Positions 1 through 64,000 of a stretch of 64,000 nt of DNA are shown piece by piece; the first letter of the stretch is position 1; each line of letters begins with the position of its first letter. The DNA comes from Bacteroidota bacterium (lineage in GTDB: Bacteria > Bacteroidota > Bacteroidia > Flavobacteriales > Weeksellaceae). Made by a program: the position numbers and the translations under genes. Location of the stretch: the NCBI GenBank assembly GCA_023419095.1, contig JAEZYN010000030.1, positions 3,309-67,308 on the forward strand. Reading direction: 5' to 3'. The notes beneath the pieces were generated by a model. That model had not been told where the DNA came from and ran no database searches. It saw only the letters and a program-made list of their open reading frames with translations.

Positions 1-226
1 ACTGCGCGCAGTACACGAGCTCACATCCTACAAGCTGCTCGAAACCTTCAGACATGAAAATGTATTGCTCATCCTGCTGTTTGTAAAGATAAATTTTGGT
101 GCGCGGCGTAATTTTAGTTTTGGAAAGATCGAGTTTCAGATAGTAATTTTTGTTTGTTTCGTCAAATTTCCATTGTTCACTCTCAAAGAAAAAGGCATTC
201 TTTTTACTGAATAAATTTAGGATCAT
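1..226 (-). CDS. hypothetical protein (N-terminal part only; ORF runs off the window start)
   Basis: ATG at 226 on the minus strand opens an uninterrupted frame (MILNLFSKKNAFFFESEQWKFDETNKNYYLKLDL...) that reaches the window edge. It is absent from the ORF track because it is truncated. No recognisable motif. Confidence 0.4.
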   Translation of the reverse strand, partial: MILNLFSKKNAFFFESEQWKFDETNKNYYLKLDLSKTKITPRTKIYLYKQQDEQYIFMSEGFEQLVGCELVYCAQ

Positions 227-360
227 CAATATTTGTGTTTATACGAAATTACAATAATTACTCCAGATTTCCAATATCCGGAGTTACCCAAGTATAAATG
301 TGCAGAAATTAACTGAAAAAAAAATAACTCACTGTTTGTAAGTGAGTTAACATTGTAAAG

Positions 361-757
361 TGGAGTTGGAGGGATTCGAACCCTCGTCCAAACAAGCAAT
401 ACATAAGTTTTCTACATGCTTATTCTGCGATTGTTTTTCGACTGCAAACAGAGCACAGACACCCAATTTACAGCTTAACTTCTATAATTTTCGATCCCGG
501 ACCGAAGTTTTCCGGGACTTATTTCCGCATTGCTATGTCTCATATCCAAACGCCGCAGAACAGAGCGTTTGTGAGACATCTTGCCTCCTTACTGTGCTTC
601 GGGAGAACGCAGAATCCTACTATAATTCAGATTATGCTGCAAGAGCAAACTCTTGGTCGCCAGTTAAAATTGTGTAGCAAGGGATTAAAGAGATCGCGCT
701 ACGGTTCTCTGCATGCTTACTTACCCATTGGTCTTGCTGTCGAAACCAGTCAACCCC
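361..757 (-). ncRNA. ssrA: tmRNA (transfer-messenger RNA, SsrA)
   Basis: The minus strand starts GGGGTTGACTGGTTTCGAC and ends with the T-arm GGGTTCGAATCCCTCCAACTCCA. The acceptor stem GGGGTTG/CAACTCC includes the G3:U wobble. An internal tag ORF GGCGACCAAGAGTTTGCTCTTGCAGCATAA encodes GDQEFALAA* (632-661). The ~400 nt length is typical of Bacteroidota tmRNA. Track ORFs 360-677 and 535-765 are artefacts of this RNA. Confidence 0.9.
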
Positions 758-802
758 GGTTGTAAGTTTACAAAGATACAACAATTATTTTTTTTGGGCG
801 TG

Positions 803-950
803 TTTTCTCTGCCGCTCCGCCGCGGCAGAGAAAACCGGTCTGCGGCAAGTCGCTTTTTTTTGTGTGCGTCCGCCTGGCGGCGGCGCACACAAAAAAAGAG
901 CTCCAACAGTTGCCTCCGCCCTCACGCGGGACCCGGCGCAAAAATAGCTT
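803..950. repeat. intergenic GC-hairpin element, two tandem T-tract/GC-stem/A-tract hairpins (REP-like family, diverged copy)
   Basis: Hairpin 1 is TTTTCTCTGCCGC..GCGGCAGAGAAAA (803-834). Hairpin 2 is TTTTTTTTGTGTGCG..CGCACACAAAAAAA (854-897). It is followed by GAGCTCCAACAGTTGCCTC, which resembles the conserved arm of the copies at 28889, 39353 and 45395. Confidence 0.6.
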
Positions 951-1075
951 AGCTTCCTATAAACGAGATTCTTTCATTTCACAAACTCCCAAAATCCTAT
1001 AAAAGGCGTTAAGGCAAGTTAAACTGTGATCACACTGAACCGAAAAATTCTACATTTAAACCAAAATTGCCGCAG

Positions 1076-1870
1076 ATGAAAACAAAACTACTGTTTCTCC
1101 TTTTGCTCATCTCCGTTTCCGGCTTTTCGCAAAAATATATTTTTGGAAAGGTCGCCACCGAAGAAGGCGTGGAACTGTCGAATACCGTGATCATTAATAT
1201 CCGCACAGACGAAAAAACTCTCACCGATAAAGACGGAAATTTTATGATCGCGGCTAACGTAACGGATGAATTACGTTTCACACGCAGCGGTTTCGAGCGA
1301 CTTTCACAAAGAATCGCTGCTGAAAACTATTCGGCACCGCTCAAAATAATACTCGAAAAATCGCCATATCGCATAGAAGAAGTGGAACTGACATTTCAGG
1401 CAAGTGGAAATCTCAAAAAAGATGTTAAACTTCTGGATCCGCCGAAAAAAGTAGTGGCGCTGAACAGCGACATGAACACTTACATGCACAGGCCTTTCAG
1501 CGAAACACAGCCTAAACTTTCTGTTCCAAGTGCTTTTTCGGCTCCCAATTACAATGCGGGACAGGTTGATTTGCTTGCGTTAGCGTCAACGGTGAATAAG
1601 TTATTCGGTAAAGCCACGCAGCCACCGCCTACAGCGGCAAATTATGCTGAGACACAGGTGTTTTTCCGCCGTATAAAATCTGAACTTGATCTGTCCTTCT
1701 ACACCGCGCGCGGCTTTACAGAAGAAGATATAGACCGTTTTCTGATATACGCAGACCAAAATTTTTCATTGGCTAAAAAATACCGCAAATCTTTTGATAT
1801 TCTGTCAATATCGTCCGCACTGAAGATGGCTTATCAGGAATACGTTAAAACACATAAAGTGGGAAGCTGA
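1076..1870 (+). CDS. secreted hypothetical protein with N-terminal carboxypeptidase-regulatory-like fold
   Basis: Track ORF 1067-1870 starts at TTG; I prefer the ATG at 1076. Signal peptide MKTKLLFLLLLISVSGFSQ. The stretch IFGKV..EEGVELSNTVIIN..TDKDGNF is typical of CarboxypepD_reg-like domains. Confidence 0.6.
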   Translation: MKTKLLFLLLLISVSGFSQKYIFGKVATEEGVELSNTVIINIRTDEKTLTDKDGNFMIAANVTDELRFTRSGFERLSQRIAAENYSAPLKIILEKSPYRIEEVELTFQASGNLKKDVKLLDPPKKVVALNSDMNTYMHRPFSETQPKLSVPSAFSAPNYNAGQVDLLALASTVNKLFGKATQPPPTAANYAETQVFFRRIKSELDLSFYTARGFTEEDIDRFLIYADQNFSLAKKYRKSFDILSISSALKMAYQEYVKTHKVGS

Positions 1871-1944
1871 TTTGGAACGGTTTGTGAATTATTCCCATGT
1901 CATTTATATTTTTTTTACCTTTAAAAGCAAATCATTTACACAAC

Positions 1945-2676
1945 ATGAACAGAAATATCATCGCCATCGCCATCGCAGCTGCAGGATTTATTATAGGATT
2001 GGCTTTTTTGGGAAGCGCCATTAAAAACAGAAATAAATCGGAAAATACCATCTCGGTAACCGGCTTGGGAACAAAAAAATTCACCTCAGATCTTATTACG
2101 TGGAGCGGAAATTTCTCGCGGAACAGTTTCGAATTGAAATCAGCTTACGACGAGCTTGCGAATGACAAAAAAGTCATCGAAAACTATTTGGTTTCGAAAG
2201 GAATTCCAAAAAACGAGATGGTTTTCTCGGCGGTTGATATTCAGAAACAGTTCAATTATTCCACAGATAATATGGGTCGCAGCCAGCAGAGTTTTGCCGG
2301 TTATCAGCTCTCACAGCGTGTTTCAATTGACAGTAAAGACGTAGCGAAAATCGAAAATCTCTCGCGCAATATTACCGAAATCATCAATCTCGGCATTGAA
2401 TTTACATCTTCGCCGCCCAATTATTTTTATACAAAATTGGCTGACGTAAAACAACAGATGATTGCAGATGCCACCAAAGATGCGAAACAGCGCGCCGAAA
2501 AGATTGCCGAAAACGCGGGAACTTCCCTCGGCAGACTGAAAAAAGCCACGATGGGTGTCACGCAGATCACAGAGCCTAACTCAACCGAAGAATTTTCGTA
2601 CGGCGGAACATTCAACACATCTTCAAAAGACAAAGAGGCAAGCATCACTATAAAACTGGAATATCAGGTTGATTAA
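1945..2676 (+). CDS. SIMPL (DUF541) domain-containing protein
   Basis: Track ORF 1897-2676; likely start is MNRNIIAIAIAAAGFIIG (membrane anchor). The overall pattern (ISVTG..., ...IKLEYQV) resembles the SIMPL/26-kDa periplasmic immunogenic protein family. Assigned by eye. Confidence 0.6.
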   Translation: MNRNIIAIAIAAAGFIIGLAFLGSAIKNRNKSENTISVTGLGTKKFTSDLITWSGNFSRNSFELKSAYDELANDKKVIENYLVSKGIPKNEMVFSAVDIQKQFNYSTDNMGRSQQSFAGYQLSQRVSIDSKDVAKIENLSRNITEIINLGIEFTSSPPNYFYTKLADVKQQMIADATKDAKQRAEKIAENAGTSLGRLKKATMGVTQITEPNSTEEFSYGGTFNTSSKDKEASITIKLEYQVD

Positions 2677-2728
2677 TGAAAGCACTGGTGTTGGCTCTTT
2701 TTACTTTTTACCTGGCTCTTTAATTGAC

Positions 2729-3241
2729 TCAACAATAGACCACATCATAAATCTCCTCCTTGATCCAGTCGGTTTTTTCGGGTTGCCAGTTCGCCAGGAG
2801 CCATAGTTTTAGGGCACTTTTACTAGGTTCGTAGCATGGCTGCTCATAATTTTCGTCAATGACTTCAAAACCGTTCCGTCTGTAAAATTCTATTCTTCGG
2901 CGCGCGTTTTCGTCCAGATTTTCGGGTTCGGCTTCCAACACGATATGGGTATAGCTTTTAAAAAGGTGGCTGATGACGTCTGAACCGTATTTCAGGCTGC
3001 GGAAGTCGGAGAAAATTTCGAAATGTTCAATAAATACAAACCCCGTCAACTCCCATGAAATGATATAGCCAATATTTTTGAGTTCGTGCAGAATTGAACA
3101 CACCTTTACGCAAGGGTTTGAAAACAGTTTACTGAACTGTTGTTCGCTGCGTCTTTCGTCGGGTGGAAAGGTGACACAGTAGGAAGCATAAATCTCCACT
3201 GCGCGGTAATCGTCATACGTTGGGATCTGCAAATATTCCAT
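2729..3241 (-). CDS. GNAT family N-acetyltransferase
   Basis: 170-aa ORF. The motif RRRIEFYRRNGFEVI is typical of the acetyl-CoA-binding region of GNAT enzymes. Confidence 0.6.
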   Translation of the reverse strand: MEYLQIPTYDDYRAVEIYASYCVTFPPDERRSEQQFSKLFSNPCVKVCSILHELKNIGYIISWELTGFVFIEHFEIFSDFRSLKYGSDVISHLFKSYTHIVLEAEPENLDENARRRIEFYRRNGFEVIDENYEQPCYEPSKSALKLWLLANWQPEKTDWIKEEIYDVVYC

Positions 3242-3297
3242 AGGCTGAACTGAAAATTTGGAATCTTCCCTGCAAGATTTGAGCCTAAAAAAACTTT

Positions 3298-3519
3298 TCA
3301 GAGATCGAAAACACTAGGTCTTCGTGTGATGAAAATGTCTTTCACCCATAATGTAAACGCCAGCCCTAAATAGAAAAGAAAGAAAACCCCTGCTGTCGCA
3401 AAAGTAGAATAGATAAAAAACACGCGAAGCTTCGAAACGGGAATGCCAAGTTTCGCGCCCATACGCGTCAGGACGCCAAACCATTCCTTTTCCATCGTAT
3501 GTCTTAGGTTACTAAACAT
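3298..3519 (-). CDS. PspC domain-containing membrane protein
   Basis: Track ORF 3298-3549 starts at TTG; the internal ATG (MFSNLRH...) is preferred. WFGVLTRMGAKLGIPVSKLRVFFIYS followed by a TM helix matches the PspC domain pattern. Confidence 0.6.
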   Translation of the reverse strand: MFSNLRHTMEKEWFGVLTRMGAKLGIPVSKLRVFFIYSTFATAGVFFLFYLGLAFTLWVKDIFITRRPSVFDL

Positions 3520-3621
3520 ATCTGCGTATTCTTTTTGTAAAAATAGCAAATTTAAAAATGAACAGTTTTAATCTTTAAAAATATTTTTTAAAGGCGCCGT
3601 CTCAAAATCGATTTTAAATTG

Positions 3622-4569
3622 TTAGTGCTGATGATCGTGAGAAGCAGTTTCCGTATTCACATTACACAGAATCGAGGCGTCATGTGTATGGGCAGCAGTT
3701 TCCAACTGTATGGTTATGTGTTGGATATTAAGATGCATTAAACTGTGTTCTATTTTCCGGAGAATCTCTTCGCTTTCTTCGATCGTCATATTTTTATTCA
3801 AAACCGCGTGGCAGGTGAGTGCATTCAGTCCACTGGTGATCGTCCAGATATGCAGGTCGTGAATGGCTGAAACACCTTCTGTTTCCAGAATTTTCCCCTT
3901 TACCTGATCAATCCGCACATTATCCGGTGTGCCTTCCATCAGTACGTGTACCGAAGATTTTGTAACCAGATATCCGCTGCGTAGTACGAGCAATGACACG
4001 ATCACGCTGGCCAAAGGGTCGGCCCAGTTCCAGCCCATAAATATAATCAGAAGTGCAGCAATTATGGCACCTAACGATCCCAGCATATCGCTGATGACAT
4101 GCAGATAGGCGCCGCGCATATTCAGGTTTTCCTTCACATCTGCGCCACGCAGCATAATCCACGCAACTAATGCATTAACAAATAAACCAATGCCTGCAAT
4201 GATGAGCATTCCCTGTGATGCTATTTCCGGGGGATTTCGGAAGCGTGCAACAGATTCCAGCATAATATAAACCGAAATAATAATCAGCGTTGCGCCATTG
4301 AGCACCGCCGCTAAAATCTCAAACCTTTTGTAGCCGTACGTTTTGCGGTAATCGGCGGATTTATTACTGAATGTAAAAGCCATCAGCGCGATCAGAAGTG
4401 AAAGTGCATCGCTCAGCATATGCCCCGCGTCAGCAAGCAGAGACAGGCTGTTCGTAAGTATCCCGCCTATTACCTCAACAACCATGTAAGCGGAAATGAT
4501 GCTCAGGCAGATGACTAAGGTTTTTTTATTTGCCTGATGCGTATGGCCGTGATCGTGTTGGTGCGCCAT
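3622..4569 (-). CDS. czcD: cation diffusion facilitator (CDF) family heavy-metal efflux transporter
   Basis: 315 aa with His-rich termini (MAHQHDHGHTH.., ..ASHDHQH). It has six TM segments, the HMLSDALS and HVISDMLGS motifs, and a C-terminal cytoplasmic domain (HDLHIW). Confidence 0.9.
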   Translation of the reverse strand: MAHQHDHGHTHQANKKTLVICLSIISAYMVVEVIGGILTNSLSLLADAGHMLSDALSLLIALMAFTFSNKSADYRKTYGYKRFEILAAVLNGATLIIISVYIMLESVARFRNPPEIASQGMLIIAGIGLFVNALVAWIMLRGADVKENLNMRGAYLHVISDMLGSLGAIIAALLIIFMGWNWADPLASVIVSLLVLRSGYLVTKSSVHVLMEGTPDNVRIDQVKGKILETEGVSAIHDLHIWTITSGLNALTCHAVLNKNMTIEESEEILRKIEHSLMHLNIQHITIQLETAAHTHDASILCNVNTETASHDHQH

Positions 4570-4596
4570 TATTTTAATGTTAAAGACAAATTAATT

Positions 4597-6201
4597 TTAA
4601 GCCTGCAAAAAATTAATTGAAACCGTCGCAAGATCGGAATCAGGATATTTTTTAAACAGTTCCCGGTTAACCTGTAAGCCCACTTCGTTGCATATTTTGT
4701 GGAAAACATCCACTTCCACAATGTATTGGTCGGAAAATCCGTGTGTTGCGTCATACGCTGTGGCGGGCGTTTGGCCAAGATGGCGGCTGGTGAGGTCGGG
4801 GCTTAGGGTATGAAGTTCGATGACGAGCAACCCATTTTTCCGAATGTAGGGCAGCCAAAGTTTCAGATGTTCTTTCAGGTTTTCTTCTACAAGCCTATTC
4901 GGAATCCGTCTGCCGAGATACGCATACGCGCCCGTGGAAGTTGACACACGTTCCGGATCCGCGCTTGTAGGTTCCTTCCAGATTCTGTTATGGTCCAGAA
5001 AAGTCCGGATATTCAGCAGGTCGCCAAGATCGATTTCGTAGTTTTCGCGCAGGTCTTTCGCAAGCAAATCCGGATTTCCTATATCGCCCCAGATTACTTT
5101 AGCCCAAATATCGTTACTGATGAGGTTGGCGCGTGTAACATTTAAGGCTGCCTGGTTATAATCTGCACCCACAAGGAAAAGCGGATGATCCTCGAGCATT
5201 TTTCCACGTAAGGTCTGGCGTTCGATAGTTTCAAAGATATGCTGAATGAAGGCGCCGTTGCCGCAGCCCATATCCAGAATGCCTTTTGGCTGAAGGTGAA
5301 TCGGCTGATTAAAAATAGAAATAATGAAGTCTGTCACCACTTTAAAATAGGTGGAATGCGCACCGCCGCTGCCCCAAACATTCATTTTCCGATTCACGTG
5401 TACTTCCTCCTCCTTCTCAGACTCCGTGCGCAAACCGTCTGCTTTACCAAAAATAAGTTCTTCGACACGGCTGAACATAGGCAGATACGAAACGGTAACG
5501 CCGTAAGACGCGGCTCTGCGGGCAAAATAAAGTCCGGTTTCTGTAAATTTAAAATTGGAATTGGTCTTTGTAAACCAACCCAGATCTTTGAGGAAATCGA
5601 GGATCTTTTCAAAATTTTCCGGCTCCTTATGAAATTCAGAAGCTTGAAAAGAAGTTTCCATAAAATATTTGTGGAACATGCCACTCATGCCCAGCTGCAC
5701 GATGATGGGTCCGGCGAGGCAACCTTCGATATGTTTTAAAATCTGCGTGGCAACTTCTTCTTCTTCAGTGCTATTTGACACGTCTGGTAAGTCAAATTTA
5801 TTTTTAAACTCCTCAAACATCAAAACCAGATTAGAGAAAGCATCCGGTTTCATGTCCTGAAAATCAAAATTGGAGGCCTGCGTTAAGACCGGCAGTATCT
5901 TTTGATAAAGATGACCGTAGGAAAGTAGAGACGCTGTTTTCTCGTTTATCGAAATCTGTATCCTGTCATTTCCGTTATCAATGGAATAATTCAGAAATCC
6001 CTGTGAGGCAAGAACCCGCAACGCAACATTCAGATATCCTTCATTAGCTGAAAAAAGTGCCGTAAGTTCATTGAGCATTACGTTTTCGCGCTCTGCAATT
6101 TCCGCTAAAACACCTTTATTGATTAAAGCGGCAGCTACCGGCGCGGTAACCAGTCCATCGAGATGCTGAAAGATGGTACTTCGGAGTTTTCTTTTATCCA
6201 T
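4597..6201 (-). CDS. class I SAM-dependent methyltransferase with a long N-terminal extension (two wHTH/dimerisation-like modules)
   Basis: 534 aa. SAM motif I is ILDMGCGNGAF and post-I is LVGADYN. The N-terminal halves HLDGLVTAPVAAALINKGV and HIEGCLAGPIIVQLGMSGM look like duplicated O-methyltransferase dimerisation domains. Confidence 0.65.
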   Translation of the reverse strand: MDKRKLRSTIFQHLDGLVTAPVAAALINKGVLAEIAERENVMLNELTALFSANEGYLNVALRVLASQGFLNYSIDNGNDRIQISINEKTASLLSYGHLYQKILPVLTQASNFDFQDMKPDAFSNLVLMFEEFKNKFDLPDVSNSTEEEEVATQILKHIEGCLAGPIIVQLGMSGMFHKYFMETSFQASEFHKEPENFEKILDFLKDLGWFTKTNSNFKFTETGLYFARRAASYGVTVSYLPMFSRVEELIFGKADGLRTESEKEEEVHVNRKMNVWGSGGAHSTYFKVVTDFIISIFNQPIHLQPKGILDMGCGNGAFIQHIFETIERQTLRGKMLEDHPLFLVGADYNQAALNVTRANLISNDIWAKVIWGDIGNPDLLAKDLRENYEIDLGDLLNIRTFLDHNRIWKEPTSADPERVSTSTGAYAYLGRRIPNRLVEENLKEHLKLWLPYIRKNGLLVIELHTLSPDLTSRHLGQTPATAYDATHGFSDQYIVEVDVFHKICNEVGLQVNRELFKKYPDSDLATVSINFLQA

Positions 6202-6314
6202 AGATATTTTCGTGAATTTAAAATCACATAAATATAAATAAATTTAAAAAAACAAATCAGTTTTCAATTTGTCGGGCGCATTATCTTTAGCTTTGTAATT
6301 CAAAGTTCTCTTTT

Positions 6315-6953
6315 ATGGAATCTAAAAATTATCAGGAAGATCTCTCACACATCCGTTCGATGATGGAACGCGGTTCCCGGTTTTTATCACTGAGTGGCCT
6401 GTCCGGCGTCTTTGCAGGTTGCGTGGCGCTGATTGGGGCTATATTTGTCTGGTTTAAACTTAAAAGTCGCAACATCGATTATTTTTCTACACTTAAAAAT
6501 CTTGCGGGTAGTGATATTCTGCTCAGTTGGATCGTGACTGGTTTAGTCATTTTGGTGCTTGCAATTTCAGGCGCATATTTTTTAACTTTAAAACGCAGCA
6601 AAGAAACTAATCAGCCGGTTTGGAGTCTGACCACGAGGCGAATGCTGCTGGATTTTTCTATTCCGCTGGTAACCGGTGCCCTTTTCTGCATTGGCTTGTT
6701 ATATCACGGGCTTTTTCTCTGGCTTGCTCCCGCGACGCTCATATTCTACGGTTTGGCCCTGGTGAGTGCCGAAAAACACACCTTAGGTGAAATGAAATAT
6801 TTAGGTTTTTGCCAAATCATTCTGGGTTTGATTTCAGTTTTTTTTACGGAATTAGGTCTGGTTTGCTGGGCGTTGGGCTTTGGTATTTTACACATCTTTT
6901 ACGGCCTGATGATGCACAGAAAATACAGGGCAACAAACAATTTATCTGAATGA
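6315..6953 (+). CDS. hypothetical integral membrane protein
   Basis: 212 aa with about five hydrophobic helices. Its stop overlaps the start of the downstream regulator (ATGA), suggesting an operon. Confidence 0.6.
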   Translation: MESKNYQEDLSHIRSMMERGSRFLSLSGLSGVFAGCVALIGAIFVWFKLKSRNIDYFSTLKNLAGSDILLSWIVTGLVILVLAISGAYFLTLKRSKETNQPVWSLTTRRMLLDFSIPLVTGALFCIGLLYHGLFLWLAPATLIFYGLALVSAEKHTLGEMKYLGFCQIILGLISVFFTELGLVCWALGFGILHIFYGLMMHRKYRATNNLSE

Positions 6954-7240
6954 TCGGTAATTTAAACAAAGAATTTGAAAGCAGGGTAAGACTTGGCATA
7001 ATGTCTGTGCTGATGGTGAATGAGTGGATTGATTTTAAAGAAATGAAAAAACTGCTCGAAATCACCGATGGAAATTTGGCGAGCCACATCGCGGCACTCG
7101 AAAAATTAGAATTTATCGAAATAAAAAAAGAATTTGTGGGGAAAAAACCAAAAACGTCTTACCGCGCCACAGAAAAAGGCCGGACGTCGTTTGTTGAGCA
7201 TCTGTCTGCGCTTGAGGAAATATTGGGAAGGACGCGCTGA
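6950..7240 (+). CDS. winged-helix transcriptional regulator (ArsR/PadR-like small regulator)
   Basis: 96 aa. RLGIMSVLMVNEWIDFKEMKKLLEITDGNLASHIAALEKLEFIEIKK is a typical wHTH. It is translationally coupled to the upstream membrane protein. Confidence 0.7.
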   Translation: MIGNLNKEFESRVRLGIMSVLMVNEWIDFKEMKKLLEITDGNLASHIAALEKLEFIEIKKEFVGKKPKTSYRATEKGRTSFVEHLSALEEILGRTR

Positions 7241-7328
7241 AGTGTTTAAATTAACCTAATGCAGAGCAAATATTTTTTAATCTATTGAAAACTATTTAAA
7301 TGCATTTTTTTGAGTTAAAAGTAACTTT

Positions 7329-7835
7329 ATGAAGAAATTAGTTTTTGTTGGTTTGTTTTTAATACTTTCCTGCAGCAAGGAGCAAACGTCTGATGTTGCT
7401 GAAATCTCAGATACTTCCAATACAGGTTCTGCAAAGGAAATTATAGATTCTGCTGAAAACGAGACGCAGGCAAATTTAGATACGATTGTTGTTGATTCTC
7501 AACCTGCTGATGACGGTTCTGAAATCGTAAAAATGATCAGTGGAAACGGTATTCCACTTGAGCTAACAGAGGAATTTACCAGCGATCAGCAACAGTTCAT
7601 AATTAAAATAAGGGATTTTACGGGCTCAAATATTTCCGCTGCAATTATTCCCGAAAAACCTTCCATGAATATCCGTTTCAATCAGATAAAACTTCCGAAT
7701 GGCGAATACGACGGACCTTTCGGTCGGGAAATCAGTTACAAAATACAGCAAAACGGAGAAATCTGGCTGATTGTTGGCAAAAGCAACATGGCATCGGGCA
7801 CGGCAACGGGAAAATTCAAAGTTGTTATAGAATAG
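7329..7835 (+). CDS. hypothetical lipoprotein
   Basis: Lipobox-type signal MKKLVFVGLFLILSCSKE. No recognisable domain. Confidence 0.6.
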   Translation: MKKLVFVGLFLILSCSKEQTSDVAEISDTSNTGSAKEIIDSAENETQANLDTIVVDSQPADDGSEIVKMISGNGIPLELTEEFTSDQQQFIIKIRDFTGSNISAAIIPEKPSMNIRFNQIKLPNGEYDGPFGREISYKIQQNGEIWLIVGKSNMASGTATGKFKVVIE

Positions 7836-7863
7836 ACTGGAGATTTAGCCATCCATTTATATT

Positions 7864-7899
7864 AAAAATCCGCGGTCTCAATTCTGAGCCGCGGTTTTT
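7864..7899. terminator. bidirectional rho-independent terminator between convergent genes
   Basis: AAAAAT-CCGCGGTCTCA-attc-TGAGCCGCGG-TTTTT. It sits between the lipoprotein gene (+) and pyk (-). Confidence 0.75.
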
Positions 7900-7915
7900 A
7901 TTTTTAAATCTTTTT

Positions 7916-9361
7916 TTAAACTGTAGTTAACCTTAAAGTATTCGTTTTACCGCTATCGTAGGCCGGTGTAGCATTGAGGTTAATGACGAAATCGCCCTGT
8001 TCTACAAAGCCGTGCGTATGCGCCAGCATGTTTACCTGGATGATGGTTTCATCGGTAGATTTCTGCATGTTATAGTAGAATGCGCGCACGCCCCAAAGAA
8101 GGTTCAGCATCGTAAGAACGCGCTTATTGGAACTGAACACTATAATGTTTGAATTCGGGCGGTGCGCTGAAATCTGAAACGCCGTGTAACCCGAATTCGT
8201 CAGTGTGATGATAGCTTCAACATTCGCTGATTTGGCAATTCTTACGGCCGCCAGACACACCCGGTTTGTAATGAAACGTTCATCTACGCAATTGAATTCG
8301 CGCTCAATTGGAGAGTTTTTATTCTGATAAAAATGAGTTTGCTCGATGTTTTTTACAATTTTAGCCATATTCCGCACCACATCCACCGGATAGCGTCCAA
8401 CGGAAGTTTCACCCGAAAGCATCACCGCATCAGCACCGTCAAGCACGGAGTTGGCAACGTCGTTCACTTCCGCACGAGTCGGCGTAAGGCTATTAATCAT
8501 CGTCTCCATCATCTGTGTGGCAATGATGACAGGTTTTGCATGTTTCCGCGCTATTTCCACGAGATTTTTCTGGATTGCCGGAACTTCTTCCATCGGAACT
8601 TCTACACCCAGGTCGCCGCGTGCAACCATCAGTCCGTCACATTCCATCAGAATCTGCTCGATATTTCGAACGCCTTCCGGCTTTTCAATCTTGGCAATTA
8701 TCGGTGTCTTTACTTTATTAGAAGGATGATTTTTAATAAGTTCCTTCAGATCAATGATATCCTGCGCATGGCGTACAAATGAAAGCGCGATCCAGTCCAG
8801 TTCAAGATCAAGCATGAAATTGGCATCCTCAATATCTTTTTCGGTCAGAGCCGGTAATGATACATTTGTGTTCGGTAGATTTACGCCTTTTTTCGAACTT
8901 AAGGGTCCGCCCTGAATAGTTCGGGCGCGTACGGTATCTACATTATTGGTCTCAACGACTTCCAGCACCAGTTTTCCATCGTCAATGAGGATTCTTTCGC
9001 CAGCTTTCACGTCCTGCGGAAACTGCTGGTACGTCATGTATACGCGGGTGGAGTCACCTTCGATTTTTTCATTAGTAAAGGTGAGAATATCACCCGGATT
9101 GAGGTACGAACCTTCTTTTACAACGCCGACACGTAGTTTCGGGCCTTGCAGGTCACCAAGAATGCCGACAGAGAAACCGTATTCCTGGTTCAATTCCCGG
9201 ATTGTTTCTACATTTTTTCTTACTAAATCGTAATCGGCGTGAGAAAAATTTATTCTGAATACATCGGTTCCAGCCTGAATAAGTTGCAGCATCGTTTCTT
9301 TGTCGGAAGATGCCGGACCCAGCGTCGCGATGATTTTAGTTTTTTTTAGATATTTATTCAT
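7916..9361 (-). CDS. pyk: pyruvate kinase
   Basis: 481 aa. TKIIATLGPAS, FRINFSHA, GDLQGPKLR, MVARGDLGVE and ATQMMETM are canonical pyruvate kinase motifs. Confidence 0.95.
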   Translation of the reverse strand: MNKYLKKTKIIATLGPASSDKETMLQLIQAGTDVFRINFSHADYDLVRKNVETIRELNQEYGFSVGILGDLQGPKLRVGVVKEGSYLNPGDILTFTNEKIEGDSTRVYMTYQQFPQDVKAGERILIDDGKLVLEVVETNNVDTVRARTIQGGPLSSKKGVNLPNTNVSLPALTEKDIEDANFMLDLELDWIALSFVRHAQDIIDLKELIKNHPSNKVKTPIIAKIEKPEGVRNIEQILMECDGLMVARGDLGVEVPMEEVPAIQKNLVEIARKHAKPVIIATQMMETMINSLTPTRAEVNDVANSVLDGADAVMLSGETSVGRYPVDVVRNMAKIVKNIEQTHFYQNKNSPIEREFNCVDERFITNRVCLAAVRIAKSANVEAIITLTNSGYTAFQISAHRPNSNIIVFSSNKRVLTMLNLLWGVRAFYYNMQKSTDETIIQVNMLAHTHGFVEQGDFVINLNATPAYDSGKTNTLRLTTV

Positions 9362-9827
9362 AATATTGAATGCTTAGATAAAGCTCCTCGGAAGGATTTA
9401 GCATGAAAGTCTGAATTTTAAACATCAGATTTTCAGGATGCAAAATTAGGGAAAAATCATCAAATGGCTCGGATGTTTTAATTACATAATCAACCTCCGG
9501 CGAATGTGGAAGCAGATAACGACACTCTTCTTCGCCTGAAAACAGTTCGTTTGACTGTTTCTTCTGCACGCTGCGGATGGATTTGTTTGAGATGAAGTGC
9601 ACGCAGATCTTTGAGTCTGTATGGTAGCCTTCAAATCTTGAAAAACTGTGATCGAAGTAGCTCCCACGTAAAATAAAATCGTTTATCCGGGTGAACTTAA
9701 AAGTATTAAGTAAATTGATGTGGTAGAAAAGTTCAAAATCCGGAATTTCTTTTGCGAGCCGTACGAGACCTATTTTGATATCGTAGGACTCAGCATCGAA
9801 ATTAAGCAGGATCTTTTGAGTTTTCAA
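9354..9827 (-). CDS. IPExxxVDY family protein
   Basis: 157 aa containing HSPEVDYVIK (the IPExxxVDY-type motif). It lies between rnc and pyk, as is common in Bacteroidota. It overlaps both neighbours by a few nucleotides. Confidence 0.65.
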   Translation of the reverse strand: MKTQKILLNFDAESYDIKIGLVRLAKEIPDFELFYHINLLNTFKFTRINDFILRGSYFDHSFSRFEGYHTDSKICVHFISNKSIRSVQKKQSNELFSGEEECRYLLPHSPEVDYVIKTSEPFDDFSLILHPENLMFKIQTFMLNPSEELYLSIQYYE

Positions 9828-10563
9828 GTATACTTTGTTTTTTATTTAAGATATAGAATGCACGCTGTGCCGCTTTTTCTTCAGCTTTTTTCTTGGAGGT
9901 TTCAGTGGCGTTGGCAATTTTGCGGTCGTTGATCCAGATGATGCTCCGGAAAACCACCTGCCTTCCCGGCTGCGTTTCCTGAAAAGTATCGTAACGGATC
10001 TGTTCTTTTTTCTTTTGAGACCATTCCAGCAGAAGGCTTTTGTAGCTCACGATCTTATTTTCAAGCTTGTTGATCGAGGTGGGTGTCAGTAAACGTTCCA
10101 GCACTACTTTTTTACACGTTTCATAATCTAAATCCAGATAGATCGCGCCAATAAGGGCTTCGAAAAGGTTGCCCGCAATATTTTCGCTCAGTGTGGAGGG
10201 TGTATCTGTCTGCAATATGTCTATCAGGCCCAGTTCTTCGCCCAGTTTGTTCAGGTTTTTCCTGTTGACAATTTTAGACTTCATTTGGGTAAGATAACCT
10301 TCATTAGCCTGCGGATAAGTCGAGAAAAGATGGCATGAAATGATGGCACCCAGCACGGAATCGCCGAGAAATTCAAGACGTTCGTAATTTTTAAGTTGCT
10401 TTGAAGATCCTGTTTTCAGTGAAAAAGCTTCACGGTAAAGATTGATGTTATAAACGTTGCAACCCGTTATCTTGCTTATTTCCAGACTTAGTAGGTAGTC
10501 TTTCTCTGAGAGCTTATTTTTTTTGGCACTAAGGAATTTAGGAAAATATTTCTTTAACTCCAT
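9802..10563 (-). CDS. rnc: ribonuclease III
   Basis: RNase III signature ERLEFLGDSVLG plus a C-terminal dsRBD (KKKAEEKAAQRA). The track ORF extends to 10620 but overlaps fabF. The ATG at 10563 (MELKKYF...) is preferred. Confidence 0.9.
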   Translation of the reverse strand: MELKKYFPKFLSAKKNKLSEKDYLLSLEISKITGCNVYNINLYREAFSLKTGSSKQLKNYERLEFLGDSVLGAIISCHLFSTYPQANEGYLTQMKSKIVNRKNLNKLGEELGLIDILQTDTPSTLSENIAGNLFEALIGAIYLDLDYETCKKVVLERLLTPTSINKLENKIVSYKSLLLEWSQKKKEQIRYDTFQETQPGRQVVFRSIIWINDRKIANATETSKKKAEEKAAQRAFYILNKKQSILENSKDPA

Positions 10564-10573
10564 CAGAGATTTC

Positions 10574-11818
10574 TTAGATTTTTGCGAAAAGTACACATGC
10601 ATTGTGCCCACCAAATCCAAAAGTATTGCTCATCGCAACATTTACCTCTTTTTCTACTGCTTTACGGAAAGTAAAATTCAGACGGCTGTCGATATTTTCG
10701 TCGTCCGTAAAGTGGTTGATAGTAGGTGGAACCACATTGTGGATGATAGTGTTTACAGCCGCGATAGCTTCTATCACGCCCGCCGCACCCAAAAGGTGGC
10801 CAGTCATCGACTTAGTGGAATTGATCTGGATGTCATACGCATGGTCGCCCAGCAGACGTGAGATTGCATTAGATTCCGCAATATCACCCAGCGGAGTAGA
10901 AGTACCATGCATATTGATGTGGTCTACATCATCGGTCGAAAGTCCGGCGTCTTCCAGACAGTTTTTCATCACCAGATATGCGCCCAACCCATCGGGATGA
11001 GGTGCCGTCATGTGATGTGCGTCAGCGCTCATACCGCCGCCTTTGAGTTCAGCATAAATTGTGGCGCCACGTTTTTTAGCGTGCTCATATTCTTCAAGGA
11101 TAATTGTTCCCCCACCTTCGCCAAGCACAAAGCCATCCCGGTCTTTATCGAACGGTCTGGAGGCTGTGGTAGGATCATCATTTCTCGTCGAGAGTGCCAT
11201 CATCGCATTAAAGCCGCCCACGCCGCTCGCGGTAACTGCAGCTTCCGAACCTCCACAAACAATGACGTCTGCTTTCCCAAGCTGAATAAGCATCTTTGCG
11301 TCAATAAGTGCATTGGCAGATGATGCGCACGCTGAAACTGTGGTATAGTTGGGGCCATGAAAGCCGTACTCGATAGAAATCTGACCGCCTGTAATGTCGG
11401 CAATCATCTTAGGTATGAAGAATGGGTTAAATCGTGGGATATCTGTATTAGCCCAGCCTAAAACTTCATTTTCAAAAGTTTCCAGACCACCAATACCTGA
11501 TCCCCAAATGACACCAACCCGGTTTTTGTCAATTTCGGCCGAAAGAATGCCGGAGTGTTCTACAGCTTCCCGGGCCGCTACGATGCCAAGCTGCGTGTTT
11601 CGGTCCATCTTTTTAGACTCTTTCTTATCGAAATGGTCTAATGGATTGAAATTTTTTACCTCGCAGGCAAACTTGGTTTTAAATTGAGTGGCATCAAAAA
11701 GAGTAATTGGAGCAGCACCGCTCACACCTTTTACAAGGTTTTCCCAGTAATCTTTGGCATTATTTCCAATAGGCGTAATAGCGCCAAAACCGGTAACAAC
11801 TACTCTTTTTAATTCCAT
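10574..11818 (-). CDS. fabF: beta-ketoacyl-ACP synthase II
   Basis: 414 aa. It has the active-site region TVSACASS, the catalytic histidines (HMTAPHP, NMHGTSTP) and C-terminal FGFGGHNA. Confidence 0.95.
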   Translation of the reverse strand: MELKRVVVTGFGAITPIGNNAKDYWENLVKGVSGAAPITLFDATQFKTKFACEVKNFNPLDHFDKKESKKMDRNTQLGIVAAREAVEHSGILSAEIDKNRVGVIWGSGIGGLETFENEVLGWANTDIPRFNPFFIPKMIADITGGQISIEYGFHGPNYTTVSACASSANALIDAKMLIQLGKADVIVCGGSEAAVTASGVGGFNAMMALSTRNDDPTTASRPFDKDRDGFVLGEGGGTIILEEYEHAKKRGATIYAELKGGGMSADAHHMTAPHPDGLGAYLVMKNCLEDAGLSTDDVDHINMHGTSTPLGDIAESNAISRLLGDHAYDIQINSTKSMTGHLLGAAGVIEAIAAVNTIIHNVVPPTINHFTDDENIDSRLNFTFRKAVEKEVNVAMSNTFGFGGHNACVLFAKI

Positions 11819-11843
11819 AAATTTTAATTTCTAAAAAATGCTA

Positions 11844-12083
11844 TTATTTGTTTACTACCTCTTCAATATAGGTAATAGCGTGACCAACAGTGGTAATTTT
11901 TTCTGCTTGGTCATCTGGGATCTGAATGTTGAATTCTTTTTCAAATTCCATGATAAGTTCTACAGTATCCAGGGAGTCTGCGCCTAAGTCGTTGGTAAAG
12001 CTAGCTTCTGGAGTTACTTCTGTTTCCTCAACGTCGAGTTTATCAGCAATAATAGCTTTTACTCTTGATGCAATGTCTGACAT
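11844..12083 (-). CDS. acpP: acyl carrier protein
   Basis: 79 aa with the phosphopantetheine site [11 protein letters not shown]. Confidence 0.95.
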
Positions 12084-12211
12084 AGTAATTTATTTTTATT
12101 AGTTGTTAATAGCTGCAAATATATAAAATTCTTTGGCAATCGGAATTATTTTGCGAAAATATAGAGGCAATAGCCGCACCATTTACACGTTATTCCCGAA
12201 GTTTTTTAATC

Positions 12212-12239
12212 AAAAAAAAAGCCCGATTTTCATCGGGCT
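12212..12239 (-). terminator. rho-independent terminator downstream of the T9SS-substrate gene
   Basis: The minus strand reads AGCCCGAT-gaaa-ATCGGGCT followed by T9. Confidence 0.8.
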
Positions 12240-12258
12240 CTCTGATGACTATTCAATG

Positions 12259-14046
12259 TTATTTTTTTACAACTTTGAAAGATTCGTTTTTACCATTCTC
12301 AAGAATAGTACTTACGATATACATGCCTGGTGCAAGTTTGCTCATATCTACTTTACCATTGTTAAGTTTTGATGATACCGGCATTTTTTGGCCGTTTGCA
12401 TTGTAGATATGTACTGTTTCAACTTTAATCTTAGAATCAATGGTCAGGTAATCTTTCACAGGGTTTGGATAGAACGATACATTTCTGCTTCCTGACTCGC
12501 TCACAGCTGCTACGGTACAGTCTGCATCGATTACCATATTGCTGTCATAATGTTGGCCAGGTGCGGTATCACTGGTGATCTGTGTCCATGTTGCGCCACC
12601 GTCTGTAGAAATGTAGTTTGATTTTGTATTCCAACCTTCAGTGTACTGATAACCGATCCAATACATGCTGGTATTGCTTGCAGAGATCGCCTGAAGTGAA
12701 ATCCAGTACCTTGTATCAGCTGTAGTGTTCACTGGCAGACTGTAACCACCTAGATTCACTTTCACGGCAAATGTAGGATAACCTGCAAATGTACCTGGTA
12801 GAGTAGTTACGCTTTCCGGCGCTACGTTGCTGATAGTATGTATCACTGTTCCCGGGGTGTCAGTCGCAGAATTGCTCATTATCTGAACATTAAATGCTGT
12901 AATATCTGCTCCGCCTGTTGGTGCTAAAGGTACAATGTCAGCAGTAATGCTTTGTAACTTATAAGCTGCACTTTCCATTGGTACAAAGAAGTCATTTGCA
13001 ACCGCATAGTTTAGTGTAGCGTTTTTAACGATGTTATTAGCAAGGTCAGGTGTTCCTGCATAAGTTTGGTCGCATCCGTAGTCTGGCTCTACCGGTGCGC
13101 TGCCGCATTTTACAGATCTTGTATGAGCGGTAGCCGAGGTACCGCTACCACAGTCAACGCTTGTGTGAGAGTAGAATCTGATCGTGCCTGTTACATCTGA
13201 CGTCCACGATACTGAACCTGCGCCACCAGCTAAAATCGTTGGTGTAGCTGTATTATTCGTAATAGTGATGTAGTAAGCAGGATTTGAAACACTAAAGGTG
13301 TAATTTACTCCACTTGTTACATTTAACACAGAGTATTCACCAGTCCACGCTGCAGTGGTAATATTATATACACTTCCATTACAGTTTGGTGTTACTGCCG
13401 AAGTTGGGAACTGTCCGTTAGGCGACGTTGTACAACCAACAGGAGCGATTCTCAGGGTGTAATCTTCAACTTCACCGTATGCGCCAGTTGTACAGGCATC
13501 AGTAACTGCAGGATTGTCAGTACCCGTGGCAGCCACCATCACGCGGAGTCGGTAAGAACCGGGTGCCAGCGTTGCCGGAATAGTTATATTTCCATTAAGT
13601 GTGGAAACTTCGAAATCAGATCCTTCGCCAACTTCACCCAGAAACTCATCAGCATCAAAGGTTTCATTGTTATTTAAATCCAGCCATACCGAAACACGCT
13701 CAAACCAACCGTCGCCTACAGTAACAGAAATAGGATAAGACTGTCCCGCAACGATAGTTCCTACCGTGGCAGTATAATCGCCGTAGCCACCCGGGCTGCA
13801 GGTAGTAGTGTTATTAATGCCTGCAACAGTGACATTAGTAATCAGATCGCCATCACTACAGTCTGAGGACGGCAGACAGTAAGCAGTCGGCATCTTTGAA
13901 GTAGCTGTGCTTAAAGATGGGCCTGCAACAAGTTTAGAATTTTTTGGGTAAACTGATTCTTTCGAATTTTGGGAATTTCGGGCATTTTGCGAAAAACCCA
14001 GGAGTGGCAGCATCAGAACCGCCAACAGAGGTAGTTTTTTTCTCAT
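12259..14046 (-). CDS. T9SS type A sorting domain-containing secreted protein with GEVED-like domain
   Basis: Signal peptide MRKKLPLLAVLMLPLLGFSQ. A GYGDYT...GEVEDYTLRI stretch looks like a GEVED domain. The C-terminal FYPNPVKDYLTI...YIVSTILENGKNESFKVVKK is typical of the Por/T9SS CTD. Confidence 0.8.
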   Translation of the reverse strand: MRKKLPLLAVLMLPLLGFSQNARNSQNSKESVYPKNSKLVAGPSLSTATSKMPTAYCLPSSDCSDGDLITNVTVAGINNTTTCSPGGYGDYTATVGTIVAGQSYPISVTVGDGWFERVSVWLDLNNNETFDADEFLGEVGEGSDFEVSTLNGNITIPATLAPGSYRLRVMVAATGTDNPAVTDACTTGAYGEVEDYTLRIAPVGCTTSPNGQFPTSAVTPNCNGSVYNITTAAWTGEYSVLNVTSGVNYTFSVSNPAYYITITNNTATPTILAGGAGSVSWTSDVTGTIRFYSHTSVDCGSGTSATAHTRSVKCGSAPVEPDYGCDQTYAGTPDLANNIVKNATLNYAVANDFFVPMESAAYKLQSITADIVPLAPTGGADITAFNVQIMSNSATDTPGTVIHTISNVAPESVTTLPGTFAGYPTFAVKVNLGGYSLPVNTTADTRYWISLQAISASNTSMYWIGYQYTEGWNTKSNYISTDGGATWTQITSDTAPGQHYDSNMVIDADCTVAAVSESGSRNVSFYPNPVKDYLTIDSKIKVETVHIYNANGQKMPVSSKLNNGKVDMSKLAPGMYIVSTILENGKNESFKVVKK

Positions 14047-14209
14047 TTTTAAAAATTTTAATTAATGAATGATTTGAACTCCCTAAGTTAAAAATTAAAT
14101 TTAAATAAAAAAGCTTTTTACTGTATTATTTGCATTAATAAATAAAAAAATTAAAGATAGTGTATTAGGAAACGAAAAAAAATGCAGTGTTGATAATAGG
14201 TTATATCGC

Positions 14210-15127
14210 TTACACACACATGAACCATTCATTGAGAAGACTTGCTGCCAGCCGCGAAGTTCGCTGATCCGGGTCAAACTTAGGGTTCACTTCTGCCACA
14301 TCCATCGCGCGAAGTTTTGTGTTGCTTAAAATATGTTTGTACAAATGCATGAATGCCGCATCTGCGAAAATACCGTTATACGCCGGTGCAGAAACGCCCG
14401 GTGCGATTGCCACATTGAATGTATCCATGCAAATGGTAAGGTATAGTAAATCGGTTTGGGAAATAAAGCTGTCGAGCCGTTCATAAAGATTGGGTAGGTT
14501 TTCAAAAAAGAGTTCGTCCGCAAGAAAGTACTCCATTCCGAGCTGATGCGCCGTGTCAAAAAGCTTCAGAGTATTCGAGTTTTTTTGAATACCGATATGC
14601 AGCGAATTCAGTTTTCCCTCCTGTGCGATCTGCCAAAAACCCGTGCCGGAACTCGCGCCAACCGAAGGATCGGGCTCACGGCTATCAAAATGGGCGTCAA
14701 TATTGACGATTCCAATTCTGCTGTCAGGAAATGCTTTCTTTAATCCTGTGTAGTGCGCGAACATTACCTCGTGTCCGCCTCCTAAAACGACGGATTGTGC
14801 ACCCTTAAGTACGGTTTCAGTGACTTTATGTGCAAGTTCATCCTGGGCTTTTTGCAGATTTTGATCTTCGCAAATAACATTTCCAAAATCATGCAGTACA
14901 AAGTCCTGATTTACCACCGGAAAATTACTCATATTCTGGCGAATCAGGTCGGGAGCATCTTTGGCACCGACCCGGCCCTTGTTGCGGCGTACGCCTTCAT
15001 CTACGGCAAAACCGTGCAAAACGAAATCTTTAGGTTGGATTTTATTGTAATCGTTATTCAACATTACATGCTGAAACAGCCTGTGATGAAGTGCGTCTTC
15101 ACCATCAAAACGACCTTTCCAAATCAT
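14210..15127 (-). CDS. arginase-family hydrolase, formimidoylglutamase-like
   Basis: 305 aa with ureohydrolase metal-binding motifs GGGHEV, NIDAHFD and DVAEVNP. The N-terminal W.GR.D pattern resembles HutG. Confidence 0.7.
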   Translation of the reverse strand: MIWKGRFDGEDALHHRLFQHVMLNNDYNKIQPKDFVLHGFAVDEGVRRNKGRVGAKDAPDLIRQNMSNFPVVNQDFVLHDFGNVICEDQNLQKAQDELAHKVTETVLKGAQSVVLGGGHEVMFAHYTGLKKAFPDSRIGIVNIDAHFDSREPDPSVGASSGTGFWQIAQEGKLNSLHIGIQKNSNTLKLFDTAHQLGMEYFLADELFFENLPNLYERLDSFISQTDLLYLTICMDTFNVAIAPGVSAPAYNGIFADAAFMHLYKHILSNTKLRAMDVAEVNPKFDPDQRTSRLAASLLNEWFMCV

Positions 15128-15160
15128 CCGGAAATTATTAATTAAAATTTATTATCAGAC

Positions 15161-16096
15161 TTAAACCGACAGTTGCTCTTTTGCGGCGTAGGCCATCGCT
15201 GCTTCTTTCACCCACGAATGTTCGCGCTGCGCTTTTCGCTTAGTTTCCAGACGTTTTTTGTTACACGGGCCATTACCTTTCAGTACTTCCATGAATTCAT
15301 CCCAGGGCAGCTCACCGAAATCGTAATGTTTTGTTTCTTCATTCCATTTCAGTTTCTCATCAGGGATTTTAAGACCTAAGAATTCCGCCTGCTCCACGGT
15401 AACATCTACAAATCTCTGTCGTAAAGCATCGTTACTTTCCCGCTTTACCCGGTACGCCATAGATTTTTGGGAATTTGGAGAAGCGTCGTCATTAGGACCA
15501 AACATCATCAGTGCAGGCCACCAAAAACGGTTCAGGGCATCCTGCGCCATTTCTTTCTGCTCCTTCGTTCCGCGGCAAAGTGTCATCAGAATTTCGTAAC
15601 CCTGACGCTGGTGGAAAGATTCTTCTTTGCAAATCCGCACCATCGCCCGGGAATATGGACCATAGGAATTACCCATCAGCATTACCTGATTCATAATTGC
15701 AGCGCCATCAACCAGCCAGCCAATTGCGCCAATATCTGCCCACGAAAGCGCCGGATAATTGAAAATACTTGAATATTTGGCTTTTCCGGAAAGCATATCT
15801 TGGTAGGTGGAATCTCTGTCTGCTGCTATTTCTCCGTTATTGAGCGTTTCCGCAGCTGCATACAGATAGAGTCCGTGGCCGGCTTCATCCTGTATCTTGG
15901 CCATCAATGCCATTTTGCGTCGCAGCGAGGGCGCGCGCGTGATCCAGTTGGCTTCCGGCAGCATACCCACCACTTCGGAATGCGCATGCTGAGAGATTTG
16001 CCGAACCAGGAGTTTCCGGTAATCTTCGGGCATTACATCTTTTGGCTCAACCTTATTTTCGGCCTGAACGTATTTTAAAAATTTATCCTGAGTCAT
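15161..16096 (-). CDS. paaA: 1,2-phenylacetyl-CoA epoxidase subunit A (di-iron oxygenase)
   Basis: 311 aa with ferritin-like di-iron motifs (HAHSE..., QDEAGH, ...EESFH). The N-terminal region is typical of PaaA. Confidence 0.85.
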
Positions 16097-16130
16097 CTTT
16101 TTTGTTTTTAATTAATTTGTTGCAGTACAC

Positions 16131-16388
16131 TTACCATTTTCCCTCGCGTAAATCATCTTTCACGTAAACGCCTACTTTTGCATCACTGAATTCACCGGCC
16201 ACGAAGTTTACCGTTTTGTCGTTATCAACAATCTGATATTCTTTGAAAAAATAAATATTGCCGCCATCCGGTCCTGTGACTTCCACTTTTTTATTGACGC
16301 AATGCCAATAGTGATTCCAGATGTTTAAACCTCCAATGCGAAATTCTTCATTTTCGCGAATAGTCTTTGCAAATTTCCAGTAGTTCAT
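16131..16388 (-). CDS. small hypothetical protein between paaE and paaA
   Basis: Track ORF 16131-16457 overlaps paaE, so the ATG at 16388 (MNYWKFAKTIRENEEF...) is preferred. It does not resemble PaaB by eye. Confidence 0.5.
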   Translation of the reverse strand: MNYWKFAKTIRENEEFRIGGLNIWNHYWHCVNKKVEVTGPDGGNIYFFKEYQIVDNDKTVNFVAGEFSDAKVGVYVKDDLREGKW

Positions 16389-16405
16389 TTTTCGTTGTTT
16401 AAGGG

Positions 16406-17494
16406 TTAAACATCGTAATTCAGCATCACCACATTCGTGGTTGGGTGGCATTGGCATGTGAGTACGAAACCGCGCTCCACTTCATCCTCTGTCAGCGCGA
16501 AATTTTTCTCCATGAAAACTTCGCCTTCCATCACCTGCGCTTTACACGTGCAGCACACGCCGCCTTTGCAGGCAAACGGCACAGGCAGTTTTTCGGTTAG
16601 TGCCTGGTCTAAGATACTGTTTTTCTTTGAATTAAGATGAAAAGAATATTCGTCGTCATCTATAATTAAAGTTACCATGCTTTCAAGATTGGGGATCGCT
16701 TTGAACTCGTCGCTCATCTCAGCATTCTCTTCATCGTCCGGTGCGGCGTAATATTCATATAAAATCTGAAGCGACGGCACTTTTTTCTCATTTTTAAGAT
16801 AGCCGGATACGCTTTTTATCATTTCAGACGGGCCACAAATAAAATAGGTAGCCTCGCGAACAGGAATATCTTTGAATCTTTCAAGCAGTTCATCCAGTTT
16901 TGGCGCGCAGATTCTGCCTTCAAAAAGCTCGTCTTCAAAATGTTTTTCACGTGAGAGGAGATAAACTACTTTCAGCCTTCCGGCAAATTTTTCCACCAGC
17001 GCATCAATATCTTCTTTAAAAATAATGTCGTTAAGACTTCTGTTGCTGTAAAACAGATAAGCCTTGCTTTTCGGTTCCTGGTATAATGCTTCTTTCAGAT
17101 TTGATAGCACCGGCGAAATACCGCTTCCCGCAGCTAAGCCCACATATGTTTTTTCGTTTGAAATATGATGATTGGTGTAAAAATGACCCGCAGGCGCGGA
17201 AACTTCCACCATTTGGCCGGGAAAAATATTCTCATTTAAAATGGAAGAGACGCGGCCGTTTTCCAGATGTTTTACCAGAATTTCGAGATCTGTGTTTTCT
17301 TCAGTCGGAGCATTGACGATGGAATAAGAGCGTCGCAGATCTTCGTCGCCTGCAAAAAACCTTACATTCAGATATTGGCCCTGCTTAAAAGAAAACTCCG
17401 GCTTCAGATGTGCAGGGATCTCGAAGGCAATATTTACGGAATCGTTTGTTTTCTTCGCTACTTTGGTCGTTTTTAAAAGATGAAAATGATGCAT
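16406..17494 (-). CDS. paaE: phenylacetate-CoA oxygenase/reductase subunit (FNR-like flavin/NAD domains plus C-terminal 2Fe-2S ferredoxin)
   Basis: 362 aa with FAD-binding RSYS, NAD-binding GSGISP and the plant-type ferredoxin cluster CKGGVCCTCKA...C. Confidence 0.85.
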   Translation of the reverse strand: MHHFHLLKTTKVAKKTNDSVNIAFEIPAHLKPEFSFKQGQYLNVRFFAGDEDLRRSYSIVNAPTEENTDLEILVKHLENGRVSSILNENIFPGQMVEVSAPAGHFYTNHHISNEKTYVGLAAGSGISPVLSNLKEALYQEPKSKAYLFYSNRSLNDIIFKEDIDALVEKFAGRLKVVYLLSREKHFEDELFEGRICAPKLDELLERFKDIPVREATYFICGPSEMIKSVSGYLKNEKKVPSLQILYEYYAAPDDEENAEMSDEFKAIPNLESMVTLIIDDDEYSFHLNSKKNSILDQALTEKLPVPFACKGGVCCTCKAQVMEGEVFMEKNFALTEDEVERGFVLTCQCHPTTNVVMLNYDV

Positions 17495-17614
17495 ATAAAA
17501 AGCTGACTACATTATTAAAAGTGTGTGAAACAAATATAATGTTTTTTGCGATTGGAGAATTTAAGTAAAGTGATGGCACGCAAATACACGTTTTTGACTT
17601 TGGTGCACTAAATT

Positions 17615-17675
17615 CGGAAATTATGTCTTAAAACATTCACATTCAAATATTTAAAACGGAAATTATGTCTTTAAA
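17615..17675 (+). promoter_or_regulatory. pair of 19-bp direct repeats upstream of clpB (candidate operator)
   Basis: CGGAAATTATGTCTTAAAA (17615-17633) and CGGAAATTATGTCTTTAAA (17657-17675) start 42 bp apart. They lie about 85-145 bp upstream of the clpB ATG. Confidence 0.4.
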
Positions 17676-17759
17676 GTGTTTGATTTTCTGCTGAAAGTAT
17701 AATTTTTGCTGCCAACACGATATCATTTCAAATCAAACTTTTAACACAAAATTTTTAAT

Positions 17760-20351
17760 ATGAACTTAAATCAATACACCGTAAAATCTCAGGAAGCCAT
17801 CCAGAAAGCGCAGCAGATCGCGATGGAATTCGGCCACCAGATGATCGAGCCACAACATTTGCTGGAAGGAATTCTGCAGGTGGACGAAAACATTTCAGAA
17901 TTTCTGATGAAGAAATCTGAGGCTGAACTGAGTCTCGTGCGCGAGCGCAACCGCGAAAACCTCGAAAAACTTCCCAAAGTAGAGGGCGGCAACATTTATC
18001 TTTCCCAGACATCTAACCGGATTTTGCTTGATGCTCCCAACGTGGCCAAGAGAATGGGTGATGAATATGTTACGATCGAACATTTGTGGCTTTCGCTGCT
18101 TGACGTGAACTCCGATGTTTCAAAAATGCTCAAAGATATGGGCGTGACAAAAAAAGGCGTCGAAGTTGCGATAAGCGAACTGCGCAAAGGTTCAAAAGCC
18201 ACTTCTGCGAGTTCTGAAGAAACTTATCAAAGTTTAAATAAATACGCTAAAAACTTCAATGTTTTGGCGGCAGAAGGAAAACTTGATCCGGTTATCGGCA
18301 GGGACGAAGAAATCCGCCGTGTGCTACAGATCCTGTCGAGAAGAACTAAGAATAATCCAATTCTAATTGGCGAACCGGGCGTGGGGAAAACCGCGATCGC
18401 GGAAGGAATTGCGCACCGGATCATCTCTGGCGACGTTCCCGAAAACCTGATGGATAAAACACTTTATTCACTGGATATGGGTGCGCTGATTGCCGGCGCA
18501 AAATATAAAGGAGAATTCGAAGAGCGCCTGAAATCTGTTGTAAATGAAGTCATTAAATCTGAAGGTCAGATTATACTCTTCATCGATGAAATTCACACTT
18601 TGGTCGGTGCTGGTGGCGGAGAAGGCGCGATGGACGCGGCGAATATCCTTAAACCCGCATTGGCGCGCGGCGAACTGCGTGCTGTGGGTGCAACGACATT
18701 AAATGAATATCAGAAATATTTTGAGAAAGACAAAGCGCTCGAAAGACGTTTTCAGAAGGTAATGGTGGAAGAACCGGATACGGAATCGGCGATTTCTATC
18801 CTGCGTGGAGTTAAAGACAAATATGAGGCACACCACAAAGTGCGCATTAAAGATGAAGCCATCATCGCCGCAGTAGAGCTGTCGCAGCGGTATATTACTG
18901 ACCGCTTTTTACCGGACAAAGCAATTGACCTGATTGATGAAGCTTCCGCGAAACTGCGAATGGAAATTAATTCTAAACCTGAGGAACTGGACGTTCTCGA
19001 TCGGCGACTTATGCAACTCGAAATCGAACTCGCAGCCATATCCAGAGAAAACAATGAAATTAAAATCAATCATTTAAAAGAGGATATTGCCAAAGTTTCT
19101 GAGCAGCGAAACGAAATCAATGCGAAATGGCTTAAAGAAAAGCAGAAGTCGGAAGATCTTACCGCAATTAAAAAAGAAATCGAAGCCCTGAAACTTGAGG
19201 CAGAACGCGCGTCCCGCGTCGGTGATTATGCGAAAGTGGCGGAAATTCAGTATGGTAAGATTAAAGAAAAAGAAAGCGATCTCGAAAAACTGGAACTCGA
19301 AATGCAGAACCATCAGAACGAGCTGATTCAGGAAGAAGTTACCGCTGAAAATATCTCGGAAGTCATTTCCAAATGGACCGGAATTCCGGTAACCAAGCTT
19401 CTGCAGAGCGAACGCGAAAAACTTCTTCACCTCGAAGACGAACTTCACAAAAGAGTAGTCGGGCAAAACGAGGCCATCGAATCCATTGCGGATGCCATCA
19501 GGAGAAACCGCGCAGGCCTAAACGACGAAAGAAAACCGATTGGCTCCTTCCTTTTCCTCGGTACTACCGGCGTCGGTAAAACGGAACTCGCAAAAGCTTT
19601 GGCAGAATATCTTTTTAACGACGAAAACAATATGACGCGAATTGATATGAGTGAGTATCAGGAGCGGCATGCGGTTTCACGGCTGGTCGGCGCGCCTCCG
19701 GGTTACGTAGGTTACGATGAAGGCGGTCAGCTGACGGAAGCCGTGCGCCGCAGACCGTATTCCGTGGTGCTTTTAGACGAGATCGAAAAAGCGCATCCCG
19801 ATGTTTTCAATACGCTTCTGCAGGTTTTGGATGACGGTCGGCTGACGGATAACAAAGGTCGCGTGGTCAATTTTAAAAACTCAATTATCATCATGACGTC
19901 GAACCTGGGCTCGCACATAATCCAGGAAAACTTTGAAAATATAACTGATGAAAACGTTTCTGAAGTTGTGGAAAAAACAAAAGCTGAAGTGTTCGCGCTT
20001 TTGAGACAGACATTGAGACCCGAATTTTTAAACAGAATTGACGAAACCGTGCTTTTCCAGCCATTGAACAAAAAAGAAATTGGTAAAATCGTGCAGTATC
20101 AGCTGCGTGGATTCAATAAAATGCTGGAGAAAAAAGGTATTTTCATGACGGCGACCGACGATGCCGTAGAATATATAATGAATAAAGGCTACGACCCGAG
20201 TTTTGGCGCAAGGCCTCTGAAAAGAGTTTTGCAACAGGAAGTTCTCAACAGACTTTCGAAAGAGATTCTGGCCGGCAATGTAAACGACGGCGACCGCATA
20301 ACACTCGATTATTTCGATGAAAGTGGCCTTGTATTCAGACCGACTGAGTGA
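17760..20351 (+). CDS. clpB: ATP-dependent chaperone ClpB
   Basis: 863 aa with a Clp N-domain and two AAA+ modules (GEPGVGKTA, GTTGVGKTE). A long coiled-coil M-domain separates them, which distinguishes ClpB from ClpA/C. Confidence 0.95.
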   Translation: MNLNQYTVKSQEAIQKAQQIAMEFGHQMIEPQHLLEGILQVDENISEFLMKKSEAELSLVRERNRENLEKLPKVEGGNIYLSQTSNRILLDAPNVAKRMGDEYVTIEHLWLSLLDVNSDVSKMLKDMGVTKKGVEVAISELRKGSKATSASSEETYQSLNKYAKNFNVLAAEGKLDPVIGRDEEIRRVLQILSRRTKNNPILIGEPGVGKTAIAEGIAHRIISGDVPENLMDKTLYSLDMGALIAGAKYKGEFEERLKSVVNEVIKSEGQIILFIDEIHTLVGAGGGEGAMDAANILKPALARGELRAVGATTLNEYQKYFEKDKALERRFQKVMVEEPDTESAISILRGVKDKYEAHHKVRIKDEAIIAAVELSQRYITDRFLPDKAIDLIDEASAKLRMEINSKPEELDVLDRRLMQLEIELAAISRENNEIKINHLKEDIAKVSEQRNEINAKWLKEKQKSEDLTAIKKEIEALKLEAERASRVGDYAKVAEIQYGKIKEKESDLEKLELEMQNHQNELIQEEVTAENISEVISKWTGIPVTKLLQSEREKLLHLEDELHKRVVGQNEAIESIADAIRRNRAGLNDERKPIGSFLFLGTTGVGKTELAKALAEYLFNDENNMTRIDMSEYQERHAVSRLVGAPPGYVGYDEGGQLTEAVRRRPYSVVLLDEIEKAHPDVFNTLLQVLDDGRLTDNKGRVVNFKNSIIIMTSNLGSHIIQENFENITDENVSEVVEKTKAEVFALLRQTLRPEFLNRIDETVLFQPLNKKEIGKIVQYQLRGFNKMLEKKGIFMTATDDAVEYIMNKGYDPSFGARPLKRVLQQEVLNRLSKEILAGNVNDGDRITLDYFDESGLVFRPTE

Positions 20352-20531
20352 GAAATTTTAAAAAGAATGCAAAAATAAACATTCTATAAGCCTGATTCTC
20401 AAACCTATTGCATCAAAGTGAGAAAATACATTTTAATTTATTTGCAAATATCAGGATTAATATATTTCTTTGTGCCGTTCTAATGCTTTCATCAGCTGAA
20501 GAATAAATTTTTTTTCATCATTTGTGTTTAT

Positions 20532-20561
20532 CCACCGGCTTCATCACCGGTGGGTTTTTTT
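20532..20561 (+). terminator. rho-independent terminator about 180 nt downstream of the clpB stop
   Basis: CCACCGG-cttcatca-CCGGTGG followed by a T-run (TTTTTTTGTTTTT). Confidence 0.7.
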
Positions 20562-20565
20562 GTTT

Positions 20566-21396
20566 TTAATGGAAGCTTAGTGTGGCCATAACGGGAAAAT
20601 GATCCGACGGATAAAGCAGATTTTCGCGCCGGTCATTGATAATGCGGTGATCAATGCAGCGAAATTTCTGCGTAAAAATATAGTCGATGCGGTCTGTCGG
20701 GATTTTATTGATATCGAATGCTGTAAAAGTTCCTGTTGGCCCGTACGGCGGTTTCGCGCAGTTTTTATACGTGTCCTGCAGGTTTTGGGCTAATATTTTA
20801 ATGGGTTGCGTTTCATCTGTTAAATTAAAATCACCGGTAAGAATTACAGGTAAGGTCTTTGTATTCAATGTTTTAATTTCATTTAAAATCAAACTGGCAG
20901 AATTTTTCCGTGCTACATTTCCGATATGGTCGAAATGCACATTGAACGCCCAAAACTTCTTACCGCCTTTTTTAGTTTGAAATAAAGCGTACGTACAAAC
21001 GCGGTTGTAAGCTGCGTCCCAACCTTTTGAAGGTTTTTCCGGCGTCTCGCTGAGCCAGAAAGTTCCGCTTTGAAGCACTTTCAGTTTTTCGGAATTATAG
21101 ATAATGGCAGAATATTCGCCCTTATTTTTCCCATCGTCTCGTCCCACGCCTACAAAATCGTAGTTTGAAAGTCCAGTTTTGATATCGGTCATCTGCTGAG
21201 GTAAGGCCTCCTGAACACCTAGAACATCCATTTCATAGTAGTTCAGAAGTTTCAGGACGTCATCTTTGCGGTGCTTCCACGCATTTTCTTTGTCAGAATC
21301 CAGCGCGAGCCTGATGTTGAAAGTCATCACCTTCAATTCCTGCGCATTCATATTTAAATAAAATGTTAAAGCCAAAAAAGTAATCAGGTTTTTCAT
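20566..21396 (-). CDS. endonuclease/exonuclease/phosphatase (EEP) family protein, secreted
   Basis: Signal peptide, then VMTFNIR, LGVQEA and C-terminal SDHFPV, which are EEP hallmarks. Confidence 0.8.
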   Translation of the reverse strand: MKNLITFLALTFYLNMNAQELKVMTFNIRLALDSDKENAWKHRKDDVLKLLNYYEMDVLGVQEALPQQMTDIKTGLSNYDFVGVGRDDGKNKGEYSAIIYNSEKLKVLQSGTFWLSETPEKPSKGWDAAYNRVCTYALFQTKKGGKKFWAFNVHFDHIGNVARKNSASLILNEIKTLNTKTLPVILTGDFNLTDETQPIKILAQNLQDTYKNCAKPPYGPTGTFTAFDINKIPTDRIDYIFTQKFRCIDHRIINDRRENLLYPSDHFPVMATLSFH

Positions 21397-21540
21397 TTAA
21401 GTTGATTTTTTTCGAATTTCAAAGTTATGATTTTTAACGTTTTCCACTTCAAAGCGGAGAAGAGTGCAGTAAAGTAATTTCCGATTTGTTTCCGTACTTT
21501 TGCCGCTCGAAAAATATTCGCTTAAACTGCTCAACAAATT

Positions 21541-23466
21541 ATGCTTTCAGTACAAGGCTTAGGCCTCCATCATTCAGGAAACTATCTTTTTCAAAATGTA
21601 AATTTCACTATTAAAAAAGATGATAAAATCGGTCTCGTCGGAAAAAACGGTGCCGGAAAGTCTACGTTGCTAAAGATGCTTACGGGAGAAATAAACTTCT
21701 ACGAAGGCAACATCGTACCCGAAGGTAATATAACGATAGGTTTCCTGAAACAGGATCTGGATTTTGTGAAAGGCCGAACGGTCTGGAATGAAACTTTGCA
21801 GGCCTTTGAGCAGATTAATGCGATGAAAAGTGAGTTGGATGAGGTCAATCATCAGCTTACCACGCGCACCGACTATGAAAGTGACGCCTACGAGAATTTG
21901 ATCCACAGAATGACGGAGCTGAATGATTTGCTGATGCATCACGATGCCTACAATCTGGAAGGCGATGTAGAGAAAGTGCTGCTTGGTTTGGGTTTTAAAG
22001 CGGATGATTTCCACAAAATTACCGATGAATTTTCGGGCGGTTGGCGAATGCGGATCGAGCTTGCGAAACTTCTTCTTCAGAAAAATGATTTAATGCTTCT
22101 GGATGAGCCGACCAACCACCTCGACATGGAATCGATCATTTGGCTTGAAGCTTTTCTGAAAGAATATCCGGGCGCCATCGTGCTTGTGAGCCACGACAAA
22201 CAGTTCATGACGTCGGTTTGCAACCGGACTTTTGACATTAATAACAAGAAAGTTGACGATTATAAAGCCAATTACACAAAATACCTTGAATTAAGTAAAG
22301 AGCGTAAAGAAAAACTGACGCAGGCGAAGAAAAACCAGGATGCGGAGATCAAGCAGATGGAAGACAATATCAATCGTTTCCGCGCCAGCGCTACCAAGGC
22401 ATCCTTTGCGCAGTCTTTGATAAAAAAGCTCGAAAAGATTGACCGTATTGAAATTGATAACGAGGACGTTTCGAAATTCAATATCCGCTTTGTGCAGTCT
22501 GTTGTTCCTGGAAAAGTAATTTTTGAGGCTAAAAATTTAGGTAAATCATACGGCAACAAACAGGTGTTCGATAAAGTAGATTTCTTTGTTGAACGCGGTG
22601 ACCGGATTGCTTTGCTTGGCCAGAACGGGCAGGGGAAAACGACTTTAGCAAAAATTCTGTCCGGTGAAATAAAAGATTACACAGGCGAGTGGAATCTGGG
22701 TCACAATGTGAACATCGGCTATTTTGCGCAGAATCAGGAAGAAGTGCTTACCCCAAATAAAACGGTTCTGGAAGAAGCTGAAGATGCGGCTACCGAAGAA
22801 ACCCGCCCACGCGTGCGCGACTTGTTGGGAAGCTTCCTATTCCAGGGTGAAGATGTGCAGAAAAAAACGAAAGTTCTTTCGGGTGGTGAGCGTAACCGTT
22901 TGGCTTTGTGTAAGTTGCTCCTTCGCCCGTTCAATACGTTGATCATGGATGAGCCGACGAACCACCTTGATATCCAGTCGAAAGAAATTATCAAACTGGC
23001 GCTTCAGAAATTTGAAGGGACGCTGATTGTAATTTCCCACGACAGGGAATTTTTACAGGGCTTGAGCGATAAGATATTCGAATTCCGTGACGGAAGAATG
23101 AAAGAATTCCTCGGGGATGTGAATGAATATCTGGAGTTCCGTCAGAAAGAAAGTATCCGTGAAGTTTCGGCAGAAAAATCAAAACTTCAGGAATTGCGAA
23201 ACGAACCTGTGGTTGAAAAACCGGCGGAAAAAGCGCCGGAGAAAAAAGAGGTTTTCGTAAGCAAAGACCAGAAAAACATTCAGAATAAAATAATGAAAGT
23301 CGAGGAAAAAGTCTCTGAACTCGAACTGAAAATCGAAGGGATGGAAGCCGGATTCGCAAAAGAAAATCCAAGCGAAGAATTAATGCAGCAATATACCGCG
23401 AAGAAAGAAGAGCTTGATTTAGCCTTGCAGGAATGGGAGTTTCTGGGAACGCAGTTGCAAGGGTAA
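21541..23466 (+). CDS. ABC-F family ATPase (two ABC cassettes, no TM domain, C-terminal coiled coil)
   Basis: Two Walker A motifs (GKNGAGKST, GQNGQGKTT), two signatures (FSGGWRMR, LSGGERNR) and a charged linker. Confidence 0.9.
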   Translation: MLSVQGLGLHHSGNYLFQNVNFTIKKDDKIGLVGKNGAGKSTLLKMLTGEINFYEGNIVPEGNITIGFLKQDLDFVKGRTVWNETLQAFEQINAMKSELDEVNHQLTTRTDYESDAYENLIHRMTELNDLLMHHDAYNLEGDVEKVLLGLGFKADDFHKITDEFSGGWRMRIELAKLLLQKNDLMLLDEPTNHLDMESIIWLEAFLKEYPGAIVLVSHDKQFMTSVCNRTFDINNKKVDDYKANYTKYLELSKERKEKLTQAKKNQDAEIKQMEDNINRFRASATKASFAQSLIKKLEKIDRIEIDNEDVSKFNIRFVQSVVPGKVIFEAKNLGKSYGNKQVFDKVDFFVERGDRIALLGQNGQGKTTLAKILSGEIKDYTGEWNLGHNVNIGYFAQNQEEVLTPNKTVLEEAEDAATEETRPRVRDLLGSFLFQGEDVQKKTKVLSGGERNRLALCKLLLRPFNTLIMDEPTNHLDIQSKEIIKLALQKFEGTLIVISHDREFLQGLSDKIFEFRDGRMKEFLGDVNEYLEFRQKESIREVSAEKSKLQELRNEPVVEKPAEKAPEKKEVFVSKDQKNIQNKIMKVEEKVSELELKIEGMEAGFAKENPSEELMQQYTAKKEELDLALQEWEFLGTQLQG

Positions 23467-23496
23467 AATGGCGTATATTTAATCTTTTAAAGAATA

Positions 23497-24321
23497 ATGA
23501 AAATAAGTCGTTTACTGCTGCTGTTACTTTTTGTGGTACTGTCTTGCGAGCGCGAGCAAGCTGTTCAGACTCCTCCGGAGGATCCATTAGTGGCAAAAAT
23601 AGCCGTCCGTGTTTTGTCGCCGGGTGCGGTGCCTTACAACAATGAAGAATTGACTATAGATTTCTCTTATGACCACCAAAATAAATTAATCAGACGCACT
23701 GGCGGATTTCTACCGATTTCTGGTTCTACGGGTTACAATTATGGCCCTTTTACAAAGTTGCTTGGAACTTCCCTTGCGTACACCGGAAATAAAGTGGTGG
23801 TCGAGAATTTTTCAACTTCCACTGAGTTTACAGTACCGAAAAATACCCGCAACATTACCCTTAACCCTCATCAGCAAATAGAAACCCGCGAAATTTCAAA
23901 TGCAAATGTTTATTTATTCAAACGGGAGACTTACATTTACAAAGGTGGCAAGCTAGACGAGATAGAGACTACATTTCCAAATATGCCCTACGATCCTACA
24001 GATCCAAATGATTATATATACTCATTCTCGGAAAAATTTTTTTTTAATTCCGCAGGCAACTTAATAAGAACAGAGTATGTGGAATTGCAAGATGGCGTGC
24101 CTTCACCGCATTATAAGCGTGTAAGACTGTTTGAAAACTTTGATAATTCTTATAATCCATTTAAGCGTTTTACATTGTTGGATGAGTACTTCTACCGCTC
24201 TCTTTCTAAAAATAATTTCAGGACCTACCGTGAGATTCTTACACAGAACGGCTCTTCTACAGCGTCTGTGCAAGAGTGGGAATTTAATTACGATTCGGCA
24301 GGAAATATCATTATAAATTGA
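23497..24321 (+). CDS. hypothetical lipoprotein
   Basis: Lipobox signal MKISRLLLLLLFVVLSCERE. No recognisable domain. Confidence 0.55.
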   Translation: MKISRLLLLLLFVVLSCEREQAVQTPPEDPLVAKIAVRVLSPGAVPYNNEELTIDFSYDHQNKLIRRTGGFLPISGSTGYNYGPFTKLLGTSLAYTGNKVVVENFSTSTEFTVPKNTRNITLNPHQQIETREISNANVYLFKRETYIYKGGKLDEIETTFPNMPYDPTDPNDYIYSFSEKFFFNSAGNLIRTEYVELQDGVPSPHYKRVRLFENFDNSYNPFKRFTLLDEYFYRSLSKNNFRTYREILTQNGSSTASVQEWEFNYDSAGNIIIN

Positions 24322-24353
24322 TCGGCAAGCTGGCGGCGCTTATGTTTTATTAC

Positions 24354-24375
24354 GCACAATATGTCATTATTGTGC
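24354..24375 (+). terminator. possible terminator hairpin after the lipoprotein gene
   Basis: GCACAATA-tgtcat-TATTGTGC followed by a weak T-tract (AGTTTTA). Confidence 0.4.
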
Positions 24376-24455
24376 AGTTTTATAAACTTAAATAATGCCG
24401 TTCCAAGCCCTTAGCTTGCGCGATTTTCCCTATATTTGAAGCTTAATCAAATGCT

Positions 24456-25784
24456 ATGAATCATCAGCCGGTAGAAGGTTTCTCCAAACTGTCGAAGCAG
24501 GGAAAAATTGACTGGATCGTCAACGAATATCTGGAAGGAAACTCAGAATACGAAACCGTCCTGAAGCAATACTGGAACGATAATCCTGATCTTCAGAAAC
24601 TCCACGAAGAATTTTCCGAGAATACCATTTCCAATTTTTATATGCCTTACGGTATTGCTCCCAACTTTCTCATTGACGGTAAACTGCTGGCGTTGCCAAT
24701 GGCCGTGGAAGAAAGTTCAGTGGTGGCTGCGGCCTCAAAAGCTGCGAAATTCTGGATCGATAAAGGAGGCTTCAAGACGACGATTATTAATACTAAAAAA
24801 TTAGGTCACACGCATTTCATTCTGAATGTAGAGCCGCACAAGCTGCAGCATTTTTTTAATTTTAAATTAAAAAAGAAGCTTTTTGAAGCCACTGAAGACA
24901 TCACCAAAAATATGCGCAACCGTGGAGGCGGCATACTAAACATCCGTTTGATCGATAAAACCGCTGACCTGGAAAATTATTTTCAGCTGAAAGCGAGTTT
25001 TGACACCGTAGATTCAATGGGTGCGAATTTCATCAACTCTTGTCTGGAAAAATTCGGCAAAACCCTGCGCGAAGAAGTAGCAAGTGAAGAAGATTTCACG
25101 CAGGAAGAAAAAGATTCACTGCAGATTGTGATGAATATCCTTTCGAATTTTACGCCAGATTGTATCGTGAGAGCTGAGGTGTCGTGCAAAATCGAGGATT
25201 TAAAGGACGACAGCGGAATCTCAAATGAAGAATTCGCAACTAAATTTAAACGCGCTGTGACGATCGCAGAGATCGAGCCGTTCCGCGCTACCACGCACAA
25301 CAAAGGAATCATGAACGGCGTGGATGCCGTGGTAATCGCAACCGGAAACGATTTCCGCGCCACAGAGGCCTGTGCACATGCCTACGCAGCAAAAGACGGA
25401 AAATATTCGAGTTTGACGCACTGTACAATTGATAACGGGATTTTTAGGTTCTGGATTGACCTGCCGATTTCGGTTGGCGTTGTTGGTGGTCTGACAAATC
25501 TTCACCCTCTTGTGAAATTCTCACTGGCACTTTTAGGAAAACCTTCCGCGCAGGAACTCATGAGTATTCTGGCGGTTTCAGGTTTAGCACAGAATTTCGG
25601 TGCGCTGCGTTCTTTGGTGACAACCGGCATCCAGAAAGGTCACATGAAGATGCACCTTTTGAATATCCTGAATCAGATGGAGGCGACGGAAGAGGAGAAA
25701 AACCATTTCGTGACTTACTTCAAAGACAAAACGGTGACGCACCATGAGGTGATTTCGGAGTTTAACAAATTGAGAGAAAAATAA
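24456..25784 (+). CDS. hydroxymethylglutaryl-CoA reductase (class II)
   Basis: 442 aa. EESSVVAAAS, DSMGANFIN, ATGNDFRA and the C-terminal flap with H are typical of class II HMGR. The mevalonate pathway is known in Flavobacteriia. Confidence 0.85.
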   Translation: MNHQPVEGFSKLSKQGKIDWIVNEYLEGNSEYETVLKQYWNDNPDLQKLHEEFSENTISNFYMPYGIAPNFLIDGKLLALPMAVEESSVVAAASKAAKFWIDKGGFKTTIINTKKLGHTHFILNVEPHKLQHFFNFKLKKKLFEATEDITKNMRNRGGGILNIRLIDKTADLENYFQLKASFDTVDSMGANFINSCLEKFGKTLREEVASEEDFTQEEKDSLQIVMNILSNFTPDCIVRAEVSCKIEDLKDDSGISNEEFATKFKRAVTIAEIEPFRATTHNKGIMNGVDAVVIATGNDFRATEACAHAYAAKDGKYSSLTHCTIDNGIFRFWIDLPISVGVVGGLTNLHPLVKFSLALLGKPSAQELMSILAVSGLAQNFGALRSLVTTGIQKGHMKMHLLNILNQMEATEEEKNHFVTYFKDKTVTHHEVISEFNKLREK

Positions 25785-25791
25785 TATAGTC

Positions 25792-26093
25792 ATGAAGATA
25801 TGTGTGGTAGCTGAGGGATCTGAAGAAAATCTTGATTTGCTATTGCAGATAGCAAAAAAGTTTGACATCAAAATATCGAGGCCTCGTCAAAGTTCACCTG
25901 GCGCCAGAACCACAGTTGGGCATCAGGGAAATGCATATTTGCCTTGGAGTTCAGAGGATGATGAACAACTTGAAATCCTATATTATTGTGGGAAAACGTG
26001 AAAGAACTCAGTGAGATTTTTGGGCGTAATGAAGGTGCTATCCGTTCCCGAATTAAAAAGCTTGAATTAGTAGAAAAATACGGTAAAAAATGA
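25792..26093 (+). pseudogene. small Myb/SANT-like HTH protein split by a frameshift in an A-run
   Basis: Frame 1 ends ...WSSEDDEQLEILYYCGKT* at 26001. The sequence continues in another frame from 25998 as VKELSEIFGRNEGAIRSRIKKLELVEKYGKK* (stop 26091-26093). One extra A in the AAAA run at 25993-25996 would fuse the two frames. Confidence 0.55.
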
Positions 26094-26100
26094 ATCAATT

Positions 26101-26271
26101 ATGTTCGGATTAATTTTATCAGTGGCGATTTTAGCTTTTGGGATTTTTCTCAAAATGACCCAAAATCCAGGCTTTGCGCGCTCAAAACGGATGGCGTGGC
26201 TGCTGATTGCAACCGGCATCATCACGCTCATCGGCAGAATATTTATAATGTATCAAAAAGGAGAATTTTAA
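26101..26271 (+). CDS. small two-helix membrane protein (56 aa)
   Basis: ATG at 26101. MFGLILSVAILAFGIFLKMTQNPGFARSKRMAWLLIATGIITLIGRIFIMYQKGEF*. It falls below the ORF-track length cutoff and is tightly packed before the DUF423 gene. Confidence 0.45.
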   Translation: MFGLILSVAILAFGIFLKMTQNPGFARSKRMAWLLIATGIITLIGRIFIMYQKGEF

Positions 26272-26274
26272 AAC

Positions 26275-26661
26275 ATGAAAACATTCACATTGGTTGTAGG
26301 TGCCGTTTACGGACTGCTTTCGGTAATATTAGGCGCTTTTGGTGCGCATGCTTTGAAAAAAGTGTTGTCTGTGGAAAAACTCACCAGTTTTGAGACCGGC
26401 GTGCGCTATCAAATGTATTCAGCGCTGTTTTTATTAATCGTGGGATATATTTTGAAATTCGAGACGCCAGCTGAAAAATGGATTTCGATTTTGATGATTG
26501 CCGGAACCTTTATCTTTTCATTCAGCATTTATCTCTTGGCGTTCAACGGAGTAAATGGTTTAAACTTCAAGTTTCTTGGACCGATCACACCGCTGGGTGG
26601 CCTGATGATGATTATTTCATGGGCGATGCTGATTTTTTATTTCCTGCGGACAAAGATCTGA
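26275..26661 (+). CDS. DUF423 domain-containing membrane protein
   Basis: 128 aa with four TM helices. The N-terminus ...GLLSVILGAFGAHAL is the DUF423 (YgdD-like) hallmark. Confidence 0.8.
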   Translation: MKTFTLVVGAVYGLLSVILGAFGAHALKKVLSVEKLTSFETGVRYQMYSALFLLIVGYILKFETPAEKWISILMIAGTFIFSFSIYLLAFNGVNGLNFKFLGPITPLGGLMMIISWAMLIFYFLRTKI

Positions 26662-26697
26662 TCTTTTTGAAGACAGGATATCAAAAAGGCGGTTACT

Positions 26698-27066
26698 ATG
26701 CATAAAAAACGCGTTCTGATTCTTGAAACTGAGATAGCAGTATCCAGTGTATTGGCGTCAATTTTAAAGGATGAGGGATATCAGTGTATAGTCCGGGAGA
26801 CTTCCCAGGGACTGCCGGAACTATTGTTGCAGTTTCGTCCCGCAGGGATATTGATAGCAAGAAGAATTCCTGAACTTGGCGTGGTTAAAGCAATAGAATT
26901 AATTCGAAGGAGCCCTTTCGGCAGGCATACCGCAATTATTTATTTAACTACTTCGGGTTCAAGCATTGGCGAAGCAAGATCAGCTGGTGCTAATGTCACA
27001 ATTTTCAAACCGATAGATATAAATAAGCTGCTTTTTACTTTGGGAAATTTCACAAATTTAAACTAA
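26698..27066 (+). CDS. stand-alone receiver-like (pseudo-receiver) domain protein
   Basis: 122 aa with a CheY-like layout: VLILETE / GILIARR / IIYLTTSG / IFKP. The acidic pocket is ETE rather than DD, and the phospho-acceptor position reads Ala (LIA). Confidence 0.6.
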   Translation: MHKKRVLILETEIAVSSVLASILKDEGYQCIVRETSQGLPELLLQFRPAGILIARRIPELGVVKAIELIRRSPFGRHTAIIYLTTSGSSIGEARSAGANVTIFKPIDINKLLFTLGNFTNLN

Positions 27067-27071
27067 ACCAC

Positions 27072-27329
27072 ATGTTTTTCATCTTCGGCTACAACAAAAA
27101 ACCGGTGGGCAGGGAGACGCGAAGCATCCGCAAGAATGGCTTGAGTGTAAACGCAGTCGTGACTGTTTACAAAACGTACATTGAACTGTTTTTTATTCCG
27201 CTCATTCCGCTTGGGAAACGCTACAGCATATACATTCCGCATACAGACGAGTATTACGAGCAGAGTTTCCGCTCCACGATTCCGGAAGAATATATGGAGG
27301 TTTGCAAAGATGTCGGCAGACTGTACTGA
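27072..27329 (+). CDS. hypothetical small protein
   Basis: 85-aa ORF with one hydrophobic segment (IELFFIPLIPL). No recognisable motif. Confidence 0.45.
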   Translation: MFFIFGYNKKPVGRETRSIRKNGLSVNAVVTVYKTYIELFFIPLIPLGKRYSIYIPHTDEYYEQSFRSTIPEEYMEVCKDVGRLY

Positions 27330-27408
27330 GCGATTTCTGTAGTTTTTTATAAACGGCTTTGGTTTCAGCGCGAACCTGCGCCCCGGGTTGAACGGCCTGT
27401 CTGAGCTC

Positions 27409-27442
27409 TTTTTCTGCGCCGCGCGCCGCGGCGCAGAAAAAA
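27409..27442. repeat. T-tract/GC-hairpin/A-tract element (REP-like family, diverged copy)
   Basis: TTTTT-CTGCGCCGCG-cgc-CGCGGCGCAG-AAAAAA, a perfect 10-bp GC stem extended by A:T pairs. It lies in the 290-bp gap before sucC. Confidence 0.65.
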
Positions 27443-27619
27443 GCGAGTAGTGAAAGCCGGAAATGGCGCCCAAATTTACTGGAACTCCGCAAAAACACAT
27501 GCCGTAAAGCGCCAAAAACCAAGTGCAGTGCAAACTTAATTGCTTCAGCACTTCCTACTTACTCCTTTTTTCTTAAATTTGTAAATCTTTAAAAAAAACA
27601 ATAAATTTAATTCAATAGT

Positions 27620-28816
27620 ATGAATCTTCACGAGTATCAGTCAAAAGAGATTTTAGCAAAATATGGCGTTAATATTCAGCGCGGTTTTGTGGCAAACAAT
27701 GTGGAAGAAGCCGCAGAAGCAGCTGAAAAACTCAAGGAATTAACCGGCGGTGCCGAAGGATGGGTGGTAAAAGCTCAGGTGCACGCAGGTGGACGCGGAA
27801 AAGGCGGTGGCGTGAAGTTTTCACCGAACTTGGATAAACTGAAAGAAAACGCACAGAACATCATCGGTATGCAGCTTGTGACTCCACAAACTTCTGCTGA
27901 AGGTAAGAAAGTACACAGCGTACTGGTTGCTGAAGATGTATACTACCCGGGCGAAACTGAAACGAAGGAATTCTACGTTTCTATCCTTTTGGACAGAGCT
28001 TTGGGCAAAAACACGGTAGTTTACTCTACTGAAGGTGGTATGGATATCGAGCATGTTGCCGAAGTTACTCCGCACCTTATCCACAAAGAAGTGATTGATC
28101 CTACGGTAGGTCTTCAGGGCTTCCAGGCGCGTAAAATCGCTTTCAACTTAGGTTTGGAAGGTAACGCGTTCAAGGATTTTACCAAATTCATTACTTCGCT
28201 TTACAACGCATACGTCGGTATCGATGCGTCACTTTTCGAAATCAATCCGGTACTGAAAACTTCGGACAACAAAATCATCGCTGTTGATGCGAAAGTTACT
28301 TTGGATGGTAACGCACTTTTCCGCCACAAAGATCTGGCTGCGCTTAGAGATACGCGCGAAGAAGATCCGGCAGACGTAGAAGCCGGTGAAGCCGGTCTGA
28401 ACTTCGTGAAACTTGACGGTGACGTTGCCTGTATGGTAAACGGTGCCGGTCTTGCCATGGCGACGATGGACATCATCAAACTTTCCGGCGGTAACCCGGC
28501 CAACTTCCTTGACGTGGGTGGAACTGCCGATGCAGAGCGTGTCCAGAAAGCTTTCGGTATCATCCTGAAAGATCCGAACGTAAAAGCAATCCTTATCAAT
28601 ATTTTTGGAGGAATCGTACGTTGCGACCGTGTTGCACAGGGTGTAGTAGATGCTTACAACGCAATGGGCAGCCTTCCGGTGCCGCTTATCGTGCGTCTGC
28701 AGGGAACCAACGCTGTGGAAGCAAAACAACTGATCGACAACTCTGGTTTGCCGGTGCATTCTGCAATTACGCTTGAGGAAGCTGCGAACAAAGTAAAAGA
28801 AGTTTTAGGACACTAA
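27620..28816 (+). CDS. sucC: ADP-forming succinate--CoA ligase subunit beta
   Basis: 398 aa with MNLHEYQSKEIL, VKAQVHAGGRGKGGGVK and NIFGGIVRCD motifs. Confidence 0.95.
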   Translation: MNLHEYQSKEILAKYGVNIQRGFVANNVEEAAEAAEKLKELTGGAEGWVVKAQVHAGGRGKGGGVKFSPNLDKLKENAQNIIGMQLVTPQTSAEGKKVHSVLVAEDVYYPGETETKEFYVSILLDRALGKNTVVYSTEGGMDIEHVAEVTPHLIHKEVIDPTVGLQGFQARKIAFNLGLEGNAFKDFTKFITSLYNAYVGIDASLFEINPVLKTSDNKIIAVDAKVTLDGNALFRHKDLAALRDTREEDPADVEAGEAGLNFVKLDGDVACMVNGAGLAMATMDIIKLSGGNPANFLDVGGTADAERVQKAFGIILKDPNVKAILINIFGGIVRCDRVAQGVVDAYNAMGSLPVPLIVRLQGTNAVEAKQLIDNSGLPVHSAITLEEAANKVKEVLGH

Positions 28817-28840
28817 ATTTTTAGTTTAGGATAAAAGCAT

Positions 28841-28872
28841 CCGTTCAATTTTTATTGAGCGGATTTTTTTTT
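28841..28872 (+). terminator. rho-independent terminator after sucC
   Basis: CCGTTCAAT-tttt-ATTGAGCGG followed by T9. Confidence 0.75.
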
Positions 28873-28888
28873 GGAGCTGTTTCCGGCT

Positions 28889-28949
28889 CTCCACTGTATC
28901 TTTTTCTCCTCGTTCCTCGTCAAAAAAGGATGCCGTTGCGATCCGGGCT
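28889..28949. repeat. REP-like intergenic element copy (conserved arms, degenerate centre)
   Basis: Left arm CTCCACTGTATC, then T5...A6, then right arm GGATGCCGTTGCGATCCGGGCT. The right arm nearly matches the copies at 39399 and 45431. Confidence 0.65.
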
Positions 28950-28999
28950 ACGTGCCCCGAACTACCCCAACTTTTTTACAAAAAGACTATCTTTGCCCT

Positions 29000-29329
29000 C
29001 CACAAGAAGAACGGCCTGTTGATTCCAATTTATTTGGGGTAGGAAAGTCCGGACACCACAGAGCAGCAAAGCGGGTAACGCCCGCCGGTCGCGAGATGAG
29101 GACCAGTGCAACAGAAAGGATGTATATTAATTTATAGTGAAATCAGGTAAACTCTTTGCGGTGCAATGTTAAGTATATCGGATTTCCCGGTTCGCCGGGA
29201 TAGGAGTGGCTCGCTCCAAAAACCGAGGGGTAAGCAGCTAAAGTTTTGCAGCAATGTTAAACGCAGATAAATAACAGGCACTTTCGCTTCGGCGAATTTA
29301 CAGAATCCGGCTTACAGTTTTTCTTGTGG
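29000..29329 (+). ncRNA. rnpB: RNase P RNA (bacterial type A)
   Basis: Universally conserved P4 halves GGAAAGTCCGGACACC (5') and ACAGAATCCGGCTTAC (3'). Also GGGTAACGCCC and GTGCAACAGAAA elements. P1 pairs CCACAAGAAGAAC with GTTTTTCTTGTGG. Track ORF 28871-29137 is an artefact of this RNA. Confidence 0.85.
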
Positions 29330-29344
29330 TTTTTAATAGAAAAC

Positions 29345-29373
29345 AAAAAGCAGAAATTTAGGTTTCTGCTTTT
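29345..29373. terminator. bidirectional terminator between rnpB (+) and the PPK2 gene (-)
   Basis: AAAAA-GCAGAAA-tttagg-TTTCTGC-TTTT. Confidence 0.75.
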
Positions 29374-29378
29374 CTTAT

Positions 29379-30248
29379 TTATTCTTTTTCCAATTGAGAT
29401 TTTGCATCATCCAACTTCTGTTGCTCTTCTTTGGCCAATTTCGGGAATTTCAAATTCATGTTTTGCAGCGAATCAATGATGATTCGAATGGCGGCCACAC
29501 GTGCAAACCATTTGTCATCCGCCGGAATCACAAACCAAGGCGCATGATCTTTTGAAGTCTCGTTGATGGCTCTTTCATAGGCTTCCATATACTCATCCCA
29601 AAGTTTTCTTTCGCTAAGGTCGCCGGCTGCAAATTTCCAGTTTTTCTCAGGCTCGTTGATGCGGTCCAGAAAGCGTTTTTTCTGTTCTTTCTTTGAGACG
29701 TTAAGGAAGATCTTGATGATTTTAGTACCATTCTGCGTCAGGTGTTTCTCGAAATTCCGGATGCTTTCATATCGGTTTTCCCAGAATTCTTCGTCAAAAT
29801 CCGAAACAGAATCCCACACGTTTTCATTTAGATTATATTCAGGATGAACTTTGCAGACTAGCACGCTTTCATAATGACTTCGGTTAAAAATCCCGATTTT
29901 ACCTTTCTCCGGCAGTGCGACGTAATGTCTCCATAAAAAGTCGTGCGAATATTCTTTTGAGCTCGGTGACTTGAAACTATGCACCTCACAGCCCTGCGGA
30001 TTCACGCCGCCGAAAACATGTTCGATCAGTGAATCTTTTCCGGCGGCATCCATCGCCTGCAGTACAACGAGTAAAGATTGGCTACCGTCTGCGTACAGTT
30101 TTTCCTGCAGTTCGCGCAGTTTTTCTTTTTCGGTTTCCAGCATTTCTCTTCCCTGCTTTTTCGTCAGGTCACCATTGTATTCCGTGTCAGTGGCGGATAT
30201 TGAAAATTCACTTTTAATAATAAAATCATCGCTGAAATTGAGATCCAT
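29379..30248 (-). CDS. ppk2: polyphosphate kinase 2 (PPK2) family protein
   Basis: 289 aa with a PPK2 P-loop region LVVLQAMDAAGKDS, plus FNRSHYE and a lid region. Confidence 0.85.
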   Translation of the reverse strand: MDLNFSDDFIIKSEFSISATDTEYNGDLTKKQGREMLETEKEKLRELQEKLYADGSQSLLVVLQAMDAAGKDSLIEHVFGGVNPQGCEVHSFKSPSSKEYSHDFLWRHYVALPEKGKIGIFNRSHYESVLVCKVHPEYNLNENVWDSVSDFDEEFWENRYESIRNFEKHLTQNGTKIIKIFLNVSKKEQKKRFLDRINEPEKNWKFAAGDLSERKLWDEYMEAYERAINETSKDHAPWFVIPADDKWFARVAAIRIIIDSLQNMNLKFPKLAKEEQQKLDDAKSQLEKE

Positions 30249-30273
30249 ATTTCCTTATTTTCATTAAAAATAT

Positions 30274-30300
30274 AAAAAAATCACTCCCATACGGAAGTGA
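30274..30300 (-). terminator. rho-independent terminator after the DUF1573 gene
   Basis: The minus strand reads TCACTTCC-gtat-GGGAGTGA followed by T7. Confidence 0.7.
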
Positions 30301-30330
30301 TCTGTGTGATTTTTTATTTTAAAGCTTTTC

Positions 30331-30807
30331 TTATTTTGCTTTCTTTCTCTCAGCTTTCACAGCAGAGACAGGCGCAGGTTTTACAGAAAGTTGTGCTGCA
30401 GGAGCGGCGACAGCGGCATCAGCTGCTACAGTGGCAGTTACAGCGGGCTCCACGGTGCCTTTAATGTTAATTACTGAACGGCTGTTTGCCGGATCATTTG
30501 AATATACCTCGATGATTTTAGCGAATGGACCTACGATTTTTGTGTCGTAACCTACCTTCAACTGAGCTGTTTTTCCTGGCATGATGGGATCCTGGCTCCA
30601 TTCAGGAGTAGTGCATCCACAAGATGCCTGAACTTTCGAAATGATCAGGGGTTTGTCGCCCGTGTTTTTCACGGTGAACATTCTGTGACCTTCAGATCCC
30701 GCTTTCACGGTTCCGTAATCAAAAGTGGTTTTATCGAAAGAAATGGTTTGTGCTGTTGCGAATGCGAAAGATGCAGTTAAAAACAAACCTGCGAAAATCT
30801 TTTTCAT
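30331..30807 (-). CDS. DUF1573 domain-containing protein
   Basis: The track ORF extends to 30909. I prefer the ATG at 30807, which gives signal peptide MKKIFAGLFLTASFAFATAQ. FDYGTV...FTVKNTGDKPLII..VQASCGCTTPEW is the DUF1573 hallmark. Confidence 0.8.
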   Translation of the reverse strand: MKKIFAGLFLTASFAFATAQTISFDKTTFDYGTVKAGSEGHRMFTVKNTGDKPLIISKVQASCGCTTPEWSQDPIMPGKTAQLKVGYDTKIVGPFAKIIEVYSNDPANSRSVINIKGTVEPAVTATVAADAAVAAPAAQLSVKPAPVSAVKAERKKAK

Positions 30808-30935
30808 ATTTTTAATTGTTTTATGGTTCGGGTTTCTTATATTTTGAGAGACAAAGTTAAAAATTATTTCCACATCGGGATAATTTTTTTTATTTGAGTA
30901 CTTTTGCACCTAATACCGAGTAAACAACAGATTCT

Positions 30936-33554
30936 ATGCAGCTTTCCGAGAAGTACAGCCCGACAGAAACCGAAAATAAATGGTACCGTTACTGGCTGGA
31001 AAATAATTATTTTCATTCCGAACCCAACGAAAAACCACCATACACCATTGTGATTCCACCGCCAAACGTGACCGGAATTCTGCATATGGGCCATATGCTG
31101 AACAACACCATTCAGGATGTGTTGGTGCGGCGAGCGCGAATGCAGGGGTTCAATGCCTGCTGGGTTCCGGGTACCGATCACGCCTCGATTGCTACTGAAG
31201 CGAAAGTGGTTACAAAACTGAAAGAAGAAGGCATCAATAAATCTGAAATTTCGCGCGAAGAGTTTCTGAAACATGCCTGGGATTGGACCAATAATTACGG
31301 CGGAACCATTCTGGAACAGCTGAAAAAGCTGGGTTGCTCCTGCGACTGGGAGCGCACACGTTTCACAATGGAACCTAAAATGTCTCAGCAGGTCATCAAA
31401 TCTTTTGTTGATCTCTATAATAAAGGACTCATCTACCGCGGTTACCGGATGGTGAACTGGGATCCGGAGGCCAAAACCAATATTTCTGATGAAGAAGTGA
31501 TCTTCAAAGAGCAGAATGGAAAGCTTTATTATTTAAAATATAAAATTGAAGGTTCTGAAGATTTTCTATCGGTAGCGACAACGCGTCCCGAAACCATTTT
31601 CGGTGATACGGCGGTATGCATCAATCCAAACGATGAAAGATATGCGCACCTGAAAGGAAAGAAAGTGATCGTGCCAATTGCGAACCGTTCAATTCCGGTA
31701 ATCGAAGATGAATATGTTGATATCGAATTCGGCACGGGCGCGTTGAAAATTACGCCGGCACACGACCTGAACGATTACGAAATCGGCCAACGACATCAGT
31801 TGCAGATGATTGATTCCTTGGATGATGACGCTAATCTGAACGCTCACGGTCTTCACTACGAGGGCAAAAACCGTTTCGAAGTGCGCAAGATGATCGCGAA
31901 GGAACTGGAGGAGAAAGGACTTTTGCTTAAAGCTGAAGATTATGTGAACAAAGTAGGGACTTCCGAAAGGACGGGCGCCGTAATTGAACCGAAAGTGTCG
32001 ATTCAGTGGTTTCTGAAAATGTCTGAAATTGCAAAACCTGCACTCGATGTAGTAATGAATGATGAGATCAAATTCCATCCTGAAAAATTTAAGAACACCT
32101 ATAAACACTGGATGGAAAACATCCGCGACTGGAATATCTCACGCCAGCTTTGGTGGGGACAGCAGATTCCCGCGTACTTTTATGGGGAAGGTGAAAACGA
32201 TTTTGTGGTCGCGGAAACGGTTGCGGAAGCACTTGAACTCGCAAAGGAAAAATCTCAAAACCCAAATCTTCAAATCTCAGATCTCCGTCAGGATGAGGAT
32301 GCACTGGACACGTGGTTCTCTTCATGGCTGTGGCCGATCTCTGTTTTTGACGGAATGCTGGACGACGAAAACAGCGATATCAACTACTATTATCCGACTT
32401 CAGATTTGGTGACAGGTCCGGATATTATCTTTTTCTGGGTAGCTCGGATGATTATGGCCGGCATTGAATACCGAAAGGAAGTTCCGTTTAAAAATGTTTA
32501 CTTCACCGGGATTGTACGTGATAAGCAGCGCCGCAAGATGTCAAAATCGCTGGGCAACTCACCGGATCCGATTGAACTGATCGAAAAGTATGGCGCAGAC
32601 GGTGTTCGTGTGGGAATTTTGTTAAGTTCGGCTGCCGGAAACGATTTGCTTTTCGATGAGGACCTGATGCTGCAGGGCCGAAATTTTGCCACAAAAATCT
32701 GGAATGCCTATCGCCTGATTCAGGGTTGGAACACGGATGAAAATTTAAAACCAAACAAATCTGACGTTCAGGCGATCGAGTGGTTTGGCCAGCAAATGAA
32801 TAAAACAATCGCGGAGATTGCCGACCAATTTGAAAAATTCCGGATTTCAGATGCGCTGCATCTGATTTACAAACTGGTTTGGGACGATTTCTGCGCATGG
32901 TATCTTGAGGCCGTGAAACCGGCATTTGGTCAGCCGGTGTCACAGGAAGTTTACGATCAGACAATTGCCTATTTTGAGGAACTGATGAAGCTTCTGCACC
33001 CGTTCATGCCGTTCCTGTCTGAAGAACTTTGGCAGAATATCACAACTCGAACTGCTGATAACGCGTTGGTAATCACGCAGCAGAGTAAAGGTGGCGACTT
33101 CAGCAAAGACATTCTTGATAATTTTGAATTTGCAAAAGAAATAATTTCAGGCGTACGGAATTACCGTCAAAGCAAGGGAATCTCGCCGCGAGAAGCCGCG
33201 GAGATTTTTACGGGTGCTGAGCATTTTGAGAATGAAGATCTGGTGAAGAAATTAGCCAATATTTCAGACATTCATTATGCTCAGAAAACCGATAAACCAA
33301 GCTTTACATTTTTAATCGGTTCCAATGAAATTTCAATTCCACTCAGTGACAACCTCGATCTGTCAGAAGAAAAAGCAAAAACCGAAGATGAAATTAAATA
33401 CCTCAAAGGTTTCCTGATCTCGGTTGACAAAAAACTTTCAAATGAAAAATTTGTGGCCAATGCAAAACCTGAAATCGTAGAATCTGAACGTAAAAAACAG
33501 CGCGATGCACAGGACAAAATTGCCCTTCTCGAAGCGAAACTGAAGACTTTATAA
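30936..33554 (+). CDS. valS: valine--tRNA ligase
   Basis: 872 aa with class I HIGH (PNVTGILHMGH) and KMSKS motifs, an editing domain and a C-terminal coiled coil. Confidence 0.95.
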   Translation: MQLSEKYSPTETENKWYRYWLENNYFHSEPNEKPPYTIVIPPPNVTGILHMGHMLNNTIQDVLVRRARMQGFNACWVPGTDHASIATEAKVVTKLKEEGINKSEISREEFLKHAWDWTNNYGGTILEQLKKLGCSCDWERTRFTMEPKMSQQVIKSFVDLYNKGLIYRGYRMVNWDPEAKTNISDEEVIFKEQNGKLYYLKYKIEGSEDFLSVATTRPETIFGDTAVCINPNDERYAHLKGKKVIVPIANRSIPVIEDEYVDIEFGTGALKITPAHDLNDYEIGQRHQLQMIDSLDDDANLNAHGLHYEGKNRFEVRKMIAKELEEKGLLLKAEDYVNKVGTSERTGAVIEPKVSIQWFLKMSEIAKPALDVVMNDEIKFHPEKFKNTYKHWMENIRDWNISRQLWWGQQIPAYFYGEGENDFVVAETVAEALELAKEKSQNPNLQISDLRQDEDALDTWFSSWLWPISVFDGMLDDENSDINYYYPTSDLVTGPDIIFFWVARMIMAGIEYRKEVPFKNVYFTGIVRDKQRRKMSKSLGNSPDPIELIEKYGADGVRVGILLSSAAGNDLLFDEDLMLQGRNFATKIWNAYRLIQGWNTDENLKPNKSDVQAIEWFGQQMNKTIAEIADQFEKFRISDALHLIYKLVWDDFCAWYLEAVKPAFGQPVSQEVYDQTIAYFEELMKLLHPFMPFLSEELWQNITTRTADNALVITQQSKGGDFSKDILDNFEFAKEIISGVRNYRQSKGISPREAAEIFTGAEHFENEDLVKKLANISDIHYAQKTDKPSFTFLIGSNEISIPLSDNLDLSEEKAKTEDEIKYLKGFLISVDKKLSNEKFVANAKPEIVESERKKQRDAQDKIALLEAKLKTL

Positions 33555-33566
33555 TATTAAAATACC

Positions 33567-34211
33567 ATGATTCACCTCGAAAACATTGCCCGGCTCTTCA
33601 GCAAAAATTTTGTGGAAAATCCTGTTCTTGAGACTTTCGATGCCGGTACAATATATCTTTCCAGTGGAAAACTTGTCGCCTGCGATCCTGTCTTAACCAA
33701 TGACATGGCGCCGTTCGATACTGTTTTTCCTGTGGGAGAATTTCCGGTTTTGGTTCACAAAGAGCGTGAAAGCAACTGCATCGCCTATACCGAAATTGTC
33801 TTCAGCGATTCGCCCGCTGTGAAATGGCAGCTGGCCACCACCGATTCTCAAAATATTCAGGACCTGAAAGGTGAGGAAATCTATGGCTATCCTGTTGAAA
33901 GTGGAATGGGTTGCTTTATGGATACGGATACACAAATAAGTTTGGGGAAGTTGGAACTTAGGCTTTTCCACCGGAAAGGTGCCGATTTCATGGGTATTTA
34001 CGAAGAGTTTTTCCATGAACATTTTTTCAATGAGGACGGCGCAATCGATCAGTATGCGATTTTAAAACCTGATGACGCGGCAAAAGGAAATATTTTCGCC
34101 TTCGAAACCGGTTATGGCGAAGGATTTTACGGTAGTTACATCGGTTTTGGATCCAAAGGTGAGCCGGTAAAGATTGTAACCGAATTCATTGAGATTTTGG
34201 CGGAAAAGTAA
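33567..34211 (+). CDS. DUF4241-like hypothetical protein
   Basis: 214 aa. SGKLVACDP, ESGMGCFMD and ETGYGEGFY resemble DUF4241 as I remember it. Not verified. Confidence 0.5.
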   Translation: MIHLENIARLFSKNFVENPVLETFDAGTIYLSSGKLVACDPVLTNDMAPFDTVFPVGEFPVLVHKERESNCIAYTEIVFSDSPAVKWQLATTDSQNIQDLKGEEIYGYPVESGMGCFMDTDTQISLGKLELRLFHRKGADFMGIYEEFFHEHFFNEDGAIDQYAILKPDDAAKGNIFAFETGYGEGFYGSYIGFGSKGEPVKIVTEFIEILAEK

Positions 34212-34308
34212 AATACACTTTTAAATCATAAACTCTTATAAAATCAATAGATTTGTAAAAGCGTCGCCAGATATTTCATAATTGACGGTCGTTTAAATTT
34301 TTTGATTC

Positions 34309-35202
34309 ATGAAAGTATCCACGGAACAACCCAAAATAATTGTAGTAGGCAGTTCGTCCATCGATTTGGTGCTTACTACCGAACATTTGCCCAAACCAAA
34401 TGAAACTGTGCTCGCAGAAAAATCCGAAAGCTTTTTTGGCGGGAAAGGCGCTAATCAGGCTGTGGGCGCTGCCAGGCTGGGTGCAAGTGTCTATTTTATC
34501 GGTTGCGTCGGAATGGATCCTTTTGGCCAGCAGATTATGCGAAACCTCGTGGATGAGGGCGTAGACGTAAGTTATATCGTTGAAACCGAAGAAGCCGCCA
34601 CGGGTTCTGCATATGTTACGTCCTCAGAAGGCGTAAACTCTATTGTGGTAGTTCCTGCTTCAAATTATTGCCTTAATCCGTCGCACGTCGCAGAGGCAGA
34701 ACGCTATTTTTCTACAGCCGACCTGCTGCTCGTTCAGCTTGAAATACCGATGGAAACAGTAGAATTTGCGGTAGAACTCGCCCGTAAAAACGATACGAAA
34801 GTGGGAGTTTATGCCTCGCCGCCCAAAAAACTTTCCGGGGCTGTGATAGAAGCCAGCAGCTTCATTGTAGCTAAAAGCAGCGAACTTTCAATTGTCTTTG
34901 GTGAAGAGCAGCGCGAAGAGATCCTGAGAAAATATGCCAACAAACTTTTCGTGCGCGATGATTCGAATTCAACGACGTACTACAACGGTTCCGAAATGAA
35001 ATATTACCGCAACGATCACGACTCGGTTTTACATAAAATGGGAATGGGCGACGCCTTCACCGCGGGATTTGCTGTTGCCATGTGCCACCGGAATTCTGTT
35101 GATGACTGTGTGAAATTCGGCAACGACGTTTCTTTAAAAGTAACCAAAAACTGTGGTTCGCAAAGCGGCTTGCCATATTTAAAGGATTTCGGTTTAGAGT
35201 AA
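34309..35202 (+). CDS. rbsK: ribokinase / PfkB-family sugar kinase
   Basis: 297 aa with PfkB signature 1 GGKGANQAVGAARLG and a C-terminal GMGDAFTAGF motif. Confidence 0.8.
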   Translation: MKVSTEQPKIIVVGSSSIDLVLTTEHLPKPNETVLAEKSESFFGGKGANQAVGAARLGASVYFIGCVGMDPFGQQIMRNLVDEGVDVSYIVETEEAATGSAYVTSSEGVNSIVVVPASNYCLNPSHVAEAERYFSTADLLLVQLEIPMETVEFAVELARKNDTKVGVYASPPKKLSGAVIEASSFIVAKSSELSIVFGEEQREEILRKYANKLFVRDDSNSTTYYNGSEMKYYRNDHDSVLHKMGMGDAFTAGFAVAMCHRNSVDDCVKFGNDVSLKVTKNCGSQSGLPYLKDFGLE

Positions 35203-35228
35203 AATAATTCACATATTTAGTTGATTAT

Positions 35229-35255
35229 AATTCACTTTTTTAAGTGAATTTTTTT
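35229..35255 (+). terminator. rho-independent terminator after the ribokinase gene
   Basis: AATTCACTT-tttt-AAGTGAATT followed by T5. Confidence 0.7.
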
Positions 35256-35306
35256 AAATTAAACTACAGTTGCATGATGTTTACTTTTAAATTTAAAGTA
35301 AATAAA

Positions 35307-35328
35307 CCGGAAGCTAATGTGCTTCCGG
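35307..35328 (-). terminator. hairpin downstream of the sigma/anti-sigma operon
   Basis: CCGGAAGC-taatgt-GCTTCCGG. On the minus strand it is followed by TTTATTTAC. Confidence 0.55.
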
Positions 35329-35333
35329 CGTTT

Positions 35334-35927
35334 TTAATGGAACTGGTTTTCAAGATTTTTCAGTTCGGAAATAATGCCGGCGGTTTTGGCATCCTGCTTT
35401 TTCATTTCGCGTTTACCGAGGTAAAAATAGGCGAAAAGGAGCCAGCCATACGTGATGCCAAATGCCAAAAGTAAGATCCACAAATCTTTTGTTTTCAGCA
35501 GTTCATACAAGTAAACTGCGAGCGCACTGCCGAGTAAAACATAATAAACCGGCATATTCCAGTGGCGTTGTTTTTTCTGGAATTCGCGGAAATCGAGCCA
35601 TTGCTGAAGGTGGATTGCGGGTGGCTGTGCTTCATCGATCCGGTCAATTTTCTTTGCGGTATAAAGCATCAGCGCTGCCTGAAGAAAACAAACCGTTGAA
35701 ATCAGAATCATGGCAGACATGATGGGCGCAGTTTGGAGTTTAGGATTAAATGTGGCCATTAACCCGATGACGAGCAGGCCGGTAAATATGAGTGTCGCCG
35801 CCGCGCGTATCTGGGTTTTTCTAAGTTTCATTCTATTGCTTTTTATTTCTGAAATTATGGCGACGGGTTTTGCGGCGGATGTTTCGTTCTTTTTCCAAAG
35901 GTTTTGGAGTTCGTTAAATTCTTCCAT
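35334..35927 (-). CDS. hypothetical membrane protein, putative anti-sigma factor
   Basis: 197 aa with about four TM helices. It overlaps the 3' end of the upstream ECF sigma gene by 14 nt. Confidence 0.55.
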   Translation of the reverse strand: MEEFNELQNLWKKNETSAAKPVAIISEIKSNRMKLRKTQIRAAATLIFTGLLVIGLMATFNPKLQTAPIMSAMILISTVCFLQAALMLYTAKKIDRIDEAQPPAIHLQQWLDFREFQKKQRHWNMPVYYVLLGSALAVYLYELLKTKDLWILLLAFGITYGWLLFAYFYLGKREMKKQDAKTAGIISELKNLENQFH

Positions 35928-36399
35928 GGCTCGTGTATAATTGGTGAAGTTCTTTTTTAATTCTATGGATTTTCACACGCAGATTGTTTTCGGTAATGCC
36001 GGTGATTTCTGCGATTTCAGGGTATGTTTTCTCGTCCAAAACCAGCGTGATAATGATTCTTTCATTTTCTTTCAAACGACTGATGCATTGGTAAAGCCGG
36101 TCGATTTCTTTCGAATTGTCATGCGTTTCTTCATGTTCCAATTTGGCGAGAATATCCTCGGAGTTGTGGGCAACGGATTTTTGTTTTTTTAAACCTACCA
36201 GGCACGTATTGATGGCGATCCGGTAAATCCAGGTGCCGATCTGGCTCTCGCCGCGAAATCTCGGCAGGCTGTTCCAGACGGCAATCCAGGTTTCCTGGTG
36301 TAGGTCGTCTGCTGAAAGTCTTTCGCCCGAATAACTCAAACACAGTCTGTATATCCTTGGCGAGAATTCTTTGTACAGGTCGTCAAAATCGTGCGTCAT
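35914..36399 (-). CDS. RNA polymerase ECF-type sigma-70 family factor
   Basis: 161 aa. Region 2 is DDLHQETWIAVW...GTWIYRIAINT. Region 4 HTH is YPEIAEITGITENNLRVKIHRIKKEL. Confidence 0.85.
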   Translation of the reverse strand: MTHDFDDLYKEFSPRIYRLCLSYSGERLSADDLHQETWIAVWNSLPRFRGESQIGTWIYRIAINTCLVGLKKQKSVAHNSEDILAKLEHEETHDNSKEIDRLYQCISRLKENERIIITLVLDEKTYPEIAEITGITENNLRVKIHRIKKELHQLYTSHGRI

Positions 36400-36599
36400 A
36401 AGTGCAGTGTTTTTTCATTTTTTAAAGTATTAAGTAAAGACTGTTTTTCAGACGCTGCAGCAAATTCTGTACATTGGTTACAAACGGATCAAGTTTATTA
36501 CAAAATTTTTTGAAACAATTTAAATGTAATGAAGTTTCACAGCTTCCAAGCTTCTGGGTGGCTATTTTAAAATCATTAAATTTACCTCAAAGAAAGCCA

Positions 36600-37169
36600 A
36601 TGAAAATTTACACAAAGACCGGAGACAAAGGCGAGACAGCACTTTATGGCGGAACACGCGTTTCCAAAGCTTCTGCGCGGGTGGAAGCGTACGGCACAAT
36701 CGATGAACTCAATTCGTTTATCGGTTTTGCTAAAACGGAAATAGCCAATGATGTTGTTTTAGGTCAACTTAAAAAAATTCAGTTTGATTTATTTACGGTA
36801 GGTTCAGAATCTGCGACACCGACGGACAAACTTACATTAGCCAACGGGAGCTCGCGTTTGTCTTTAATGATATCTGAAAAAGAAATAGAAGAACTCGAAA
36901 ACTGGATGGATGATTTCGAAACAGAACTGGAGCCCCTTCAGTTTTTTATTCTGCCCGGTGGCGGCAGATCTGCGACATCGCTTCATATTTGCCGCACCGT
37001 TTGCCGCCGTGCGGAGCGCAGCCTGGTATTTTTGAATGAGTCTGAAGAAGTTCGTCCTGAACTCATTAAATACCTGAACAGACTCTCAGACTATCTGTTT
37101 GTTCTGGCGCGCTACGTTTCGAAAATCAACGGCGAAACAGAAGAATACTGGAATCCGAACAACCGTTGA
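36600..37169 (+). CDS. PduO-type ATP:cob(I)alamin adenosyltransferase
   Basis: The track ORF starts at 36474. The ATG at 36600 gives the canonical N-terminus MKIYTKTGDKGETALYGG.RVSK..RVEAYGTIDELNS. Confidence 0.85.
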   Translation: MKIYTKTGDKGETALYGGTRVSKASARVEAYGTIDELNSFIGFAKTEIANDVVLGQLKKIQFDLFTVGSESATPTDKLTLANGSSRLSLMISEKEIEELENWMDDFETELEPLQFFILPGGGRSATSLHICRTVCRRAERSLVFLNESEEVRPELIKYLNRLSDYLFVLARYVSKINGETEEYWNPNNR

Positions 37170-37184
37170 TTTTTTTGAAGATAC

Positions 37185-37820
37185 ATGCAGAAAGCGCTTT
37201 TATTCATAAACGGAGAACCGCCGGAAAACCTTCCTCACACTGAAGGATATGCACTGATAGCGTGTTCGGACGGGGCATTCCATTACTTAAAAGAAAAAAA
37301 ATTTCCGTTCGAAAAGCTTGATTTTATTTCGGGTGATTTTGATTCGCATTCTGGTGCGGATGACGCTGTGTACCGGGATAAGTTCATCTACACACCCGAT
37401 CAGAACAAGACCGACTTTCATAAATCGCTGGAAATTATCCAGCAAAAAGGTATAAAGAAAGTGGATATTTACGGTGGCAGCGGCGGAGAGATGGATCATT
37501 TCCTGGGAAATCTGCATACCGCCTTTCTGTTTAAGGACAAAATTGAACTCAAATTCTTTGATGCATACGGCACTTACTTTTTTTCGCCGAAAAATTTAGT
37601 TTTAAAAGAATGTCAGGGAAAACTGGTCTCACTAATTCCTTTTCCGGCTACAGAGAATGTAAGTAGCAACGGGCTGAACTGGGAACTTTCGTGCGAAGAT
37701 CTGTCGCTCACGACACGCATCGGGTCTCGAAATTTTGCTTTAAGTGATACGGTGGAAATAACTTTTACGGGTGGTGACCTGGTAGTTTTCGTGGGTAACA
37801 TCCCAAAAGGTAAGTTTTAG
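37185..37820 (+). CDS. thiamine diphosphokinase
   Basis: 211 aa with an ISGDFDS motif and a C-terminal thiamine-binding beta domain pattern. Confidence 0.7.
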   Translation: MQKALLFINGEPPENLPHTEGYALIACSDGAFHYLKEKKFPFEKLDFISGDFDSHSGADDAVYRDKFIYTPDQNKTDFHKSLEIIQQKGIKKVDIYGGSGGEMDHFLGNLHTAFLFKDKIELKFFDAYGTYFFSPKNLVLKECQGKLVSLIPFPATENVSSNGLNWELSCEDLSLTTRIGSRNFALSDTVEITFTGGDLVVFVGNIPKGKF

Positions 37821-37915
37821 GGTTTATTCTCCACATAAACCAACTTTTTTGCGCAATTTTGCAATTTATTTTCTGCGAACTTTTTACACATTAAAATTCC
37901 AAATATTTCTAAAGA

Positions 37916-39307
37916 ATGAAAATTAAATATTCAGAACTTATCGACCAGACTTTGTATTTCCCGACAGAAGAATTCAACGTCTCGGAAAATACGCTTCTGT
38001 TTCACGATATTCCTCTGATGGATGTGGTAGAGCAGTATGGCACGCCGCTGAAGTTTAATTATCTCCCGAAAATCTCGATGAATATTCAGCGCGCCAAGGC
38101 GTGGTTCAAAGAAGCCATTGAGAAGAATGATTATAAAAAAGGCTACCGCTATTGCTACTGCACCAAGTCGAGTCAGTTTGCATTTGTGCTCGAAGAGGCT
38201 TTAAAAAATGATATTTCGATCGAGACTTCCTCCGCGTACGACATGGACATTGTGAAATCGCTGTACGACAAAGGAAAGTATGATAAAGACGTTGAAGTGA
38301 TCTGCAATGGTTTCAAGACTGACGATTATCTGCATAAAATTTCCGAACTCATCAATAGCGGTTTCCAGAATATTATTCCCGTTCTGGACAATTACCGCGA
38401 GCTTGATAAACTCACTGAAAGTATTGATACGACCTTCAATATCGGGATTAGGATCGCGTCTGAAGAGGAGCCGAAATTCGAATTTTACACGTCAAGACTG
38501 GGCATCGGCTACAAAGACATCATCCCATATTACAGCCAAAAAATTGCTGAACATCCCAATGCGCGCCTGAAAATGCTGCATTTCTTCATCAATACCGGCA
38601 TCAAGGACACGGCGTATTACTGGAATGAGCTTTACAAGTGTCTCCGCGTGTATGCCAGGCTGAAAAAGATTGCGCCGGAAGTAGATTCGCTCAATATCGG
38701 CGGCGGTTTCCCGATCAAAACATCCCTGAATTTCGATTACGATTACCAGTATATGGTGAACGAAATCGTGTCGCAGATCAAGAAATTCTGCGAAGAAGAA
38801 GGGGTGGAAGAACCCAATATCTATACCGAATTCGGTAGTTTCACGGTTGGCGAAAGCGGTGGAAATCTTTACAAAATCATTTCCCAAAAACGCCAGAACG
38901 ATAGAGAAAAATGGAACATGATCGACTCCTCTTTCATGACCACTTTGCCGGACACATGGGCCATTTCGCGCCACTTTATCATGTTGCCGCTGAACCGTTG
39001 GGACGATACCTATGAACGTGTTTTTCTCGGCGGATTGACCTGTGATTCAGATGATTATTACAATTCCGAGCAACATACCAACGCGATTTATCTGCCTGTT
39101 TTCAGTGATACGAAACCGCTGTATATCGGATTTTTTCACACCGGGGCTTACCAGGAAACCATCGGCGGCTACGGCGGCGTTCACCACTGCCTGATGCCTC
39201 AGCCGAAGCATATTCTGATCAATAAGGACGAAGACGGCAATTTCACCTACGAAGTTTTCCGCGAAGAACAAAGGCCGGAAGACGTGCTGAAACTTTTAGG
39301 ATATTGA
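37916..39307 (+). CDS. speA: arginine decarboxylase (fold-type III PLP enzyme, short Bacteroidota form)
   Basis: 463 aa with the PLP-lysine region YCTKS, GGGFPI and TCDSDD motifs. Agmatinase lies nearby. Confidence 0.75.
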   Translation: MKIKYSELIDQTLYFPTEEFNVSENTLLFHDIPLMDVVEQYGTPLKFNYLPKISMNIQRAKAWFKEAIEKNDYKKGYRYCYCTKSSQFAFVLEEALKNDISIETSSAYDMDIVKSLYDKGKYDKDVEVICNGFKTDDYLHKISELINSGFQNIIPVLDNYRELDKLTESIDTTFNIGIRIASEEEPKFEFYTSRLGIGYKDIIPYYSQKIAEHPNARLKMLHFFINTGIKDTAYYWNELYKCLRVYARLKKIAPEVDSLNIGGGFPIKTSLNFDYDYQYMVNEIVSQIKKFCEEEGVEEPNIYTEFGSFTVGESGGNLYKIISQKRQNDREKWNMIDSSFMTTLPDTWAISRHFIMLPLNRWDDTYERVFLGGLTCDSDDYYNSEQHTNAIYLPVFSDTKPLYIGFFHTGAYQETIGGYGGVHHCLMPQPKHILINKDEDGNFTYEVFREEQRPEDVLKLLGY

Positions 39308-39312
39308 ATTAA

Positions 39313-39338
39313 GGAGCAACAAAAGAGTTGCTCCTTTT
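39313..39338 (+). terminator. rho-independent terminator after speA
   Basis: GGAGCAAC-aaaaga-GTTGCTCC followed by TTTT. Confidence 0.75.
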
Positions 39339-39352
39339 CATTTGCGGTCCCG

Positions 39353-39497
39353 CTTTCCGTTGCAATCTTTTTTTCGGCAGCTTTGCCGCCGAAAAAAAGG
39401 ATTTCCACTGCAATCGGGGCTAGGATGTCGGGTATTTGCATTTCCCGCCGCTGGGCTCTACAAATAGACTTTTCGGCGCTCGCTTCGCTCGCGCCCT
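39353..39497. repeat. REP-like intergenic element, best-preserved copy, plus degenerate partial copy and GC hairpin
   Basis: Left arm TTCCGTTGCAATC, then T7-CGGCAGC-ttt-GCCGCCG-A7, then right arm GGATTTCCACTGCAATCGGGGCT (39399-39421). This is followed by GGATGTCGGG...GGGCT and GGCGCTCGCTTCGCTCGCGCC. Confidence 0.7.
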
Positions 39498-39505
39498 CAA
39501 TATAT

Positions 39506-40165
39506 TCAAAAAAATCTTTCAATCTTCTCCATTGCAATTTCCGAAAAATCCGAAATTACCATATTGGCTTTGCTGTAATCCTGACCTGCCGAATGTTCGC
39601 TTTTGTAAGCCACACAGAAAATTCCGGCCGCGTGCGCAGCCAGAATTCCATTCGTAGAATCCTCGATGACAAGACAGTTTTGTGCAGGTTCGCCCGCCAA
39701 TTTGGCGGCTAACTGAAAGATTTCAGGATGAGGTTTCGACTCCTTTAGACTTGCACCGCTGATTTTTCCGCTAAAATATTTTTCGAGACCGAATTTTTCA
39801 AAAACCCAGTTGATCGTGTTCATGTGTGCGGACGAAGCCAAAATAAGTTTCAGTCCGTTACTGTGATAGTTTTCTATCAGGTTTTTTACGCCGGGAAGTA
39901 GATCAAAATCCGCATCATTATCAAAATAGTGCTTGAAATAGCGGCGCTTTATAGAAGCGAGATCTTCGGGTGATGTCCCTAAATTAAATTTTTCTGCCAG
40001 TGTGCTGCAAACTTTCTGCGTTGACGCACCGGTGAAACTCGTATACAGTTCTTCAGTAACGGTGATGCTGAGGTCTGCGAACATTTTGAAATAAGCTTTT
40101 CGGTGCAATGGCTCGGTATCTACGATGACACCATCCATATCGAAAAGTACAGCTTTTAAAGGCAT
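39506..40165 (-). CDS. HAD-family hydrolase (beta-phosphoglucomutase-like subfamily IA)
   Basis: The ATG at 40165 gives MPLKAVLFDMDGVIVDTE (the DxDGV motif I). It also has SSA (motif II) and EDSTNG (motif IV). The track ORF extends to 40219. Confidence 0.8.
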   Translation of the reverse strand: MPLKAVLFDMDGVIVDTEPLHRKAYFKMFADLSITVTEELYTSFTGASTQKVCSTLAEKFNLGTSPEDLASIKRRYFKHYFDNDADFDLLPGVKNLIENYHSNGLKLILASSAHMNTINWVFEKFGLEKYFSGKISGASLKESKPHPEIFQLAAKLAGEPAQNCLVIEDSTNGILAAHAAGIFCVAYKSEHSAGQDYSKANMVISDFSEIAMEKIERFF

Positions 40166-40222
40166 ATTTGTGATTTTCGCAAAGGTAGATAAAGCGAATT
40201 TAAAACAATTGGGTGACAAAAA

Positions 40223-40432
40223 TTACCGGTTCGCTTCGATAATCCATATCAAACCAAAGAATAAAGCCACTATTATTAACAGCGCAAGTACCGATTTCCA
40301 GTTGGCGAAATTCACTGTCCAGCCCATCCACGGCTGACGTTTGGGCGGAAATATTCTTTGGTCGTTTCTATTGAAGTAGAAGACGCCCCAAATCCAGTTG
40401 CCGGCATCGTTCCGAAAATTATCAGTTTTCAT
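40223..40432 (-). CDS. small membrane protein (DUF5808-like)
   Basis: 69 aa. FYFNRNDQRIFPPKR..WMGWTVNFAN followed by a C-terminal TM helix. Confidence 0.5.
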   Translation of the reverse strand: MKTDNFRNDAGNWIWGVFYFNRNDQRIFPPKRQPWMGWTVNFANWKSVLALLIIVALFFGLIWIIEANR

Positions 40433-40558
40433 CTTTTTAGGTTTGTCTTAAAGTTACGGTTTTTTCCTGAAAATTGGCAATCTGAAACGGGCTTCTGTTT
40501 ACAATACGTTTTTTTACCTTTGGACATTCAAAATTCAAAATTAAAATCTAATTTATAC

Positions 40559-41416
40559 ATGAAAACATACGCCGGTATTCCCGTAGAAAACGCATCCCTC
40601 GAAAACTCAAAAGTAATGCTTGTCACTGTGCCATATGACGGAACTTCCACCTGGGGAAAAGGCGCCGACAAAGGCCCTGAACTCTTTCTCGACGCTTCCG
40701 AAAATATGGAACTTTTCGATATTGAAACCCGAACTGAGCCTTACCTTGAAGGTGTATATCTGGCAGGCGAAATTTCAGAAGATTCAACGCCGGAGGCAAT
40801 GACAGAAGCGGTTTATCAGAAAACCAAGGAACTGCTGAACCACGACGGCAAACTTTTCACGCTTTTTGGGGGTGAACATTCGGTTTCAATTGGTTCGATC
40901 CGCGCGGTGGGTGAAAAGTATGAAAACCTCACGGTTCTTCAGCTTGATGCGCATACAGATTTGAGACCTGAGTTCCATGGTTCCACGTCAAACCACGCGT
41001 GTGCAGTTTATGAAGCCAGCAAAAAACACAATCTGGTTCAGGTTGGTATCCGTTCGATGGATGTGGAAGAAATGGAACACGTAAATGAAGAGCAGTGCTT
41101 CTGGGCACACGAGATCGCGACAAACCCAAACTGGATCGACGATGTGCTGGCAAAAGTTTCCGGAAATGTATATATCACCATCGATCTTGATGCTTTCGAT
41201 CCCGCGATTGCGCCTTCAACGGGAACGCCGGAGCCGGGCGGTCTGCAGTGGTATCCAACTTTGGAGCTTTTGAAAAAAGTGTTCGAAAAGTGTAATGTTG
41301 TCGCGTTCGATATTGTAGAATTAATGGATTCGCCGATGCCGAAACCAAGCGCGTTCTTAGCCGCGAAATTGTATTATAAAATGCTGGCGTATTATCATTT
41401 GGGAAGAGCCAAGTAA
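40559..41416 (+). CDS. speB: agmatinase
   Basis: The ATG at 40559 gives MKTYAGIP... (the track ORF starts at 40358). Ureohydrolase motifs GGEHS, LDAHTDL and TIDLDAFDP are present. Confidence 0.85.
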   Translation: MKTYAGIPVENASLENSKVMLVTVPYDGTSTWGKGADKGPELFLDASENMELFDIETRTEPYLEGVYLAGEISEDSTPEAMTEAVYQKTKELLNHDGKLFTLFGGEHSVSIGSIRAVGEKYENLTVLQLDAHTDLRPEFHGSTSNHACAVYEASKKHNLVQVGIRSMDVEEMEHVNEEQCFWAHEIATNPNWIDDVLAKVSGNVYITIDLDAFDPAIAPSTGTPEPGGLQWYPTLELLKKVFEKCNVVAFDIVELMDSPMPKPSAFLAAKLYYKMLAYYHLGRAK

Positions 41417-41455
41417 AAAGAGCGAGGTAAAAAGCGCCAGGAATCAAAAATCAAG

Positions 41456-41491
41456 AAAAAAATGCTTTCCATAATGTTGGGAAGCATTTTT
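41456..41491. terminator. bidirectional terminator-like hairpin after speB
   Basis: A5-AATGCTTTCC-ataatgtt-GGGAAGCATT-TTT. Confidence 0.65.
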
Positions 41492-41536
41492 GATGAAGTG
41501 TGGTTTAAAAAAGACAGATTGATGCACGTTTTTTCA

Positions 41537-41662
41537 CCTGAAAGTTCCAAACACTCGTGCGACAGTCTTTCCGGTGTTCCCGAAAGTTCCAAACACACGT
41601 GCGACAACCTTTCGGGAAGTCCCGAAAAGTCCAAACACGCGTGCTTCTAACTTTCGGGAAAC
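41537..41662. repeat. three tandem 42-bp units, each a hairpin (stem CCYGAAAG/CTTTCSGG)
   Basis: Units lie at 41537-41578, 41579-41620 and 41621-41662. They share GAAAGTTCCAAACAC.CGTGCGACA and are contiguous, with no unique spacers. Confidence 0.85.
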
Positions 41663-41693
41663 GGGTCAGGCAATTCAATGTTATATTTTGTCT

Positions 41694-43550
41694 TTATTTC
41701 AAAACATCTACTTCCAAAGAACTGTCGCCAAAAACCTTGATGAAGGCTTTGGTGTAATCTTCTTTTGCAGCGAAGTTCGGATTGTCCATAAATTTCTGAG
41801 GGTTTACAGCAAACAGTGGAAACCAGGTGCTTGAAATTTGGATCTGGATTTTATGCCCTTTCTTAAAGGTGTGCACCACATCCTGAAGCCGGAAATTCAC
41901 AGCTGTTTTTTGGTTCGGTACCAGGGCTTCCGGCTTTTCACGTGAGTTGCGGAATCTGGCCGGCATTATTTCGCTGCGCACCATCTGGTGGTAATTTCCG
42001 TAAACCACGCCGTCTTTCTTTTCTGTGGGTTTGAAATCTTCCGGATAGACATCGATAAGTTTCACCGCAAAATCGGCATCGGTAGAAGTAGAGGAAATAT
42101 TAAGTTTTGCTAAAATTTCGCCTGCAAAAGTGAGGTCTTCCGTGAGTACATCGGTTGTGAATGTGATCACATCCGGCCTTCCCACCGCGAAACGCTGGTC
42201 TTCGCTCATATAATTTCGCGGTGTGAACCCGTTGAAGTCTTTCAGTTTATCTGAACTTAAAACCGGATTGTTCGGATCGCTGTAATACTCCGAGGTTGAG
42301 TTGGAAGCTGCCGGTTTCAGGGTTCCGTCTGCGAGGAAAAAGTTGACTTTCTGCGCGTTTTTAGGCGGATAAACATCAAATTCTTTCCACTCTTTTTTTC
42401 CGGTGTCGTACATCATCGCTTCAGGTAAACCGGCGTCAGCTTTGGAATTCCCTTTAAGATAATGACTGAAAAATTTAGTTTCCAGATTTTTTTGATAATA
42501 GGTCGCAATGCTGTCTCCGAAATAAATCTCATTGTGAAAATGTTTCCCGGTTTCGCGGCTCCACGCGCCGTGCGAGAAGGGTCCCATTACAATGGTGTTT
42601 TTAGCATTTGCGCTGGTTTTCTCAATGGTTTTATAAATATTTAGAGGTCCGGACAGATCTTCGGCATCGTACCATCCGCCGACGGTCATCACTGCGTGTT
42701 TCACGTTTTTCAGGTGTGGCAGCAGACTTCTTTTTTGCCAGTATTCATCGTAATTCGGATGATTCATTACTTCGGTCATAAAGAAATTGTCCTTGTAATA
42801 TTTTTCGTAGCCGTCTTTCAGCGGTCCCATATCGCGGTAAAACTTTAAGCCGTCTTCTGATGTTGGTTTAATCATACTTTCGGTGTACCAGGCCTTGTTT
42901 TCAGGCTTTGTTTTTTGCACGCCAAAGACGGGAAAAGTCCTGAAATAGCCGAGCATGAACTTGCCGTTGTGCAGAAAATCATCATTCCAGAAATCCGAAA
43001 TTGGTGCCTGCGGCGACGACGCTACCAATGCCGGGTGATCCGCCAAAATGCCTGCAGCAGTATAAAATCCCGGATAGGAAGTGCCGTACTGACCCACTTT
43101 TCCGTTGTTGTTTTTCACATTTTTCAGCAACCACTCGATCGTGTCGTAAGTATCCGTGCTTTCATCTACGTCTTTTTTGGTTTTGTGTGCTACCTGTGGC
43201 GTCATGTTGGTAAATTTTCCTTCGCTCATGTATCGTCCCCGAACGTCCTGATACACAAAAATGTACTTGTCGTTCATCAAAAATTTATTCGGCCCGAGCG
43301 AAGCGCGGTATTCGTTTTCGCCGTAAGGTGCGATGCTGTAGCACGTGCGCTGCATGATGAACGGGTATTTTTTAACCTTCGAAATATCTTTTGGAATGTA
43401 AATCGCAGTGAATAATTTTACGCCGTCACGCATTGGGATGTAAACTTCCTGTTTGGTGAAATTTTCTTTTACAAATGAATTGTCCGGTGCCGTTTGAGCG
43501 AAAGCCGAAAGAAAACAGAATAGAAGGGTAAGTTGCAGGAATTTTTTCAT
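41694..43550 (-). CDS. CocE/NonD family hydrolase (S15 Xaa-Pro dipeptidyl-peptidase-like), secreted
   Basis: 618 aa with signal peptide MKKFLQLTLLFCFLSAFAQ, the nucleophile elbow GTSYPG and a C-terminal beta-sandwich domain pattern. Confidence 0.8.
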   Translation of the reverse strand: MKKFLQLTLLFCFLSAFAQTAPDNSFVKENFTKQEVYIPMRDGVKLFTAIYIPKDISKVKKYPFIMQRTCYSIAPYGENEYRASLGPNKFLMNDKYIFVYQDVRGRYMSEGKFTNMTPQVAHKTKKDVDESTDTYDTIEWLLKNVKNNNGKVGQYGTSYPGFYTAAGILADHPALVASSPQAPISDFWNDDFLHNGKFMLGYFRTFPVFGVQKTKPENKAWYTESMIKPTSEDGLKFYRDMGPLKDGYEKYYKDNFFMTEVMNHPNYDEYWQKRSLLPHLKNVKHAVMTVGGWYDAEDLSGPLNIYKTIEKTSANAKNTIVMGPFSHGAWSRETGKHFHNEIYFGDSIATYYQKNLETKFFSHYLKGNSKADAGLPEAMMYDTGKKEWKEFDVYPPKNAQKVNFFLADGTLKPAASNSTSEYYSDPNNPVLSSDKLKDFNGFTPRNYMSEDQRFAVGRPDVITFTTDVLTEDLTFAGEILAKLNISSTSTDADFAVKLIDVYPEDFKPTEKKDGVVYGNYHQMVRSEIMPARFRNSREKPEALVPNQKTAVNFRLQDVVHTFKKGHKIQIQISSTWFPLFAVNPQKFMDNPNFAAKEDYTKAFIKVFGDSSLEVDVLK

Positions 43551-43613
43551 GAATGATTATTTTGCCCGAAAGTATGAAAATAGTTAGAAATTTAATCTGA
43601 AAAGTGCGCATCA

Positions 43614-44222
43614 ATGAGTTTATTTGATACTGCTTTTGATTCAAACCTTAATCTTTTACCAAAAGACGGAACGGTCAATTACTATGGGAAGATTTTAAGT
43701 AAAGATGAGGCAGACCGATTTCAACAGGCACTTTTGAAGACCATCCAATGGCGCAATGATGAGGCTGTGATTTTCGGTAAAAAAATCCTCACGAAGCGCA
43801 AAGTAGCGTGGTACGGCGATGAAGAATTTAAATATACCTACTCTAAAACGACCAAAACCGCACTTCCATGGACTGCGGAACTGCTGGAGATAAAGAGAAT
43901 TTGCGAGGCAGAAACGTGTGAGATATTCAATTCGTGTTTGCTCAATCTCTATCATTCCGGCGAAGAAGGCATGGCCTGGCACAGCGATGCGGAGAAAGAT
44001 CTGAAGAAAAACGGCGCAATAGCTTCCTTAAGTTTAGGCGCTGAAAGAAAGTTTCTATTCAAACATAAATTCAGCAGCGAAAAAGTGGATGTGCTCTTAG
44101 AAAACGGCAGTTTATTGGTAATGAAAGACGAAACCCAAAGCTTTTGGCTTCACCGTTTGCCACCAACCAAAAAGGTAAATACACCAAGGATTAATCTTAC
44201 TTTCAGAACAATAGAACGTTGA
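43614..44222 (+). CDS. alkB: alpha-ketoglutarate-dependent dioxygenase AlkB
   Basis: 202 aa with the Fe(II) triad region MAWHSDAE...H and C-terminal RINLTFR. Confidence 0.85.
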   Translation: MSLFDTAFDSNLNLLPKDGTVNYYGKILSKDEADRFQQALLKTIQWRNDEAVIFGKKILTKRKVAWYGDEEFKYTYSKTTKTALPWTAELLEIKRICEAETCEIFNSCLLNLYHSGEEGMAWHSDAEKDLKKNGAIASLSLGAERKFLFKHKFSSEKVDVLLENGSLLVMKDETQSFWLHRLPPTKKVNTPRINLTFRTIER

Positions 44223-44366
44223 AACTGATGGTTCTGCGTCAGTATTTGAAACTGTTTACATTAAAAATTTGGCTTAAAAATTGTGAAAAGTTTAATATTT
44301 GTTAGCATCCTGGCATCATTATTAATAGGTAAATTTGAAAATATTAAAACATTAAATCATCGAACT

Positions 44367-44846
44367 ATGAAAAAACTAATTGCAACCTCAGCACTCGCAT
44401 TGGCAGTTTCATTTGCATCAGTCGCCTGTAAGAAAAAGGTGAGTGATGCCGATCTTCAGACGCAGGCAACTACTGTGGTAACAGCAAATCCGCAAGCTTC
44501 AGTAGAAGTGAAAGACGGCACTGCGCATCTTAGCGGCACTTTTGAAGATGAAGCTTCGCGCGATCAGATGATTGCTTCACTCAAAGCAATACCGGGCATC
44601 AAGGACGTAATGGACATGTCAAAAATTGAAGCCGCTCCTGTTGTAGAAACGGTTTCTGCCGTAGATCCGGCTGTTCAGCAGAGAGTAGCTGATGCCGTTA
44701 AAGATTTTCCTTCAGTTTCCGTAGAAGTCATCAATGGTGAACTGACGCTTACCGGAAATGTTTCGCCAGAGCAGGCGCGTAAGATCAAGATGTCTGTAGA
44801 TGCCCTTCAGGCAGGAAAAGTAAATTATAATTATAGTGTAAAATAA
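44367..44846 (+). CDS. BON domain-containing lipoprotein
   Basis: The ATG at 44367 gives the lipobox MKKLIATSALALAVSFASVACKK. Two BON-like units are present (VKDGTAHLSGTFEDEASRDQMIASLKAIPGIKDV and VINGELTLTGNVSPEQARKI). Confidence 0.7.
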   Translation: MKKLIATSALALAVSFASVACKKKVSDADLQTQATTVVTANPQASVEVKDGTAHLSGTFEDEASRDQMIASLKAIPGIKDVMDMSKIEAAPVVETVSAVDPAVQQRVADAVKDFPSVSVEVINGELTLTGNVSPEQARKIKMSVDALQAGKVNYNYSVK

Positions 44847-44851
44847 TAGCA

Positions 44852-45271
44852 ATGAGTACCTTACAAGATAAATACGCAGGAGTGATCTCTGCTGCACAGT
44901 CTGCCGGAATCCGGAATCTGCAGGTTTTAGAACAGGACGGCATATTATATGTTTCAGGAGACGCTGCATCCAGTGCGGCAAAAGACAGCGTTTGGAATGC
45001 CTTGGGCGCTATTGATACCACCTATTCAGCGTCTGATATCAACCTCAACGTGCAGGTTTCCGGTCTGTCTGCGGGCGCTTCGCTTACGGTATCTACGGAT
45101 AATTCAAATCTAAATATCCGCCAGGAAGCTTCTACAGACGCAGCCATTGTGGGGAAAGCAGCAAAAGGTGACGCAGTGACCTTGGTAGAACAAACCTCTG
45201 ACGACTGGTGGAAAGTACGCACCTCAGACGGTGTGGAAGGTTACGCCTATTCACGCTATCTCCGTTCATAG
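44852..45271 (+). CDS. hypothetical protein with C-terminal SH3b-like domain
   Basis: 139 aa. The C-terminus LNIRQEASTDAAIVGKAAKGDAVTLVEQTSDDWWKVRTSDGVEGYAYSRYL is a bacterial SH3 pattern. It lies 5 nt after the BON gene. Confidence 0.6.
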   Translation: MSTLQDKYAGVISAAQSAGIRNLQVLEQDGILYVSGDAASSAAKDSVWNALGAIDTTYSASDINLNVQVSGLSAGASLTVSTDNSNLNIRQEASTDAAIVGKAAKGDAVTLVEQTSDDWWKVRTSDGVEGYAYSRYLRS

Positions 45272-45297
45272 AAAGTCTTTCGTTATATATTTGTTAA

Positions 45298-45326
45298 CCT
45301 CTGGATTCGTTAATTCAGGGGTTTTT
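45298..45326 (+). terminator. rho-independent terminator after the SH3b gene
   Basis: CCTCTG-gattcgttaatt-CAGGGG followed by TTTTT. Confidence 0.55.
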
Positions 45327-45337
45327 GTTTGGGGCCA

Positions 45338-45387
45338 TCTCGTCATGGGAATTTATTTGCTGACGCAAACAAATTCCCATGACGAGA
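45338..45387. repeat. 23-bp inverted repeat (long hairpin, 4-nt loop)
   Basis: TCTCGTCATGGGAATTTATTTGC-tgac-GCAAACAAATTCCCATGACGAGA, with one mismatch in 23 bp. Confidence 0.85.
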
Positions 45388-45394
45388 CCGCGAT

Positions 45395-45449
45395 CTCCGA
45401 TACAATCGCCGCGGCCTTTTCAGGCCGCGGAGGATTTCCACTGCGATCG
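45395..45449. repeat. REP-like intergenic element copy
   Basis: Left arm CTCCGATACAATC, then hairpin CCGCGGCC-ttttca-GGCCGCGG, then right arm AGGATTTCCACTGCGATCG. Confidence 0.7.
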
Positions 45450-45525
45450 CTTGTCCGGCGCGGTTGTTCAAATCTATATATGCTAAAAAAACTATATTTG
45501 TAACCTTACACAACAAAGAAATAAC

Positions 45526-46776
45526 ATGAAAGGTCAAAACAAGCTTTTTATCGCCATCGTAGTTGCACTCATTTTAGGAGTGATAATGGGTGGCGTGGTA
45601 CACACCCAGTTCCCCGAAAATTCCGAAGGGTTTTCCAATAACATCAAACTGTTGGGAACTATATTCATCCGACTTGTACAGATGATCATTGCGCCGCTTG
45701 TTTTCACCACCCTCGTTGTGGGAATTGCAAAAATGAGCGACATGCGCATGATTGGCCGCGTGGGAACCAAAGCCATGTTGTGGTTTATCACGGCATCTCT
45801 GGTATCGCTGGTGATCGGTTTGATATTTGTGAACTGGCTTGAGCCCGGCTATGTAATGCAGCTTGAGAAACCCGCTGCTGATGCAGCCGGTGAGGTGGTG
45901 GCGAACAGCCATGGACTTTCATTGGAACAGTTTGTAAAACATATAATTCCCAAAAGTTTATTTGAGGCCTTTGCTACCAATGAAGTACTTCAGATCGTAG
46001 TTTTTTCCATTATGTTTGGTATTGCCCTTGCAAATATGGGTGAAGATTACACCAAACCTATCGTGCGCGCACTTGATATTCTCGCTCACGCCATCCTGAA
46101 AATGGTAGGTTATATCATGTGGTTTGCGCCACTCGGTGTTTTGGGGGCCATTGCTGCTGTAGTAGCTACGAACGGGTTTGACATCTTTAAAGTGTACGCA
46201 ATCTATCTCCGTGACTTTTTCTTTGCGCTTGCCATTCTGTGGCTGGTTCTATGTATTGTGGGTTACATGATCCTTGGAAACAGGCTTTTTGAACTTTTAA
46301 GAAGAATAAAAGAACCTCTGCTTATCGCATTTTCCACTACCAGTTCAGAAGCAGTATTTCCGAAACTTGTGGAAGAACTCGAAAGATTTGGCTGCAACAA
46401 CAGGATAGTTTCCTTCATTCTGCCATTGGGTTATTCCTTCAATCTTGACGGAAGTATGATGTACATGACGTTTGCTGCCATCTTCATCGCGCAGATTTAC
46501 GGTATTGACATGACTCTCGGGCAGCAGATAATCATGCTGTTGGTATTGATGCTTACGTCTAAAGGAATTGCAGGCGTGCCGCGTGCAAGTCTCGTAATTA
46601 TTGTGGCTACATGTACGATGTTCGGTATTCCACCGGAAGGAATTGCGCTTATTCTTCCAATCGATCATTTCTGCGATATGGGTCGAAGTATGACCAATGT
46701 TTTGGGTAACGCGCTTGCAACTTCGGCGGTTTCAAAATGGGAAGGCCAACTCGATAACCACGGCGGTGACCTGTAA
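45526..46776 (+). CDS. dicarboxylate/amino acid:cation symporter (DAACS family)
   Basis: 416 aa, polytopic, with SSEAVFP and DHFCDMGRSMTNVLGN motifs typical of GltP/DctA-type carriers. Confidence 0.85.
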   Translation: MKGQNKLFIAIVVALILGVIMGGVVHTQFPENSEGFSNNIKLLGTIFIRLVQMIIAPLVFTTLVVGIAKMSDMRMIGRVGTKAMLWFITASLVSLVIGLIFVNWLEPGYVMQLEKPAADAAGEVVANSHGLSLEQFVKHIIPKSLFEAFATNEVLQIVVFSIMFGIALANMGEDYTKPIVRALDILAHAILKMVGYIMWFAPLGVLGAIAAVVATNGFDIFKVYAIYLRDFFFALAILWLVLCIVGYMILGNRLFELLRRIKEPLLIAFSTTSSEAVFPKLVEELERFGCNNRIVSFILPLGYSFNLDGSMMYMTFAAIFIAQIYGIDMTLGQQIIMLLVLMLTSKGIAGVPRASLVIIVATCTMFGIPPEGIALILPIDHFCDMGRSMTNVLGNALATSAVSKWEGQLDNHGGDL

Positions 46777-46804
46777 TTAATTTTTAATTTAAATAGAAGC
46801 TGCG

Positions 46805-48103
46805 GTGAAAAACAGAGTGGGTACAGCGATAACATTAGGTTTTGCGCTGTTTGCAATGTTCTTTGGTGCCGGAAATCTTATTTTGCCGCCATTTATCGGT
46901 CTTCAATCGGGTGATGAATGGTTCGCGGCAGTTTCGGGATTTTTCACCACAGGTATTGTCTCTCCGTTTTTGGGTGTGCTCACTGTTGTACTGTTCGGCA
47001 CTTCGTTTACCGATCTTGGTAAAAAGGTAAATCCGGCGGTTGTGACCATCCTTGCGCTGCTGATTATGCTTTGCATTGGCCCGCTTGTCGCTATTCCACG
47101 CACCGCTGCCGCTACATTTGAAATTGGCATTCAGCCTGTTTTTGCAGGTTTTAATCCCATTATTTTTTCTGTACTGTTCTTTGCTGTTGTTTTCATGTTG
47201 TCCGTCTCGCAGTCAAAAATTGTAGATATCATTGGCAATATCCTGACGCCGTTTCTTATAATAAGTTTAGGAGTAATGGTTGTCATAGGACTTCTGAATC
47301 CTTCCGCACTTGCTCAGGATACGGGAGTTAGCGCTCAACAATCTTACGTTTATGCATTTCATCAGGGATACCAGACCTTAGATGTCCTAGCATCCGTTAT
47401 TTTTGCGGGCATCATAATTTCAGCCGCTATTGATAAAGGATATACCAATGCCAACGATCGGTTTAAAATCACTGTTGTAGCCGGACTCATTTCTATGGTA
47501 GCGCTGCTTTTCATTTATGGCGGACTGATTTACCTTGGCGCACATGCCGGATTCGAAGCCTCGCAGGAAATTTCACGGGTTGATCTGCTTCTCCATATTT
47601 CCAGATCGGTGATGGGAAATAAGGGCACGATCGTGATTTCAGTTGCGGTAGCACTGGCCTGTCTCACCACCGCTATTGCACTTTCAGCCGCGATGGGAAG
47701 TTTTGTTGAAAAATTGACGAAAGGAAAAGTAAGTTATCGTACAGCCGTACTTCTTACCTGCCTCGTTTCCGGATATTTTTCGGTAAAGAGTGTAGATGAA
47801 ATCATTGAGTATGCCGTAGTAATTCTGAGTTTTGTGTACCCAATCACATTTGCACTTATACTGACACTCTTGTTTTTCGGCAAGATTGTATTTTCAAAAT
47901 CCCCTTATATCGCGGCAATTGCCACAGCAGGTGTTATCGCTTCGCTGACGGTTTTTAAGCATTTCGAGTTGTTTGCTGATCAGATTGATATTCTCAACAG
48001 CTGGTTGCCATTATCCGAGCATGAACTCGGTTGGCTTTTGCCCTCCTTCCTCGCCTTCTTCATCACGGCAGGCTTTAATCGCACTATGAAAAAATCCCGC
48101 TGA
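46805..48103 (+). CDS. brnQ: branched-chain amino acid transport system II carrier protein
   Basis: 432 aa (GTG start in the track). N-terminal GFALFAMFFGAGNLILPPFIG is the BrnQ/LIVCS hallmark. About 12 TM helices. Confidence 0.85.
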   Translation: MKNRVGTAITLGFALFAMFFGAGNLILPPFIGLQSGDEWFAAVSGFFTTGIVSPFLGVLTVVLFGTSFTDLGKKVNPAVVTILALLIMLCIGPLVAIPRTAAATFEIGIQPVFAGFNPIIFSVLFFAVVFMLSVSQSKIVDIIGNILTPFLIISLGVMVVIGLLNPSALAQDTGVSAQQSYVYAFHQGYQTLDVLASVIFAGIIISAAIDKGYTNANDRFKITVVAGLISMVALLFIYGGLIYLGAHAGFEASQEISRVDLLLHISRSVMGNKGTIVISVAVALACLTTAIALSAAMGSFVEKLTKGKVSYRTAVLLTCLVSGYFSVKSVDEIIEYAVVILSFVYPITFALILTLLFFGKIVFSKSPYIAAIATAGVIASLTVFKHFELFADQIDILNSWLPLSEHELGWLLPSFLAFFITAGFNRTMKKSR

Positions 48104-48200
48104 GATTCGCTTACTGACTGATGTCAAGTTAAGTTACTTTTATTGATTCTAAATTACAGATTAAATTGCGTAAATTTGCCATTCAATCAGAGTAAATATT

Positions 48201-49304
48201 ATGTTGACCAAAGATAAAATTCAGGCCTTTCTAAAAGAGATTGAAGTGGATGATTTAGTTCACAATTTCCAGGTGATGGGCAATGATGTGTATATTGACA
48301 TGACCGCCCACTCGCCGGCCATGCATGAAAAAAAGAAACTTGAAGCCGCAATGAAGCAGGCCTTTGCTTCCCAGTTTGGCGAAGACGTTGTGCTAAAGCT
48401 TAAAATAGCTTCTCCTGAGCCGTCAGAGATTCAGCAAAGTCAAATTAAAGGCAAGCAAATCCCGGGAATCCAGAATATCATCGCAGTGGCTTCCGGTAAA
48501 GGTGGCGTAGGTAAATCTACGGTTGCTGCTAACCTGGCGGTGACATTAGCAAAAATGGGTTTTAAAGTCGGTATTCTGGATGCTGATATTTATGGTCCTT
48601 CGGTACCTACAATGTTTGATACAGAAGGTGCAAAACCAATTTCTGTAGAAGTTGACGGCAAAAATTTAATGAAACCCATCGAAAATTACGGCGTGAAAAT
48701 GCTGTCGATCGGTTATTTTTCCGGTGCAAACCAGGCGGTTGTCTGGCGCGGACCGATGGCCAGCAAAGCTTTAAACCAAATGATTCGCGATGCAGCGTGG
48801 GGAGAACTCGATTTTCTTTTGATCGATCTTCCGCCGGGAACCGGTGATATTCATTTGTCTATCATTCAGGAAGTTCCGGTTACAGGTGCGGTGATTGTGA
48901 GCACGCCTCAGCATATTGCCTTAGCCGACGTACGGAAAGGTATCGCAATGTTCCAAATGGAAAGTATAAATATTCCGGTGCTCGGACTTATAGAAAATAT
49001 GTCGTATTTTACCCCAGAAGAACTACCGGAGAACAAATATTATATCTTTGGACAACAGGGAGCGCAGTACCTCGCCGAGGATTTGGGAATCCCGGTTTTA
49101 GGTGAGATCCCGATCGTACAGAGTATCCGCGAAGCAAGTGATGTAGGTCGTCCGGCATCATTGCAGGAAGGGACACTTATCGGTGATGTGTACAAAAAAG
49201 TTGCGCAGAATATGATAGAAAGCCTTGTGGAAAGGAATAAAAACCTGCCGGCCACAGAAGCAGTGAAAATCACTACCATGGCTGGCTGCTCTCCGAAGAA
49301 ATAA
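48201..49304 (+). CDS. apbC: Mrp/NBP35 family iron-sulfur cluster carrier ATPase
   Basis: 367 aa with an N-terminal MIP18/DUF59-like domain, the deviant Walker A VASGKGGVGKST and a C-terminal Cys region. Confidence 0.9.
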   Translation: MLTKDKIQAFLKEIEVDDLVHNFQVMGNDVYIDMTAHSPAMHEKKKLEAAMKQAFASQFGEDVVLKLKIASPEPSEIQQSQIKGKQIPGIQNIIAVASGKGGVGKSTVAANLAVTLAKMGFKVGILDADIYGPSVPTMFDTEGAKPISVEVDGKNLMKPIENYGVKMLSIGYFSGANQAVVWRGPMASKALNQMIRDAAWGELDFLLIDLPPGTGDIHLSIIQEVPVTGAVIVSTPQHIALADVRKGIAMFQMESINIPVLGLIENMSYFTPEELPENKYYIFGQQGAQYLAEDLGIPVLGEIPIVQSIREASDVGRPASLQEGTLIGDVYKKVAQNMIESLVERNKNLPATEAVKITTMAGCSPKK

Positions 49305-49353
49305 TAAAAAAAATGCGCAAAGCAACATTTTGCGCAGCAAAAATAGATTCTCT

Positions 49354-49587
49354 ATGCACGAACAAACTGTAAATAATGTGATGTACGCGCTCGAAAAAAT
49401 TCGGCCCTTCCTGAATAAGGACGGTGGCGATATAGAGCTTGTAGATGTGCGGGACAGCATAGTTTATGTAAAACTGCAAGGAAACTGCAATGGCTGCCCG
49501 ATGAGTTTTTCGACCATGAAACTGGGTGTAGAAAACACGATTAAGCAACACGCGCCTGAAATTCAGGAGGTTGTAAATGTGGAATAA
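49354..49587 (+). CDS. NifU-like (Nfu C-terminal domain) protein
   Basis: The ATG at 49354 gives MHEQTVNNV... The CxxC motif is GNCNGCPMS. ..IRPFLNKDGGDIELV.. is typical of the Nfu/NifU C-terminal domain. Confidence 0.8.
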   Translation: MHEQTVNNVMYALEKIRPFLNKDGGDIELVDVRDSIVYVKLQGNCNGCPMSFSTMKLGVENTIKQHAPEIQEVVNVE

Positions 49588-49615
49588 TTCAGTTCAGTAC
49601 AAACCTTACTCAAAA

Positions 49616-49645
49616 GCAATTCGTAATTTTGAATTGCTTTTTTTT
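49616..49645 (+). terminator. rho-independent terminator after the NifU-like gene
   Basis: GCAATTC-gtaatttt-GAATTGC followed by T8. Confidence 0.8.
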
Positions 49646-49748
49646 GATGCCGCAAGTTATTAGAAAAATTCAGCGGCTAAAAAACAGTATTAATCCAAGC
49701 GAATTCACGATTTAATTGATATTTTAGCGCACTAAATCTCACTACTAT

Positions 49749-50606
49749 ATGATTGCCATTATCGACGGCGGCTCTACCAAATGCGACTGGGTAATTCTGG
49801 AAAATTCAGGCAAACTCAGCCTAAGAACCACCACGCTTGGTTTTAATCCGAACATTATAAATCCCGATTTTATCCCGCAGGAAATCAACCGCAATCAGGA
49901 TTTGTTTTTTCTGAAAAATCATATCGAAAAAGTGTTTTTCTACGGTTCAGGTTGCGGCACGACGCACAACTGCAAGAAAGTGCACAAAGAGTTTTCAGAA
50001 ATTTTCCCAAATGCGGAGGTTTCAGTACGTGAAGATATGACGGCTGCGGCTTACGCGGCTTACAACGGCTCACCTGCCATTGTCTGTATTTTGGGTACGG
50101 GTTCGAATTCCTGCTATTTTGATGGTGAAAAAATACGTGTCGATTTGCCTTCGCTTGGTTTTTTAATAGGTGACGAGGGCAGTGGCAGTGCGCTCGGGAA
50201 GCAGCTGCTGCGGCGCTTTTTTATGAAAAAACTGCCGAAAGATCTCGAGGAAGATTTTGTGCAGACCTACAATCTCACCATCGAGGAAGCCATTCAGAAA
50301 ATGTATCACAACCCGAGGGCCAACGCGTATCTGGGTGAATTTAACCAGTTTATTGCGAACCGTAAAAAGCATCCGTATTTCCAGAATATGGTCTTTGACG
50401 AAATGAAGAATTTCCTTGATTATCAGGTGCTTCCATATCCTGAGGCACGTGAGGTGGAAGTGAATTTCATTGGATATATTGCTTTTATATATGAAGATAT
50501 TCTGCGTTCTGCAGCTGCTGAACTCAATTTGAGAATTGGAAATGTAGTGCAGAAGCCGATTGAAAGTCTTGTAAATTATCATAAAAAGTACATGCTGAAT
50601 CTGTAA
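49749..50606 (+). CDS. BadF/BadG/BcrA/BcrD-type ATPase (N-acetylglucosamine kinase-like)
   Basis: 285 aa with ASKHA-fold phosphate motifs IAIIDGGSTKCDW and ILGTGSNS. Confidence 0.7.
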   Translation: MIAIIDGGSTKCDWVILENSGKLSLRTTTLGFNPNIINPDFIPQEINRNQDLFFLKNHIEKVFFYGSGCGTTHNCKKVHKEFSEIFPNAEVSVREDMTAAAYAAYNGSPAIVCILGTGSNSCYFDGEKIRVDLPSLGFLIGDEGSGSALGKQLLRRFFMKKLPKDLEEDFVQTYNLTIEEAIQKMYHNPRANAYLGEFNQFIANRKKHPYFQNMVFDEMKNFLDYQVLPYPEAREVEVNFIGYIAFIYEDILRSAAAELNLRIGNVVQKPIESLVNYHKKYMLNL

Positions 50607-50682
50607 TATATTCAGCCTTAATTTAATCTGGCTCACGGGCCTCCGGCATTTTTTTAAAGCGCCGGAAATTTTTTAATTTATT

Positions 50683-52968
50683 ATGTCAAATCAAACCAAC
50701 CGCGATGAAAAAGCGTTCAATCAGGCAGCGCTTGATTATCATCGTCAGGAACCCAAAGGAAAAATTGAGGTCATTCCCTCGAAACCGCATTCTTCACAGC
50801 GCGATCTTTCGCTTGCATATTCGCCCGGCGTTGCGATTCCTTGTCTTGAAATAGAAAAAGACCCAAAATTAGCCTACGAATACACCGGAAAAGGCAATCT
50901 TGTAGCTGTGATTTCGAACGGAACGGCCGTTTTAGGCTTAGGCGACATCGGTGCTGAAGCTTCAAAACCAGTGATGGAAGGCAAAGGACTTTTATTTAAA
51001 ATCTTCGCGGACATCAATGTTTTTGATATTGAAATTGACGAGAAAGATCCTGATAAATTCATTGAGATCGTTAAAGGCATCGCGCCTACGTTTGGCGGAA
51101 TTAATCTTGAAGACATCAAAGCGCCCGAAGCCTTTTATATCGAACAGCGTCTTAAAGAAGAACTGAATATTCCGCTGATGCATGACGATCAGCATGGAAC
51201 CGCGATCATTTCTGCTGCAGCCCTGATCAATGCACTTGAAATCGCCGGCAAAAATATCGGCGAAGTGAAAATGGTGGTCAATGGTGCCGGCGCTGCTGCT
51301 ATAGCCTGCACAAAGCTGTACCTGGAGCTCGGCCTTAAGAAAGAAAATGTGCTAATGTGCGATTCTAAAGGCGTCATCAGTCATACCCGGGAAAATCTTA
51401 CACCTGAAAAAATAGATTTTGTCCGTCAAACCGATCTCAAAACGCTGGAAGAAGCCACCCGCGGTGCAGACGTTTTCATTGGACTCAGCAAAGGCAATGT
51501 TCTCACGCCAGAAATGTTGTTGTCAATGGCTGACAATCCTGTTGTATTCGGCCTGGCGAATCCGGACCCGGAGATTGAATATGATCTGGCAATGGCTACG
51601 CGTCCGGACACCATCATGGCGACGGGCCGCAGTGACTATCCTAATCAGGTAAACAACGTGCTCGGCTTCCCTTACATCTTCCGTGGTGCGCTCGATGTGC
51701 AGGCTACAGGCATCAATGAGGCGATGAAACTGGCGGCTGTACATGCAATCGCTCAGCTCGCAAAAGAGCCTGTGCCGGAAGCGGTGATTTTAACGTATAA
51801 CCTGAAGAGTCTGAATTTCGGACGTGAATATTTTATTCCAAAACCGTTTGATAACAGACTCATTACTAAAGTTTCAATGGCCGTTGCTAAAGCTGCGATG
51901 GAAAGCGGAATAGCCGGCAAACCGATCGAAAATTTTGACGATTACGAAACCGCTTTGCTCGACAGGATGGGCCGTGATGAGAAACTGATCCGAATGATGC
52001 AGAACCGTGCGAAAGCTAACCCAAAACGCGTGACACTCGGTAATGCAGAAGAATATAACGTACTGAAAGCCGCGCAGATTCTTTATGAAGAAGGAATTGC
52101 GCAGCCAATTCTCTTGGGCGAAAAGAAATACATTCAGGAACAGATGCAGAAGTTCGGAATCGAGCTTAATGTTCCGATTGTAGATCCGGCCGGCGACGAC
52201 CAGGAGGAAAAACGTAAGATTTACCGTGAAGACCTGTGGAAACTCCGTCAGCGTAAAGGCATGAACGAATACAAAGCGAAAAAATTTGTGCGTCAGCGCG
52301 ATTATTTCGGACCGCTGATGTTAAGAAATGGTGATACAGATGCGCTTATCGTTGGCTTTTCAAAAAATTATTCATCAACTTTAAGACCGATTCTTGAAAC
52401 AATTGGTAAAGAAAAAGGTGTCGATAAAGTGGCATCGATGATGATGATTTTAACTGAGAAAAAGCCTATTTTCTTTTCGGATACATCTATTATCCAAAAT
52501 CCAACTGCGGAAGACCTCGTGAATATCGCGAAAATGTCGGAAACCGTAGTAAAAAGTTTTGCGATCGAACCGCGCCTTGCCATGCTCTCGTTCGAAAATT
52601 TTGCCGCCATATCAGAAACAAGCAAAAAGGTAGCGAAAGCCGTCTCGATATTGCACGAAAAGCATCCTAACATGATCGTGGATGGCGAGATTCAGCCCGA
52701 CTTTGCAATGAGTGCGGACCATCTTTCAGATTATCCGTTCTCAAAACTTGGCACTACACCGGCGAATGTCTTCGTGTTCCCAAATCTCGAGAGCGCAAAC
52801 CTCTCATATAAGATTATCCGTGGTATGAAGGTAGCGCAGGTTGTAGGTCCAATATTGATGGGACTTAATCAGCCTGTTCACGTTCTGCAGATGCGCGCGA
52901 GTGTAGATGAAATTGTGAATTTAGCTACCATCGCAGTACTTGATGCGCAACAGCGCGAACAGTTATAA
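50683..52968 (+). CDS. maeB: NADP-dependent malic enzyme (malic enzyme plus C-terminal PTA-like domain)
   Basis: 761 aa with LSLAYSPGVA, GTAVLGLGDIG and NGAGAAAIA (Rossmann) motifs. The C-terminal ~330 aa form a phosphotransacetylase-like domain. Confidence 0.95.
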   Translation: MSNQTNRDEKAFNQAALDYHRQEPKGKIEVIPSKPHSSQRDLSLAYSPGVAIPCLEIEKDPKLAYEYTGKGNLVAVISNGTAVLGLGDIGAEASKPVMEGKGLLFKIFADINVFDIEIDEKDPDKFIEIVKGIAPTFGGINLEDIKAPEAFYIEQRLKEELNIPLMHDDQHGTAIISAAALINALEIAGKNIGEVKMVVNGAGAAAIACTKLYLELGLKKENVLMCDSKGVISHTRENLTPEKIDFVRQTDLKTLEEATRGADVFIGLSKGNVLTPEMLLSMADNPVVFGLANPDPEIEYDLAMATRPDTIMATGRSDYPNQVNNVLGFPYIFRGALDVQATGINEAMKLAAVHAIAQLAKEPVPEAVILTYNLKSLNFGREYFIPKPFDNRLITKVSMAVAKAAMESGIAGKPIENFDDYETALLDRMGRDEKLIRMMQNRAKANPKRVTLGNAEEYNVLKAAQILYEEGIAQPILLGEKKYIQEQMQKFGIELNVPIVDPAGDDQEEKRKIYREDLWKLRQRKGMNEYKAKKFVRQRDYFGPLMLRNGDTDALIVGFSKNYSSTLRPILETIGKEKGVDKVASMMMILTEKKPIFFSDTSIIQNPTAEDLVNIAKMSETVVKSFAIEPRLAMLSFENFAAISETSKKVAKAVSILHEKHPNMIVDGEIQPDFAMSADHLSDYPFSKLGTTPANVFVFPNLESANLSYKIIRGMKVAQVVGPILMGLNQPVHVLQMRASVDEIVNLATIAVLDAQQREQL

Positions 52969-52984
52969 TTTACATTAAATTATA

Positions 52985-53018
52985 AAAAAAAACTGCGAAC
53001 AGTGTTCGCAGTTTTTTT
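52985..53018. terminator. bidirectional rho-independent terminator shared by maeB (+) and the giant-gene operon (-)
   Basis: A8-CTGCGAAC-agt-GTTCGCAG-T7. Confidence 0.85.
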
Positions 53019-53070
53019 GTTTCGGTTCAGGAAAGATAGTTCTATCCAATTGTGCCACTTATTTTAAATT

Positions 53071-56000
53071 TTAGCAATTTTCACAGCAAACCTCTGTAAT
53101 GCTTGTCAGTTTGCTGGAACGGTAGATTCTGTGCTGGCCGAGGAGATCTGTGAGCGGATTAAGCTGGCTTCGGTTTGCCAGATATTCTTCAACGTACGTA
53201 GCTTCTGATCCGCGTTTGGGATTTTTTTCAAGTTGCCATTTGTTGTCCATCGGAAAAACCTCGACGGCTATCGCGCTGATGCTGTTGCTTCGCGGTAAAC
53301 CCAGTGCTTCCAGCCTATCACCGATTTCCTGCACCAAAATTTTGGCTGTGCCAAGTCTGTGGCCGTTTTCTTTACTATATGCACCATCATTTTGCTTTGA
53401 TTTTTTGGGACGGTAAGGCATTGGGCCTGAATCAATCAAAATATTACGGAAAGACTCGCCATCAGCCTGCATCACCTGGGTATAAAGTGAATACCACAAT
53501 GAAGTATTGGGCGGAAATGCAGTAACATTTTTACCGTTTAGCACAGCGCTCGCGTGTGCTGCCGACAACTCCACATATTTATTTTTACCTAATGGTGAGC
53601 TCACTTCACTACGAACTGCATGGCAAACAAGCTCAGGCGCAGGGTGTTGAACGCCGTTTACTTTTAGAGGCCTGCCATAGCGGGCCTGTGCGGTAGACCA
53701 AACTTCTTTGCGGTGACCTACACGTATTTCATAGGTAAAAAATCCAAAAAGTTCGTCACTGGCGGCGTGAAGACCTGGTGGCAGCGGCAGAAGATATCGT
53801 ATGGCGTTCTCCTGTTCTTCGGGAATCAGCTCCTGCATAACGCCTATACCGGCTAAATCATCATGCATATCAGGGATAATCTCCCGGATTTTTTCTTCAT
53901 TTATATTGAAATGCTGATCTTCAGAAATATTCAAAAGTAAATCGCGGTCAATCCGGCAGAGATACGGGTCAGGTGAATAGGCGAGTATCCGTCCGAAGTA
54001 CGTCGTACGCGGGTTTTCCGGAGCTTCATCAAATTCAAACCACAGATATTTTTGTCTTTCTTCGGAATAACGGTAATTTTCGGTGTCGTGCTGATACGGA
54101 GTCAGCGCCACACCAGCGGAAACAAGTTTCGGAATCTGATGAGGAATAACCGTAACAGGAAGTTCTATTTTTAGCGTTTCCATTTTATCTGAGACTGTTG
54201 CACTATTTTTAAAATTGAGTTCCAGATTATATTCTGCCATCAGAACACGTGGAAATTTTTTCTGAAATTTCTTCGGATCTACAGAATCGAGAAACATGAT
54301 ACGGCTTTGGGTTCTGTCCGCATCCCGCAACATCTGCATGTTAGCAGCATCTTTCAGTTGTATGCTGCCAATTTCAATGAATTCGCTGTCAAAACCATGT
54401 ACTTTGCGCTTTACTATGATGCTGTCTGGTTCAAGTCCCTGCCAGGCCCAGTCACGCAGCAGACTGAAATCTACTGCGACAATCCACCGGTTGAACAGTT
54501 CATTCACCGAAGATAAAGTTACTGAGCCGCTTTCGGGCGCCAAAGAATGCCGGATTTCATTGCTCACGCCAAACTGCACGCGGTTTCCGGGGTGACCTTC
54601 GATCGTGAGGTTATGGGAATGTAAGTCTAAAGCCTCGGCCAGTCTTTTGAGTTCAACCGCTGTGGAATTAATGACAGTTTTCGTGCTCGCGAGTTTTATT
54701 TTATTAATGTCTCCTATTTGAGGCTTATTTTCGGGTTGCAGGTAGAAGGCGCGCAGCCCACCTTTGATTGGCGAGAGAAGTTCGGGCTCGTTTTCTGCAG
54801 TCTTGTAAGCTTTTAAGCTTAAAGGAACTCCTGTAGCCACGAATTTTGCTGCATAGTCATCATCAGCAAAATCTAGAATTGGAATGAAGGTAAGCCTCAA
54901 CTCGCGGGAAGTAGGTAATACAAGTTCATCAGCAGCCTCGTCACCGGTATAGTTATTTAGTAAATCCAGCTGGGTAAAATCTTTATAAATAATTTTTATA
55001 TGTGCCGCCAGATCATAGTTCTCCGCTGCCAGGTTTTTAGGTAGCGGCATTGTTTTTTCCTGCCATAAAATGTAAGCTTCACGTCCGTTTTCTGACAGTA
55101 CGTTATCCATTTCCAGCGATTTCACTTCCACCAGAATTTTAAAACTGTTCACGTCAGGATCGGGCAGGCCAATGGTCTGCTGAGACCTTTCAGAGGGGTT
55201 TGAAGGAATAGAAATCCCATTTATTCTGTCTTTCAGCAGTTGTGCAGCATCAGTATATTTCCCGGTATAGGCCACGCTGGGATAGCTGAGGTCTGGCCTT
55301 TTAATTCTCAACACGTTGTCTTCGCCTAAAATATTTTCTAAGATGCTTGTATCGCGTACTAAGGCAGATGTCTGCATTCTGTGGAAATCATTAATATTTA
55401 AAATTTTTAATGCGCCAGCTTTGATATTCCTGCGAAAATGCGTTTCTGCAACAGGTTTTTGACCGCCGTTAAGGGGTTCACTTTTGATTTCTGGTGACCC
55501 GCCGGAGATGTCCATCAGTCTGATACGGATTTCATAGTCATGTCCGTACCGCAACGGAACGATATGTTGAGGATCCTGATGAAACGGATGAAAGTTTTTC
55601 TTAGGCTGCAGATTTACGGCATTTGCACTTCCAAGCCCTGGCACTGCCACGCGTGGCTTTTCGAGGTGGTGAATTTCCTGGGCTTCACGGTCGGGTATCA
55701 CCATGCACTTGCCATTCCAGGCCGCAAAATACATTGGCAACCAAAATCCTTCTTCCATTGTGTTCCCGTGAGATGAAGGATGCACCTCCGTAGGAAGCTC
55801 AAAAGGTTTGTTTTGCTCAAACAGGATTTCGCCATTCTGCATTTTGATGTCCTGCGATGCCATCACTCTGTTTTGCGAAAACCATGTTGAATCGCCGAGT
55901 TTCCTGATGTCCACTTTATAGCCGAAAACGCCAAGTGGCGCATCAATGGGCAAATCTGTAAGTTCTTCCTTCTGACGCAACTGGCGATTTCCCCAGATTG

Positions 56001-56955
56001 TCAGCTGCTCGTCATCCCAACCCAGTTGCAGGCCCACATCCTTACTCGGCGGATTGCTGGAATCTGATTCCTGCAACATATCCTGATTAACAGGCTGCTT
56101 AGCATGAACTATTTTTGCATAGCCATCATTATACAAGATCGATTCCTGCATCACCGCATCGTAGGTGGCGTTATTTGCCGCAACTTCGGACACAGGAAAA
56201 AGTACCGGCGCAAACAGAATGCGGTCATCTTTCAGAGCGGGTATTCTGGCGGCGTAGATTCCACTTAAAATTGTTTCAAAAGGTGATCCGGCACTGAAAG
56301 TGCTGAAAAGCCATCCTCCTTTTTTGAAGATATCGCCTGAAACGGGAATACTTGCTTTGTAGATCAGACCTGCTTTTTCGGCCAGTGCAGAATTTCGCAG
56401 AATAAAAGCAATCAATTTACCCCAGGAGATATAGCGGCGGTCCGTCAATTCATCTGTGAGCCTTTTGTCTTTATTTTTAATAATACATTCGTACGAATCA
56501 TCTGTCACTGCAAACCGTGTGCGGGCAGAAGTGAAATTGAATGAACTCCTGTAAGTCTGTGGCAAATATTTTTTGATTGCCACATTTTTCGCAGCATATT
56601 TTTCTGACTGTGCCCTGGCGCCCGAGTCTTTGTTTAACGCAGGGTTTTCGCTGATTTGCAGGCCGTCATTAAGTTCCATCTGTGCAATTATTTCCTCGAT
56701 AACCGCTTTTTTATTCACAGGAAGAACCGGTATTTGAGGCGTTTCGGTCTGCGCGACAGCCGAAAAAAGAGGCAGCCCGTCAAGTTGATTGATAATTTTG
56801 ACGTTAAACTGGAAAGCGGCATCTACAAAAGCAGGTGCGCCCGAAGCCAAAGGTTTTCGAAGGTTAATGTTTCGGGGCAGAACGACAATATTAAAATGCA
56901 GCAGGCCCTCACTGTAATGCTGCGGAAATGTGAGGATGCTATAAATTGGTTCCAT
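53071..56955 (-). CDS. giant hypothetical protein B (1294 aa), no recognisable domain
   Basis: Uninterrupted 3.9-kb ORF. Its ATG at 56955 lies 28 nt after the stop of the upstream giant ORF. I see no signal peptide, TM segment, P-loop, HExxH or repeats. It ends ...SITEVCCENC*. Confidence 0.85.
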   Translation of the reverse strand: MEPIYSILTFPQHYSEGLLHFNIVVLPRNINLRKPLASGAPAFVDAAFQFNVKIINQLDGLPLFSAVAQTETPQIPVLPVNKKAVIEEIIAQMELNDGLQISENPALNKDSGARAQSEKYAAKNVAIKKYLPQTYRSSFNFTSARTRFAVTDDSYECIIKNKDKRLTDELTDRRYISWGKLIAFILRNSALAEKAGLIYKASIPVSGDIFKKGGWLFSTFSAGSPFETILSGIYAARIPALKDDRILFAPVLFPVSEVAANNATYDAVMQESILYNDGYAKIVHAKQPVNQDMLQESDSSNPPSKDVGLQLGWDDEQLTIWGNRQLRQKEELTDLPIDAPLGVFGYKVDIRKLGDSTWFSQNRVMASQDIKMQNGEILFEQNKPFELPTEVHPSSHGNTMEEGFWLPMYFAAWNGKCMVIPDREAQEIHHLEKPRVAVPGLGSANAVNLQPKKNFHPFHQDPQHIVPLRYGHDYEIRIRLMDISGGSPEIKSEPLNGGQKPVAETHFRRNIKAGALKILNINDFHRMQTSALVRDTSILENILGEDNVLRIKRPDLSYPSVAYTGKYTDAAQLLKDRINGISIPSNPSERSQQTIGLPDPDVNSFKILVEVKSLEMDNVLSENGREAYILWQEKTMPLPKNLAAENYDLAAHIKIIYKDFTQLDLLNNYTGDEAADELVLPTSRELRLTFIPILDFADDDYAAKFVATGVPLSLKAYKTAENEPELLSPIKGGLRAFYLQPENKPQIGDINKIKLASTKTVINSTAVELKRLAEALDLHSHNLTIEGHPGNRVQFGVSNEIRHSLAPESGSVTLSSVNELFNRWIVAVDFSLLRDWAWQGLEPDSIIVKRKVHGFDSEFIEIGSIQLKDAANMQMLRDADRTQSRIMFLDSVDPKKFQKKFPRVLMAEYNLELNFKNSATVSDKMETLKIELPVTVIPHQIPKLVSAGVALTPYQHDTENYRYSEERQKYLWFEFDEAPENPRTTYFGRILAYSPDPYLCRIDRDLLLNISEDQHFNINEEKIREIIPDMHDDLAGIGVMQELIPEEQENAIRYLLPLPPGLHAASDELFGFFTYEIRVGHRKEVWSTAQARYGRPLKVNGVQHPAPELVCHAVRSEVSSPLGKNKYVELSAAHASAVLNGKNVTAFPPNTSLWYSLYTQVMQADGESFRNILIDSGPMPYRPKKSKQNDGAYSKENGHRLGTAKILVQEIGDRLEALGLPRSNSISAIAVEVFPMDNKWQLEKNPKRGSEATYVEEYLANRSQLNPLTDLLGQHRIYRSSKLTSITEVCCENC

Positions 56956-56983
56956 AATATTTGATTTTAAAAAAAAACTACAG

Positions 56984-59900
56984 TTAGCTGATTTGACGTG
57001 TTTCTTCCCAGGTTTCGGTAAAGCTGATGTTTACCACAAATGCAATAGAAATATCCAGCGCGAAAGTGCATCTCGCAATACAGTTGGTAGGTCCGCCACC
57101 AATTTTTTTCTGAACCTGACCGGCCGCCTCTATTGCGATAGTGATGGTCACGATGCCACCGAGGATTTCTGCACGGCCGCGGAAATAGATAAAAGCACCC
57201 ACCACAAGATCGCCTGAAATCTTCATGTCAATACCCATGATGAATGTGACTGCTACTGAGCCAATCACCGGAAGCCCGACAGCGAGCTCAATGCCAAAGC
57301 CGAATTTAAAATAGAGCGCCGGTGGCGAAGACAGATCCGCCGCCAAGCCCACTTCTGCCCGTCCGACTGCGTAAATGGTAGCCGCAGCCACGCTCACGCA
57401 CATGACACGGATGTCTGCGCCAAGCTCAAGATATGCACCCACGGAAGGCTTGATCTGATCTATTGTTTTCGGAATTTTGATTGGCTGGTTGAAATAAACG
57501 CCCACTTTAAAGTACGCATCCATCTTAAGTGGCGTTGTAGGCGAGTTATAATTGATCGGATCAAATGGAAATTTCACCAGCGGAATTTCTTTGTCAGCTT
57601 TAAATTTATATTCCCAGCTGTCCGCAGAATTGCTCATTGCGATTTTCAGGGCTTGTTTTACGGCTTCCGAAGGTTGCGATGGGTCCAGATTGTTCAGAAA
57701 TTCCAGAATGTCATAAATGGTCTGCAGCGTTTTATCAAGTTTCAGCTGCGGACCGCTGCCAATTGACATACCTGCGTTTTTCTTTTTCTCGTTGCTGAAA
57801 TTTCCGCTGATATACATTAATGGCGTAAAACCGGCCAGATCTACCGCGATGGTGATATTATGCATTTGGTTTGCCCATTTTTCCAAAGATTTAGTGTCGG
57901 TGACGTAATCAATTATTGATTCGTTTGTATTGGCACCGTCTTCGTCAATGGCGGTATATTTAACGTAAATCCGGAAGGCGTCGTTCTCTTCACCTACAAT
58001 ATTAAAATCAAAATTTGTAGGAACTTTGTAATTAAAAGCTTTCTGCACGCCATCCGGCAGCAAGTTCATGGTGGTTTTCGCGAGTTTATCGATTTTTATA
58101 GCGTCGCTAAGATTCGGAAATGGTCCTTTTGAATTCATCAGCCGGAAGCAGTCAGCCAGAAGCGCGGGATCAGAAGTGTATTTTTCGGTCTCACCTTTTG
58201 TATATTCTATTGAATTAAGCAGCAACTTCTGTGTATCGGTATTTTGCAACAACCCATATGTTTTGCTGAACGTTGCTGCGGTATTCCTCAATGCATCAGG
58301 ATAGGCCAGCAGGGTTTTTGTTGAATTTAAGCTGAAAGGTGTCCCGCTGTTTTTAGGCCGAAGGCCGTCTTTTACCAAACCGACGGACGTTCCCGGTTTC
58401 AAATTCTGTACAGAGCCGGAATTTTTATCTACATCTACTACGCTCCAGCTTCCGTCTGCGGGTAATACTACCGATCCTTTCACGGAGGCTACGAACGCGG
58501 GCAGGGAAGTATTATCGTTCTGGTAAGATGCCGACATTTCCACTGCTGTAGTTTTAAATTTTTGCAGCGTATTTTCCACAGGTATCAGCGCATCTATTCG
58601 TCCACTGACAGGGTTCTGACTTTTATTTAAAATTGTTTTTAATATACGCGCCGGAACCGGAACTTCCTGTGGTTTTATCTGAAGATAGCCTTTGAACTGG
58701 GTTCCGGTAATATTTTCGTCTACCGGCTGAAGGTCTGCATCACAGTCAAAATATACGGCGACAAATTCATAATCTACCTTTTTGCCGGGCGCAGACGCCA
58801 GTACAATCGGCACATTTTCATCTAAAAAGTACTCGTTGGCGAATGTTGTGTACTGTCCGCTGATGACGTCGGTATAGTCTTCGCGGATGTTTTTAATCTT
58901 GTACAGACCCTGAACAATTCCGGGGTAAATGTCATACGGATTATTATAAGCCAGCGTTTCGGTCGCGGTAGGCCATGTGAAACTGAAATCAAAAAGACCT
59001 TCGCTTTGGGCCACCCAGCCACTGTCCTCACGGAAGATGACCGCGTTATTGTTGCGCAGGAAGGTGACGGTTCGTGTGACACAGATGCCCCACGGATAAA
59101 TCATGCTCACAGCCTGTACAATTTCGTGTGCGGTCCGTCCTTTCAGCACATCAAATTTTGCCTGCGAAATCGATGCAAATTTCACTGCAGGATTTTTCCA
59201 GTTACTGAATGTGCTTGCACCGTAGCCGGAGAAATCGAAATGTGTTAAAGGTACCCCGCGCGGCTTTTGCGGTGAAAATACATTATTAAATATTTCTGTT
59301 ACCGTTTCTCCGAGTATGCTGATGCCGGGTTGATCTGTCAGGGCACGTAGCTGTTGTGTGGTGCCGGAAATACGCGGTGGCGCCTCGGGATTGGGATCTT
59401 TGTAAGCGGAGATCCTGAACTGTATGCCGCCACGAAATTCCTGGTTTTGAAATTTAAAATTGGGCTGAACAAATTCCAGATGGCCACTGCTGTGCATGGG
59501 TTCGTTTCTGTACGGATAGAGTGTCGCGAACGAATATTTGGCATTTGGCAATGTAAAAAGTACTTTTCCAACAAGATGCTGATTCGTCACAGCTGTACTG
59601 TTCAGGTTTATTTTGAACTGCCTCATATAATCAGCAGGATGGATACGGATCCAATGATTGTCGGTTTGGCTGAAAACAGTAGGAAGTGTATTGGGAGCTT
59701 GGTTTAAAATACCCAAGACCGGCTCCGGTACCGGTGGGTCTCCGGGATTCAGCGGCTCCGGTCTTGGGGTGATATTGTTTACCGGTTCCCAGCTTACGTT
59801 CGGTAGCGTAAGGCCCTGCAGAAAGCCCATCGGTGCCTGCAGATAATTTCTGTTTACCGTAACAATATTTTCACCGGTTACCGTCACATCATCCTGGAAA

Positions 59901-61867
59901 AGTTTACGCATCTCCTCGCGGTTCTGAAGTGACAGGGCGACACCCCAATGGTCGGCCTGTGTACTGACATCAAACAGCATGAAATTGTTCTGAATAGATG
60001 GAACGCCACGGATGCCGGATCTTTCAGCCATTACCGCAAATGCAGGTTTTTCGTTTTCCTCGAAAACGTAATTCATTTTAAAGGTCACCTCCGCCAATAC
60101 AGTTCCGTCAATACTTTTCCAGTTGGTAAAAGATTGTAAAGAGCCTGTTATCTGATCTCTTGTCTGGCGCTCGTTTTTTACATTTGTAGTGTAAGGATGC
60201 GGTAGAGTGGGCAACAGCGAAAGAATATAGAAGTTCAGCAGCAACGTACCTTTATAGATCTCATTCTCGTCTGTGTATTTGCCGCTGAGGTACAGACCGC
60301 TTTCCTTCGTTGTTGTGAAATAAGCATTTTGCAGTGCAAACTGGTATTTTTCGAATTTATTCCCGACCTGATTTGTGTAAACTGTAGTGTCCTGAAGATC
60401 TTCTGTAAGCATGTCGCTGTCGATAATCAGGATGCTTTTCGCATCTTTTGTCAGAATTTTACTGTACAGACTTTTTTTGGAAACTGGATGGACAAACGTG
60501 TTATCGGCGCGCAGCGGTTTGTCGATTAAAAATTCCGTGTCTGCAAATGCACTTACCACATCGCCCGTCTCGCTTTGTGATGCAATGTTGAGTGTTTTGT
60601 AATTCATCAGCCGGACATCGACTGTCATTCGGTCTTTATTTTCCGCCGATTTTTGCCATAAAGTGAGATGATCACGCAGGTAGGCAAAGTCAGCTTTGTC
60701 TGAAGTGAGATAGAAAAAGCCATTAAAAACCATTAACGTACAATTATTAAAATGCGCTTCCGCATTCTGATTCCTTACGCCGTCCCATGTTGCTTTGATT
60801 CCTTTTTTTAAACCTAATGAAAGCAAACCGTTGAATTTTACTTCAACAGATTGGTTGTTTTGCAGCACGCGTGTGGGCAATAGCCAGGTGCTGGATTCAA
60901 TGCCTGCTTCACCTGAAACTGAATAAAGCTGCGACTGAGATCGTCGTACTGAAAACCTCTTTTGATTAGGTGTGAGCGTAAGTGCAAAATAATTTTGTGC
61001 CGGATCCCATCCCAGTGAGTGATCTGTGCAGGTAAACCCGCATTCCCAGTCCACCGTTTTCACTGAAAACTGGCCGATGTCCACAACCAGTAGTCGCCCT
61101 TTGTTTGTTTTTAAACGCAACTTATCTGTCGGTGTAAACGTCGAGTTTTTTCCGTCTAAACCTACACCGCCGTCAGCGGGAGCGTAGGAATTGTCTAATA
61201 TTAAATTTATTTCAAATATTGCCTGACGCGGAACCTGCACGGTATTGTTGCTTAAAATATACGTTCCGCCGAGACTTAAAGTGCCGGAAAGTATCCTCAA
61301 TCCTACGTAAGTAGTTTTGGGCGCTGCCGGATCCACAAGATCTGCCCGAATCCACACATTCCCGCTGCCCAGATTGAGTGTACTTACCCGTGTATTTGCT
61401 ACCAGCAGCCGCGGCAGCCGGACGGGAAGGATAAACGCCGCCTGCTGTTCGTTTGGGAAAAAGATTTTAAAATCATCAATGAATTTATATAAATTGTAGA
61501 AGATCTGGGTACCATCTAACGTAGGGAAGGGACCGAGAACCTTGTCCGGGACGGTAAAAACTTTATTCGCGTCGAAAATCTGATGTGCGCCGAAACGGAC
61601 AGCATTTTCCGGCATCCGCTCAATTTCAAATTCTGGTTTAGCAGCGGCAACTGGGCGCTGTGGTTTGGGAAGCTGGATAGTTCCCCTAAGCCGGCCAGCG
61701 CCTGCAGGTAATTTCGAGAATCGGATTTCCTGAAAATTGGTTTTCGAAGGGCTTGATTTTGCAATGTTTTCAAGCAGGAACTCAAAATGTTTAGGTTGGT
61801 TTTGCTTCGCAGCAGCCAAGTCTAAATCTCGCAACAGTTCAGTTGCAGACTTTACAGGATCTGGCAT
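56984..61867 (-). CDS. giant hypothetical protein A (1627 aa) with a C-terminal hydrophobic Gly/aliphatic-rich module
   Basis: Uninterrupted 4.9-kb ORF. The N-terminus MPDPVKSATELLRDLDLAAAKQNQ... is hydrophilic with no signal peptide. There is one Pro-rich hinge near residue 700. The last ~190 aa hold several 15-22-residue hydrophobic stretches. I see no catalytic or NTP-binding motif. Confidence 0.85.
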   Translation of the reverse strand: MPDPVKSATELLRDLDLAAAKQNQPKHFEFLLENIAKSSPSKTNFQEIRFSKLPAGAGRLRGTIQLPKPQRPVAAAKPEFEIERMPENAVRFGAHQIFDANKVFTVPDKVLGPFPTLDGTQIFYNLYKFIDDFKIFFPNEQQAAFILPVRLPRLLVANTRVSTLNLGSGNVWIRADLVDPAAPKTTYVGLRILSGTLSLGGTYILSNNTVQVPRQAIFEINLILDNSYAPADGGVGLDGKNSTFTPTDKLRLKTNKGRLLVVDIGQFSVKTVDWECGFTCTDHSLGWDPAQNYFALTLTPNQKRFSVRRSQSQLYSVSGEAGIESSTWLLPTRVLQNNQSVEVKFNGLLSLGLKKGIKATWDGVRNQNAEAHFNNCTLMVFNGFFYLTSDKADFAYLRDHLTLWQKSAENKDRMTVDVRLMNYKTLNIASQSETGDVVSAFADTEFLIDKPLRADNTFVHPVSKKSLYSKILTKDAKSILIIDSDMLTEDLQDTTVYTNQVGNKFEKYQFALQNAYFTTTKESGLYLSGKYTDENEIYKGTLLLNFYILSLLPTLPHPYTTNVKNERQTRDQITGSLQSFTNWKSIDGTVLAEVTFKMNYVFEENEKPAFAVMAERSGIRGVPSIQNNFMLFDVSTQADHWGVALSLQNREEMRKLFQDDVTVTGENIVTVNRNYLQAPMGFLQGLTLPNVSWEPVNNITPRPEPLNPGDPPVPEPVLGILNQAPNTLPTVFSQTDNHWIRIHPADYMRQFKINLNSTAVTNQHLVGKVLFTLPNAKYSFATLYPYRNEPMHSSGHLEFVQPNFKFQNQEFRGGIQFRISAYKDPNPEAPPRISGTTQQLRALTDQPGISILGETVTEIFNNVFSPQKPRGVPLTHFDFSGYGASTFSNWKNPAVKFASISQAKFDVLKGRTAHEIVQAVSMIYPWGICVTRTVTFLRNNNAVIFREDSGWVAQSEGLFDFSFTWPTATETLAYNNPYDIYPGIVQGLYKIKNIREDYTDVISGQYTTFANEYFLDENVPIVLASAPGKKVDYEFVAVYFDCDADLQPVDENITGTQFKGYLQIKPQEVPVPARILKTILNKSQNPVSGRIDALIPVENTLQKFKTTAVEMSASYQNDNTSLPAFVASVKGSVVLPADGSWSVVDVDKNSGSVQNLKPGTSVGLVKDGLRPKNSGTPFSLNSTKTLLAYPDALRNTAATFSKTYGLLQNTDTQKLLLNSIEYTKGETEKYTSDPALLADCFRLMNSKGPFPNLSDAIKIDKLAKTTMNLLPDGVQKAFNYKVPTNFDFNIVGEENDAFRIYVKYTAIDEDGANTNESIIDYVTDTKSLEKWANQMHNITIAVDLAGFTPLMYISGNFSNEKKKNAGMSIGSGPQLKLDKTLQTIYDILEFLNNLDPSQPSEAVKQALKIAMSNSADSWEYKFKADKEIPLVKFPFDPINYNSPTTPLKMDAYFKVGVYFNQPIKIPKTIDQIKPSVGAYLELGADIRVMCVSVAAATIYAVGRAEVGLAADLSSPPALYFKFGFGIELAVGLPVIGSVAVTFIMGIDMKISGDLVVGAFIYFRGRAEILGGIVTITIAIEAAGQVQKKIGGGPTNCIARCTFALDISIAFVVNISFTETWEETRQIS

Positions 61868-62002
61868 TTTTTTCGGTATTTGTGGTTATAAGTTTGGGAA
61901 AGTGGAATCTTGGTGGGCGAATTTTCAGCTACACCTCATTGCAAGTCGTCGCTTGTTACAGTCGTAAAGCATTGATATATAAAAACTTATATATGTGCAA
62001 AA

Positions 62003-62010
62003 CAAAGTTA
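62003..62010 (-). promoter_or_regulatory. candidate Bacteroidota -7 promoter box upstream of the giant-gene operon
   Basis: The minus strand reads TAACTTTG, matching the TAnnTTTG consensus, about 135 nt upstream of the ATG at 61867. I found no convincing -33 TTTG at canonical spacing. Confidence 0.3.
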
Positions 62011-62076
62011 GCGGTTTTACGCAATAAGTTTTTAAAAATATTTTAAGCGCAGTGAAAATTGAGTGAAATCACCTGA

Positions 62077-63681
62077 TCAGAACCTGCTGATTACACCCCA
62101 GTGAATTTTGGTATCGCCAAAGCGGATCGGATTGCCAAACTGGTTTCCGTTTGAAATCTGGAAACTCATTAAACCTATAGGCAGGAAAAAATTAAAACCT
62201 AAACCAACGCTGTAAAGTTTAGGTTTTTCGCCCAGAGAGCTATTGCTCAATCCGCCGTACTGACCGAAAATGTCGAAAAAGGCTTGATCACCCACGAGAT
62301 ATCGGTATTCGGCAGTTCCGAAGTAGTAGAAGTCCGCCAAAAGCGTATTTTCATTAAAGCCGCGCAGCGAATTCCAGCCGCCGAATCTCAGCAATTCATT
62401 GGCGGCGAGTTGGGCTTTTGAATTCATAAGGGCCGTCTCCGCGCGGAGATTGAGATAATGATTTCCTTTTACCGCGAAATTCCGTTCTCCGGAAAAGAAA
62501 AAATTGTTCTGCTGTACAGCGTTTAGGTCGGCCGCATAACGTGTGCTTATCAGGTCGGCTTCCGCTCTGATGCGTGTTTTAAACTGGAACAGCGCAATTT
62601 CTGTAGGTTCGGTGAAATCATACCAGATGCCAACACCTTTTTTGTGATAATCGCGTCCTGCGCTATAGAGAGAATCGGTGACCGCGGAAGTCTCGAAATT
62701 TCCGCGAATTCCAATTTTCTGGCGGCTTCCCAAATTTAAATATACTCCGGGCAAAAATTTGAAGTTTGCGTACGTGGAATCCTGGCGGAATACGTTGATA
62801 TTCAGTGCCAGACCTATATTTGAATTCGCTACATATGGAATATCGGTTTTGAGATCGAAAGTCTGTCCGCGATCGGGGTTTCTTTGCCAAAAAACATTTA
62901 CGGTTTCAAAACTGTTGAACATATTTCTGAAATTCACGTTCAGGCTTCCGTTAAAAGTGAACTTTTCATTTTTATCATTACCAAACCCTAAAATTCCGTC
63001 GAAAGTGTTCGACTTTTTCTTCTGAAGAAACAGGAAAATTTGCGTGGAGTCCCGTGTAAAAAGCGTCTGCGGCGGTTTTTCGAGCGTTATAAAAGGATGG
63101 TTTTGCAGCGATTGGTTCAGCCTCGAAAGATTTTGGTCATCGTAATTTTTTCCTTTATAATCTCTTTCGAGATTTTTGATAAAGCGCTTTGGCACTTTTT
63201 CGTAACCACGGACCACAATGGCGTCGAGTTTTCTGCGCGCGCCTTCAGAAACACTAAGTTCGAGCTGCGGTTCACCGTTTTTTAGACCGAGAAACCGCGT
63301 CTTTACCCTGTTAAATGCAAAACCGCGCAGCCGATAATTTTCGCTGATGGATTTTTTTAATGAATCGATGTTTTTGGAGTAGAATTCATGCGGAGATTTT
63401 AAATTCAATGCTACCTCTTCCGTCAGTTTTACGTTGCCTTCATTAAAGCTTTTACCTTTGTCATAAATGATTTCGATTGCAGTTTCTGATTCATTAACGC
63501 TTTTTAATTCAGTGAGATAGAATTTATCCTGTGAAAGCGAATCGAGGAATTTTGCAGCGGTGGCGGAATCTTTCACCACTTTTCGCTGGCCCGTCGAGAC
63601 GTCTGTCAGCCAATATTCTTTTTGCTGCGAATACAGAAAAACGCAACAAAACAGGGCTAAAAGCGCGACGACATGTTTCAA
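62077..63681 (-). CDS. Omp85 (BamA/TamA) family outer-membrane beta-barrel protein
   Basis: The C-terminal barrel carries the loop-6 LRGF motif (GGWNSLRGFNE) and a terminal beta-signal ...IHWGVISRF. An N-terminal POTRA-like region is present. The track ORF starts at 63771. A TTG at 63681 would give a proper signal peptide (M)KHVVALLALFCCVFLYSQQ. Confidence 0.75.
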   Translation of the reverse strand: MKHVVALLALFCCVFLYSQQKEYWLTDVSTGQRKVVKDSATAAKFLDSLSQDKFYLTELKSVNESETAIEIIYDKGKSFNEGNVKLTEEVALNLKSPHEFYSKNIDSLKKSISENYRLRGFAFNRVKTRFLGLKNGEPQLELSVSEGARRKLDAIVVRGYEKVPKRFIKNLERDYKGKNYDDQNLSRLNQSLQNHPFITLEKPPQTLFTRDSTQIFLFLQKKKSNTFDGILGFGNDKNEKFTFNGSLNVNFRNMFNSFETVNVFWQRNPDRGQTFDLKTDIPYVANSNIGLALNINVFRQDSTYANFKFLPGVYLNLGSRQKIGIRGNFETSAVTDSLYSAGRDYHKKGVGIWYDFTEPTEIALFQFKTRIRAEADLISTRYAADLNAVQQNNFFFSGERNFAVKGNHYLNLRAETALMNSKAQLAANELLRFGGWNSLRGFNENTLLADFYYFGTAEYRYLVGDQAFFDIFGQYGGLSNSSLGEKPKLYSVGLGFNFFLPIGLMSFQISNGNQFGNPIRFGDTKIHWGVISRF

Positions 63682-63840
63682 TAGATAAGACTTTGGATTT
63701 CTGAACTCAATATACGCAAGAATATTTTGTTTAATGTAAAGTTTAATGCTGATTTGTACGGAGGTCAACATTTTTCAGCCTTTAATCACTATCTTTATCG
63801 CTGATAAAAAGCGTCTGCTATTGATGTTTTTCCGTGTTTT

Positions 63841-64000
63841 ATGAAGAAAGTTGGGTTATTTTTCGGCAGTTTCAATCCGATACATATCGGACATTTAATT
63901 TTGGCTAATTATATTCTTGAAAATTCGGATATGCACGAACTTTGGTTTGTTGTGAGTCCGCAGAATCCATTCAAAGAAAAGAAGACATTGCTGAGCGACC
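63841..64000 (+). CDS. nadD: nicotinate-nucleotide adenylyltransferase (N-terminal part; runs off the window end)
   Basis: [24 protein letters not shown]... carries the nucleotidyltransferase (H/T)xGH motif and the typical NadD N-terminus. Confidence 0.85.

Follow-up and report, generated by a model that had tools for sequence, protein, structure and literature searches.

A window of 64,000 nucleotides harbors two adjacent genes for very large proteins, referred to here as A (1627 amino acids) and B (1294 amino acids), which form a self-contained, co-inherited two-gene module found very widely, if sparsely, among bacteria. The A and B families are new to every library searched and resemble no described family or solved structure, and a search of the full-text literature found no description of the pair. 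The two proteins probably constitute an uncharacterised, self-contained protein machine that is membrane-active. Its tentative form is that of a binary membrane-inserting complex with an antagonistic role. If confirmed, the module would represent large and strongly constrained bacterial 'dark matter', comprising families of around 1300 and 1600 residues with hundreds of clusters each, always found together in about 10 phyla, and undetected by Pfam, NCBIfam, PADLOC, PHROGs or the PDB. Its small size, two genes in about 8.8 kb, and its autonomy make the module amenable to experiment. Structures of A and B could reveal new folds and possibly a new route by which a membrane-active beta-barrel is built from the cytoplasm, which would be relevant to phage defence, toxin biology and protein engineering.

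The gene pair and its surroundings

A and B are real genes that form an operon-like pair. Both are found on the minus strand and both begin with ATG, with the beta-rich A (56984..61867) as the first gene and B (53071..56955) as the second. The operon junction between them is a 28-nt spacer (56956..56983, minus strand) that contains no terminator-like site, and a similarly short spacing is seen again at other loci. A first-pass annotation of this DNA had proposed two co-directional, genuine genes 28 nt apart, and the coordinates were confirmed. Chance open reading frames are excluded because, at the stop frequency of about 0.056 per codon given by the base composition of the window, the probability of a chance stop-free run is ~1e-41 for A and ~1e-33 for B. 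Full-length homologues also exist for both proteins, at identities ranging from 98% down to 24-35%.

Gene A is preceded by its own 209-nt upstream region, in which a promoter-like box, TAACTTTG, is read directly from the sequence at 62003..62010 (minus strand), 136 nt upstream of the ATG. The box fits TAnnTTTG, the Bacteroidetes -7 promoter consensus, and is the predicted promoter of A itself. At the other end of the pair lies a strong bidirectional intrinsic terminator (52986..53018), with a 15-pair stem and T-runs on both strands, which ends both the A-B transcript and that of the convergent maeB, encoding malic and PTA_PTB domains. Upstream of A, on the same strand, is an Omp85-like gene (62077-63771) that has only sub-threshold matches to ShlB and POTRA_2, and beyond it a partial nadD. 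The surroundings are thus as first described, with convergent maeB, a shared bidirectional terminator, an Omp85 gene and nadD, and the base composition is likewise similar to that of the neighbors, with a GC content of 0.44-0.46 in the A-B region against 0.40-0.46 in the remaining window. The source genome is Kaistella-like.

Family searches, distribution and inheritance

The impression gained from the translations, that neither protein can be placed in a family, holds for every sequence, profile and structure search run, and a confident match of both proteins to characterised families was sought and none obtained. Single sequences of A and B have no match in Pfam, NCBIfam, PADLOC or PHROGs, known pore-former, gasdermin and toxin families included, nor in the defence models of PADLOC-DB v2 at E <= 1. 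When Pfam was searched at lenient E-values with 15 members of the A family, 34 phylum-diverse members of the B family and six consensus segments, no consistent match was found; one A homologue gave a single weak match to Ig_J (E = 0.035). Searches of PDB sequences, both with the single proteins and with profiles, found nothing for A or B, and neither protein contains transmembrane helices or enzymatic motifs. A motif check also agreed that signal peptides, lipoboxes, Walker A and HExxH are absent from both. The first-pass annotation had further reported no GxSxG and a single GxxxxGK string, whereas A has two of the former, GTSVG at 1159 and GMSIG at 1366, and one further G....GK, at 524; the family keeps none of them. 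Paralogy between A and B, which had been doubted from the outset, is rejected (BLASTP E = 0.27; hhalign probability 1%).

The ordered pair, A then B on the same strand, occurs in hundreds of bacterial species from about 10 phyla, among them Bacteroidota, Acidobacteriota, Chloroflexota, Gemmatimonadota, Ignavibacteriota, Proteobacteria, Cyanobacteria, Actinomycetota and Bacillota, and it is also carried on four megaplasmids, including one of Bacillus toyonensis. Homologues of A fall into 630 clusters at 50% identity, nearly all of 1500-1850 amino acids, and those of B into more than 1164 clusters. The order is kept in essentially every one of the approximately 90 loci examined, so that the pair, which might not have been conserved elsewhere, is found to be conserved. 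An A homologue lies directly upstream of B at all loci with enough upstream DNA bar one (L067), where the 535 bp upstream of B have no A match. The pairing holds on plasmids and in a distant subfamily of 24% identity, and the divergences of A and B track one another closely (r = 0.955 over 2145 locus pairs).

Several pairs from different phyla are 62-87% identical, which indicates horizontal spread; full-length conservation across phyla is 33-37% identity. The flanks are unrelated from locus to locus and consist mostly of housekeeping genes, although in several Bacteroidota the pair has PAS-LuxR regulators beside it. At around 75 loci the immediate neighbors represent 152 different Pfam families, and no recurrent third gene is found among them. 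Defence-like neighbors are few (TIR 1/142, WYL 2/142, AbiEii 2/142), and defence genes are not clearly enriched. Taken together, the patchy distribution over some 10 phyla, the unrelated flanks, the megaplasmid copies and the high cross-phylum identities indicate that the pair is a horizontally mobile accessory module. The proposal that it is resident and vertically kept therefore stands locally, given the native composition and the synteny within genera such as Algoriphagus, but not globally, for the same reasons that point to mobility. A phage origin is rejected, as no relative of B is present in 50,697 phage genomes or in the 2.9 million viral contigs of IMG/VR.

Protein A and the candidate membrane element

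The N-terminus of A is hydrophilic and helical, with neither a signal peptide nor a signal anchor. The candidate membrane element is found at the opposite end, in residues 1447-1627 (56987..57529, minus strand), where the AlphaFold secondary structure contains 8-10 amphipathic beta-strands of 15-19 residues each. In the model these strands are uniformly about 16 residues long, consecutive, and joined by tight turns, and Gly, Ala, Ile and Val are over-represented in the segment. Averaged over 68 family members, the two faces of the strands differ in hydrophobicity, at +2.2 to +3.3 against -0.7 to -1.8, and the beta-moment is 1.1-1.7, as compared with 0.3-0.7 across most of the rest of A. The segment is among the best-conserved parts of the protein (conservation 0.60-0.76), and it is also kept in the homologues from Bacillus and Chloroflexota. 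As modelled, it has the amphipathic beta-hairpins of bilayer-spanning length that are looked for in pore formers.

AlphaFold folds the C-terminal ~180 residues of A in a barrel-like manner, albeit in a poor model (pLDDT 59.6) built on an alignment of only 18 sequences. The Foldseek matches of this model are almost all transmembrane beta-barrels, with low TM-scores and weak E-values; they include OmpG and the EspP barrel (target-normalised TM-score 0.42, probability 0.85-0.91) as well as ushers, LptD and porins. Teneurin/RHS structures are matched only at noise level (probability 0.02), and there is no YD motif. A mean-field DCA of the C-terminal domain, aimed at strand pairing and barrel closure, is dominated by gap artefacts (Meff 121). 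The most conserved internal core of A lies elsewhere, in residues 851-960 (58988..59317, minus strand), which carry the motifs DFSGYGASTFSNW, GRTAHE, YPWG and DSGW, in that order; here there are invariant columns and a block conservation of 0.69-0.75, and AlphaFold confidence is very low.

We infer that A and B form a complex that inserts into a membrane and acts antagonistically, along the following lines. A and B, made without secretion signals, would assemble as one heteromeric complex, in which the large, all-beta A would bind or insert into a lipid membrane through its C-terminal array of amphipathic beta-hairpins, whether to form a beta-barrel that acts as a pore or perforating module or to anchor the protein as an amphipathic beta-sheet. 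B, with a predicted N-terminal alpha/beta domain that holds an invariant Cys/His cluster and is followed by a string of Ig/FN3-like domains, would be the obligatory partner, whether as scaffold, target-binding subunit or regulator. The role would most likely be antagonistic, with the complex striking a foreign membrane after release or the cell's own membrane in abortive defence. Ig/FN3-rich proteins with no signal peptide are typically found in particles or toxins that cell lysis sets free.

Several observations count against this membrane-inserting reading. The core of a soluble beta-sandwich would be just as likely to show an amphipathic beta pattern, the model of A is poor, and the suggested barrel matches are weak in both TM-score and E-value. 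There is no match to a pore-former, gasdermin or toxin family, and defence neighbors are not clearly enriched. The full-length conservation of 33-37% also suggests a constrained machine with many interfaces rather than what would be expected of a fast-evolving weapon. It is conceivable, though rather doubtful, that A and B form a large soluble, non-membrane assembly, such as a cage, lattice, fibre or storage/inclusion body, which would be intracellular or released by lysis. The C-terminal strands of A would then serve, with the same degree of doubt, as the hydrophobic core of a beta-sandwich or as an oligomerisation interface. Such an assembly would suit two proteins that are almost all beta, with no secretion signal, transmembrane helix or enzymatic motif, and whose strong conservation over the full length suggests many packing interfaces; B is also compact (pTM 0.72), and the flanks are mainly housekeeping. 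It would fit less well with a C-terminal segment that is unusually hydrophobic and Gly/Ala-rich in comparison with the rest of A, with strands of ~16 residues and tight turns, with membrane barrels as the closest structural analogues of the A model, or with a sparse, horizontal distribution that is odd for a basic element of cell structure.

If A does insert into membranes, it is unlikely to do so as an ordinary outer-membrane protein, since residues 1447-1627 are kept in Chloroflexota and in Bacillus, which as a monoderm has no outer membrane. The envelopes of Mycobacterium and Chloroflexota also differ from the classical Gram-negative envelope. The C-terminus of A, ...ETRQIS/A throughout the family, moreover lacks the terminal aromatic residue of the BAM beta-signal. 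These features bear on a further reading, that of an envelope-biogenesis or secretion machine that would operate with the adjacent Omp85, in the manner of TamA/TamB or of two-partner secretion; an envelope machine linked to the Omp85 protein had been suggested from the sequence alone. In favour of this reading, the window, Kaistella sp. 97-N-M2 and Marnyiella all have the Omp85-like gene immediately ahead of the pair in the same orientation. A is comparable in length to TamB proteins (1259 amino acids in E. coli) and may share their long, hydrophobic-faced beta-sheets, and LptD and usher barrels are among the matches of its model. However, the Omp85 neighbor is present in only 2 of around 88 other loci, with no homologue at the other ~86, the pair occurs in Bacillus, Mycobacterium and Chloroflexota, and A has its own upstream promoter-like region, no signal anchor and no TPS domain. 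An identity with TamB is largely refuted by an hhalign probability of 0.07% for the A profile against E. coli TamB, and by the lack of any TamB, AsmA, DUF490 or other Pfam/NCBIfam match for A, 15 homologues and consensus segments. TamAB also has no second giant partner, whereas A is always accompanied by B. The Omp85-linked machine is thus disfavoured, and we regard it as extremely improbable. For two-partner secretion (TpsA/TpsB), A further lacks a Sec signal and a haemagglutination-activity domain.

Type Va autotransporters offer a related comparison, as A is a giant, passenger-like, beta-rich protein that ends in a block of about 10-12 amphipathic strands and its model resembles the EspP barrel at the TM-score given above. 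Unlike these proteins, A has no Sec signal, no match to the Pfam Autotransporter model and no terminal aromatic beta-signal, and it occurs in Bacillus; to our knowledge, type V secretion does not exist in such monoderms.

The membrane-inserting reading finds parallels among the beta-pore-forming toxins of the aerolysin/haemolysin type and the bacterial gasdermins. Like these, A would present conserved amphipathic hairpins of ~16-residue strands with one lipid-like face, it has no signal peptide, its gene adjoins that of an obligatory partner, and the module is sparse and horizontally spread. Unlike them, A and B have no sequence or profile match in Pfam or PADLOC, and where the known proteins contribute one or two hairpins from 250-500 amino acids, each A protomer would contribute 8-10 strands from the end of a protein of about 1600 amino acids. 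It is possible, if somewhat doubtful, that the pair represents a new class of binary machine, a mobile complex of new folds in which the multi-hairpin barrel of A perforates and the Ig-rich partner controls or targets, so providing a new toxin or abortive-infection effector in both monoderm and diderm phyla.

Protein B and its relation to known systems

The AlphaFold model of residues 1-1200 of B is compact and of much higher confidence (pLDDT 87.9, pTM 0.72). Its first residues form a conserved beta-strand of the fold rather than a secretion signal. Invariant columns and the AlphaFold secondary structure define an N-terminal alpha/beta domain (residues 1-330, 55966..56955, minus strand), in which K129, Y155, C157, W178, R187, D266, H284 and Q287 are invariant in 34 sequences from many phyla, as is D315 of the motif GWDDEQ, with E316 nearly so.

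This domain raises the possibility of an enzyme-plus-substrate or sensor-plus-effector pair, in which B would be a Cys/His hydrolase or transferase and A its target, processed or activated much as some pore formers are activated by a protease. C157 is helical in the model and H284 belongs to a beta-strand, with Q287, D266, D315 and E316 as further conserved candidates for such a site, and the gap of 127 residues between C157 and H284 resembles the Cys-to-His spacing of papain-like enzymes, which is a lead only. On the other hand, no member or consensus matches a peptidase or transglutaminase family, and protease-like structures are absent among the Foldseek matches of B. The invariant Cys and His residues, along with C1111, H1081 and C1290, could instead belong to a structural metal site. 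Compared with protease-activated pore formers, B also has no recognisable protease or sensor domain. Such an enzyme or sensor pair seems unlikely.

Residues ~545-1200 of B (53356..55323, minus strand) appear in the AlphaFold secondary structure as a series of Ig/FN3-like beta-sandwiches. In the PDB and BFVD, the Foldseek matches of the model are generic FN3/Ig-type receptors and complement MG domains, at query-normalised TM-scores of <=0.14. Three B homologues carry the automatic UniProt name 'Baseplate J-like protein', and a degenerate phage-tail or contractile-injection baseplate-like module would accord with FN3/Ig arrays, which are common in phage tail proteins, with weak Foldseek matches to the T5 tail tip and phage FN3 proteins, and with the weak Ig_J match of one A homologue. 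Baseplate wedges (gp6/Baseplate_J with gp7/gpI) resemble the pair in that two large proteins of structural appearance, with Ig/FN3 domains, are encoded next to each other. Yet the Baseplate_J model of Pfam (PF04865) matches none of the three named proteins and 0/34 other members, and the B profile aligns with P2 gpJ at an hhalign probability of 3%, results by which an identity with baseplate J is largely refuted. No baseplate structure is found among the best 50 PDB Foldseek matches listed, A and B share no profile or fold similarity with wedge proteins, and sheath, tube, spike and gp25 are not recurrent among the genes predicted in the ~8-10 kb on each side of some 90 loci, nor among the Pfam families of the immediate neighbors. 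With the absence of B from the phage and viral collections, a baseplate origin is very improbable, and there is no support for the 'Baseplate J-like' names that automatic annotation is now spreading through UniProt for the B family.

The Tc (ABC) toxins also combine very large subunits, encoded side by side and lacking signal peptides, with Ig-like domains of the receptor-binding type, and the A-B pair is met in a comparable setting, carried by a megaplasmid of Bacillus toyonensis and by bacteria of soil and water. In contrast to them, A and B have no TcA, TcB, TcC, RHS/YD, SpvB or neuraminidase-like domains in Pfam, and the candidate membrane element of A is beta, whereas the Tc channel is alpha-helical. 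The toxic C-terminus of Tc toxins is variable, but the C-termini of A and B are their most conserved parts, which, judged from the alignments, would argue against a weapon of the polymorphic toxin kind. In B this part is a conserved tail (residues 1266-1294, 53074..53160, minus strand) that reads ...RI(L/Y)R(T/S)S.L..V...CC..C in the alignments, and homologues from many phyla have an invariant Cys 1-6 residues from the C-terminal end.

Genes A and B in the window

Genes A and B are two adjacent giant open reading frames on the minus strand, each beginning with ATG. Gene A (56984..61867) encodes 1627 amino acids and gene B (53071..56955) encodes 1294, with a gap of 28 nt and no terminator between them. 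With the local base composition, about one codon in 18 would be expected to be a stop, and the chance of stop-free runs of these lengths is about 1e-41 and 1e-33, which upholds the view of the first-pass annotation that both genes are real. The surroundings are also as that annotation described them. Beyond B lies maeB, convergent to the pair and recognized by its malic and PTA_PTB domains, together with a bidirectional terminator with a 15-bp stem (52986-53018). Upstream of A, on the same strand, is an Omp85-like gene (62077-63771), and a partial nadD occupies the window edge. The GC content, at 0.44-0.46, is similar to that of the remainder of the window.

The 209 nt upstream of A contain TAACTTTG at 62010-62003, which fits the Bacteroidetes -7 consensus, so that A may have a promoter of its own. 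The Omp85-like frame was probably called about 30 codons too long at its start, as homologues of 534 aa align from residue 30/31, just ahead of the signal-peptide-like LKHVVALLALFCCVFLYS. Its product gives only weak POTRA, BamA and ShlB matches, which makes this neighbor a divergent Omp85 paralogue in its own right.

Conservation and spread of the pair

Both proteins belong to large families. Homologues of B fall into more than 1164 clusters; the C-terminal 1200 residues of A give 630 clusters at 50% identity, the full-length members of which are nearly all 1500-1850 aa long. Scanning GTDB with a single genome for each species yielded at least 473 confirmed stretches; two nearby patterns were used, such that the number of genes may be somewhat lower. 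Among the matches listed, many carriers are Bacteroidota (Pedobacter, Algoriphagus, Cyclobacterium, Weeksellaceae, Chitinophagales, Saprospiraceae and Prolixibacteraceae), and others are Acidobacteriota, Ignavibacteriales, Anaerolineae, Gemmatimonadales, Nitrospirota, Syntrophorhabdales, beta-proteobacteria, one cyanobacterium and one Mycobacterium isolate. Megaplasmid copies are found in Bacillus toyonensis, Tistrella, Microvirga and Candidatus Chlorohelix.

A survey of 86 loci, one of them (L022) truncated, bears out conservation as a pair: wherever the DNA suffices, B is immediately preceded by an A homologue in the same orientation. The order extends to a distant subfamily of A, only 24% identical, whose members are followed by a B-like gene encoding 1202-1235 aa. 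The pairwise identities of A and B correlate across 66 loci (r = 0.955), indicating joint inheritance and transfer of the two genes. A Saprospirales MAG contig (L067) is the sole candidate exception to the order, as the 535 bp (1-535) ahead of its full-length B hold no detectable A C-terminus. B is in two pieces (136 + 1132 aa) in Parapedobacter koreensis (L017, 7989-11963), as is A (611 + 1208 aa) in an Ignavibacteriales MAG (L020, 2513-7949); either split could reflect a frameshift, a pseudogene or a faulty assembly. A small number of loci have a widened A-B junction (0.8-1.2 kb in L044, L050 and L054) or opposite-strand frames of 100-470 aa within it, L025 (6454-7872) being among them; both may reflect insertions into the operon.

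The genes beside the pair vary between loci. Clustering of all predicted flank genes, over about 8-10 kb per side, found no third common gene beyond genus-level synteny. Among the 142 immediate neighbors scanned there are 152 distinct Pfam families, of which GerE/LuxR, present in nine neighbors, is the most frequent; only a handful of the neighbors match defense models. The proposed link to Omp85 is not borne out, as among the other loci this neighbor is confined to Kaistella sp. 97-N-M2 and Marnyiella, where the downstream side differs from that of the window. In the former (L091), 16800-20878 downstream of B holds only spurious-looking frames, judged typical of an rRNA operon, whereas the window has maeB there; the downstream boundary thus varies even within the genus.

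Several cross-phylum pairs, on their identities across A and B, are far too alike for vertical descent: a Mycobacterium isolate and a beta-proteobacterial MAG (62-65%), a Chlorohelix plasmid and a Chitinophagaceae MAG (54-67%), and Rhodocyclaceae and Syntrophorhabdales (65-66%). Two 'Limnohabitans' MAG contigs (L052, L058), binned as beta-proteobacterial, carry A/B pairs 79-87% identical to those of Algoriphagus (L049, L080), which may reflect mis-binned contigs or else a very recent transfer between phyla. Taken with the varied flanks, these identities show the module to be an autonomous accessory unit that spreads horizontally and is stably kept within genera once acquired. The earlier idea of a vertically maintained resident therefore holds for its native-looking composition in the window and its stability within genera, but not for its wider history.

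A family of proteins of about 230 aa, sharing NLMISVFD..NKFLYCNDSF..ILGY and clustering with LuxR-type regulators, adjoins the pair in nine loci from several Bacteroidota families (L027, L032, L036, L037, L059, L082, L084, L085 and L086). The genes lie either upstream of A (about 1660-2470) or downstream of B (about 12080-13260) and may encode regulators of the module specific to certain lineages. In three loci of the distant subfamily (L093-L095, 8947-9150) a frame of 67 aa, possibly a small accessory gene, follows a MerR-family regulator gene and stops one base short of the A start.

Family and fold searches

Neither protein can be classified by the family, sequence or structure searches run, in agreement with the first-pass annotation. 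Scans of Pfam, NCBIfam, PADLOC and PHROGs gave no match for A or B, nor did PDB sequence and profile searches; 15 A homologues, 34 B homologues from many phyla and six family-consensus segments had no Pfam match. Comparison of A with B found no paralogy, again as proposed. The motif absences noted by eye agree on inspection, save that A contains two GxSxG strings and a second G....GK, none of them conserved.

For residues 1-1200 of B, AlphaFold2 gave a confident model from 102 sequences (pLDDT 87.9, pTM 0.72), in which an alpha/beta domain at the N-terminus leads into several successive beta-sandwiches. Compared with PDB and BFVD by Foldseek, the model returned only generic FN3/Ig-type matches, phage FN3 proteins, cytokine receptors and complement MG domains among them, with query-normalised TM-scores of at most 0.14, and hence no global structural analogue.

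Membership of TamB/AsmA (hhalign probability 0.07%), two-partner secretion, autotransporters, Tc toxins and PADLOC defense systems was rejected, as was that of baseplate-J/contractile injection systems, the module having no relative in either a set of 50,697 phage genomes or one of 2.9 million viral contigs. The 'Baseplate J-like' names of three UniProt entries are automatic and unsupported. We rate the pair as outside every known kind, a placement made by exclusion that hinges on deeper structure searches.

Clues to mode of action

Neither A nor B shows a signal peptide, lipobox or hydrophobic helix. The extreme N-terminus of B is modeled as a conserved strand within the fold; at the N-terminus of A there is an amphipathic helical segment, which is conserved too. 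Residues 428-1627 of A were modeled from 18 sequences, to which a third homology search added none, and the model is poor (pLDDT 59.6). Within it, residues 1447-1627 are predicted to form eight to ten successive strands of 15-19 residues with tight turns. Averaged over 68 homologues, the strand faces have Kyte-Doolittle values of +2.2 to +3.3 against -0.7 to -1.8, and the beta-moment is 1.1-1.7, compared with 0.3-0.7 across most other parts of A. This Gly/Ala/Ile/Val-rich stretch is among the best conserved of the protein and is kept in Bacillus and Chloroflexota. The pattern would fit a membrane-inserting or lipid-binding beta element.

Our tentative interpretation, which we hold to be more doubtful than probable, is that A and B would form a binary complex with an antagonistic role, in which the A subunit would engage the membrane via this C-terminal amphipathic beta array. 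The interpretation given in the first-pass annotation is partly supported, the Omp85 link and the purely vertical reading being the parts not upheld. Nearly as likely is a soluble structural assembly, since a beta-sandwich core would give similar amphipathic strands and the pattern is no proof of a membrane element. However, the Foldseek neighbors of the A model, all weak in score, are nearly all transmembrane beta-barrels (OmpG and the EspP barrel, both at a target-normalised TM-score of 0.42, and also ushers, LptD and porins), with the amphipathic beta-belt of ApoB also among them. The closest comparisons for how such a membrane-engaging complex might work, offered purely as analogies, are with giant multi-subunit toxins and with beta-barrel pore formers that act with a partner protein. 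Two points make it unlikely that A is an ordinary outer-membrane protein: its C-terminus does not carry the aromatic BAM signal, and family members are present in Bacillus, whose envelope lacks an outer membrane.

Another block of high conservation in A covers residues 851-960 (DFSGYGASTFSNW...GRTAHE...YPWG...DSGW). In the N-terminal domain of B, C157, H284, D266, Q287 and D315 are invariant and E316 nearly so. Across 34 diverse homologues only three cysteines of B are invariant (C157, C1111 and C1290), together with H284 and H1081. All these residues could make up a catalytic center or a metal site. One of these cysteines lies 1-6 residues from the C-terminus, in a conserved tail outside the AlphaFold model (residues 1266-1294, 53074-53160, minus strand; ...RILRTSPLT.VP.VCC.DC), and the Cys/His set that includes it could serve to bind metal or to be modified.
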